Origin: Raillietiella orientalis
Taxonomy: Eukaryota
Assembly: GCA_036172245.1 (NCBI GenBank)
Contig: JAYWIR010000003.1
Span: 6,944,001-7,008,000 of the forward strand
DNA length: 64,000 nt
Direction of reading: 5' to 3'
The position numbers and the translations under genes were made by a program. Below, in pieces: positions 1-64,000 of this stretch (positions within the stretch are counted from its first letter, which is position 1; every line of letters starts with the position of its first letter). Below the pieces are notes generated by a model, which was given only the letters and a program-made list of their open reading frames with translations, did no database searches and was not told the DNA's origin.

Positions 1-530
1 AATCGTTGGTGTGCACAAAACTGCACCGTCCTCTGTTTCCTTTCCTACGTGGAAAATGTAAACTATGCATACGGTGATGTAAAATATGTGTTGAGCCGAT
101 AATTTTCGTATCTCATCCTTTAAAACTTTTGCAATTGGAGGTAGAGAGATGAAACAAGCAAACAAACTGTAAATTGTTTTGCGTATGTAACTGTTTCTCA
201 GATTTTTGAACTATATAATATCAATTTGGAATGCTTCAATTTAAATGCTGCATTGCCCACGCTACCAGGAAAATTTTTTTCCGTACCATTTTGAAATTTA
301 TCAGGAGAGCAAAAAACAAACAAAAAAAAAACGAAATCCGATTCATAATAGTAAAAGTATTTATTATTATGAGTCAGATTCAAAAACTAGAACATTATGT
401 TAATTCAAATTTATCATGCCAATGATGGTTTCAGCCAAGAGATATATGAGGTATAAAAAAAAAAAAAAAGTCGAAAGGAATAATAAAATCAAAGATTGAA
501 TGTGTTCCGTAAGAGATATTCGTTTGAGAT
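1..530 (+). promoter_or_regulatory. Putative KAT6 promoter / 5' UTR region with retained CpGs
   Basis: About 14 CpGs in the first ~530 nt versus about 15 in the next ~2.9 kb (hand count); upstream of KAT6 on the same strand. Confidence 0.35.
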
Positions 531-3500
531 TTTTTGTTGTGGTAGTATGTAGTGATGTTTGTGTGTGTCATAAGTTTGTTACCTGTTATAAAATATTAAT
601 TTCATATTTAGGTAAATTTTTGAATCTGTCACTGAACAGTAATATCAGACAAAGGAACCAGAAAGCTGATTAGGTGCATTCAGTTTTTGTTTCCTTTAGA
701 GTAAAATCATTTATCTCAGATTGTGGAGTATCATGAATGTTCATGGAATGCAAAATGAATAGGTGACTTTTCAGTCTTCTAGTAAGTATGCTGCTTGTGC
801 CTTGAGTTGAATTGTTGAGGGGTAAATGTTTTTGGTGTAAAGTGTGTGGAGTATGTAAGGCTGAGCATGTGATACCGATTGAGTATTCTTATTCAGTAGA
901 ATTTGCTACCCCATGAGACTGAGTTTCTGCCTTATTTCACAATCAAGAGTAACACGTAAAGAAAAAATAGCTAGAAAATAAGAAAAGAAAGAAAAAAATT
1001 ATTGAAAATTGCATATGAGTATTTTGATTAATTGAATGGAATTGTTTTAGAGTGCGTGCATAGTAATGATCCTGTGTTTCTTCAAGTAATCTGTTTACTC
1101 AATTTGAAATGCATGCTTCTTTTAATTTCTCCCAACTACACTTTGAATTGAGAAGTGCATGTGTGTCATGTAGATGAAGAATCTTATGTGTGCATTATGA
1201 GAAATCTAATTTGCAGGAGCTGCTGTAATTTAGGATTTGCAACTATTTGAAATGTGTAGAAGGGAAGTATTCACTGAATATGAGCAACGTTTGATAATTG
1301 CTGTTTTCGTTATGTATTTAATGTATTATTTAAGGAGGTTTGATGTTGATGTGGAAATCTCAACCTATTTCAATTTCAAATTAAGTAGATTGGGGTACTC
1401 AAAAGGCACAATTCATTCCAGTATTTTCATCAGTGTTGAATTATATGGTGAAGCTTAAGAAATTCACACAGTTTTGTAGATGAAACTGATGTGCACTTCC
1501 TTTGAATTGGCACATTTTGATGCAAGGCTGTATTGAGTTTAAAGGGAATGGAAGGGTATTGGTGTTTTTTTCAGTGGAAACAGTTCATTTCTGAATTTGC
1601 AAGATTAGAAGCCAGTGTCTGTATCTTTAGGTCTAAGTGAAGTATTAAATTTGAATTCAGCATTAGTAGAAAATCTGTTTGGCTTGTGCTAGCAAATGCA
1701 GTCAGCAGAGGATTGGATGTAGATTTGAAGTATAGACAATCCCTGGCTTAGAGGTATCATTACTTCTAAGCTAGAAACTGGCTTAGAAGTGATATGTAAT
1801 TAATCAGTTTCTTAAGAAAACCTTCATGTAAAATGAGAAAAGTGATAAGGTGCCATTTAGCTTTCTGAGTACTCATCTTTGATTCCTATATAGCTTCCAA
1901 AGTTATACCTTACATGGAGTACCTTTTCTTTATGGCTGTTACATTTTTATTTCTAGGTGAGTTTAACCATGGTTTTAGGGATTTTTTTTTCTGAAGTCAT
2001 TCCTTGGTGATTGGGGTATGTAGCTCTATGCTACATTCAAAATTGGTCCTCCTTACGTTTTTGCATGCTTCTTGTTATTATCCAGTATTTCTTGTACAGC
2101 ATCATGAAAAGTACAAATTCCTCAGTCATAATAGCTGTCAGCTGTACACTGGGCATCAGCTTGGAATTTGTAACCGAAGAGATTTGTAATCATTAGAGCT
2201 GTTATGCATTAATATTCATTTTCTGTGATATTTCCAACTTCGCTTCAGCATTTAAGCCTACAGTGGTTTCTTTCTTTTCAATTTGTAGTTTGCCCCTAGC
2301 CAGATTGAAATCAACATGATTTCGCTCTTTCAGTTGAATTGCATCTGTATAGTTTTTTTCACATTTGTTTTGGTGTGCTGATCTCCGGTAATGTTGAGGT
2401 CTTTGTAATAAGATTGCTGGTCTACAGACCCATTTTAGTTCTCCATGAATATTGGTTTCTTTTTTGCATTTTTCATTCTTTGAGTTTCATGCATTGTTTT
2501 TGTATTTACTAATTTCTGTTATTGTTTGTATTAACTGTGTTCTTTAACCATCAGTATGAAACTTTTGTCCAGAGTATGCATCAGCATTATTATAATGAAA
2601 TGATCATTTTTAGTGCAGTCCGTTTTTCAGCTTGGTGTGTTAAAATTTACGTTATTAATGTGTACTAGATTATTAAGCTGTAGTGGCATCTCAGTCAGCA
2701 ATACTGCATGCATATGTAAAGTAGTTTTGCTTGTTATCTCAGCTTGCTCGATACAATTATTTTTATGATCTTTAATTCTGCAGATTGCAATTACTCTGCC
2801 GATGTAATTAATTAGTTGATGTTTGATGGGAGATTATATGTATGTGTGCAATTGCCTTGTTCTGCAAACTGTCAGTGAGTGAAAGGTATAGGAAGGGGAA
2901 TTTTTTTATTTATTTTTTCCTGCAAACATCGTATTTGAAGGTGGTAGAATTTTATTTTGTCTGTACCTGGTTTATCTTTTATTGAATATAACCTTTTTAA
3001 GAATATTTGTATGCATTGTGTAATGTGGTAAAGTAAATGTTGTTGAATGTTTGTCAGTTTTGATGTCAGTTTGCCTAGTTGAATGTAACCAGGCCAGAGT
3101 TTTGCATGATATTTGTAGTTTCATCAAAAGCATTAAGGCCAAAGTTGCTAATATATGGTTTTAGTAAAAGATTTTTGATTCCTCTCATAAATCACTGGTG
3201 ATAATTGAGCAAAACTGATCTTTTTTGATAGTTTTTTTTTTTTCCTGCTGTTTGGGTGACTTACATCACATCCAAATTTGCTTCAAGAATTATGAGTGTT
3301 TTTTTTGCACTTGCATTTCTGATAAGAAATTTCATTGTAAAATTAGGTGCTTTAATATTTAATAAGAAAATATTTTGTATACAAACTATGTTTATGTATT
3401 GAAAAATTGAACTTTTTATAATCATGATCTTCTTGCAGATGCCAAGCTTGAAATTACTCTTGAACATGATTAGTTATGAAATAACTTGATTGGAAGTGCA

Positions 3501-10901
<7,401 letters not shown>

Positions 10902-11520
10902 AAAAAACATGTATTTGTAATAAAAGGAGTTATTGCCAGTATTGTATTCACTGGCTGATCTCTTCCCGAACCTTATAAGTTGAAATATTTAAATGGTGCT
11001 CTTTATATCTGCGAATGTATTTTCTAATTATTATAATACTTTGAAAATTTTTTTGCTGTTTCCTAGTAATCAGACTTTCGTGTTGTGCACGCTGTAAATA
11101 ATGCATATTTATAAAGTATAGATGCAAATATTTTAAAGACTAGGCTAACTGCACATACAGTGTTAATAAAGCACTTAACTTTGTGTGCCCGTATTATTTT
11201 GGAATAATAATAGTAAAATAATATGGTGCTCTGGTCAGTAACATCCAAATCCAAGATACTGCAGCAAGAGAAATGAAATGTACCGGAAAAAAACTGAAAG
11301 CTTTTTGTCAGTTTCTTGCTTTTATAATTCGTTGGTTTCTAACAATAAAGAAGGCCTAGTACAGTTTTTTGTGATGACAAAAAAAAAAAAAATGTATGTA
11401 TTGCATTGTGTACGAAACCCGAGATCTTGTGCAAATTTTGTATATCTGGTGAATCGTGAAAGTAAAAATTCTCGTTAATGGAAAGCTTGAATCTTTTTCC
11501 CAAATCAATAAATAGATTTC
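10902..11520 (+). other. KAT6 3' UTR with several AATAAA hexamers (~10919, ~11165, ~11344, ~11507)
   Basis: AT-rich sequence after the stop codon with canonical polyA signals. Confidence 0.55.
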
Positions 11521-11566
11521 CACACTTCTGTGATGATGATGCCGTGGAGGAGGAAGGAAAAAAAGG

Positions 11567-11590
11567 GAGAGAGAGAGAGAGAGAGAGAGA
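11567..11590. repeat. (GA)n microsatellite at the compositional boundary
   Basis: About 12 GA units flanked by A runs. Confidence 0.9.
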
Positions 11591-14249
11591 AAAAAAAAGG
11601 AAAAAATCCCGAAATCAGCAGCAGCAGGAGTGTGTTGGCCTTGAGGAAAACACTAGTGTTTCTAAGAGTTCGGTGTGTGCCCTTTCAGGAAGCTGCGAGG
11701 GGAAAAGGTAGGCCCGCTGCTCACGTTCGCGCGTGGTGCAGCAGATGAGCGGCTGCATCTCCCGCATCCTCCCTTGGCGTTTCAGCGTGTGCGGCCCCCC
11801 CCCCCCCCCCGAAGCTTTTGCCACACCGAACGGTGGCCGGCGTGGTTCAGCCACCGGTGTGCGGCAAGCTGCCGGGGAGAGAGAGGGAGAGAGGCGTGAA
11901 ACTGGCGTGAAGTTGGTGACCGTCTCGAAGTGACCGTAGCCAACGTGCGCCGCTGCTCCCCACTTGGGGGAAAACAAAAGGCAAAAGCAAAAACGTGGAA
12001 TCCAAGGAACCCGAAAATTCGCTGCATTCGACCTCAAACCCCCCCCCCTCCCCCCGGAAGTCTCGGCAAAGTGTGCTCTACTGGTGCGCCTTCCACGGCT
12101 GCTGCACTCCAGCAGGCGTTCTTCGCCGAAGGTACGTTTCAGCTAATTTTTCCACAGTCTGTATGCAAGCGAGCCCCACCCCCACTCCCCCCTCCGCACA
12201 GAACCCCATCCAATTCCCAAGTGCGTTTGCTGAGAAGCACTCGTGAACATCATAAAGTATCACAGCGCCGTAAAAGTTGAGATTGGGTTCATTAGGAAGC
12301 GTTCGTGGCGTGCGTCCCGTCGACGGGATGTCCACTAACAAAAAACGCACAGACGGTTTTAAAGTTGGCGTTTTCAGGAGTTTACTGCGACGCCGACTTT
12401 GTCTGAAGCGTTTTTTTTCCCTGCAAAAAATGGAGCGTGCTCCCTGCGGACCTCGTCTCATCTTTCCTCCTTTCTTCCCTCATTTTGCTCCGACAACGCC
12501 GTGCATCCCCCCAAGAGTTCTTCTTTTGTGCGTGTGCCTCGCACTCCTTTCCACTTACCGTGAAGACACCGAGCGGGGCTTTTTGCACAGCCCCCCCTTA
12601 CCCCCCTCCCACGGCTCGTCATGTCCGTTTGAGACGGAATCCTCGGTCCGTTTGTTTGCCGGTGGGGGGGGGGGGTCCTCATCTCGGAACACGTCGACGA
12701 CCCGAGTAGGCGTGGGCAGTTGGGCCTTGCTCGCGGCATGATGCTGTGTGTGCCAATGGATCGCGTTCCCCTCCGCAGGCTTCTACCACGTGGTTGCAGG
12801 AGACGTCCGCTTCGGGAGGTTTCCCTTGAGGGTCTTCCCGGACGCCTCCGTGTCGGAGTGCCGTGGATAGTCGGTGGCCTCGCGTGGTCCGGAGGGCAGC
12901 GTCGCCGAGAGGCAAAAGCTGCCGACTCGGTCGGAGTTTCGGTTTCCCGTTTTGTGTACGTGTCGGCAGCACAAATCCGTCTCCCAGTCGGTAATGAAGT
13001 CTTGAATGGTCATTTCGCCAGTGGCCCCACGTGGTCACCGGCCCTCGCGTGCATCTGACCAGCCAGCGACTTGGGTGCTTATCATTCAGCAGTGGAATGC
13101 GGTCGGCGTAAGCCGCACACCGAGGCTGCTCGCAGTGGGATCGGTTGTTTTGGCAGGATTCAGGCTAAAATGCTGTTGCAGCATTCCCTCGGGAGAGGAA
13201 AAAACAACAACACGCTAAAGCTGGTAAAAAACAAATGCGAGGTGTTCGGGTTTCAGGCTTTAACTAGCAGCTGCTTTCTTTCTTTCTTTCTGTTTCTTAA
13301 CAGCCCTGGTGGTCGTTGGTACATCTCGTTCATCTCACTGTCTCATGAAACTTTAATGCCATGCAGATAGGCAATTAGGTAAGACTTACATTAAGAGCTC
13401 TTAGGAGGACGGCAGTCGTAAATCCTCGTGGAACGAGTTTCCGTAAGCTGCCAGCGCGCCCGGCGAACATGGAGTCCTCGTTTCGCATTTCGGGCCCCTT
13501 TCGGTCCTTACGCACGCTGTAATCTTCGTGATTTCGCCTTTGGCGCAGTTCACTTGGGTGCGCCGTTCTCATACCAAAAATGTCAACCGAGGTCGCTCAT
13601 GGAAGCTTTCGTTTTCTTTCGACCTGCCCTCGCTTGTCGAGGTCTTACGCTCATGATGGTCACTTGCGTTCTGCCCATTCGTCGGACCGGTGACCGCGCA
13701 CTGTGGAGCTGACTAAGGACAGAGAGTGGGTGGGTGGATGTTCAGGGCGCCGAGCATCGATGATGTGAAGTCGTCCACGCTTTCTCCGAAGTGGTTCCTC
13801 CTCCGGAAGCATCGCAGCATCAGGACCGAGTACGTGATCTTTGCGAGCGAGACGTTAACGAAAAAAGGTGGTTTGGCCGGAAGGATTCGTCCCGCACGCA
13901 ATTTCGCGAGGTCGACGGTGCACTCAGCGTAGCCATGAAATGTCAGGGAGACATGAAAGAATTCCTCGAAAGCAATGTGGATCGATGTCTTTGGTCCCTG
14001 GGAGGCGCCTGTGGGCTGGAAGCGAACGGGAAGCTCGCAGAAACGGGAAACCGTGCGACTCCGTGAACGCACTCTGAAACAGCTGATTCAATGTCACCCC
14101 AAGGAATGGTGCAGAAGCTGCAACTCCGGAAGTTGCTGCGGAAGTGCAAATGATTTTCACGCGAAACCAGCGTCCAAATGTTAACTTGCTGCTTCGTTCT
14201 TTAACTGTTTACGCGTCAATCCTTTTTTTTTTTTGCACTGCTTCGACAG

Positions 14250-14480
14250 ACATCGACGTCGGTTATCGTCAGCAAGTTTTTCCAGGAAAGGGGTCGAAGG
14301 ATCCTTTTCGATGATTCCGAGGATGCACAGAAAGATGACGGTACAGAAGACACCATCCAACAGGAATTTGTGTGCAGCAGAGGGCAGTCGCCCTGACGAT
14401 GAGCCCTGCCGAGAGCCCATTTGTTTGTGAATTGAAAATCCGTGACGGGGGCGTTGGACCCGGCGCAAAAGATCGATTGC
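14250..14480 (-). mobile_element. Degenerate non-LTR reverse transcriptase fragment
   Basis: FSIHKQMGSRQGSSSG...FLL...LADD resembles the GxRQG / YADD RT motifs. Confidence 0.55.
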
Positions 14481-14699
14481 GGAAATGGTGGAAACTCCTC
14501 CCTCTCTCCCATCTCCCACTGTTCTTCCTCCTCCTTCCCTCCTGATCCTGAATAGTAAATAAAGCGTGCTTTGGGGCGATCGGGTAATGAGGCGTAGGTG
14601 TGTATCGTAGGCTGGCTGCGCGTCCGCTCCCAGAGTCTCGACGTATTCGTCCTACTTTTTTGTTATTCCACATTTTGTTGCGTAAAGTAAGTCTTCGGG

Positions 14700-15480
14700 G
14701 CTGTTGTCCACCACCACTTCGATGCTGAGGACTAAATGAAGGCGAGTGAAGACGCCTGTCGATCGTCGGCTTGTGGCTGGCTGCCGGCTCAATTTACTGG
14801 AGCAGGCCAACAGTTTCCCAGCTGCCTGCCACCCCAGCCTGCTAAACTCCAGCCACGCAGTAGTCAACCAGAAGACGCTCGTCTGTGCAAAAGACATTTA
14901 CAAGCAATGGATGGAGTTCTGCGAAAATCATTGGAAACAGTCTGAGGGGAATCCAAGAGCGACATCAGCATGGCCTGGATGGACGGCAGGAAAACGTCCT
15001 CTCGGCTGAAAGCTTGAACCCAACGGGCCGAAGGTCACATCTGGGGAGTCGGCGTTTGCTTGGGGGAGTTTGCCGGGAAAGCCAATCGTCTTCCATCTTC
15101 TCGGGCAGTCCGACGCACGGAAGCGTCTCTCCCTCTCTCACTCCACGGGGCTCCCAGACCACCGGGTGGCAAAGTTCCTGCGCGAGCAGGATCGTGTTTC
15201 AGGGCATTTCCGTTTCCTGCCGGATACTCCGGACCTGCGCACTGCACACCTGCTTTCGCGGCGCGGCTCAGCATGCTGCCACCTGTGGGAGCACCCCTCG
15301 CCGGGAATGGCGCGGAGCGGCGTCCGTGCAGGAATTGCGAGGTGCGGGAAGAGAGGTTCTTCAGGCGCCTCCTCAATCAGCGAGGCGAGTCTGATTGCCG
15401 GAACGCCGCTCGGTGGTCCGGTTGCTTAAATCAACAGACTACCAGCAACCAGCCTGCTGGAAGCAAGCAACAGCGACCTT
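14700..15480 (+). mobile_element. Degenerate L1/Tx1-like ORF2 C-terminal fragment
   Basis: Frameshifted post-RT/zf-RVT-like remnants (KDIYKQW..., H and C motifs). Confidence 0.35.
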
Positions 15481-15539
15481 CCGGCAGCGGGAGCTGACGT
15501 GTATAATTGACAAAAGGAAAAAGTATATCTGAGTAAGTG

Positions 15540-16330
15540 GACAACTCGGCAGCTGACGGACGCTGGCACCCCGAGTGGCCCACACCCAAAGGACTGCTAC
15601 GCTGGGGAGAGCTGCCACAAAGACCTCCGGAGGAGGTGAAGTGGTCCCAGCGTGTTGAGACAGTGCAACCCTCCCCCATAAAGTGGCAGCAGTCGGCGAT
15701 CCTTCTGTAGCATTGGGGCCTGTCGTGCAACGCCTGCCCGCCGACATCATTGGACCCGGGGAGTGCAAGCTCGAATTGCAACGGGAGCGAAGAAAGAGGG
15801 TCCCTCCCGCACCTGCTCATGGATTGTGCTGCCCTTCGTCCCCTATGGGAACGCTTTTCTGCAGCCCTGCGTATCCCCGAGCGCAACCCCAGAGATGTTT
15901 CGGAGCTCTTCTTCCTGTGCGACACCCTCACGTGGGCCGCATCCCTAGCAGCACTTTGCTGCCTACGCGGCGGGATCGTGGCTGCATAGAGCTACGCTAG
16001 GGGAGGCCATGTATTTTGCGCGGTCCTCTTCCTGAGGATGGCCACAAGATAGCCCCATCTGGGAAGGGAATCTGATGAGACAGGAACTTGCCGGCATCCT
16101 GCAAAGATTGCAGAGGACGCCCTCCAGCAGCCTGTGATCCCTTCCCGATCCCCCAAAGTGTTTCATTTATTTTCATTTTGTCTTTCTTTTTGTTTGTCCC
16201 TACCCCCTCTGCTGCCGAGGCGCACCTCGCCGGCCTGCGTGCCGGTTGGGAAGGCGCGTTCAGCATTCATGGCAGGAGTGTTTCGATTTTCACCCGGATT
16301 TCGCCGGGGCTTTTATTTAAAAATAAACTT
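15540..16330 (+). mobile_element. LINE (L1/Tx1-like) 3' end, family copy 1
   Basis: KWQ...HWGL.CNA, HLLMDC...LW, ASLAALCCLRG; pyrimidine-rich 3' UTR; AATAAA at 16322; homologous to 16311-17200 (-) and 37290-38020 (+). Confidence 0.75.
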
Positions 16331-17200
16331 TTACAAAGATGTACAGTGGCTGGACCAATGCTCCAGCCACGCACGAAGAAACACAGAACCTGCCGGGTAA
16401 CCGGCTCGTAGACCGGTACGGTCCACCACGGCAGCAGCAGGGGGAAGGGGGGAAAAATAAAAAACTAAACAAAAAGAAAAGAAAAGGTGGGAGGGTACGG
16501 GAAGGGATCACTGTAGCTGGTGGGGCCGTTGCATCCTTCGCAGGATGCCGGCAAGCTCTTTCTGCATTCCTGGATCCAGGTGGGGCCATCTCGACGCCCT
16601 CCTCAGGAACTGGGCGGCGCCCTGGATAGCATCCTTATCGCGGGGTCCTCCCGTAGCCTTACTCCAAGCGCCGATGATCCCGCGTAGGCAGCACAGCGCT
16701 GCTAACGAGGCCTCAGGCCCGAAGGGCATCGGCAACGAAGAGGTCTTTCAGTGCGTCCCTTGGGTTTCCGCAGGGGATTCCGATGGCCGCGGCAAAGCGG
16801 AACCAAAGGTGCCGGAGGGCAACACAATCCACAAGTGGGTGGGGGAGGGCCTCCCGTTCCCCACACCTAACACAATTGGGGTCGACCGCTCCCTATGTCC
16901 AGTGGTGTCGGCGGGCGTTGCAGGGGAGTCCCCAATGCTGCAACAGTAGAGCCCACTCCTGCCATTTTAAGGGGAAGGTGGAAGTGTTCATCAGCACCGG
17001 GGGCCGCTTCAGATGTTCAATGTGAACATCGAGCAGCGCGCCCCAGCGCAGAAGTCCATTGGGAGGCGTACTCAGGAGTGTTTCGACTGCTGCAAGAATG
17101 GGTCTCTTTGCTTCTGGCTTGGGGCACCGAAGCCCATCCGGGGAAAGCAAAGGAACGCCTCCCGTTTCAACAGGAACACGCATGTTTGGGACTGATTTGC
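16311..17200 (-). mobile_element. LINE (L1/Tx1-like) 3' end, family copy 2, tail-to-tail with copy 1
   Basis: TFPLKWQEWALLLQHWGLPCNAR...EASLAALCCLRGIIGAW; same 3' UTR on the minus strand. Confidence 0.75.
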
Positions 17201-17362
17201 AGTGTTTTTCCATTCCGATGTGGTTGATTCGCCTTCTGCTGCAGGAGGGTTTCGATTAGCTGTTGCAGTTTGTGTATTTGGTCCATAGAATTTTGAACCT
17301 TTTTTGGATTCACATTACCTGTCGTAATGACCTCTCATAAATTCAAGACTAATAAGAAATGA

Positions 17363-17673
17363 AATATACATTAGCAGCACATGGGTTTCCGAAAAGCAGA
17401 AGAGGTTACTTACTGCTCAAAGCTGGAGTAATCAATGGACTCTCAATTGGCTATATACCTAGAAAATAGGACATCGATCATAAAAGTGGAGCTTGGGTGC
17501 TAAAACGACCGGAACTATGGGAAGTTAGCTTGGTCACTTTTCCTGCCAATTTAGCTGCCCAGGTCGTTAACGTAAAGAGTCAAGATAGTGGACAAGAAAT
17601 GTTCACGAGAGCAATAAAAAAGACAAGCGATGTACTTAAAAATATTCTACTTGAAAAACCTTGCCACGAATAG
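17363..17673 (+). pseudogene. HK97-family phage/GTA prohead protease, C-terminal half, Wolbachia-like
   Basis: YLLLKAGVINGLSIGYIPRK*DIDHKSGAWVLKRPELWEVSLVTFPANLAAQV; GLSIGY and EVSLVTFPAN are family motifs; premature TAG at 17467-17469; 5' end lost. Confidence 0.9.
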
Positions 17674-18139
17674 CAAACACTTACGTAACGTTCAACACGC
17701 TTAAGTCAAACCTAACGTTTGCACTACTATTTATTTAATACTTACACTAAAATATATAATTTTCTTAATATCTCGTGATTGTTAATAAATCCAATTCAGG
17801 GAAAGTCTTTAAAGTTCAAAAAACCCGAAGTGATTTTATACTCAGCACTGCTAGTGAGATTCATGTTAAAAGAAGAGAAAGCAAAAACACAGCTGGTGCT
17901 CTGTGTTTGCTTGGGGTTCCTGAAAACGATTGGGGCGAATATTGCCAAAAAGGTGGGTCAACTCATCTCCGAGGTAAGGACCGAAACGCTCGCCTCCTCC
18001 AAGGTGAGTATAATCAGCCTTATGGTCAAATATTCGTGCCGAGTCTCCGCCTTCTACGCCGAATGCATCTTTAAAATTAGCAGCTGTTTCCCTTATCTCT
18101 CTTCCCAGCCAGGCAGCCTCGAGCAAAAGTTCAAGCTTG

Positions 18140-18247
18140 CTATGCAAGCGAGCCAAAGACTGTTCGACAACCTCTTTTGTTCTACCAGATCTGTTTCTCG
18201 TCCCCCCTGCTCCAATCGATGAATCCTGGGTAGCGGCAATGACACTC
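18140..18247 (-). pseudogene. hemA: 5-aminolevulinate synthase, second fragment (after the LINE insertion), truncated
   Basis: SVIAATQDSSIGAGGTRNRSGRTKEVVEQSLARLH corresponds to ALAS GAGGTRNISGT. Confidence 0.88.
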
Positions 18248-19177
18248 CCGTTTGCCCAAGTCCCACAAGGGGTGGGGCGAAATTTATTTTCTTTTATCAT
18301 TCACTCTACATATTCATGCATTCGTTTTCTCCAATCATTCCACTTACGTCACCTGGAAGTCTGCTTCGTGGGATCATCGCTGGGGTTCACTACACTTGGG
18401 GAGCTGGGCGTCGTTCATGCTTGGACGTCGTCCTCGGTCCTTCTCAGGATATGTCGGTAGTTCCAGGCCTGTACTCTTCCACAGTTTCTTATGCCGATCT
18501 CCTTCTGGATAAGCCCTTTCGGGATTTCCATCGGAGATACGGCGGTGCTGGTGGTCTTCATCTTCCACCACCGCACATGGATGGCGGTGATGAAGAGGGC
18601 GATGGTCGTCCTTACCATGGGATTGTAACAGGGAACGTTCCCATTTCCTTGGAACACGCTTGCTAAAATTCCCATGGTCGATGTGGTGGGCAGTCCGATA
18701 GCCCTTTTGAGGGGGTGCCACTCTTGTTGCATAGTGGGACGTGTATCCTTGTCTCCACATGCTTTGCAGGCCTCATCTTCTCTTCTTCCCGTGAATCGCT
18801 TCATGGACGTCCCGCACAGGATTCCTCCAGGATAAAACATCAGGGGGTTATCCTGTGAATCCAGTGACAAGTCACTCTTCCAGAGCGTCGTTCCGATCGC
18901 CAACAGGTTTATCCCAGCACTCCCGTGGCGATCGGCGGCTTCTTGGAGGGCACTGGTGTCTTGGTCCTCTTCGACCATTGGTCGGCATAGGTTTCTCTTT
19001 GTTACCCTGGACCACACGAAGTTGTGTTGTGGTTTTCCCACGCTTCGCGGGTCCTGTGGGTGAATCTTCCAGCTATCCTGTCAATGCATCGGAGTACTCA
19101 GGAGTGGTGAAGGTACTCTCCTCGTCTCCATGCTTCAGCTGCTTGCAAGGTAACCCTGGACCGCTGGTGGATCCAGT
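18248..19177 (-). mobile_element. 5'-truncated non-LTR retrotransposon (L1/Tx1-like 3' end) inserted in hemA, 17-bp TSD
   Basis: TAGCGGCAATGACACTC at both 18231-18247 and 19178-19194; ORF 18415-19041 with CKACGDKDT and later WWK; AATAAA on the minus strand at 18283-18288. Confidence 0.8.
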
Positions 19178-19375
19178 TAGCGGCAATGACACTCTCATTT
19201 CGTGACATTCCTAAGTAGTTATTACTGCACCAGACGATGACTTCTCTATGTCTTCCATAGCCCATAATATAGGGAAGCCTTCCAGGCAACGACGCAAAGC
19301 GTGTGAATTCACGATGGCTCCCTTCTTCTTTTATACCTTTGATTTTTCTTCGTAGAATATTTCTTTGTAGTCTAC
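19178..19375 (-). pseudogene. hemA: 5-aminolevulinate synthase, N-terminal fragment (alphaproteobacterial type)
   Basis: VDYKEIF/[frameshift]/KIKGIKEEGSHREFTRFASLPGRLPYIMGYGRHREVIVWCSNNYLGMSRNESVIAA; WCSNxYLGM motif; no intron or mitochondrial presequence. Confidence 0.9.
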
Positions 19376-19460
19376 CGAGTTTTTACCTATTCATAGCTAA
19401 TGGAATCATGAGGAATTATTCAATTCTTTTATATTTATTCCTTAGCTTACTGCTGTACAA

Positions 19461-19610
19461 CAAGCTTCGCTGGGATCCGATCTTTTCATGCAGCCTCATC
19501 AAAAACGTTTGTTTTAGCATAAGACAGCCACTTTTATGCTCATTTGCTCAGCGTGCTTATTTATAATCAAAATTCCGGGATTCCATCGTCAGGTGCTGGA
19601 ATGATACCCT
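19461..19610. repeat. Degenerate Wolbachia palindromic element-like intergenic repeat
   Basis: CTGGGATCC...GGATTCCATCGTCAGGTGCTGGAATGATA resembles recalled Wolbachia repeat termini. Confidence 0.6.
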
Positions 19611-19639
19611 TTCCGGGCTCTTAAATTGAAACTAATCTA

Positions 19640-20050
19640 AGCTATACATATTAAGAAATGTACCAAGTGAAAAAAAAGGCAAAAGAAGCCCCGTGGCAGC
19701 TTGTCATTCACTGACCATTTCTCAATATTGGTCAGAAAATTTATAAAAGGTGCACACAGTGCAAAAAGTGAAACACGACACGCCAAATACCCAAAGTTTT
19801 CTGCCATTAACCTGCACACATTGCAAAGGTAAATGATTAGCTTCACTACCACGATAAGGGGAACGGCGGGGGTTGGCAAGGAGTTTTTGTGCCATTTAGC
19901 CACCGGCCTCCTGATGGGCAATGTCCGCATACTTTGCTTAGCATTTATCTGTGTGAAGCTTCCTAAAAACACTTTGCAATGGCTGAGAATTATCTGTTTA
20001 ATAATAAATAATTAGCTTCACTACTATGATAAGGGCGGACACAGGGATCC
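19640..20050. repeat. Wolbachia-type intergenic (MITE-like) repeat with internal duplication
   Basis: AAAAAAAAGGCAAAAGAAGCCCC start; ATTAGCTTCACTACYAYGATAAGGG occurs at ~19836 and ~20010. Confidence 0.5.
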
Positions 20051-20054
20051 AATT

Positions 20055-20273
20055 TTATAAAGCTTTGGCTTCGTTTAACGCCTTCGAAGTCAACGGTTTC
20101 TGCACCGTCAGCATCGCAACCTCAGATGATGAAATATCTTCCTCTTCACGCTCTGTTGCTTCTCTGAATAGCCTTTCTGCTAGTTCTTGAGCAGGCTGCT
20201 TATTAAATTCAGACGGTTCGGCGAGACATTTTGAAGTTTCTGAATCAAGAGCTATATTAATTGCATCTGCCAT
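20055..20273 (-). pseudogene. Wolbachia-like small hypothetical protein, putative antitoxin of a RelE-type toxin-antitoxin pair
   Basis: MADAINIALDSETSKCLAEPSEFNKQPAQELAERLFREATEREEEDISSSEVA resembles a recalled Wolbachia family; C-terminus probably frameshifted; no toxin visible. Confidence 0.55.
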
Positions 20274-20419
20274 AAGTTTACCAAAATCTACCACTATGAA
20301 GATTATACAGGATTTTTTTAAATTTTTCAATAAGAGAATGGATCAGGATGGAGTACTGTATAAAAATCTGTTTAAGCTTATTACAGCAAATCCAAAGGTG
20401 TCTTATTATCATAGAAGTC

Positions 20420-21160
20420 TTTCCGAGCCAACCCGCGTCGAGCGGGCGTGCGGGGCCTCCCGGGGGGGGGGGGTCGGTTGCGCCGTCTCGCATCGGTCAG
20501 CCGGGGATCGCGCCTGGGGTGCGAGGCAGATCCTTTCCGGGAGTCGAGATGGACAGGAGAACGTGGGACAAGCTGAAGACGAGGCAGGAATCGCCCTCAC
20601 CATCTCTCGTCACGTGATTCCTCCACGTTCTCTTTCCGGGTGGCACTCCGGAGGTGGCGCGCGGACGGTCAGCTGCAACCAAAGAGGTTCAGGACGTGGC
20701 TCTCGGCTCAGCGGTGTGGGAACTGCGCCTGCGGCTACCCAACTACCTCTTTCCTTTCTATCCTCTCGGTCTGCAAGGGAGGTCGTATGGAGGCGGATGC
20801 CCGGTGATCTCGGGGGAGCGAGGCACACGAAATGCTCTGCTGGACGGCAGCACGGTGCGTCGCTGCTGCTGTCACTCGGAGGATCAGAGAGAGTGGACGA
20901 CGTCTGATCCCCTGACACCTACGGCGGTGGTTCACAAAGTTATCGCCCTCCCGCATCCATCCGGTAGCATAGAACCTCCAGGAGAGCAGACCTTCTGCCA
21001 TCAGGCGGTGCTTTTCTCCTCCAGGAGGCTCGATAGCATCTCGTGATGCGTCGGGAGAGGTCCAGAACTCCTTCAGGCGTTCTGAGGTCGCAGCTACCGG
21101 AAGCCTGAGAGTCATGCTTCATCCTTGCAATCTACTCCCACGAACCGGGAACCGAAAAGC
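20420..21160 (-). mobile_element. Degenerate LINE ORF1 (gag-like) fragment
   Basis: LRLP...ERLKEF...YATGWMRE pattern; marks the right end of the Wolbachia-like island. Confidence 0.4.
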
Positions 21161-21229
21161 AGGGGGAGCCTATAGACAGAGCGATTGAGAGGCATCGAAG
21201 TGGAGGAATTGCCGAGGAAGCAAGGAATT

Positions 21230-21440
21230 GGCGAAGAGGAAGAGGGGGTGATGGTAAAAAGAAGGAGGAGGAGAAGAGGAGGAGGGGAAGAGAAGGGAAG
21301 GAAGACAAGAAGAGGAGAAAAGGAGAGAGAAGAGGAGAAAAGGAGGGGGAGAGGAGAAGATAGAAAGAAAAGGGAGAGGAAGAAGGGGAGGAGGCGGAGA
21401 GAAGAGGAGGAGGTGGAAAGCAGGAGGATCAAGGATGAAA
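21230..21440. repeat. Purine-rich (GGA/GAA) low-complexity tract
   Basis: About 200 nt almost only A/G on the plus strand. Confidence 0.85.
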
Positions 21441-23474
21441 AGAACAGTTGTGCTTTTATGGTGACGGTGACCGGCCATCCCAGCGTGCAGCTTCCGGGTT
21501 TCATAAATTCAAAAGTTCTCTCCAGCAGGGTCAGGAGAATTCCGCGCCGAAGCCTCCAGGCGGATGCACTTCAGGAAAGAGGGATCCGTGCCTGAAGACC
21601 TCCCTGGAAGGATCTGTAGACTCGCACTTCCAAGATCGGGAAAGAGCTCTCCTTCGTTTCCCGATTGCAGTTCCTGAGGATGGTGCCACCGACGACGCTG
21701 CGGGGAGAAGGCTCGGGGCAGCCTCCCATCCTCTGTAGAGGAGGCGCCTCCCGTGCTTCCTGGCGCCTTTTCCCCCGTCCTCTCTGGCAAAGACGGGAGG
21801 TGGCCTGCCAGAGAGCCTGGTGGGAGGACGGAAGGGCGCCCTCCGATCCACTGCCTTCCACAGAACCTCTGTGGACGAGAAGGGCCTGGAAGCTCTATGG
21901 AGTGGGGTGGCTGGTCGAAAAATGAGGAGCAGAGAGGGTTCCAGCTGCCTGGCGCTCCCGTCCATGCGGGCAAGAACGGGGTAGGTGGGAATGATAGCGG
22001 TACTGGATGGGGGAGACCTACGCTGACCACCTTACACCCCAAAAGAGCATCTACATGGACCAGAATTTCCCCGTTTATTTCCTGAGGATACCGGCCATTT
22101 CGGGAGTGGAGGCGGAAGGCGGGGGCTGTGTGGGGTGCAGACGTCGAATGCAGAGGGCGCAGCGGCCTCACTCCAGTTCTTCGCCGGGCTCCGGGAGCTT
22201 AACTGGGGGGGCGGGACTCGTCTGGAAAGCAGGGGAGATCACGCGGACGCTGGGCGGGGAGGAGGACGACCCGGCGCCGCAGTTGCAAGGATGCTTAGTG
22301 CGCTTCGCTTCCCTCCTCTTCCTCTGCCCTGCAGATGGCGACCCGCTCCAACTCCACCCGCCTGGCAGTCGCGCACTCAAGGAACGCCTCCCGCTGGAGG
22401 GGCAGCCAGTAGAGCGGGCCGGGCGGCTTCTGAAGCGGTCCGTCTCCGGACAACCCAGGTCCTCCCACCCGTCCACCGAGTCCCTTCGGAGCCCTCGCTC
22501 TCTCTGCACGGATGGGAAGAAGGGTCCTTCGCTCCCTCTCCCTTGAGTGGGAAGTCAGGAACCAGGGATCAAGGCCGTCCGGATGAGCGCGACACGCCCC
22601 GACTCCAGGATTCCCTGGCGTCTTTCCTCCTCCTCTTTGAAGCTCGATCGCCGCCCTCCGGCGCGCCGACGCAGACGCCAACGCGTCCCTCAGTGCACGC
22701 GGACGCACGGAGTGCCAGTCCTTTGGATCGTTTCCCCGAAGTATCAAGTCAGCTCAGCATCCCCTTCCCCTTGCAGTCGTCGAGGGCATTCGCTTTCGTC
22801 TCCCCTCTTCCGGTTCGGGGACGAGGCGGGAAGAACCGAAATGGGCATCGGAAAAGCACAGCGCTGTCCGAGAACCGACGACCGCTTCGTTCGTCGCTCA
22901 ATAGATGGCGCTGCGTTGCCCGAAACGGAAGCTCCCTTGCAGAGGCGGCGGCGGAGAGGGTCCGGTGAGAATCGGCCGCTAACCGCGGGCGATTCGCTTC
23001 CACCACTCGGGATATGTCTGCTCCCGGACCAGAGCTGTTCCTATTGGGCCGGCGCTTTCCGCCTGCTCTCGGGGAAGCTGGGAAGGTGGACCGCCAAGGC
23101 AGGCGGGGAAGGGAATGCGCCGCCGGTGCAAGCATCCCTCCCTCTGCCGCTTCAGAGACCGTGAAAGGTCGAAGAGGGGATGGATGGCAGGTCGGCGTCT
23201 TTGGAAACGACACGACCGACTCTTCGCGTGCGGTCGGGTGCCTGGTGATCGCGAAGGGTGGGGTGGGGGGCATCTCTCCCCCCAGGGGCCAAGAGGGAGC
23301 CGTCTCAGAACAACGCGCGCACGCGGGTGGTGCTGCTGGAGCACAAATGACTGCAAGCACCCGCCCCCTCCGTAAGATGCAGACCGTCGAGGCCGTCTTC
23401 GCACCCCCGAGCTCGGCTTTGCCACACGCCTGGAGGCCACTCGACCAACTCTCCAAACCCGGATAAGGCTATAC

Positions 23475-23652
23475 CTTGGAGCTGCCCTATATTCTTGTGG
23501 ATGTTGTAAATCACCAGGAGCACGATGTAGGTGACCAAGAAGCTCACGGTGAACATCAGCATGAAATCCGTCTCCAGGCAGGGAACAACTGGCTGGGAGC
23601 GGGCATGTGCCGCCGGCATGCCCTGATGCGAGGTCACGGGCACGGCCGACAT
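23475..23652 (-). CDS. Putative first coding exon of a single-pass (type II-like) membrane protein, paralogue B
   Basis: MSAVPVTSHQG...DFMLMFTVSFLVTYIVLLVIYNIHKNIGQLQ; strong C/G third-position bias; weak donor GTATAG at 23474. Confidence 0.45.
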
Positions 23653-24031
23653 CGCTCCTCGCGTGCTTCGCCCGAGGCTCCCTGGATCGGGGTCTCTACC
23701 GTCCTTGGCGACACAGCCGTTTCACGCGGGCCACGGCCCGCAGCGAGCCCTCTTCACCAGCAGCGCCGGCGAGGGCTTGTCGCTGACTTTCCCTTTCACG
23801 GACAGCTGACCGGGCGGTGCGTTTCGCTCCCTCGCTCCGCCAACAATGGAAAGCGAGAGCGCGTCGCCCGGGAAACGAGCCGCAAACATTCGAGCCGGCG
23901 CGGTTCCTCCTCTCCGGCACGGCGCCTCGGAGCGCAGCGCGTCCGTCGGCAACACGCGGGCAAAAAACAAACAAACACGGGGGTGCCGGTGGGCTCTCCA
24001 AGGGGGTTCCTGCGCGCCTCCATCCGGACGA

Positions 24032-24229
24032 CCCCCGCGTTCCCTTTGCGGCAGCTTCTCGCGGCGCCCAGCATCCGCTTCTTGCCGTGCCTCGTGCCCT
24101 CTGGGTCGGGAAGCAGCAGCCGGAACCCCCTCTGGAGCTATAGAAACCCCATCGGACCAGGGTCGGGAGCAGCCACGTCCGGAACCCTCCCCCTCCTCAT
24201 CGCGGCGTGCCAGCGCGACGAGGACTGCC
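24032..24229 (+). repeat. Local direct duplication, copy 1 (copy 2 at ~26094-26311)
   Basis: CCCCGCGTTCCCTTTGCGGCAGCTTCTCGCG...GGACCAGGGTCGGGAGCAGCCACGTCCGGAACCCTCCCC shared. Confidence 0.85.
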
Positions 24230-24595
24230 TCCCGCGTCGCTCGCTCGCTCTGCGGAGAGGCCAGCGTCGCGCGGAGGCCCGCCTCCAGGTGCCATCCAGG
24301 TGCGGCTCCGTTTCGGCCCGTTCCCGCCGCCGCCGCTGCGAGGGGACGGGGACGCTTCGGCCGCGACAATCTGGGGCAACCCGGGTCTCTCGGCGCAGCT
24401 GCGCCTCTAGCGGCCTGGTCGCGGCGGCCCTTCGTTCCCCGACCCGGCGGCAGCGCAGGGGGGAATGACGCGCGCGCGTGCACACCGCGGTGTTCCCCCC
24501 TCACGGAGGGCTTCCGCCGCGACCGCGGTCACAGCTCGAGCCCCCCCTCTCGGGGGAGGAGTCCGGGTCGGCGGCTCCAGCCCGAGGGTACTTAC

Positions 24596-24889
24596 GGGTT
24601 TCTTCGAGTACGAGACGTACAGGAGGTACAGGATGACCAGGAAGATGTAGCCCGCTACCACGGGGATGACGTACTTGATGACGAAGTCCACGTTGTAGAT
24701 GCCCTCCGAGGCACGGATCTGGGTATGGTTGGCCTGCACGGGGACCGCCACGAAGGCTGGCTGCGCCTCAGCGCTGGCGCTCAGGGTCCGAGACTTGCCC
24801 TTCTTCTTGCCCTTCTTCTTGTCGGGCTTCAAGGGCGCCGCCCGTGCGGTGATGGCTTCGGGGGCGGGCGATTCGGCCTCCGAGGACAT
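24596..24889 (-). CDS. Putative first coding exon of a single-pass (type II-like) membrane protein, paralogue A
   Basis: GCC-ATG context; basic tail KKKGKKKGK, then DFVIKYVIPVVAGYIFLVILYLLYVSYSKKP; consensus donor GTAAGT at 24595; strong codon bias. Confidence 0.65.
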
Positions 24890-26093
24890 GGCGGAGTCCG
24901 GGGAGAGACAGCGAGGGGGGCGCCGGGGAGAGGTCAAAGGAAGGAGGGTGAAGGCACGGAGATTCCACTCCGATTGTGGAGGACGCTGGAGATTTTTGCC
25001 TGCGCGCGCTAGAGCGAACAAATGAGGAGGTCAGAACAGAGGGGGGGTCGCTAGGCAACCTCGCGTACGGGGGAGGGGGCGAGGGGTCTCCAGCCGCCCG
25101 CCTCCTGGAGCGAAGAGGAACGCCCGTAGCAGCAGCACGCGCGTGCTCAGTTTTCGGTCCATCGTCTTCTGGGCACGCGAGGAATGCTGCCCTTCTTCGG
25201 GATGCTCCGCTAGAGACCAGCCCGCGGGCAGCCTCTTGGGGATCCGCTCATCCCGAACTGTCTCTCTACGTCACTGTGGGGCCTCCAGCCGGAACCCTAT
25301 GCAGCGGAACAGCGTGATTTCTCCGTCGGGCGTCTCAGGCTTCCCCCTAGCGAGCGAGGAAGGGACCCAGGCGATAGATGGGGAGGGGAGGGATGAAGGC
25401 ACTTTGGATGGCACGGGGTTGTCAAGTAAACCTCGCAATGATCCGGCCATTCCGCGAGTCCGCACCAGTCCATCACGTGGGGAGATCATGGAGAGGTCAC
25501 TCAGGAGCCAGGCGCATCCGTGGGGTTCCCGAGGTGCACCTGCGATCGCCCCCGAACTGGATGCGCCTCCTTTGGCTGATTCCTCCCTGTCCGCGGGGCC
25601 GCCGAGCCGGACAGCGTGGAAGACCCCACGACCCTCCGGTAGGGCTGCTCCGGCCCCCGACCCAGAGGCCGGAGCAGCCCTACCGGAGGGGGAGAAGGAA
25701 GCGGCCCCAACCTCGCCTTTTTCACGGAGTGCCGCTCCCCCCCACCCACTGCACTGAAGACCGCAGGCATCCGATGCGAACCCCCTGGGAAAAAAGGTCC
25801 CATCCGCCACCACGGAGGAGCAAGTGCGCCCCTTTCCCGCTTCCCGTGGCAACGGTGGAGCGAGGAAGAGGCGCGTCTCCAATGACAAACACCTGATCGC
25901 GGTGTTCGCGGAGCGCGCCCTCCGGCGAGGCGCCAGAAAATCCCACAAGGCAAAGTCTGAATCCTCCCACGTAGCGGAGGGGCAGACTCCGACTCCATGG
26001 ACGACCCGACGCACCTACTGGGAGGCACCCCTGACGGATGCCCCCTCCGGGAGCCGAATGGGCTGCTCCCTGAGAACGCGCGATGCGGGCAAT

Positions 26094-26311
26094 CCCCGCG
26101 TTCCCTTTGCGGCAGCTTCTCGCGCCGCCCATGATCCGCTCCTTGCCGTGCCTCGTGCCGTCTGGGTCGGGAAAGAATGAGGGAAGGGAGATAAATCAGC
26201 AGCCGGAACTCCCTCTGGAGCTATAGAAGCACCACCGGACCAGGGTCGGGAGCAGCCACGTCCGGAACCCTCCCCCTGCTCATCGCGGCGGGCCAGCGCG
26301 ATGGGGACTGC
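26094..26311 (+). repeat. Local direct duplication, copy 2
   Basis: Matches 24032-24229 with a short insertion. Confidence 0.85.
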
Positions 26312-26639
26312 CCCTCGAGGCCTCTCCCTCGCCCCCATTCGAGGAAGACGGCAGTAGACGTGACCCCCAGGGAGTGTGGACGGGACTGTCCCTCGGCCGC
26401 TCTCGCAGGAGCGCCCCCTGACGAAAGGTACGCCGCGCGCGCTGGCAACCGGGAAGACCTCACCCCGGAGGGCACGAGGACACTGCGCGTCCGCGTGCTC
26501 GGAGCCCTTCCGTCCTTTCCGGAGCCCCCCCCTCCCCTAACGTGCCAGCACCCTCGGGAAAGCCTGCAGGCTACGCGGGAGCTACCCCAAGGTGCGGCGC
26601 GCGGAGGGCAGCTGGTGGCAGCTCTCCCGGAAACCTGCA

Positions 26640-27420
26640 CGAAGCAGAAAAATCCGGACAGATCCGCTTGTTCTTGGCACCCCACCGCCGCGGGCAAAAA
26701 GCGAGAGTCTCCAGGGGTCAAGCAAAGGATAGGGAGGGGGGAGGCCTTTCTGGTCACTTTTCGCGTTCCCTTCCTGGCTCCGAGGAAGTTCCACTGAAAC
26801 CAACCAGCCAGCGCCGTCCTCAAGAGCGCCGCTACCACGGTCATCTGGTTGCCCCAGGGCTTTTTTTTTCCAGACAAAGGAAGACGAACGGGCAGCGTGG
26901 ACCGGCGGATCCAAGGGTAGGAGGACCGCCGACGCGCCGGCCGGCTGTATGGAAGGACAGGCTATGGGGTAGGGGAAGTGCTTGGGAGTGTACGGCTGCC
27001 TGCCTGTGGCGCAGCTCCCGCACGAGGGAGTCGCCATCCTTCGTCCGGGGACGCCGCCCACTGGTTACCCGCTGCAAGGACAGCAATGCCTCTTCTTGGT
27101 GGGTGCCACCAGGCTGTCCAAGTGGAGGGGGAGGGATCGCGGAATGCCCAGGTACGTTCTGCACAAGGGAGAGGTCCCCTGGAGCGGGCACTGGGAGTCG
27201 CCGCGTCGTCCGACCAGCCCGCCCTCCACCGGCTCACCAATTCCGTCGCTCTTGCTACATGGCCACCCGCCCTATCGCTGGCGACCTCCCGGAAGTCCGC
27301 GAGATGCAGGGAGAATCGGGCAGGTCCGCCCGTTCTTGGCGCTCTGCCGCTGCGGGCAAAAAACAGGAATCTCCAGAGACTAAGCAAAGAATGTGGGGGG
27401 AAGGGGGGAAGGGAGGATCC
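26640..27420 (+). mobile_element. Degenerate LINE ORF2 C-terminal fragments; related inverted copy at ~33590-34140
   Basis: GGCTGCCTGCCTGTGGCGCAGC shared with the reverse complement of ~33600-33625; 26640-26740 resembles 27300-27410. Confidence 0.6.
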
Positions 27421-29399
27421 TCTTCTCCCTTCCCGTACAGGGTACGGAGCTGCAGTTCGGGACGACTTTTGGTTCCTTTCCTCTTCCTCCCAGGTTGTGA
27501 GTGGGAAGCTAACTTCTTGACCCCGGCGTCCTTCTTTTCTTCCTTGCTGTCCCACTTCCACATCAGTCCTACCGCGCCTTCGGTGGCGCGTTGTCACCAC
27601 CGGACCAGGGTTGAATTTTTTTATTTTCAAAATGGAAATGTTCTGTTTAAATTTTATATGGCGATATGGTCGGGAAGGGAGGGCGAAGGTGGGTTGTGGC
27701 CGGCGCGGTGAAAGGGAGGAACCCGACCCACATCCGCCCCTCTAGCGTCGACGATCTCCGGAGAGTGCAGGGGCGCCATCTCCAAGGGCGACCCGGAAGA
27801 CGTGGCGAGGCGACCCTCCGCGCATGGCACCGTGCCACGGCGGCGGTCGGCAACGGCTTGGTGCTGCCCCGGCGGAGTGGGAGCCACCCCCGACCCACCG
27901 AGACGCCATACCCATCGAGACGAGAGCTCCCTTTCGAGGGTGACGACAACATGGCCGCAGTCCTCGCGCTACGAGGAGGACCTCGCCGGCATCCTGCTCT
28001 GAGCAGCGGTGAGGATGCCGGACATTTCCCTGTGACTCCCTCCCTTGGTCCCTGACATTTTTCAGAACGACGCCTTCTCTCCCCCCCCCCTTCCTTACTC
28101 TCCCCCTCCTACTATCTCTCTGCGGACCTCGTTAGGCAGCTGCCTGCGAGCAGGAGCGCGCCTCCTGGACTTGGACTGAGGTGGTGGGATTTCCGGTCCC
28201 ATCGCTCAGAAGAAAGGGTCATATTCTATGGACTTCCCGACTACCTGCCCGTAAAGATTTTTTGACCGGGAGAAACTCTCCGAATCAACCGTTCCTCGGG
28301 AGCGCCCGCGAACGGCACGCCCAGCGGGAGCCGGAGGGTTGGCGCGAGTCCTGCGCCCTCTCGAGGCGGGGCTCCAAGGCAGCGACTGCGTGCCGACCGC
28401 TTCTTCCGCACTGACGCGCCCTCCCTGGTGGGCCGCGAACTCCGGAGGGAAAGGGGGAGGAGGAACACCCCGTACGTCACCCTTGGGTCACAAGCAGTCT
28501 CCTCCACCTCTCGTCCTGCCACGACCCACTGAAGGCGAGGGGTCACCGTTGCGCGGCCGGTGCAGCGGAGGAGGCAGACCCAGGCGATGCTTCCGGCGGA
28601 CGTCGGACGGGAGAGCCGCATGGCTGGCGCTGCGCCTTCCCCTCTCTGATGCTCGTCTTAAAAGTATTCTTCACAGTAAACGCTCCCACGTGATCTCGCC
28701 CAGGATAGTCACCTATTTGTTTGCGAGAATGAGGTCAGATTACGCAGCGATAGACAGAGAAGAGTCGACGTGCGCCGTCCCGAACCCAAGGAGACTGCCC
28801 TGGCAGGGAGCGGAACTAGGGAGGAGGGCCACAGTGAATACACAAATGGATGGGGGATGGGTTGAAGCGGCCTCAGGGCATTCTTCTCGGGTCTCGAGGG
28901 TCTGCAGGAAAGCAAATGGATGCGATGGGCGCTCTGACGGGCAACAGTCCGACTGGCGTGGGACGGTTGCCGGCTCTCGAATGATGGCCCCGCCCCCGCA
29001 AGGAAGGCCGGCGTCCGGAGGCGTTGAGAACGCTTGAGAGGGGAGCACCTGTGATCCCATTTGGGGACTTTCGCGTTCGATGTGGAGGATCTCATTGGGA
29101 AGCGTCTGCTTCGTGGGGCACCGGGTCTCGGGCAATCGCTGATCGACGGCGGTCACCTTCGGTTGATCCTCAAGGAAACTTCTCTTCCTCATTCTCTTCG
29201 GAAGGACTACCCAGAAGGAGCCGCTCCTGGTCTCCTCCTCTGATTATAACCCTGAAGGAAGCAGCGCGCTTCTTGCACTCTGAGAAAGACAACAGGCAGA
29301 CAGACAGAGGATGCAGCTTGGGTCAGGGATTGTTGGATAGTCCTATTTCAGCATCCTCACGTGCCGAAAAGGGAGTTCATACCCTTCCCTCTGCTCCAC

Positions 29400-31170
29400 T
29401 GACTCAGGGGAAACACCTCACCTCCGACAGAGGGTGGTATCAACCAGCTCCATGGTACGAGATGGAGGGCCTTTCCCCGAAGGGAAAGGGAGCACTGCTT
29501 CATTTGCACAAGCGGAGGGTGACGGCTCCTTGGTTTCCGGAAGGATCCCCGAGGATCTGCTTCCAAATCCCGGAGTCCAGTCAACGGGGGGCGAGCGGGG
29601 ATTTCCGGCTTCGAGTGCTGTGCGCCGCACCCGACCAGGCTGCACAGCATCATCTTGCGCGAAGACTCGAAACCCATGGTACATCCCTCTTTCTCGGTCT
29701 CGACCCTTTCCCAGGCAGGAACCTAGAACGCTTGGTTACCACAGCCACACGGCTGCCAACCTCCTCTGAAGGCGAACGCGGGTATCTTTGGTTCGCAGAC
29801 CCGCGCGGCCCGACCCGGCATCCTGTCGGTGGGTGCAACGCCCACGAAGGGACGGCGCTCTGGTCGCCTATGCCAGGCGGTGAGGGAGACGGGAAGGTTG
29901 GCTCTCTGGAAGGGCCGCCACACCTTCAGGGCCATCGCAAGGAACCTGCCATGGAATCCTGGGAGAGGAGAGAGGTGAAGTCGGAGGTTCCCACGAAGCA
30001 GGAGCGCGCCGGGAAGGAGGTGCTGAGCTTCGACGACCGGAGCTCCCGGAATGTCCTGTGGAGACGTCCGGCACTGCCGCCTGATGCGCCGAGGGCGTCG
30101 GATGGATCATCGTCGTCACTCCTCCAGCCGAAGCGCCCCATACGAGGGCAACAGAGTCCCTAGCAGGTCCGGAAGCCGCCGCAGGGAGCTCGGAACCCAC
30201 TCCTTCTTCTGTCTGTCCTCTCGCGGCGTTCGAAGGAAGCCGCACTGGCAGGCGACCATGTGGCCGGTTCGCTTGGCGGAGGGTCCACCATCGCGTGCGC
30301 CTGGAGGATCGCGGGAGGGTTGCCGTCCGCGATGTGGGAGAAGCTCCACTGATCCCTGGGAGAGGCGAAGATGGCGGGAATCCTTGCTTCGTCCACCCGC
30401 GTCTTCCCCTTCGGCGTCATCCCTCGAATGAACGACAGAGTGAGAGCACGCACGAGGGCGCGCTCGGGCGGAATGCAAGGGCGGGTTTCGGGCGACCAGC
30501 CTCACCTTGGCGAGAGGACGTTCCTCAAGGGCGGCGCGTCCTGGCAACGCGCACGCTCCGAAAGCGGACGGAGGAGCGAGCCGAAGAGCGTCGGGAGCGC
30601 TGAAGGGGGAAGGAGGGAGAGCGCAGAGCAGCTCCCAACAGCTGAGGCGAGTTCCCGTCTGACCCCCTAGGGTCCTACTCTTCTCCTTCCCCTACACCAC
30701 GCTCCCGTCATCTCTATCTCGGGGCAGATCCGTTTACTTCCCTTGCGCCACCCGTTTGATGCAGATAAGGGGGAGGGGAACAGGAGATGGAAGCGTGGGC
30801 TTTCCGGGATCACTTCCAGCCCTTTCCAGCCGTTGAGATTTGTTCCTGGAAGGGCGCAGTTGGACATGACGCGTCGGCTGGGGACGAACAACCCACTCTG
30901 CGGGCCCTGCAGCGCTGGCGATGGAGACCTGCGAGCGCGCGACTTTCACCCGCGCATCCACGCGGAGTGGAGTGGGGAGTCAGCGCTGGAGAGCGATGAC
31001 ATGCCGAGGGGCACGAGGCGCACGGAACCACTGCGGGGAGGCGCACGTGAAGCTCCCAAGATGGTCTCCAAGGGGTGTCAGCATCCCGGCTACAGCTCTC
31101 GTGCCGGATGCTCCTTCGCTCAAAAGCAAGTTGGCCGAGGGTCAAAAATCAACATTGGATGACCTTTCGG
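29400..31170 (+). mobile_element. Degenerate LINE ORF2 (APE endonuclease, then RT remnants)
   Basis: FRLRVLCAAP (like LINVYAP), then GSKIN (like SGxKIN); many frameshifts. Confidence 0.45.
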
Positions 31171-33589
31171 AAATCAAGAGGTGTCGCTTGATCCTCCCCC
31201 CTACCTGGGTACAAGGTCAGCATCTTCCGAAGGGGGGGAGAGGGAGGGATCCCCTCAAGAAAGCTCCCCTATACGTGAGGGAAGTTCCCCGCTACGTTTT
31301 AGTACTTCCCCGCAGGGCAAAAGGCTCTTCCCGGAAACGTTGGAACTGAAGGCTGCACCGCTGCGCCAGAAATTATCTCCTCCCCAATGGGGTCGATAAC
31401 CTCGTCCCCGGAATAGCTCCAGAGGACCCTAAGAAGTCAAATGAAAAGACCGGCCGCCTGTTGCTCTCGCCCGGGGTCGGGGCCTGCTGCCCGCCGGTCC
31501 GGGAGTTGGGACCGTGAGTTCCCGGTCCGTAGGGTCCCTGCTCACGCTCGCGGGGCGTGGGCGGTGGCGACGCTCTCAGGGGATGTCTCGGACCGTTTCC
31601 TCCGGTTGCTTTTTGAGGTCTCCTCCAGGGGGATCCTCTCCGGGCTGGACGGAGTACTCTTCGGCGGCTCTCGGTCAGCAAGGAGGCACTCCAGACGGAG
31701 GTTGGTGGCACTCGAAGGTGGGTCGGAAGGAGCCGCGGATCTCACCCTGTTGGCGGAGCAGCAAAGGGTCGCTCAGGGGGCACATTCCTGTCCCGGACGC
31801 TCCCGGCGAAACGCCCCGTTCGCCTGGAAGTTACTCTCTGGATTTCAGCTCCCGTAGACACCCTCATCATGGCGAGAGCGCGGCCCGCTTCTTCCGGCGG
31901 GTCCGAGCCCGCGGGGCATGGCGAGTGACCGTTGCACAGGAATTTCCTTGAAAACGCCCCGAAGGGGGAGGGGGAGGGAGCGCTTCAGGTGGGAGCGCCT
32001 CGTTCCCGGAGGAACGCCGGCTCCTGTTACGAGTCACCGCGAGGCTCGCCACTGCCACTTCCAGCGCGGTTCCTTGTCTACGGTCGGACCCGGCGCCTCT
32101 CCGAGCGGGAGTTCCAGGGGGGAAAGCGGGGGAGTGAAGGGCAGGCGATGGGTGGCGGTGGTGGTCACGGTAGTTCCAGACGGACGGAAGATTTTGGAGC
32201 GGCCGTGGAGGTCGTCGAGAAGCGAACGCAGGTCAAGGGAAAACGGGGAAAATTCTCCTCCAAAGGAGGTGACCTCCAGGAGGGTTCGGTTTGGTTCGGC
32301 GGAGCTTCGAACTCGTCGGCTCGGGCCACAGGGAAAGCGGGGGGCTCGGTGCGTTCGACCTCATCAGTCCTCGAGATAACCTTTGTAGTGGGGTGCTCCC
32401 CTTTCTTCCCCTTCCGGGTCCCTCGCTCACTCCCCGATTCCTCCTCCGCTGCCGGCGCTCCCGGAGCCCCAGCTCATCCGCCCGTTTCCAAGGAGCGGGC
32501 CGGGGTCGTTGGAAACGGGTGTTGGGGAGGAAGCAGGTAAAAAGGGCATCTCTGGGGGGGGAGGGAACGGTCGCTTCCCAGAGGAGGGAGGGCTCCAGCC
32601 GGGCGCTGAGACTGCGAAAGGGGCCGGGCAGCCTGTTTCCAGGTTCCTTCCTCTTCCCCTCCACCTGGCCCTCCCATTTTCCGGCCGAGCGGGAGCGCGG
32701 AAGTCTTTAGGAAGGGAGCAGCGAACCCTAGCCTTCCGCCGAAGGGGGAGGGCGAGGGGAGGAGGGATCCTTCTCTCCAGAGATCGACGTGGAAATCGCC
32801 CTGATGTTTCCACGCTGCCTCTGAGATTAAGGGCAGTCCAGTCGGGTCCCAGGAAGGGGGGCGATACCCACGTGCGCGGCAGTGGAGGCTGATGGATGCT
32901 CCGCATCTCCCATTGGTCCATCCGACCCTGTGAATCTCTCAGTGCATTCTCCCAGAGCCGTCACGCGTGTTCTCGCCGACGTCTCCCGGGAAGATGAATT
33001 TGGTTTTTGGGAATAGGGGACGCGCCGGGATCAGCTGGTCGCGCGGAGCGTTTCCGCCCCCGAGAAAAGCCTCGCACCTCGTCACCATGGTTTCTGAAGG
33101 GATTGCAAGGCTGCGAAGACGGACCTTGTGCGATCCCCCCCCGCGAGGGTGGAGGGACCTCTCCGCCATGGGAGAAGGGGTAGAATGACCACGATGTCAA
33201 AAGCGGCAAAGCCCCAAGGCTCCTCGAGACGTGCCCACAGCCTGGGTGGCAGCGGCACTTCCCTACTGGGAGCGCCGGAGAACGGGAAAATCCGAATTTC
33301 CCGCAAGAATTCCCCTCCATCGCTGGAGAGGAACTCCCTGGGGCGAGTCTCTTCCTTCCCTTAATGACCCCTCTCCAATCTCCCACGCGCCGCCTGCGAT
33401 CTCCGCGAAAGGCCGACAGTCAATGCTCCTCGCGGCGTCCCGACACGGGGTCGCGCCGCGAGAGCTTCTCGGACGCGTACCCATCGAAGAGGAGGGTCAC
33501 CAAGGGCCGATCTGTCGGACCTCGACAGCTCCTTCTCCCTCCTCAGACCCTGCGGCACCGAGAAGAGGTTTTGCTCTGGATGAGAGGTG

Positions 33590-34140
33590 GCATTTCTCCG
33601 GGCTGCGCCACAGGCAGGCAGCCAGACACTCCCACGCACCTGCCGCTGGGCTGCCGTGATCTTCGGGACGCGCGCCAACGCCTCGTGGCGGTCCTGCCTC
33701 GACCCGACGACACCCTGGAAGAGATGCTGCGGAGCTGCTTCACGCGGGGAGGTCTTTCGCCCGCTCCCCCGGTCGCCCGACCCTACAGCCCCGTCTTCTC
33801 TACGGAAGAGCCTTCGTCGGGGGGTCCGCGGTATCCCGGGACGTCACCCTATCAGGGAAGAGGGCCCGGGCGCCTCGATCCCGCACGGATAGGGAACAAA
33901 GCCAAAGGACCCTTGGAGGACGCCGTCTGAATAGCGCGCAGGTTGTGGAAGAGAGCGGAGGAATGACCGGTGACCCCTGCTCCTTCCCCCCTTTCACACA
34001 TGCGTGTATTAGTTGACTCTTCCTCCCCTACACCAAAGCCTGCCCTTCTGTGCAGGTGGCCTGCCGTCGGTAGTCTCCCGATGTATCCACCGGTCCATGC
34101 GGCCTACTTGGCTTTTGTCTGGAAGAGAAACTCCTCGGGG
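33590..34140 (-). mobile_element. LINE fragment related to 26860-27020, interrupted by ~33640-34010
   Basis: Reverse-complement nucleotide similarity in two blocks. Confidence 0.55.
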
Positions 34141-35424
34141 CAACGGGCTGAAAATGGAGGTGACACTTTTTGATGGCCCCACGAAGGTCGACACCGCCGT
34201 GCGACCCGTTGCAGGAGACATCTCTGCACGCTCCCTTTGAGGCTCACACATTCGTGTTCTCCCCACACCACGGAATGGTCACGTGACCAAATCACTGGGT
34301 CGCGGCTTGGTTCGAAATATAAGTTTGTTATATAGATTGATGCCTATTATAAAGATTATAGAAATATGCAATATAATTATTATGCATACGGCGCGAGTGT
34401 CCACTATTTACCCTTTTTTCTTTTCAAGATTAACAGCCACAAGGATGCAGATAAAAGGAACATTTCTTCCCCTCCTTCCCCCTTTCCTTCCAGGTCGTGG
34501 AAGTTGTGCTGCGAGGGGTGCCACACGCGTCTCGATGAGAGAGGTGCCGCTCATCGGGATGCCCTGTTTGCTGCTTTTCCGCGACTTCTTCCTCTCTGTC
34601 CAAGAGCTGTTCCTCTTGGTGAGGTCCTCGCAGGTTCGAGGCGTCCCCCGGCACTCGTGCAAGCCGACGGCGCCCGTCCGGCAGATGAGCGCGGCGGATG
34701 CACGAGGCGACCGCGAGCTGCCTCATTCCATCCACACGACACCCAGCTAACGGAGGGCTGCTTCTTTCCTGGGGTCCCTAAGGTCCAGTGACGACGGCCA
34801 GGACCTTTGCACCGGCTCTTTTCTTGGATTGCTGGTTGGCAGCATCTTGGTGCTTGGATGCTGAGGGATTCTTCCCCGAGGGCAGGCTGCTCCAGCGTCG
34901 GTATCCTGCTGCCCTCTTGCAATACCAGATCCGGCCTCACCAAGACCAGGGACGCGCCGATTCGCGGACACCAGTTTTCATCTTGCTGCTTCTGCCGCTG
35001 CTACTTTGGTCTCGGTCGCAGTCGCGTCACGGCTGGCCGTGCACAGACGGGAATGTCTTCTGCGGTGATTTGTTATGTGACTCCCAACGACGTTATGGGC
35101 TATCAGCTTCCCTTCTGCTGGCAGCTCCTCTTGCGGGAGCTGCCAGCAAGAGTTTCATATGTGAAATTTCCTTTTTTCCTGCCATTTGCTTGCTCTTTTC
35201 TTCCTCAGTATTTTTAGTATGTGTTTATTTTCACTACTATGTTTTATAATTCCATATTTACACATTCATTTAACATACTGTCATTGCATACATGAATGTA
35301 TACGATGAACATATATTTTTCATAATCTTCAATACATATTAATAGCAAATTATAAACAAACATTAGTAAATCTGCTTGACTACTGCATGCCATACATATC
35401 GTAAACATTAGTAAATTTGTCTAC

Positions 35425-35465
35425 CTGTCTATATCTATATCTATCTATCTATCTATATCTATCTG
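35425..35465. repeat. (ATCT/ATATCT)n microsatellite in an AT-rich patch
   Basis: Direct reading. Confidence 0.8.
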
Positions 35466-35699
35466 ATTAATTATTACATTGTATATTGATTTGCTCCCTT
35501 TCCAGAGTCCCGCAGGCGGTGGGGAAGTTTGTTCAAGCATCAACAAATCCAGACAGAAAATCTCTGGCAACACTGACAGACGCAATCTATTCAACGGTTC
35601 CCATTCTGGTGAATGGAGCTGGATGGGCGATACCTAGCAGAGACTGCGAGGTACACTCAAGTGTCCGCTCTGGAGCTCTTGCTTAGCTGCAGGTACGCC

Positions 35700-36100
35700 T
35701 TACGTCTTCATCGATACTGATTGCCTCTGACTCCTTATCACCAACTATGCTCGCGCTGAAGGAGGCGGCGGTCACCTTGACCACAAGGTTTCATGAGCAA
35801 ACCACCCTTTTCTGGTCCTGAGCAGTCCATCCAGCGCCACCGTGCTGTTCTTGTACTTGGAGGCGCTCGCCTGCATAAGCACTTTCCGATCCTCGGTCGG
35901 CGTTCGGCAGGTGAACGCGGGCCTTGCAGAGTTCGCCATGAGTGCTTCCTGTGCGGTGGCAAAGGCTCATGCCTCGCGAGAGACCTCGGCGACAGAGCAT
36001 CAGGAAGTCATCATAAATCTCTGGTTGCAGATCGGACCTTCGGACCGAACTCCTGCTGGTGCGGACTGTCGGGTGTTGCGCCTGTGGAATCCCCTCTTTG
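35700..36100 (+). mobile_element. Gag/ORF1 zinc-knuckle remnant
   Basis: CRVRHECFLCGGKG...LARD resembles CX2CX4HX4C. Confidence 0.55.
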
Positions 36101-37289
36101 GGTGTAATGCTCATGCGCGCCAGAGTTCTTGTGAGCCACGTGGTCTCGCGTCCTTCCTGTAGGACGGAGTACTCGGATTCTACTCATCGCAAGCTGTCCG
36201 TCCTGCCCCGTCTTCATCTGCGATCTTCGCAGGATCCGATGCCTTCTGTTACCGTGGCATAGGGAAGAAGTAGGGGATCCTCCCCAAGCATCTGGTTGCT
36301 TTTGGGAACTGCTTTCATCAAGGTGGTCCCTGTTCACCAGGGCTTGTTTTCTTGACCACATGGGATCTGTTGTTTTGGTCCACTGGACCGTTTTCCTGCT
36401 TCGAGGCGTGATCCAGACCTCTCCACTTATTGACCGGCTTCGAGTACACCGCCTGACCCCACCCAGTTGAACCTGCAGGACTTCTCATGAGTGGAAAGGT
36501 TGCATCGCGCGTTCCTTGGGCTTCCTGCCGTCACTGCTCTTTTGCCGCAAACGATTCTTGACGTTCTACCTTCATCCTAGGCCCGTGCCCTCTCCACAGG
36601 AGCTTCATCTCGTCTTGAGCAGCCGCTTGATGCTCTGCTTCGCGGACTGGCAAGCCCCTCTGGGCAGATTTCTGGGAAGCTGGGCGAAGTCTCGAAAAAT
36701 GACCTTTCTTTTCGAAGAGGAGACCGACCGACTGGTTCTTTCCCCTCTCTTCGGGATCTCCGATGTGGCGCATCCTCGTGTGAGACACTAGGAATTCCTC
36801 TTCGTGCTGCGCCTTCCTCCTTTGGCTGGAGCAGCGGCCCTCGCAATGCCAGAGGTCCGCCAGACTTCTGGATTTCCGAGTAGATACTATCAGCTTGACC
36901 TCTTCCTCATCCGAGCTGCGACACCCCGAAAACGCATGAAAGGCATGCGTTTGGCAGCCTCGCGCCCACCGCGCTTCCAGTGAAAACCCGCAGTCTCGGA
37001 ACCACCTCAGCTGCAGCACCCGGGATGAGCGATTTCCGGTTCCCTTCCTCTCTCCTGGCGCCATGGCGACCTGTCCTGTTCTCGCCTAACCTGTCCTGCT
37101 CTCGAACCTCCCTCGCCCGTCCGTTCGGAGCCTCGGAACATCCAGGAGCAGAATAGGGGACGTCTCCCGGAGGAAAGGCAGGTCCGTCCTCAGGGAGAGC
37201 CACGAGCTTTCTTTTTTTCTTTATACGCTTCTGGGACATTCGCGACCGCTGTCTTCGATCTGCCTCGTCCTTCTTCGAGAGGCCATCTG

Positions 37290-38020
37290 TGCATGCCGGG
37301 TGGCATCATTCTCCCTCCACCCCCAGTCCCAAGTTCTTCTGGGTATTTCGGAGGAAAACCATGTCCTCCCCTCGAAGTGGCAGGAGTTGGCGATGCTGCT
37401 GCTACATTGGAATCACCCAAACGACTTCCGACAGCATCACTGGACACGGGGGGTGGAGATGGGGCGAACCTGAACTGATCCAGGTGTGGAGAGCGAGAAT
37501 CCTTCTCGCACCTGCTTGTGGGATTACTTTGCCCTCCGGCCTCTCTGGAAACGCTTCGCTGCGACCCTTCGCAGGAACCCCAGACAGCAATTCCATTGAC
37601 GCTTTACGACCCCTCCTCTTACACGACGCCCTTCGGCCGGCGGCCTCGCCAGCAGCTCTCTGCTGCCTACGCGGGATCGTCGCTGTCTGGAGCCACGCAA
37701 GAGAAGGACACAGCGACAGGGGTGTCACATCCACTTGGCCGTTCGCTTCATGAGGAAGGCAGCAAGATGGTCCTACATGGGAAGCGTCATCCAGCAAGAG
37801 CATGCCATCCACCAGAAGATGCAGAGGACCACCCCCAGCAGGATGTGACCCCTTCCCCTCCCCTTTCCCAAAGTTTCTTCAATTATTTTTTTGTTTGTCC
37901 TTCCCCCCTCTGCTGCTGTGGCGGACCTCACCATTTTGCGTACCGGTAGCTCGGCAGGTTGTTCTGAAAAGAACGTGGTTGGACCACTGGTTAATCGCAA
38001 AGATCATGGATGCTTATTTT
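37290..38020 (+). mobile_element. LINE 3' end, family copy 3
   Basis: KWQELAMLLLHW...ASPAALCCLRGIVAVW; same 3' UTR as the 15.5-17.2 kb copies. Confidence 0.75.
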
Positions 38021-38099
38021 TATAAGTGAATGCCCTGGGGCACCCGGGTAAAGAAAACTCAGTCTGCAGTCTTTTCGGATGCAGACTGAAGGATAACGA

Positions 38100-40300
38100 A
38101 CGAAGCTGTAGGGAAAGCAACGGAGACTCGTCGCGCCTCCCTGCTAGATGCCCGTCTCCATCCGAATGCTGACCTCAAGATGGTGATCCCCCTTCGAGGA
38201 TGCTTGCGGAACTGGCTGGGGAGGACCAGGATCTTCCTAGGTTCTAAAGAACACCTCGTGATTCGCGGCTCCAGGCGTCCGCAAGTCCAGCCTCAGCTGC
38301 TGCCGATGTAGACGGCCACGCCTACGGTTGCTTACACAGCGGCGAACCGGACCAAGAAGCCTCCGTTTTCTCTAGGCAGAGGACAACAGACCCGCTCCTG
38401 CCCGCCTCGACGGCTTCCCGGATCCTTTTGTTCCTAAACAGCCCCTCCGGTTGGAGTCCCTTGAAACCTCGTGCGTCTGCGCCGCCACCGGTACAGCGAA
38501 AGGTCCGCTCCCACAGGAAGACCAGCAAGAACTCCACTTCATCCCGGACTACCTCTCCATTCCTTGCATCCAGAGATCCCCGCGCTTCGGCGAACTCCTC
38601 CGCGTTGGTCTACACTGTCCTCCACGCTCGGTGGCGCGAGACCAAGCGCATGACGGATTGCGTGACTCACGCCAACGGGTCCATGGATTGCTTTCCCGTG
38701 GCTCCGGGAGGCGGATGCCGCAGGTCCATTGGAGCTTGCCGCTCAACCGTGGATGGCCGCTCGACAGTCAGACGGGAACTCGTGCCTGCGGGAGATTTCC
38801 TCCCTAGGTTGATGCGAGCGCAGGAGGACCGAAGATGCGGACAGGAAGGACAGGGAGAGATGACCGGTAGGCACATCCCGGCAGTGCTCGACGGAGCCCC
38901 CGGAGATCCGACCTCTCGAGAGACATCTGTGTGCCTCTGGTCTCCACAGGATCAACAGGCGCAGAACATCCGCCCCTCGTGCCTACTTGCGAGGAGCTCC
39001 CCGGTCGTCGTGGGCACCAGCAGGACGGCGGAGGGAGACGGAAGGCGGGTGTCCCCACGGAAGGGTGCGCTGTTGTCGCCGGCAACCGCCTGAGGCGCTC
39101 GGGTGGCCCTTCTTCTTCCGGGTCGACATCCGTGTGGGCGTGGAGCTGCCACCTCGACCGAACCTGCGCGCGACCGGGGAGGCGTACCTTCCAACTCCTG
39201 GCAGGCAGTCGGTGGTACCCTCCAGACCGCTTCTCGGGGGTCCACGCGCCTCCGGGAGCGACCGCCCGACTCCGAGGTTCTGAGTAGGGGTGGTCGACGT
39301 TGGCCACCACCCAAGATCCGGCACGGTCTGCTTCCACGCCGGAAGTCCCACGCCCGAGCTCCAAGGGCGTCTCGAGTGAGGCCGTAGGCGGTGTCTTCGC
39401 AGCTGCGGGTCGTCGGCGCGGGCGGCCAGCCGCTCCTGGCGTGCCGCCGGCGATCAGGCTCGAAGAGGCGGTGCTGAGGCTCCTAAAGTGCCGGGCTCCA
39501 GCTGCGCGCGTGCCTGTCTGACCCCATGCCCTGGGGAAGGGACCTCCGGCGCTTCGCTTCACGGCGAGAGGGCAACACACTGCCACCTGCTCGCCCCGAT
39601 GGGACGGTTAAACCCGCGGAGGGCAGGAGGGGAGGCCAGCCGGGAAGCCAAGAGCCGCACCCGCAGCCGGAAAGGGACATGTGAAGGACTTGTAGCGCCC
39701 TCGAGTGAAGCAGGCGGGGGCCCTACCCGGTACCGCGATGGTCCCTGGGCTGGCAACGACTTTGCCGTCGCTGGTGTTCTCGAGCCCCCGGCACCTCGGA
39801 GGGCGGCGCGACCTCGGCGCAGGGCGGGACGCGGGCTGTTCGGAGCGGAGCAGGTTCTCCCGGGAGGCCAAACGATTGCCCTTGGGCGGCAAGCGGGTAG
39901 AGGCGGATCTGCCGGAGGCCTGCAGGCACGTGAAGCGTCTCCCAGGTTGGGTCAACGGCGGTGGTGCGTGCACGTGGGTAGAAGAGGGTCGGCAAAGTTC
40001 CTCGGGGCGTTCCCACCGGCCGCTGGTGCTGCTACTGGGTTTTGGATCCCTCCGGCGGAGGGCTCGGGTTCGCGGATGCAAAGGGAGGTCTTCGCAGAAG
40101 CTCACGTGCGACCCTGGGGCGCAGTAGAGCTCGCCCGGTTTGGCGCGCAAGGTGTCTCGCGAGACGTGGAACTTCCGCTCTTTTCCCGAGCCTGCCCAGG
40201 ACAGGAAAGATTGGAGGGGGGAATTCCCTGCGCAACTGCCGAGGTCGCCGGGTGAGGTGGGGAGGGCAGCACTGGCGAGAAGAGGCGCACTGAATCCCTG
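38100..40300. mobile_element. Cluster of degenerate APE endonuclease fragments (minus 38100-38470, plus 38460-38900, minus 39700-40300)
   Basis: VVLCLEKT, GVAVYI, LADAW, DHHL; PGRRFTC...SASTR. Confidence 0.55.
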
Positions 40301-42399
40301 CTGACATCCCAGTGTCGCGCCTCTGTGGATGGAGCGGCCAGCCAGGCAGGGCGGTTGCCACCCAGAGGCCTGGGTGGCAAACGCATCACTGCGTATCCAA
40401 GTGGCCGTTTCGCTGCGAGCCGAAGAAGCGTCGCGAACAACACTGTGGTGACCGTGGCGGCTGGACCCGTGCAGGATGCTGGGAGCTCTCCGTGACCAAG
40501 GCTTGCGTGTTCGTTCCGGAAGAGTTCGCCAACGGCTCCCTATGGAATCGCGAGGGACCCAGCCGCCAACCTTCCCCACTCCTCGTCGAAGCCCTGCCTC
40601 CGGCGGGGATGCGCGCGACCTCCACGGCGAACGTCCCCTTCCGCTCGCTCGCGACCCTCCTCCACTTCCCTGAGGCTCGAGCTTAGAGATCCTCTCGGGG
40701 GCGAGCCCCGCTGCGGGGCCAAGGGAAGAGGGAGGGGGGGAAAGAGGAAAGAAAGCCGCAGGCACGGCAGTCCGCGGCGCCTGCGCTCGACGGTGGCGAG
40801 TTCCGGCCGGGACGGGCAGGCTGCCAGTCGCTCCGCGTCGCCGGTCGCCGGCTGAGGCTGTGCCGTGTGTTGGTCCCGCCGGTGCCACCTCCCGAAGGTC
40901 CGCTCGGTCAGTGGCGCCCTCGCTCCTGCTGGCTCTCCAGAGGCGAACCACGTCTGCCGAGGGACGGAGAGAGAGGAAGGGAAGGTGGTCCGGTGGTGGC
41001 TCCTCCCTCCTTCCCTCACGGCCTGACGCCTCGCGGCCCAATAGCTGGTGCTGGCCTTCCTCCTCCCCGATGGCGGCGCCGCCGAGCCCGCGTTTCGTGG
41101 GCCCGCCCCCTCCCTCGCCCGTCCAGGGGTGGACCAAAGGTATTCCGTGCTGCCTAATCCCTCTTTTCTACTACCTCTTCTGCTTCTCAGGGGGTCGAGG
41201 GGGGAGACGGGGGTTAACGAGGGATGATAGGAAGGAGGACTGGGGCGTGAAGAGGAGGGGCCGCAGGCATGCGCGCCTCTCCCGTCTTCTGTCCCCGGGG
41301 CACGTGGGAAAGGGCTGCATTTTCGATTTCCTTCCGCGGAATGGTGTTCCAGAGCCGTCCGGCAAGCGTCGGACCCCACCAGGGGGAGGAAGAGGAGGGA
41401 GAATGAGGGTCCCGGGATACAGGTCCTTCCTTTCACTTTGTTCCGCAGGAGACGCGGTCTGTGGCCTCGGGAGGACGCTGATCAAGTGGTGAGGGGAAAG
41501 GGCGAGGAGGAGGAAGAGGCTGGGAATGAGAGTACAAGTGGGAAGGAGGGAGAGACGGGCGATGACGACGATGAAAAGGAGGACCGCACGGCACCTCTGC
41601 TTGGAAATTGCACATCTCCCTGGTGCTGACCTCTCTCACCACGGGTGACCAGCAGCATGTCTCCGGGAGGAACCAGCTAGCCGAGGACGAAAGAGAGAGG
41701 GGAGGAAGCTCCTTGCCCTCCGCAACGGAAAGCAAGCGGAGAAGCACACCGGGATGTGCCCCCCTGCCTTGGGGAAGGCGAATACATCCCTGTCTGGCAA
41801 CGCGCGCATCTCACTCGAGGCGGACGGCTGCTTCCCGCCTCTCTGCGGGTGCTCGAGGTCGTCCCTCTCGGCAGCCTTCGATCTCGGTGGCACCCCCCTT
41901 CTCCGTCTCCCAACCAACCTGTCTGCTCCCCCACTAGGATCGAGGTAGGTCGAAAATTTCCGGCTCCCTTCGCTGCTTTTCTAGGACCGGGGAGAGGCAC
42001 GAGCGAGAGGCCATCGGTGCTGAGCTCGAGGCAGGCAGGTTAACAGGGGCGTGGCTGCAGGGCTGCTTCCTTCGCCGCCCGCTTTCGTCTCGCGGGAGAG
42101 GCATCGGATGCTGAGTCAGCGGATCCGATCCAAGGGATCGATTCGCCGGAGCAGTGGTCTCCCGATGGGGCCACTCCGCTCGGTCAAAGCGGACCGCCGT
42201 CGCACGGCGTGCCGGGAGGAGTGTGAACCGGAGGAAGGGATCTTGCGCGGAGAGAGATCGCGCGCGCGGAGGGGAAGGGGGGGCGGTCGGAGAGGGAATA
42301 GCGGCGGCGGCAGAGACAGGTACCCTCCTTCTCTTCCCTCCTTCCTCCTCCTCCTCCGCATCTTCGCCGGCACGTCCGACCGGCAGGCGCAGCAGCACC

Positions 42400-43100
42400 C
42401 TTCAACTTCTGGGTTCTCCTCCCCCAGATCTCCGGAGCGTGCACGTCCTGGTCATCCGGCTGTTTCTTCTCGCATTGCTGAATAGGAGCTGCATGCTGAT
42501 GACGACCGGGACTCGAGGACCGGGACTCGGGAAACACGAAGAAGGAGCGTTTCGTGAGTACCAGGCGCGGACCTTTTCGTCTCTGGGGAGCTCAGGACTG
42601 TTTTCGCGCTGCCTCCTGATGAGGGTGTTCCGGCCACATAATGATGCGAGGGGGCCGCCTGCAGCCACGCGGGGCGTGTCGCGGCTGGGGCGCGTCTGTG
42701 CGCGAGAGTTCCACGGATCGGACGAGCGCGGCCCTTTCGGCGAGAGCGCCTGCGCGTCGTCTCTGCTCACCGCTTCCCTGAGTGCGCGCACTCGGGTCGG
42801 CATCCGCGATCCGGAAGCCTCCTCGAAACGGGTGCGGAACAGGAGCTTCCCGAGTCCGAAGACTTTCGGCATGCATTTGTGGTGTGTCCACGGCAGCGCG
42901 CTTTCCTTTCCTGTAAACACGGTATGGGGCAGTCCACGGGACGGACGGCTTGAGCGTGCGCGTTGCTGAGAGCAAGCGAAACGCAAGAATTGCGTGCTAT
43001 GTGCACTCTTGAGTTCTTCGTATTCTCCACATTTTCGCGAAGACAAGTTCGCACGTTCGTCCAAAGAGGACGCCATCCGAGCGGAGCAGCTGCAGGCTGA
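42400..43100 (-). mobile_element. Degenerate LINE RT N-terminal region
   Basis: SSRPSRGLP (like SPGPDGLP), KGPRSSDPWNSR (like KG...NWRPI). Confidence 0.55.
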
Positions 43101-46100
43101 GCGGGCGCCATGGGCCATCCGAGTGCTCCTCCTTCTCCAGAATTTCTCCATGTGACGTTTCCTGCCTCGCCCTCCCCCCCCCCACGCCGAACGACTTCCT
43201 CCTCAAAGAGTCAAGGAATGGTCCTGCGGCGGCAGCGAGTGACTCCTGACGCCGTCTCCGGGAGACAATGGCGCCTCTCTGGGACGCCCTCGTGTCCGGC
43301 GAGTGGAGTGCCCCCCTTCCCCTTCCCACCCTGACGGTTGCTGCGCGAGAGGGCGGCGCGAGACTCCACGTGCCAGAAAAGGAAGGATTTGCCGTCCTTG
43401 CTCGCCGGCCGGGTGGCGCCGCACTACCACCTCCGCCTCTTGAGCGGCGCTCGCCCAGCATCCGGACCCAGGCGTGGCGTGCGTGTGCTGCGGAATTGCC
43501 CGCCCCCGAAGCTTGAGCGCGCGTGAGCTGGCGACTTCGCCGATGGAGCGCTCTCTCGAGCTTCCTGTGCTGGCGCCTGTCCAGGGGGATGAAGTCGGGC
43601 GGAGGGTGCCGCGGAGATCTTCCGGACACGACCGACGGTCGGCTTCGCCAACGGGAGGGCGCTTCTTGGAGGGCGTTACCGGCCGCCTGCTTTCGCGCGT
43701 GCGCGAACGTGAGGAGAGCCCAGCCCGTCTCTACCAGAGGAAAAGAAAGATCGCCGCGAACCGCATCCAACGGTGGCCTCAGATGCCTTCTGTGTTGAAG
43801 ATAAGGCGCCAACATCGAGACTCATCCTGTGCCACAAGAAGAGAGAGTTGCAGGGCGCTGCACTCGTGGTCTCCGAATCATCCACTGGATCGACGCGAGT
43901 GAGTGGCTGCAAGCTGCAAGACTTTTCGCAAGCGAGAAGGCCTCCACTGGATCTCCTGGACCTCATCGCCGTGGGGGGGAAGCGCACTTTCCCCACGCTC
44001 TCTCTCCTCCCTGATTGTAGCCTTGGCATTGCTTTGGCGATCCGGTTTTGATCGGAAAAAAGGGGGTCACCGGGTGGAGGAACCCTGGAAAGAAATCGCG
44101 GTCGCTGAGCGCAAACAGGATGGAAAAGTGAAACGATCTGAGGAATGCAAAAAGTGCGCCACACCTCTTCAGAACCTACCCTTGCGGGTGGGTTCCCTCT
44201 TCATCTGAAGAGAACCCCAAAGGGGCCCCTCTGACATTCAGAAGGGCACTTTTTCTCCAGAGGGAGCGACAGGCTTCTCTGCAGTCTGGAGAGGTAACAT
44301 CTTGTCTTCCTACTGCCATCCAACAGTGGGGGAAGAAAGCAGAATGGATGAACCAAAAGTGGTCGGATGCTCTGTCTGCCAGTCCCAACCGCGCGTTCCT
44401 TCTCCCTCAGCTTTCCCTCCCTGCTTCCCTCTTCAAAGAGCTCAGCAAAGAAAAGCTCAGCCTCCCAAAACATAGCTGCGAGGCTCAAAGAAGTTCTTGT
44501 TCTTGCAGCCGTGTGAAGGTCAAATCTCCCTGCAGTGTGGGGGCTACACTGAGAGAACTGGTGTTCTCGAAATCCGGAGGAGGCAGAGTTTCTGAGGATG
44601 TGCGGTGAAAGAACATGGTTGTACTTTATCTGAAAGGTCATCCTGACACTCGTGGTGCGCGCACCAGGGCCATCCTTGCTTCGGATTTCCTTCATTCCCC
44701 CGCAGCAGCTGAATTCTCTTCAGAAACAAGGAACTTTCGAAAAAGACGATGCCGTGCGAGCCGTGGCGCCACTGGGTTCCGAAGACCGGTTTATCGGGAA
44801 AGCGGGACCGCCTTCCCAACAAACTGGTGGACACGGGTAACGGAAGATGTGCTTGTGCCGATTTTATGGGGGTCCGGTGGTCGCGGCCTCGGTCGCCACG
44901 ACGACGCTGCTGCGCAGGCTGCGTCGCTCGTCGTCGTCGCCGACGAAGCGCCCCGGATGAATAAAGTCCGGGGTTGCGTCCGGTTTGACCTCTACCAGTG
45001 CCGCGTGTACGCCGGAATGAGCCGACCAGCGTTGTCGGCGCAGGAGGAACTCGAACTCGTGGCGCTTGGCGGTGCACGCACGGGGGCAGCAACCACGCAG
45101 ACTGCTGAGATGAAATCCCAACGGGCGGGACGGCAGCGGCCACCCAGATGGATGGAAGCGCCGAATGAAGGTGGCTCTTAGCAGGAGCATCTTGTCAGGG
45201 CAGAATCTCGGGAGAGAGTGCGGGACATGCGTAGGTAAAAACGCCCAGGCAGCGCGGTGCCGTCCATCCTCAATGCCTCACAGATTGGGAGCACTGTATC
45301 CCGGAGATGATGAAGCATTCTATAGAAGGGAAAGAAGGAGATTATCTTGTGAGATGAGTATCTCGGAATCATCTCATGAAATGGATGAGTAGGATGCTTG
45401 AAAGGGTTCTCTGGGATTTAAAAAATGGTCCCGGAGGTCGTTTTGTTCCAGGTTCTCGATATGATATACGTTTGCAAGGACTGAAGCAAAGTAACAATTC
45501 GTGAGGGACAGCAGTCGTTCTTGAAGACTACAGTACTGCGCGCATGGGCTTCGGCAACTCAGAGGATGTTTGTCGAAGTCTCTCTTCGGAGCGGGGCTAG
45601 GAAGAGTGTCATGGCTTCTATGTTTTTCGCAAAAGCGAGGTCGCATGATCCGTAGTGGACATTGCTGAAAGTCTTGTGATGCTTTCCGTGAAGAGCAGTT
45701 TATCCTCTTCGAGGGTCTGTCGCTAAACGCATCATCTTTCTTCTTCCTGCTCGTCAGTGGACCTCAGGTTGAACCCAAACTCATTTTAGAGTTTCATGCA
45801 GACATCTGATGTGTGTTCAGGGCTTCGCACACAAAGTCCTTGGGAGGAGCGTTCGGAGTTCTTTGCGGAGGCCATCTGGTTCTCAAAGAAAGCCCCATGG
45901 CAACGGCAGCCATTTCACGGTGCTTCAGCCACCACGAAGCTGATCCACTAACCAATTGTTTGAGACCTACGTGATGAGGTATTAAGATCTTCCTGGCATT
46001 GATAGCGAAGTAAGTCCTCTCAGAAGGACGATCGTTCCTCAGCTCCCCGATCGCTCCACCCTTGCAGATCAGCTAGGAAGAAGAACGTGCTTTTTCACAG

Positions 46101-47269
46101 TTGTGTGCGCCGAAGAAAGGAACTCACCTTCACGCAGCTTCCTGAGTCTTCCTCTTAAACAGGAAGCGCGTCATCTTGAATTCTCATTGATGAGGATCAG
46201 GAAAGCAAGACACATGCCAGAAGAAGGACCTTTCTGGAATGGGATTATGCCTTTCTGAAAAGGCATAATCCCTTTGCTGAACGTGCACTGTCCAAGCTGA
46301 GAGAGTGGGTTCCTCTCTATTCGGTGGACTCTACGCCACGCTACGTTCAAAACCTTCGATCTGTAGAGTCTAGGCGCTCTCGGAAGAGTGGCAAAAAAGT
46401 GTAGGAGACGAGGGAGAGGCTGCGAGCTCGAAGCCCGGAAGTGCGAATGCACCCTAGCGAGCAACACACGCTCTTGGAGGGCCGACGTGGATAGATCAGG
46501 GAAAAGCAACAGAAGCTGTGGAAGGATGCCGCCTCCCCTGAAATTCCTTTCTGCAGACCTGGATCTTTTGAAGAAATGGCGGAGAAAGCAAAAAGACTGT
46601 GCCTTGTTGATGGCCGCTGCTGAAGCTGTGTGGTCGAATCGTCACCTCTTAGCGCTTCCGAGAGACAGCAGGAACCGCCAGGCTTGATCCAACAAAGCCG
46701 AGTCGTCTGGCGCCTTAAGGAGGAAGGCTACGGCGTCCCTCACAAACAGCTCACCCCCCTTCCTCACCTCAATAGCGGAATGCCCTGCCTCTCCCAGTTT
46801 CGAGCGCTCAAGCCCTAAGGCAGCAACGATGACGCTAAACAAGCAAAGCAGAAGCGGTGAGGAACGCGAAGGCACGTTCGGAATTGAGCAGTCGGTTCCT
46901 CCCCATTGAGAAGACTCCACGCTGCTTTGGGCCTCAGCGTCCTATTTTACCCATTTCTGATGAGCATTTTCTCTGTCGACAGCAATGTTGAATTGAAGAA
47001 AGCCTCGCTGATCACTCGGAGATTCGATTTTCTTTTGATATCCACTGCTGACTTTACTTAGGTTCAATTCTTTCGCTAAAGTGCCTCCTTTTATTGTCTT
47101 GATCTTGACCCAGAGATGTAGGTCCTCCTATTCATTCACCCATATTTTATTCAAGGTGTGCTTTGGGTTCAGCGTTCCTTTGTCGTTTTCTACAGATGGA
47201 TTTGCTGTGAGCACTGGAGGCAGCATTTGGGCTAGGGTTGCCCGGCCCTGAGGCCTTGGTCGCTAATTA

Positions 47270-49400
47270 TCTTGGATTCCGGTCCTTGCAGTTCGTGGAC
47301 GCACAGCGATATTGGCCGGTGGAGGGTTTCCGGGGTGCGGTGGAGCTCTGAAGCCGGAGTGAACATGGTGGGCAGCAGCAGAAGGTCGTCAGAAAAGCGC
47401 CAGTGGGACACGAGCTTGTCAGAGCTGCCAGGGCACCTCTGAGTGCCCTCAGCACCGGCTCAAAGTAGGTGCTGAAGGGAAAGGGGCTCAGGCCCAGTAG
47501 CAGGGATACTCCAGGCCGTCTCCCTGGCGTATCCCTGCTATGGCCGCGCAAGCCTGCTCCTTCCCGCTGAAAGAGACGCTGATCGACGCGCCGCGCCATA
47601 GGAGGCCGGGAGTACAAGCGTTCCAGGAGCTCCAGCGGAAATTCCTGGCCGACGCAATCGAACGCCTCGCACAAGTCGACTGCGACCGCGGGGGCTCCCG
47701 CTGGCTGTGGTGGCGGCGCTGGCGGGTTCGTTGCCCATGCGAGGGGTGCCACCCTGAATTTTCGGGATCGCCGTCCACGGACGGACAGGGGCACTGGAGG
47801 GAACGGCAAAGGAGCATCCCAAACATCCAGGGCTTGACCGATGAGGCAGCTTCTGCGTGCTGGGCGCACCCAGGTTGAGGTTTTTTCCCCCAACGGATTC
47901 CTCCCCGCTTCCTTGGGCGCCTTCTGGGGATTTCCCAGAGGCTGTCAGATGTCTGTCCACAGGATTTCTTTCCCCTTCGTGAACGTCGCCGAGCGCTCTG
48001 AATCCCATAGCGACGCCATTCGCCGACTCCTTTCTACCTCTGATCTTGCGAACTCGCGCAGGGAGGACGGCAGCGCATCCATGTGGTGGAAAATCCACAA
48101 GTCTCCCTCCGCTTTGCGAGGTGAAATTCCTCTTCTTGCGGACGCGACGTGTCCCAGCATGTCCGGGATCCGCTTCTTTGGCTGCTTGGCAACGAGAGCC
48201 TCTGTTTTCAAGGACGCCTCCTCTGTTTCGGAGATGCCGAAAATTCACGTGTCTGCGGTTCTGCTAATCGGGGCGATTTCTAGGGGTCGCAACAGGAGGT
48301 CCCTCTCTTTCGACTCCCCCTCTTCCCCCCTGCTCTCGGAGCGGCAGACGCTCGAGCAAAGCGCAAAGACAGGCAGCAGCAGGACCCATAAGAGCAAACC
48401 GTTTCCATGGCTGCGAGGCCATTCTCTCTGTAGACCTTGCCTTCCAGGTCCACAAGACAAATTGGCGCGGACCAACAACGTCTGCGAACTGGAGAGCCCG
48501 GAAGGAAACCGCGTGGTGTTTAGCTACGGGGAGCATCCCGTGGAGGTGAGTCGAGGTCCTTAGCTGACATGCCTCCTCTCTCTCGAACTCGGCTGAAGAT
48601 GAGTTGCGCGGCGACCGTCCTTCCTCTGCGAGTCAAGGACGCCTCTCCCGACGCGCCTTCCGTCTTCCTGCGTTTACGATCGCACGCGTGTTCATGCGCA
48701 CCTCGAGGCTGCGGATCGCAGCTGACCGGGAAGAAGACGGCGACCTTGAGGGGGCACAGCATCGCTGAGGCGAGCCCTAGCTGCTCGCTTGGTCGGTCGT
48801 TCTAGGACAGAAGGTCCGCGCCCCGCCCAGATGCCGACAGATCCCAGTATCTCCGATGGGCTGTCCCGAGGAGCTCTGAAACCTCGAGCTTCGGCCGCCC
48901 GGAGCGCATGGGGATCGGCAAAGCCAGTGCTCCCGGGCACTCGAAAATACACCTTCTGGTCTTCGTTCAGCTGTTCCGCGATCTCGACAGCAGCGACAGT
49001 GCAAAGGTCGAGGAGGCGCGGTCATGCGCCACAGGGTCTCAGGAGAGCTTCCCTTCGCCTGCACTTAGGTGGAGTGGAAGAAAGAAGTGGGCAGGGCAGA
49101 TTGGCTGCAGCACCGGGGAGAGACATTGCCGCCCTGCTCGGGAAACATCCGGGTTGCGCCCAAGGTGCACGTGTTTCTTGGTGATTCCCTCCTTAATAAC
49201 GGTGTGGGGAGGCGCGACCGAGCAGGGAACGTCCCCGAAGGTTGCCTTCTGGTCCTGAGGATGGAGGGAAGGGCATCGAGGTGGTGACGAAGATCGCTTG
49301 CGCGGTGATCTGCAGCACGGCTGGTTGAGTGGAGACAGTTTCCTCCCGAGAAATCAGACGTCACCTCCCTAACGAAACCTGGGTCCAGTCGCAAGGACCA
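47270..49400 (-). mobile_element. Degenerate L1/Tx1-like ORF2 including the RT core
   Basis: VAVDLCEAFDCVGQEF, GIRQGD, LSPFPFSTYFEPVLR. Confidence 0.75.
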
Positions 49401-50331
49401 GGTTTCCACTGCCTCAGGAGAGCACCGGTGCGCGTGCGGCAGCCACGTCGGGGAAACCCTTCTTCAGGTGGGGTTTTGGAGCCTCAACACCAGCCGCCCT
49501 TGCAACAAGCATGCATGCATCAGCATCAGCATCCAGTTCGTTCCTTTTTTTCCCTCTGTGATGCTCAGACTGATTTCTCGGTCTTGCCTAGAGCTGCTGC
49601 TGTCCCGGTCTTCGTCCGAGCTCCCAGACTTCCAGTTTCCGAGAAGCCGTCCAGATGCTACTTTGACCTCTCTCCCTTTCTTTCCGCAGAATGCGCTCAC
49701 ACCACTTTCTGACGTGTGCCCCTCCATCGAGTCCATCTTTCAGATATTTTCCTGTTGGGACACTGAGCGGTTTCCTCTCGAGTGGTTGCTCAAGAGCCGA
49801 TTCATCATCACTCATTCAGGAACGGTTTCTTTGACGCTCGTGCGAGTTTCCAGCGTGTTTCCTTTCTCTGTGTCGTCCGCAGGTGTTCCTTCGTGGCTCT
49901 CGACCGTCCGCGAGCCTTTCCGGCCACTGCGACTCTCATAAGCGTGGCCGCCTTTCTTCGGAGCCCCGGCAGCTTGGGTGAACTGCGTCCCCCCCTGCTG
50001 ATTTCGCGTGCGAGGAGGAGGAAAAGGGGGGGCGCAGGCAAGCAGGCGGCTTCCCCGTGCTGGAATCCCAATCTTCTTAGCTGTGGGTGTTCCAGCTTTG
50101 AGCGGAATGCATCAAGTTAATAGAATTTGCTACGCCCGGTCGACGCGGACGCTGAAGTCTCCATCGAAACCGCAGGTTGTTGATGCTAAGGATAACTACG
50201 GCGAGTAATTACTAACTAGAGAACCTTCACACTTGACTGCTGAAAACGGTTGCCTGTAAACGAGGAAGCAAAAATCAACGAAACTTCCGTCTCGTGCTGC
50301 TTCCGCTTCCTCAAGTACGAGAAGGGCTTCG

Positions 50332-50442
50332 GGTTTGACGCCACTATAGGTTGCTTCACTCAACGGCTATCCAGATATTATCAACCTTCTTTCCAATAAG
50401 GATAAAAAACTAGATGATATTAATATAGTATTGGTAGAATAG
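50332..50442 (+). pseudogene. Single degenerate ankyrin repeat
   Basis: GLTPL*VASLNGYPDIINLL matches GxTPLHxAxxxGxxxIVxLL; stop at the His position; AT-rich. Confidence 0.65.
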
Positions 50443-51228
50443 CAGCCGTTTTGGCTGGCGACAAAGTGCACTTATTGCATGCAGAGCTGTGTGTGCTCAT
50501 GCGAGAGGTGGACGTGTCAAGAATTTAAAGCTTTTTAAAGACCTCAGGGGCAAAAGTCAGTCACCTGGTGTGATCAGTTTAAAAATAGGAGAATGGGTTT
50601 CTTTGCATTAAGATGCAATTTGCTGGTTGGAAAGAATATTTCAGGAACTCCAATAGGTAATACGTTACGTCCATTCCAATGTTGAAGCTGACGAAGCTAC
50701 ATTCTGCGTCTTTCAATGGCCAACAAGGGTCAGCTTTTATCGTCTGAGGGAGGTCAGGCTGCAAAGTTATCTTGACAACAGCTAGCTGAGCAGCGATGAT
50801 GAGGTGTAACAAGTAGAAAGGATCAGATAAAACGGTCAGCAAAGCAGAAACACTCCTCAGCTTTGGCTTGCAGCTGCAAGAAATGGGGACGAGTTGCACA
50901 AAGGCGCTGTCAAACTAACGGCAATACCACGGAAGGTTGCCGCTAGCGGTCTTGGAGGGGTGGTTATTAGTGAGTTGTCCAGAAAGGTGTGCTTGTGAAT
51001 GCGAAGGGAGTCGCTGCTTTCTCCTCCCTTCGGCTTTCCTTCTCGGTGTTTCGAGTCCGACCTTGGCTACCCCTCCCCTTTCCAAGCACAAGATGAGCTT
51101 CGGAAGGCAACTCGTGCACTTCCAGCCACCACCATTTCCTGGAGCCTGTTGCCACGGAGGAGTTCGGATGAATCATCCGAACTCGCTAGGGTCTCGCCCT
51201 CGCTAAACTCGCGTTTTTACCGTTGCAG

Positions 51229-51388
51229 GGTCCGTCGTTGTTTCTAGAAGGAGACGTGGTCCTGGCTAGATGCAAGGAGACTGGCTTGCACCGCTTCGTC
51301 GGAAGCCACGAGCTCAGATGCGAGTTCGGACGTTGGTCAGGAGAAATACCGAGGTGCGAGGACACGAACATCCTGCACGGATTCTCAA
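51229..51388 (+). CDS. hig: Hikaru genki-like Sushi/Ig protein, internal exon (Sushi/CCP C-terminal half)
   Basis: GPSLFLEGDVVLARCKETGLHRFVGSHELRCEFGRWSGEIPRCEDTNILHGFS; TTGCAG acceptor, GTAAGT donor, ends in phase 1. Confidence 0.85.
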
Positions 51389-53299
51389 GTAAGTGGATCC
51401 ACTTGACGTTTGCTTCCGGAAGTCTGTACCGGGAAGAACCCCGAGCTCACGCCGTCTGGAAGAGACAGGCTGAATTCTCCAGCGATCATCTTTCAGGCTG
51501 GGGCAGAGTCGTCCGCTTTGTTCCTCCCTCCGCCCCGTCCCCCCTTTGTTTTCTACCCCGTTCCATCCTTTTGTGATGGTTCGCGGATGAGGTGCTGCTG
51601 GGATCTTCGCAGACGAATCGGAGTCTGCCGAGGGATTCCTGCTGCTGGCCCCGGTCCGATCAATAGCGAGCGCAGCTGGAAACATCTCCTTGCGGCCGTT
51701 TGTCTCTTAAGAGGATGGTTGCCAGGCGGGCTCTGCAGACGGATGCAGGTGTTGGTTTCGGCGGCTTCGCTCTTGGGTGCTGCTGAGCTGCACCGTCACT
51801 TGGATTTAGCAATGTCGCCACCAATAGACCGTTCCGGGAACCATCCTGGTTTTGTCAATGGAGGGTCGGATGCTGTGGATCCACGAAAGAAAGATCAGGA
51901 GAAAATTTCCAGATGAATGACGGTCTGTCTTCCTCGTCAAAGCGCGGCAAAGATCCGTGGTCTAGACAGGCATCCGAGGGTGAAAGGAGATCGGAACCAA
52001 ACAACGATCGCCCCTCGATTGCTTCAAGAACCGCCTTTTCCAGCCGTCGCTCGGAGTCTTTCGGAACGTGTGAGGACACGAATCTCAGAGGCGCGAATTG
52101 GCTCCAGGGAAGTCTTTTGCCATCCCATGGCAGCTCGCATTCACGACCATAACTCGACCTCAGCTTGATCTTCCATTGGAATTGCCCAGGGCTTGCTATG
52201 CAGTTCCCGAAACGGCGCTCGGGTGCCCTGTATTGCTAGATTTTGACGTTGAAAGAAGACGCGGCTAACCCGAAGAAAGTCCAGAGAACGAGGCCCGGAA
52301 GAGCATCTTCTGAGGTTCCCGGAAAAGGAGGGAACCCGGAAACGAGTGCTCTGAAATCTTTGGTGCCCAATTTCCAAATGTGCTCCTTCTAGAGTGCGGC
52401 CTGAAGTTCTCCTAACCACTACCGCTCGCCCCAGAAAATTCGAAGCACGTGGTTCTTCAGCTTCTCCAGCAGAGCGCCACGAGTCTCGCACACCATCTTA
52501 GGTCTGGGTGGTACCCTTCCGCTCTGCTCGCATACTTTCCGTTCTCGCAGGAGATTCGCTCGAGAACGTTCTGGAATTTTGCGGAAGCAAGAAAGCAAAA
52601 AAGGAAAAAAAAAAGCGATCTTATGAAGACCTGACCTTCACCTCCTCCTCTAGTACCGTATTGATCGCAAAGATGGGGAGATTCCCAATTCACGATGTGG
52701 CGGCGGCTAGTGCACTGTGCTTTGGCTGCGATGCTCTTTGGAGATAGATAATGAACGAAAGGAAGAGTAATGGAGAGGCACAAAAGCGAAGGGAGCAGCT
52801 CTCCCGGGTTCATTTACTACCTCGGAAAGATCCCATCGCTCCAGGAGGCTCCCGTTTCTTTTCCGCTCCCGTTCACAGGGACCGATCCCGTCGGGCTATT
52901 GCAGTCGGCATCCCTCATTCACCGACACTGTCCACTGTCCTCCGCCTCAAGTATAACCATCAGCAGCAAAGAGAGATGCCAAGTTGGTCTTCACCGCAGA
53001 CGAGCGTTGTACTTTCCACCGATGGCCAGGAAGATAAGCGAAGGAGGCAACAATTCTGAGGAGTCTGGGTACAGCAAGAAAGACCCAGCCGTTGTTTTCC
53101 GAGGTTTGGAGAAGACAGAGGTGACCAAGATGAGCTCAGAAGTGGGAATAATCTTCTTGAAAAGACTCTGCTGTCCAGGCACTCTGTTGCAGGGAGCTAC
53201 CTTTCCCCCCGAGGTCTCCAACCGGGTACGGAGCATCTCTTCCTCATATCGACATGCGAGGCACCAGGAGTCGTTCCATCTTGCAGCTTCCTTTCCTGC

Positions 53300-53750
53300 G
53301 AAAAGCGAGTTGCCTCCGGGTCGAGTCAGTCAGTCCTTTTCTTCTCTTCAACAGCCTGAATTTTCTGCCCTCCGGACTCTCTTCCCGATTCCCGGAGTCG
53401 CACGCTACAGCTGCACATTCTGAAACGGACTCTCGCGTCACCTCCGGTCTCTCCTTCTGACGAACGTGCTGTTGTGGCGGCGGAGCAGATCAGTTTTGCT
53501 AGAGAAACAGTCTGCTCCATTGTGGATGCGAAGGTGCATCTGTGAATTTCTTCCTTCTCGGCGCGTGTCCGAAGACGGGTTGGTTTCCCGACCAAAGGTC
53601 AGGGAGGAGTATAGGCGTCGTTCCTGAGGGACGGCTCGCGAGTGTTCCCTTCGTCTTGCATGCCCGTCGGTGAGATGAGGACTCCCCACGACTCAACTTT
53701 TCTGTGCACTGCCATTAGAGAGCGGGATGCCACGTCGGCAAATATCTCTT
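53300..53750 (-). mobile_element. Possible highly degenerate MULE/SWIM-type transposase remnant
   Basis: GVLIS...FGRE...VF...AE followed by MCSC; read across frames, weak. Confidence 0.25.
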
Positions 53751-54899
53751 CTCCCGTACCTCCAGTCTATCTGTCAGCGTTCTCCCTTCGTCTGCAAGAG
53801 CCCTCTCCGTGTGTCTTGGTGGTTTTCCAGCCTGACATTCTTTCGCAGTCTGCAAAGGTCCGCGTGTGTACTCTCGTTGCCAAGGCCGTGATCGATCACT
53901 TTACCTCATGCCTTCATCTTCCGCCTTCAGCGACCGCAGACGACGAGACTGAAGCCTCGCTCCGGTGCCCCGATGGCCGCATGCCCGATCCGACCTCTTC
54001 CCGTCCTTCCGCTAAGAGGACCGAGTGCCGTGAGTCCCCCGACAGGAAGCAGTTGTAGAGTCTGCTGAAGAGCTCTTTTTCCCTGCTGTCTTCGGTCCCG
54101 TGCACCCATCGTGGGCGGGGGATCCAGTTTGTTGACGAAACGCATCCCGTCTTCTTCCTGACTGGCATCGGTACCGTTGTTTTCGTTCGCTGCTACCAGC
54201 GCCGCCGCCGCATCCGAATAGAGGCCAACCAGCATCATCTTGCAGGAGAAAATCACACCCAAGACGCCCCCCCCCCCCATATCTCGGCATCGACTCTTAC
54301 CCGCTGACGCGTTTCCTGCATCAGACGCGCGATGCCTCCCGACTGGAATGCAGCGCACCCTAACGCTCCCGCGCCACCGATCCTTGCGGAAGGATGAGTG
54401 GGAAGGAGACTCCTGCCCGGAGCAACAGGAGGTCAAGACGTGTTCTGGACCCCGTGGCGGTCATCCAGATCGAGTGGTCGCGCCGGAAGGCGCTCGAAGA
54501 CAAGGCAAAGAAGCTGGCTGGTATTCCTCGTTCAACAACCGCTCTCGGACATTCGTGATCCTGAGAGGAAGGGAGAGGTTTCCTTCCCTTCCCCCCTCCC
54601 TCCCCCGCCACGGTGACCACCGGACTTATCAGAAGTTCCTTCGCGGCCTCGCGAGTCCTCTCTCCCTCCGCTTTCCTCCCGCGATGCTAAGAAAGTCTGC
54701 GCTTCCCCCCTTCTCCCCCTCCCCTCGTTCCCGCACTGCTGGATGCATGAATGGATGTTTCAAAACCATTCCTTATAACCATTTTCTTAGCGGTGTAACG
54801 AAGGAAAAGGAGCACTTGATTGGATAATTTCATCTTCCGTGAACACGGAAGCGGATTATCTGCGGAGGACTCGCTAGAAGACGAGAGGCACGCGGATCG

Positions 54900-56230
54900 A
54901 TTCATCGAGTGGGCTCTCCCGGCGTCAGAGGCAGGCTGGAGCGCGCGGGATACCATTCTCTTCGGAGCCGGAAGGCAGAGGAAGCCCCGGGCCGCTGCTA
55001 GTGCCCGCCGCTTCGAAAGCGGGAAGTTTCTCCGCGACTCCGCTTTACGGTTTCCCCGTAAATTCCCTACCGACCGGGATCGTCCGCGATCGCGTAGCCG
55101 AGGGCAACCGGGAGGGATGCTGCCGCCACACCTCGCCCGAACCGTGTCGATGCGGACACAGTCCACCGCAGGCAGCATCCCTCCCTGCGCATGTGGGTGT
55201 TCCCCTCCGAACGTGACATTCTCCACCCGTCTCGGGACCGCTGCCCGGCGGGGTTGCCAGATCTCAGGGCTCCCAGTGCCCCAGCCTGCTTAGCATGCCG
55301 GGACTCTCCCTATCACGGCTGGTCGAACGGGTGGACCATCAGATAAATCAGCCTACTACAGCCACGGTGCGGTCTCAGCTCGTGGGAGAACAGAGCTGCA
55401 CTCCGCACTCCCAGAACCTGGACGCCCTCGGCGGACAAAAAGGTCACGGCTTCACCAGGGGATGATCCCACCATTTCGACGTGCTTCCCACTCCCGGAGT
55501 CTTGGCGCAGCCGCAGAGTCTCTTGGAGTGTGGATGTGAGCGCAGAAGAGGTTTCCCTTGACTACCGCTCCTGGATGACCACCCGGTGCGCCATTCGCGC
55601 TCCCCCCGTCCACTTCAAACTGACTGACCGGAGAGGTCTATCGCTCCTGGGTCACGAGGAGTCGGGAGACGGGAAAGGAGAGCGCCCGTGCGCCGCTGCC
55701 GAATCCGGATGGCGCTCGGAGCGGCTTCTCAACGGGCATACCCGAAATTCCGCTCCCGTCCGAGCACCCCGCGGCCCGCGCCCGCGCATCCTTGGGGAAC
55801 TCCCCGAGAGTCCTTGCGAGGAGCGACTGCACCTTTCGGCGCGGCGTTTCCGGGATTCGAGTGGGATCCGTCCACACCGTGCGCTCTTGCGAACCCCCTC
55901 GCTTTGTGCGACCCAGACGACTCCGCCCGACCTCCGGGGAGCAGCCCCGTGACTCCTTATCGCGGAACTTCCTCTTCAGCCGCACAGGAGAGGAATTGCC
56001 ACCCGGTACGTCGCTTCCGCGGATGATGTTGGGCGGTAGAACTTCCACGCCCCCACCGCTGCAGAGGCCCGCGGTTTAGTGCGGGGCAGCATCCCTTCAA
56101 ACGTGACGTTTTCCTTCCGTCTCGCTGTTACTTCCCAGCGGGGTTGTCCGATCTCAGAGCTCCCAGTATCCAACCTGCTTAGTCAGGGCTTCCGGGGCTC
56201 CGCGAACCGGGCAGCGGCGTGGCTTCGCCA
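54900..56230 (+). mobile_element. Two related LINE RT fragments in the hig-like intron
   Basis: RRGCQISGL (~55250) and QRGCPISEL (~56140) resemble RQGCPLS; 55170-55290 is similar to 56085-56180. Confidence 0.6.
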
Positions 56231-56949
56231 CCCCGCGATCCCTCCGCTTTCCTGCACCTCGGTCCTCAGGGTCCGGTGACGCGCCTGCCCGCGTGTTCCT
56301 GCAAGAGGTCGCCACCGCCGGAAGATCATACGAACGTGCCTGGCGTTGGCGCGACCACGTGAGAGAGAGAGGCTCACTTCCCGACGCGGTCCTGACCAAT
56401 CCCTCGGGCGAAGGGGAGTCAGTCATGGCCGTGTCCGGTTTTCGCCACCGGTCTGCCCACTCCACCGTCTCGGCCGCCATTCCTCCCTCCCCGAAGGGCG
56501 CTCTCTCGGCAAAAGCGCCCAGGAAGGCCCTGGAAGCTTCCCTCTTACCCGGAGGAGACAAATGTGACCTTGCGAAGAGCCACATTGCCGCCGTTCGTCG
56601 TGCCAGCCGCACGTGGTGAAGCGTTCCTGCCGCTCCAAGGGATCAGAGGATTGCTCACTGATGGAGGAAAAGGTTTCGCCATCCCCCTTTCCCCTCGTGT
56701 TGCCGAGGGAGGGAGCTGCGCTGAAGGCAGCTGCAGGCCATCGGCCGCCAGAGCTTGATTTCGGCAGAGGCAGGACTCGGGAGGCGGGCAACCGGCAATG
56801 GCGTCGGCTCCCGGCTGACGTCAGCAGACCCCGGAGAAGCCCGGGGCCGAGACGTTCCGCTGCCATCGTGGCTGCTGTTAGGCAAGGCGACCGACTGCTG
56901 CTGCCTCCCACACCCCCGCCTTGCAGGAAGCATCACGTGACTCTTTCAG

Positions 56950-57123
56950 GGAACTTCCCTCCGGCGATCCAGATACGATCCGGGTCGGAAGGCTGGAGAG
57001 TCCTTCCCGGAGGGGAGATCCTGGTGCGCCTGGGGACCACTCTGCACCTCTCGTGCATCTATCTGAAAAGACACGGCGACCCCAGCTGGAGTTGGACCAA
57101 CGCTGACCGCGAGTACCCGACAG
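56950..57123 (+). CDS. hig: Hikaru genki-like exon (Ig domain N-terminal half)
   Basis: RNFPPAIQIRSGSEGWRVLPGGEILVRLGTTLHLSCIYLKRHGDPSWSWTNADREYPT; TTTCAG acceptor, GTACGT donor, phase 1/1. Confidence 0.88.
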
Positions 57124-58540
57124 GTACGTTGCATTTTGCAGCAGAGGGAGGGGGGAGTCAGCCGCAGGGAGCGCTTCCGCAGCCTGGAGCGGCAGGGAAG
57201 TGCGCGGTGAGGTGAGGCTTTCCCGGCATGCGGAAGCGGCAGGGGGAGGAACAAGAGAGAAAGAGGTTCGCTTCCCTAACGATGACCGAGGAGTTCCATT
57301 CCAGTAGGGATGGGGAGTGGGGCAGGAGAACACGCTCATGTGAGACAAGGCGCGAGTCCAGTCCCCAACTGTTCCCTCCCTTCTCTTCCCCCCGAGTTGC
57401 CTCCAGAAGCGCCGTGCAGGGAAAAGAAGAGCGTGTCAATGTTCCCGAAAGACGCGCATCCCCACCCTAGAGACGCCTCACTTTTTGGAGCCGCATGATC
57501 CCCTTCCTCCCCCCCTTCCCCGCCTGAAGTCGCCAAGCGCGGTCGGAGCGCTTGGCTTCGTCCAGCTCCTGCTCCTTCCCAGGGGGTTCCGGGCCAGACC
57601 CATCAAGCGCCTTGGAGCCAGAGGAGCGCGTTGGCAGTGCCTGCTGCCTCTGCGAGTTCTGGACCACGTGGCTGTTGCGCAGCTTATTTGCGAGCGCGCG
57701 CATCAGGTCGTGCCGTGGCGGTCGTTTCGCTCGGTGGCCGTAATCTGGCCGAATGGGCCGTGGATCCGAGCGGGAGGAAGGTGGAAAGGGAAGGCGCACA
57801 AGTCCGAACGGGGGTCCGTCCTTCCTCCCTCCTCCCCCTTCATCCCGGACAAAAGGAGGATTCGGTTCAGGAGTTTCCTTCTCTGGATCGCAGGGTCACC
57901 TGAGAAGCCCACGCCTGAGGATTCCGTGAAGCGATGGACAGGTGCGCCTCGTGACCCGGAAGTGTGCCCCTGAGATGGGAAAAGGTTTTCGTGAATCTTC
58001 TCCTGAGACGCTCTTCGGAGTCTGGGATGGATTCGCGAAAGCCCAGACGTATCTGTCCTCTTAGATGACCCCAATAGCATGAGCGAGGTGAATTCGACCG
58101 CGCCCCTTTGCGGGGAAAAAAAAGGGGGGAGGAGACGGTCCAGACGAGGAGGAAGCAGGAGGGTCGGTGACAGCCAATCGTGGGGCAGATCGATGAGAGG
58201 TTCCGGGCTCACCACGCTGCCAGCTGCTGGATCCGAATCAGGGAGCGGGCACGGAAAGCGCGCAGGAGATGCATCCAGCTGGAAGTTGGCTCTAGAAATC
58301 AGCTGATTTCCCCGGAGGTCGTCGTCGGAGCTCCGGAAGAGCAGACTGAGGTCTTCGGCGAACGCTGAGGCTCTCTACCTATGTGCTTGCTAACGTTCGT
58401 CGTGAAAGAGCGGAACGAGAGCTGAAGAACGCGCTGAGGAGAACCCACGGCGACAGGAGAGTCTTCTCCACTGATGGTAGGTCGAACGGCAGAGCAGTGT
58501 GCAAAGTTCGACAGCGTCTGCACGCAGCTCTGCTGTTCTC

Positions 58541-58922
58541 GCCGCCCCAAGGGATCAGGGGGTCGCTCACTGATGGAGGAAAAAGTTTTGCCACCCCTCT
58601 TTCCCCTCGTGTTGCCGAGGTAGGGAACTGCGCTGAAGGCGGCTGCGGGCCATCGGCCGCCAGAGCTTGATTTCGGCAGTGGCGGGTCTCGGCAGGCTGG
58701 CAACCGGTAGTGGCGTCAGCAGACCCCGGAGAAGCCCGGGGCCGAGACGTTCCGCTGCCATCGTGGCTGCTGTTAGGCAAGGCACCGACTGCTGCTGCCT
58801 CCTACACCCCCGCCTTGCAGGAAGCATCACGTGACCCTTTCAGGGAACTTCCCTCCGGCGATCCAGATACGATCCGGGTCGGAAGACTGGAGAGTCCTTC
58901 CCGGAGGGGGGAGATCCTGGTG
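58541..58922 (+). repeat. Duplicate of 56629-57026 containing the acceptor and 5' part of the Ig exon, frameshifted
   Basis: Near-identical sequence; G4 run expanded to G6; similarity stops at 58922. Confidence 0.9.
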
Positions 58923-58979
58923 TTCCTAAGGGTCACTCAGTCCGCGTGCAGCTCGTCTGTTTCCTGCTCCAGGAACACC

Positions 58980-59700
58980 TTATGTGGTATCGAAACGACT
59001 GCGGACGATTGGTACCTCCTCGCGGTTTCCACGTGGGAAAGTTCGTGAGCGATCCATCCGGGCTCCTTCCGGATTCATTGGATCTCGGATGCTCTGCTCT
59101 TTGAAGAAGACAGGAGTAAGGAAGACAACTCTTTTCCTCGTGACTTGTTTCACTGCGGAAATGACCTTTCGCATGCACGGGGGCTGCTCGAAATCGTCCT
59201 TGGTTCCCACATCAGCGACCCCAACCCGCGAATCCTCGCGACAGTCAGCTCGAAGACCTTTCCAGAAAACTTCGAACAGTGATCGAACGGAGGCGCGCGC
59301 CAGTCCATGGAGCTCCTTCAGCCGTGCTCAGCTTAAAGCACGCTCTCTCGGGAAGACTCGGCGCATTCTTTCCTATCCCCGCCCTTACCGGGTTTCGCCA
59401 GATAATTCGGGCTGGATGATGTCAGGGCCACCCGGTTCAGGTTACATAACGGACCATCGTCCATTTTGCAAGCCGCGTCACGCGCAGTTCAGCAGCTTCT
59501 TCGCGTTTTCCGGAAGCACTGGGGGCGAGAGCGAGGATGGAAAGAAAACAGGAAGATGGAAAACGCGGAAGGAGGAGATGTTTCCGCTGATGAATTGCAA
59601 GTGCAGCTGGGTTCCCCCATGTGAGCGCCAGCGTTTTCCAGACCTTCACTCCCCCTCTGTAGATTTACAGCGCCATGGAGGTGCCACCTGGGCAAACGCG
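58980..59700 (-). mobile_element. Degenerate LINE RT N-terminal fragment
   Basis: PGGPDII (like SPGPDG); the plus-strand 298-aa ORF is its shadow. Confidence 0.45.
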
Positions 59701-60380
59701 CTGCTTCCTCCATTCCGGATGGAGCTTTCCAGGAAAAATTGCTGGACCGCACCCAAGATGGCGTTAGCCTTGCAGCACGCATGCGAGGGAGCATGGATAT
59801 TTTTCGCGGGGCACTCCGGTCAACGGAAAAGGTCAAGTGAAACCGGAAAGCTCATCGTGCGGGTGCGCTGCTCGCGCTGAGGATCTTCCGAGGTTCGGGG
59901 ACGCCGCAAGCCACCCCCGCTCATGCGTCCTGCGCGGGAACTTTGGCTGCGAAGCGGGGGGGCTCGGGGCTTGGCGATCACCGAAGAAAATGGACCAGGG
60001 AGGAGAGAAACCTTTCCGGTCTCATTAGTCCCAGCTGAAATATGAGCAGAGTCAGGTCTCAGGCGAGCATACTTTAAGCTCCTCTTTCAGCCGTCAGGCA
60101 GGACGTGGGCCGCGGCACTGCGAGCAGCTACGCCATACTTCACGTACTTTATCGAGAGAGTGAAAGAAACGCTCCCATCGAGTCGCGCGGGCTGCTCAGG
60201 CGGCGGGATGTACTCCCCGACATTTGACACCGAGGCCGTTTGCTGCTGCTGTTATGTACTGGAACGCCTCGCGGAGGGGTGGAATCCTTGCCGAGCTCCA
60301 GGCGCCTGCGTCCTTCCCTGCTCTGGAACCTGAAGGTGGCGCGGATGACTTGATGTGTGTTTTTTTTTTTTTTTTTTCAG

Positions 60381-60512
60381 GATGGTCCGTAGGCGAGGAA
60401 AGCGACCGCAAATACAAGCTGTCCGTCTACAAAGTCGGCAGAAGGGACGCAGGGGCGTTCACCTGCGCTTCACCCGAGGGACTGACGAATTCGGTCGCCA
60501 TACGAGTTTCAG
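60381..60512 (+). CDS. hig: Hikaru genki-like exon (Ig domain C-terminal half)
   Basis: GWSVGEESDRKYKLSVYKVGRRDAGAFTCASPEGLTNSVAIRVS; long T-tract+CAG acceptor, GT donor at 60513; DxGxFTC Ig motif. Confidence 0.9.
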
Positions 60513-61599
60513 GTTTGACCTTTTGCCATCTCGTGCGAGGTCAAAAGAAGCATTTTACGAATCACTAAATAAATAGGCGCAGACCTACACGTACGAACCA
60601 AGAGGTCACGTGCAACGGTTCGATCCGTTTTCGTTCAACCTTAGCTTTCGTTAAGTGTTCCTTATTTATTCTTATTTATTTGCAAGCGCTCGATAGAAAT
60701 GCTCGATTGCTGAGTTCCCATTAGTGAATGTAGAAAATACACGCACGTGTACAGTTCGAATAAATGAATACGGAACATAGATTTCTGTGGATGAATGGAT
60801 CGACTTGCACAACTCCTCAGAAGTTCTTAGACAATAAAATATGCGCAAATAAGAAAATTGGGGAGGAATGTTAGAAGGTGCTTTCGACACGAATCTGGTC
60901 GGCACCTTCCTGTTTCTTCTTGGAGGATTCCCTCAGGACAAATGAGATGAAAGAACTCACGATCCTCGCACCGGATGCGAGGTGCAAGAAAACACGCCTC
61001 TGGTACATGTTCACACTGGGCGGTGGCTGCGGCGTCCACGTAGCTCACGAGAAAGGGTCCCAGTTTGAGATTTCGTCCTCCTCGAAGGTCACATCTGCTT
61101 TCTCCATAACTACAGCTACGTCGAAAGGGGATTCTGGAAACCAAAGGGTCTTTCCGGGCTTAGTGCTTGCCTTCCCACAGGAGCGACCCTGCAGTTCTCC
61201 GGGGGACACATCCGGGCAGCCTGCATCGTGGCTTCCACACTCCGTAGATTCTGACCCTGGGCAGGACCGCCTTCTCTCCTCCCCCCCGTCTGATGTCACT
61301 TCGTGCTTCCGCTCTTCGGAGCCTCGTGCGATCTTCAGGTTGCTTGAAGCGGATGAACGCGGGCTTCCGTTCTCTCTGGTGAGATGGCTTTTTTTCTCAG
61401 CCAGCGGTGTCGAGGCAGTCCGGTGCCCCAGCCTCCTATCGTTGACTCGGGAGCCGAATTCTGATCCTGGATGCCCAAATCGCCGGGAACTTCACGCGCG
61501 CGGCTGCACGCGTGAGCAACCGGCGAGCGTTTTTTCGGCGAGCCGCGGTTTTCGGGAGCCATCCTTGGTGCTGCGGAGCGCCGACCCAGCGCTGCTCCT

Positions 61600-63480
61600 G
61601 GAACTGAGCTCGTCTGCACGTGGCCGGTGACAGTCATTGTGACTCCCAATGACTGTCACCGCGAGACGGCGGAGGCGCTGTCGGCCGGTTTCAGGGTAGG
61701 GAAACCGCATGTGGTGCTGGGACGTGGGTCGTCGACGGCATGGAACCAAAGGAAGTCGGTTCGAGTGCCTCTTCCCGGTTTCGTCCCCGGAGTTGACGAA
61801 AAACCCAGAAACAGAATTCTGGAGAGTTCTCACGGAGGTGTCGAACCGGAAGGACAAACCTGTGGCAGCACCGGGCCACCCGAGACCTACGAGGAGGAAG
61901 GCAGCAGCTCGTAGCAAAACGCGTGGACCTCGTCCTCACAGAGCATCCGCCTGCTGCCAGCTGTCCGAGGAGTCAGCTGCCCAGTCTGCGATGCAGCCAT
62001 CAAGATCTTTGATTCGAACGAGGATCACTTCGCGTTTTATTGAGCGAGGAAGTGGAGATGCCAGCGCAGGATGCACGCGTTTTTCACCTCGAGAGGAACG
62101 GCAGCAGACTTCGAGTTCTATCCAGAGATTCTAAATGGCTCCACAGAGTAGTGGCGCGCAGCATTCCTTAATTAAGAATCTGATTCATTTGCATTTAATT
62201 GTCTTCATTTAAGGATGCCTTTGCATTCTCCATCAAAGCAACGATATGGAGGAAGATGGGGGGGGGGAGTCAGACGCCGGGGAAAAGTGCCGGACGCCGA
62301 ATGTAGCAAGAAGAGGTTCTGAGATCGAGATCTGGCAAGAGATTAACTCGTATGCACACAGAAGCTCGGGCCAAAGGGCGCGGAATGTCGCGGCTCCCGA
62401 GGACGAACGACGGGTGCATCCGAGTCCGGTGAAAAGTCCGCGGAGGAGACTTGGAGCTTCCCTGGGAGAAGATGCGCGGCACTCGCAACAGATTCTTAAC
62501 CATCGTCCACGTGAAATCCGTCCCGCTGGCGAGGACGTCCACCTAGATAAAACTGTCGGCCGTTCGAGATGCGGCGGCGAGGACAAGGGAGAGACATCGG
62601 CGCCGCGGCGGACGGATGGTGCGAGGGGCGAATTCGCGCGCAGCACTCAAAGTGAGCGAGTCTCCCTCGCGGGTGACAGGTGGAACGGGGCGGTCCAGGG
62701 GAACGCCCCACTGCTTGCAGGGAGTCGAGAGCTGTCATGATCGGAAGGGGAGGTAGCGCTGGGATTCGAGCCTGGCTTTCTCGGAAGCTCACGTGCACGG
62801 CTCGGACCCGCTGACTTGCCTCGGGAACGGGGAAGCTCAGGAACAGGCCGAAGAATGCCAAATCTTCCACTCGCTGAAGACTGCATCCCAAGCACCCGGA
62901 GTACTGACCACACAGGGGAGCAACTCGACCAGTTTCGTCCTGGCTCTGCTACGGATCTAGAAAGATCTCATACGAGATGGATTCCACCTTCACGGGGTTT
63001 TAAGATGCCATTAGGATCAGGGGTGAGGGACGACTCACCAGAGCGCCGATCGCTCCCAGCGGACCCCGTCCAGAGGGATTCGTGGATTCGGGTGCAGCGG
63101 TCCAGACGGAGATCGGCACGAGTTTTCTCACAGGGTGGTGAAGAACGGGGAACCTTGCAACTGTAGAGCGGCACACCTTGAAGAACTGCGCGAAGAGATC
63201 AGGACGAAGAAACGGTGGATGCTCACGAAAGAAGGAAAGTTCGAGACTTGGAAAAAGGTCAAATCGCATATGCACATGCCACAGGTTGGAGATGCAAGCG
63301 AGAAGGGATCCTGCTTGGAGTCTGGCAGAGAAGCACTCGAAGACAGCGCTTACAAGTCCCTTCTCTTGGCGTTGTTTGTGTCAGGACTGGTTACTTAGGA
63401 GACGGAGCCTCTTGTATACCGACTTGGTTCTGATGATGGCGCAGACTCTGAGGAGCCATGGAGACTTTCTTGCTTGAATT
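61600..63480 (+). mobile_element. Degenerate LINE (ORF1 remnant, APE, post-APE region)
   Basis: VRVPLPGFVPGVDEK (ORF1-like), LREEIR...FETWKKVKSH (WExxK-like). Confidence 0.45.
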
Positions 63481-64000
63481 TATAATTCACCATCGCGTTA
63501 CAGAGAGAAACATTCACATGTTTCCGAGATTCCTCACTCGCTCATCTGGAACGCTCGTCGCCCCTTAGCCTGTCGCCTCCTCGACTTGTCCTCCGTCTCG
63601 CGAGAGATGAGGTTATCCGGCTGTATCTGATTATCGGCCTTCGTGTGACGTGGGTTGCATGGATGCTCCTAAATGCACGAAGCCATCATTCGATGTCTTG
63701 CCGTCACCAATCACTTCTTCGTAATTCCAAGATCCCGCAGTACTTCGTGGATCCCAGGCTCCCAGTGGGCCAACGACGAGAGCATGCACCCTGCATTGCT
63801 TCCACTCTGTCTAGCCGGAGGGCTGATTCCTTGCACTTTTCCAGCTTGTTGCTCCTAGCTGTGCCAAAGGGCGCTTTTCCACCGCTTCCCACAGGGTGGT
63901 GAACTCCTACCGAGATTTCGGTGTCTTCTTGCCTCCCTGGATGAGTCATCTTTAACCATTCTTTTTGCATCTTCCCGTTCGTTCGCTACCGAGTGAGCGG

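Follow-up and report, generated by a model that had tools for sequence, protein, structure and literature searches.

Shuffled and decayed Wolbachia-derived gene fragments between GC-rich flanks in a window with a KAT6-like gene

Results

Gene fragments of the island

The window, as the whole 64-kb stretch of analysed DNA is called here, contains Wolbachia-like DNA at 17321-20409/20410 (~3 kb), with GC-rich flank starting at ~20410-20420, and a further fragment at a distance (Table 1). The island is AT-richer than its surroundings (GC 0.30-0.48 versus 0.57-0.66 in the flanks), and the Wolbachia pieces within it are at about 0.37-0.40. An earlier reading, made from the sequence only, had placed an AT-rich island at 17340-20420; this extent agrees with the measured one, except that 18254-19177 (GC 0.53) is a non-bacterial insert, and with this insert left out the Wolbachia-derived remnant comes to 2.2 kb. 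In a nucleotide search, 5 of 5 Wolbachia genomes matched the island, with 235 matches in total. Every gene in it is truncated and broken, and none is near complete. Six-frame translation recovered in place all four peptides quoted in the sequence-only reading: GLSIGY and EVSLVTFPAN on the + strand (~17437-17560), and WCSNNYLGM (~19230) and GAGGTRN (~18210) on the - strand. Wolbachia-like DNA was not found in window 1-17400 (5 genomes), to the left of 17321 within 16900-17420 (60 genomes), or at 20400-40000 (60 genomes, 5 candidates scored per genome). An Rfam scan of all 64 kb at gathering thresholds returned no family, nor did one of 17200-20500 at E <= 1.

Table 1. Features of the Wolbachia-like DNA in the window
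Feature	Position	Strand	Basis
HK97-family prohead protease, 3' fragment	17321..17676	+	72-79% DNA identity to Wolbachia loci
Spacer and first ~45 codons (one stop) of next Wolbachia gene	17677..17956	+	collinear with Wolbachia
141-bp internal piece of unrelated 1179-aa Wolbachia gene	17963..18103	-	71-75% nucleotide identity
hemA codons ~66-110, including GAGGTRN	18108..18253	-	Wolbachia DNA matches; ALAS alignment
Left copy of 23-bp hemA target duplication	18231..18253	.	alignment to Wolbachia hemA
Non-Wolbachia insert, 924 bp, GC 0.53	18254..19177	-	no match in 10 Wolbachia genomes
Right copy of 23-bp hemA target duplication	19178..19200	.	alignment to Wolbachia hemA
hemA codons 1-~72, including WCSNNYLGM, and ~70 bp of Wolbachia upstream region	19178..19463	-	75-87% nucleotide identity
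Non-coding repeat elements, dozens of copies per Wolbachia genome	19470..19891	.	nucleotide matches
Small multi-copy Wolbachia gene, 5' part and upstream region	20047..20339	-	genome matches
Last Wolbachia-like segment	20338..20409	.	84% identity
ccmF (heme lyase) part, frame breaks, GC 0.46	46909..47315	+	Wolbachia matches

The protease piece covers only the 3' end of the gene, some 90-100 codons out of 180-191, the 5' half being absent. Small indels and an in-frame TAG (17467-17469) interrupt it. The broken prohead protease of the earlier reading is a Wolbachia-derived 3' fragment. It is homologous to the C-terminal end of the HK97-family prohead protease (TIGR01543 / PF04586), and no above-cut-off domain match was obtained: Pfam Peptidase_S78 scored 19.1 bits (E 0.0016, cut-off 21, profile positions 131-156 of 165) and the NCBIfam HK97 proheadase model (TIGR01543) 25.1 bits (cut-off 59, positions 116-141 of 142). 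With stops, and with most of the domain absent, it cannot be an enzyme. The best 5 of 80 loci for the peptide were all Wolbachia (63-80% amino acid identity), and non-Wolbachia relatives reached 40-57% over comparable lengths. The product of the gene that follows the spacer is, in one complete Wolbachia genome, a coiled-coil protein of 446 aa, and a single blastn alignment against a wTis contig covers 17384-17955 (72%, E 7.5e-83). The adjoining 141-bp piece abuts both neighbours within a few bases and matches positions 3414-3569 of Wolbachia locus L102, inside an open reading frame at 173-3712, whose 1179-aa product gave no Pfam or NCBIfam family.

For hemA (5-aminolevulinate synthase), ~110 of 409 codons are retained and ~300 are absent, and the frame has a stop at the fourth codon. 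The pieces share homology with the first 110 residues of bacterial HemA (TIGR01821), aligning with residues 7-67 and 73-110 of a solved bacterial ALAS. TIGR01821 scored 39.1 bits over positions 5-68 of 402 (curated cut-off 338.55), which falls short of a full-length match above cut-off with the PLP-binding core; carrying stops and lacking most of the domain, the pieces cannot be an enzyme. The broken ALAS recognised earlier was real in its motifs and Wolbachia matches, with the correction that it comprises these ~110 codons only and is split by the non-bacterial insert. At the peptide level 31 of 43 loci were Wolbachia or Wolbachia-like MAGs (64-80% amino acid identity), the next relatives (Anaplasmataceae, Mesenet) reached at most 57%, and one 65% match covers just 20 residues. 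Of 60 Wolbachia genomes searched with the 5' DNA, 56 gave a match. The idea that the two halves had decayed unequally was rejected, since conserved sites had changed at 16/163 in one and 11/104 in the other (Fisher p 0.84).

The insert is bounded by 23-bp copies that both align to the same bases of Wolbachia hemA (locus L105, 1501-1523) and differ from each other at 2 of 23 positions. Its - strand is open for 221 codons (18418-19080), and it shows no terminal inverted repeats, no poly-A tail in the sequence and no second copy in the 64-kb window. Pfam found nothing on this frame, even at E 10, and no match was obtained among longer proteins. An exhaustive phmmer search gave just two hits (1.7e-10 and 6.3e-08), which were discarded as spurious, the proteins being of RCC1/Ig-repeat or RGM type and matched via repeats, and BLASTP of the frame against the better of them gave only E 0.026. 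In an Atlas feature search 22 of 30 hits were zf-RVT clusters (best 0.95, 181 shared features), a feature-level lead only. A host non-LTR retrotransposon, of which the 3' part would be present here, is the probable origin of the insert.

The Wolbachia-style repeats noted earlier are real, and the majority of listed matches fall on them: the region 19464-19899 takes 123 of 150 listed matches (of the 235 in the five genomes), with a further partial copy at 20004-20035. No open reading frame crosses the repeat in Wolbachia locus L096. As a separate observation, WsnRNA46, a Wolbachia sRNA family, turned up only beside a repeat copy in a Wolbachia locus.

In Wolbachia the small multi-copy gene sits before a RelE/ParE-type toxin gene, which is absent from the window; one such toxin-like frame beside the homologue scores 24.1 bits for ParE_toxin (cut-off 23). 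Homology between the window frame (20055-20330, 91 codons) and its Wolbachia counterpart is confined to residues 3-52 (of about 77). Neither it nor the homologue matched a Pfam or NCBIfam family, and BLASTP of the window frame against one Wolbachia antitoxin-like frame gave no alignment; a genome search found better copies. A small antitoxin-like protein had been proposed here; its homologue does precede a toxin-like frame in Wolbachia, and the window frame itself shows neither a recognised type II antitoxin family nor an adjoining toxin of a RelE/ParE module. The counterpart of the last segment lies just downstream of the toxin gene in one genome and is thus out of order here.

Order of the pieces and the second fragment

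The island is a mosaic, its pieces mapping to 748,913, 844,151, 1,254,838 and 1,435,275 in one complete Wolbachia genome; in the window, neighbouring pieces follow one another at a spacing of 3-7 bases despite these distant origins. Synteny of the three genes in Wolbachia was not supported. The ccmF fragment lies 27 kb from the main island, with ~26 kb of non-Wolbachia DNA between, and is more decayed. Using a 20-kb query holding this fragment, 40 of 60 Wolbachia genomes matched, the listed ccmF rows being at 64-77%. All 10 Wolbachia ccmF loci compared were hit by the fragment, against none of 76 from other alphaproteobacteria, with 68-70% identity to Wolbachia loci that are 85-96.5% identical among themselves.

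Flanking DNA

In the assembly the island is contiguous with an intron-bearing KAT6-like gene at 3480-10898 (H15, double PHD, MYST domain, 43-nt GT-AG intron). The Pfam scan of the flanks covered 204 open reading frames, and apart from two KAT6 exon frames the 204 gave no reverse transcriptase and no other Pfam family, which argues that the flanks are not bacterial coding DNA. The description of the island as lying amid eukaryotic LINEs thus found no backing in these frames; a motif in flank frames (15750-15986 and others), which we took to be LINE-like, had no Pfam family. The last exon of the KAT6-like gene gave no match to longer proteins at E <= 1e-10.

Some side observations concern the host sequence itself. 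The MYST exon is ~78% identical to human KAT6A, as counted from an alignment, and the nearest Atlas cluster to the KAT6-like N-terminus is mostly chordate; chordates are not known to carry Wolbachia. CpG observed/expected was 0.8-1.0 across the GC-rich part. A vertebrate host, suggested by this cluster and by an isochore-like jump in GC, seems unlikely in view of the 43-nt intron, the CpG values and the level of identity to human KAT6A.

Phylogeny and decay

In the hemA tree (38 rows) the window fell in a 13-row clade (92/87), with three long non-Wolbachia rows inside the ingroup polytomy; in the protease tree it lay within the ingroup versus Neoehrlichia; and in the concatenated tree (1062 columns) it was sister to 5 rows (91/88). 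No starred clade holds the window in any of the three trees, and its terminal branches measure 0.18-0.42 changes per site where the medians are 0.034-0.057. The pieces derive from the genus Wolbachia and nest within it in the gene trees, and the Wolbachia assignment of the sequence-only reading withstood a search for better matches outside Wolbachia/Rickettsiales, the best DNA and protein matches being to Wolbachia. As placed by these trees, the donor would be nearest to the clade of Tettigetta, Penenirmus and Mansonella Wolbachia, a tentative position; we take this clade to be supergroup F.

Changes at Wolbachia-conserved sites fell on 17/190, 35/203 and 21/120 sites at codon positions 1, 2 and 3. 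Indels of 2, 6, 6 and 7 bp in hemA, and 1, 3, 1 and 7 bp in the protease, were counted, and AT-to-GC changes exceeded GC-to-AT changes (49 versus 12), a drift towards the composition of the GC-rich flanks. Truncations, stops, frame-breaking indels and changes at all codon positions are what lost function and neutral evolution leave, and the decay described earlier holds, with substitutions blind to codon position. We infer that the island is without function today. The transfer appears to be old, because the window end branches are several times longer than the medians. The share of changed conserved sites differs between pieces (hemA about 10%, protease 19%, ccmF 26%, by criteria that differ between pieces), and a single event alone does not explain this unequal divergence.

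Discussion

The island is very probably a nuclear Wolbachia transfer (NUWT), joined as short shuffled pieces that have since evolved without function. Arthropods and nematodes commonly carry transfers of this kind. The host lineage would once have harboured Wolbachia in its germ line; the bacterial DNA would have been fragmented and then end-joined into a host chromosome as shuffled pieces; a 5'-truncated host non-LTR retrotransposon would have entered hemA after the transfer; and the integrated DNA would have decayed neutrally since its arrival, drifting towards GC. The old nuclear insertion proposed from sequence only is supported by the KAT6-like gene in the same sequence, by the insert with its target duplication and by the ccmF fragment 27 kb away.

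Wolbachia contamination is common in arthropod assemblies, and physical linkage is here given by the assembly, so reads of a live Wolbachia, a symbiont of the animal or of a parasite on it, might have been misjoined to host sequence. A live genome would yield intact collinear genes, however, and here there are short fragments with stops and indels throughout, drawn from four distant genome positions and set within a few bases of one another; the closest of 60 genomes reaches 87% identity, hemA holds a non-bacterial insert with a target duplication, and another decayed fragment occurs at a distance of 27 kb, across non-Wolbachia DNA, all of which makes such an artefact very unlikely. The insert bears on residence as well: with its 23-bp hemA target duplication it points to residence in the host genome, unless it was an IS element or group II intron that entered hemA in the bacterium before transfer, in which case it would be uninformative on this point. 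Wolbachia genomes are rich in mobile elements, and neither Pfam nor HMMER assigned the insert to a family. We nevertheless consider an earlier insertion very improbable, as the insert matched none of 10 Wolbachia genomes, has a GC of 0.53 against about 0.37-0.40 for the Wolbachia pieces and is without terminal inverted repeats, its Atlas feature hits point to eukaryotic zf-RVT clusters, and bacterial IS elements are not known to leave target duplications as long as 23 bp.

The long end branches of the window, the lack of a starred clade holding it and the 72-87% nucleotide identity to the nearest Wolbachia would also fit a donor that was another member of the Anaplasmataceae/Rickettsiales, or an unknown sister genus. 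Against this, the other relatives are far lower (at most 57% amino acid identity for hemA and 40-57% for the protease), the window lies inside the Wolbachia ingroup in three trees, the island repeats occur in tens of copies in Wolbachia genomes, and among the ccmF loci compared the piece matches only those of Wolbachia (10/10 versus 0/76 of other alphaproteobacteria), so that a donor outside Wolbachia has very little probability. Domestication of part of the island as an expressed host gene, for example the frame 20055-20330 or a 144-codon frame at 17866-18300, seems highly improbable too. Both frames are open, and the antitoxin-like part runs without a stop across 50 homologous residues; but homology does not extend past residue 52 of about 77 and the partner toxin is missing, in the 144-codon frame a hemA piece and an unrelated gene fragment have been fused by chance, no family was recognised for either, and by our estimate 2 kb of this composition would hold such open frames by chance.

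Beyond a nuclear transfer as such, it is conceivable, though rather doubtful, that the host had a very old or repeated association with a Wolbachia lineage branching next to the Tettigetta/Penenirmus/Mansonella clade rather than inside it, its GC-rich, CpG-replete DNA rewriting the AT-rich pieces. If the association was repeated, the unequal decay (about 10%, 19% and 26%) would mark separate transfer waves. If the host is Wolbachia-free today, or outside the known range of arthropods and nematodes, the symbiosis would be recorded by these fragments alone.

The island is an ordinary example of a well-known genomic fossil recording past infection and reveals no new kind of biology. The fragments mark past Wolbachia in the host lineage, and roughly which lineage, and comparison of sister species can date the association. 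They offer a small, clean example of bacterial DNA apparently shuffled on entry, struck by a host mobile element and drifting to host composition. For curation, the stretch should not be removed as contamination, and its open frames should not be annotated as bacterial-type host genes.

Comparable cases have been published. NUWTs of filarial nematodes are described by Vancaester et al. (2025; PMC12693587) as non-functional infection fossils in nuclear DNA that evolve neutrally with small indels; the present island is alike in consisting of Wolbachia genome fragments, in its decay and in its nesting within Wolbachia diversity. The host sequence here differs in its KAT6-like gene (H15, double PHD, MYST) and GC-rich flanks, and the analysis covers one 64-kb window. 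A study of the mite Tropilaelaps mercedesae (PMC5467014) reports integrated Wolbachia gene fragments with no symbiont detected and a past one inferred, and one of the woodwasp Sirex noctilio (PMC8962096) reports Wolbachia pseudogenes with no current infection in the populations tested; both resemble the island in having short, partial Wolbachia genes that mark an earlier infection. The mite junctions were confirmed by PCR with one host and one Wolbachia primer (PMC5467014), whereas contiguity here is that of the assembly. The Sirex pseudogenes come mostly from mobile elements of Wolbachia (PMC8962096); the present set also includes housekeeping genes (hemA and ccmF) and a protease of phage type. 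For Drosophila ananassae, large, recent Wolbachia insertions are reported that are near-complete, often duplicated genome copies (PMC4299567, PMC4558871); the donor genus is the same and the nuclear destination would be, but here just 2.2 kb remains, shuffled and strongly diverged.

Composition and origin of the island

An island of broken Wolbachia-like genes, proposed in the sequence-only reading, was confirmed by DNA and protein matches, truncations and stop codons, and these comparisons support its interpretation as an old transfer of Wolbachia DNA into the host genome. Searching five Wolbachia genomes at the DNA level with positions 17200-20500 gave 235 matches, resolved into the pieces listed below. 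The protease-containing stretch and the wTis contig of Wolbachia formed one 603-column alignment (72% identical, E 7.5e-83). Consecutive pieces abut with only 3-7 bases between them in the window, and in one complete Wolbachia genome they start at 1,435,275, 748,913, 1,254,838 and 844,151. Since these positions are far apart, the three genes (protease, 5-aminolevulinate synthase and the antitoxin-like frame) are not neighbours in Wolbachia, and the synteny suggested as a check was not found; the island is a mosaic rather than one continuous segment of a bacterial chromosome.

Features of the island and of the adjoining host gene (window coordinates)
Feature	Position	Remarks
KAT6/MOZ-type histone acetyltransferase gene	3480-10898	SAMD1-like winged helix, H15, MYST zinc finger with MOZ/SAS domain (Pfam)
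3' end of HK97-type prohead protease gene, downstream spacer and first codons of next gene	17321-17956	collinear with Wolbachia
Interior of 1179-aa Wolbachia gene	17963-18103	gene without known family
5' end of hemA (5-aminolevulinate synthase, ALAS) and upstream region	18108-18253 and 19178-19463	70-75% and 75-87% nt identity, respectively
Insert splitting hemA	18254-19177	924 bp, GC 0.53
Non-coding repeats	19470-19891 and 20004-20035	tens of copies per Wolbachia genome
Multi-copy small gene and neighbouring stretch	20047-20409	Wolbachia DNA matches

The Wolbachia assignment of both recognizable genes, made in the sequence-only reading, held in peptide searches. For the protease, Wolbachia supplied the best 5 of 80 loci (63-80% identity), and the N-terminal hemA peptide had matches to 31 loci of Wolbachia or Wolbachia-like genomes (64-80% identity), compared with at most 57% for other Anaplasmataceae. 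Intact Wolbachia genes score 584.8 bits (5-aminolevulinate synthase) and 117.3 bits (HK97 prohead protease), and on solved ALAS structures the two hemA pieces cover residues 7-67 and 73-110, beginning right at the N-terminus like bacterial ALAS. For the non-coding repeat, WsnRNA46 (Rfam, Wolbachia sRNA 46; 75.6 bits) was found at 1396-1560 of L097, a Wolbachia genome locus carrying a copy, where it overlaps the start of that copy; the island's own copy gave no Rfam match.

Residues 3-52 of the antitoxin-like frame share 62% identity with a Wolbachia ORF of 77/78 aa, which overlaps a downstream 95-aa ORF, and a similar downstream ORF in another Wolbachia genome has a weak ParE/RelE toxin score, so a homologous ORF does precede a toxin-like one. 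No Pfam or NCBIfam family was found for the small protein, homology stops at residue 52 in the window, and a toxin gene is missing downstream. The name 'antitoxin' therefore reflects position alone, and the frame is open partly by chance.

Decay of the bacterial genes

All island genes are truncated. Of the 180-191 protease codons, approximately the last 90-100 remain, interrupted by an in-frame TAG (17467-17469). hemA is reduced to approximately 110 of 409 codons and has a stop at codon four, and the gene after the protease keeps approximately 45 codons, stop included. Frame-breaking indels measure 2, 6, 6 and 7 bp in hemA and 1, 3, 1 and 7 bp in the protease. Counted at sites that at least 80% of the Wolbachia rows share, window changes fall at 17/190 first, 35/203 second and 21/120 third codon positions; second positions are changed as often as third, a pattern not expected of a gene under selection. 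Window-specific changes comprise 49 AT-to-GC and 12 GC-to-AT, a drift that brings the bacterial DNA closer in base composition to the GC-rich sequence around it. No sign of function was seen in the sequence of the island.

Insertion into hemA

The insert is flanked by a 23-base target duplication of hemA (18231-18253 and 19178-19200), the two copies differing at 2 of 23 positions. It had no match in 10 Wolbachia genomes, no terminal inverted repeats and no second copy within the window. On its minus strand lies a 221-codon open frame, for which Pfam and an exhaustive HMMER search gave no identity. An Atlas feature search with this frame returned reverse-transcriptase zinc-binding domain clusters in 22 of 30 hits (best match score 0.95, 181 shared features; first cluster named 'putative tick transposon'), a lead rather than proof. 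We infer that the insert represents a host non-LTR retrotransposon, present as its 3' part, which would have entered hemA after the bacterial DNA had integrated.

Donor and age

Phylogenetic placement, another suggested check, agreed with a Wolbachia donor. A hemA tree of 38 rows and 366 columns grouped the window in a 13-row clade (92/87) with Litomosoides Wolbachia, the strain wStur and a 9-row clade, itself starred, among whose members are symbionts of Tettigetta, Penenirmus and Mansonella and a Paracimex isolate. This tree gives the window no definite place within the 13-row clade, and its ingroup polytomy also takes in three long rows that are not Wolbachia. The protease tree placed the window in the ingroup relative to Neoehrlichia, without resolution. 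In the concatenated tree, built from both pieces and 11 named genomes with the Mansonella symbiont as sole representative of the nematode supergroups, the window was sister to a clade of Tettigetta, Penenirmus, Mansonella and two MAGs (91/88, not starred). The Tettigetta/Penenirmus/Mansonella clade is presumably supergroup F.

Window end branches were 0.18, 0.42 and 0.38 in the hemA, protease and concatenated trees, several times the medians of 0.057, 0.034 and 0.041, which is what an old copy under neutral evolution would show. Conserved sites were changed at 27/267 in hemA and 46/246 in the protease, and at 71/268 in a second Wolbachia fragment, ccmF (heme lyase), for which sites were defined more strictly, as invariant among six Wolbachia loci. 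This unequal divergence may reflect different ages, the donor distance of the sampled genomes or local rates.

Further remnants and proposed mode of transfer

The ccmF fragment (46909-47315) is 27 kb off the island, contains frame breaks, and is more diverged and GC-enriched than the island pieces (GC 0.46 versus 0.37-0.40 in Wolbachia). A 20-kb query containing this fragment had matches in 40 of 60 Wolbachia genomes, with 64 to 77% nt identity among the ccmF matches listed, and in a ccmF locus panel the fragment matched all 10 Wolbachia loci and none of the 76 from other alphaproteobacteria. Its identity to six Wolbachia loci was 68-70%, compared with 85-96.5% among those loci. Weak matches at 50079-50132 and 50774-50854 (74-81% nt, E 1e-4 to 2e-6 per genome), at an AT-richer patch (50151-50900), may be further Wolbachia remnants. 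No Wolbachia matches were found in 20400-40000 or left of 17321 within 16900-17420 (60 genomes each), or in 1-17400 (5 genomes); these ranges include the AT-richer patches 35001-35700 and 11001-11750. A third such patch in the GC-rich part, 60451-61000, had no match to the two unrelated Wolbachia loci with which it was compared.

A contaminant does not fit the alternation of bacterial fragments with tens of kb of non-bacterial DNA. The interleaving fits either one integrated, eroded insertion or several insertions. For the island, the tight joining of unrelated pieces leads us to infer end-to-end capture: Wolbachia DNA set free in germ-line cells would have supplied short fragments, captured at a chromosome break and joined, after which substitutions, indels and at least one mobile-element insertion would have accumulated. 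All three kinds of change are present in the island, and promoter context and any complete gene are absent.

The island appears to be one more example of a well-known phenomenon. It resembles, as the same kind of object, the nuclear Wolbachia transfers of filarial nematodes, characterized in PMC12693587 as non-functional, neutrally evolving genomic fossils. It is also like the PCR-confirmed partial Wolbachia genes of the mite Tropilaelaps mercedesae, in a study that describes such transfers as widespread among arthropods and nematodes (PMC5467014), and parallels the 12 pseudogenes of Wolbachia origin in the woodwasp Sirex noctilio, which is itself Wolbachia-free (PMC8962096).

Surrounding host sequence

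The window is eukaryotic. Human KAT6A aligns to the MYST exon of the KAT6-like gene at E 9e-90 (approximately 78% identity, counted on the alignment), and the translation contains two PHD-like fingers; introns are short, including a 43-nt GT-AG intron at approximately 6673-6715. Its 1099-codon last exon had no relatives among longer proteins. The gene is CpG-depleted (observed/expected 0.34-0.63) with GC 0.32-0.42, and adjoins approximately 50 kb, from 12 kb onward, with GC 0.52-0.69 and CpG near expectation, within which the AT-richer island sits at approximately 17.3-20.4 kb. Among 204 scanned ORFs of these GC-rich flanks (59 of at least 130 codons and 145 of at least 100 codons), none had a Pfam family, which means that these flanks do not consist of bacterial coding DNA.

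One repeat is present in three diverged copies (15585-16247, 16399-17063 and 37367-37960; 64-66% nt) with no recognized protein family, two of them forming an inverted pair immediately left of the island. Approximately 850 bp to its right lies a purine-rich tandem array (21256-21412; period 64 or 39, 2.5-2.7 copies) in which both GC skew and AT skew are extreme, and the GC-rich flank also holds two direct repeat pairs, 24022-24248/26083-26332 (81% nt) and 56623-57042/58535-58938 (88% nt).
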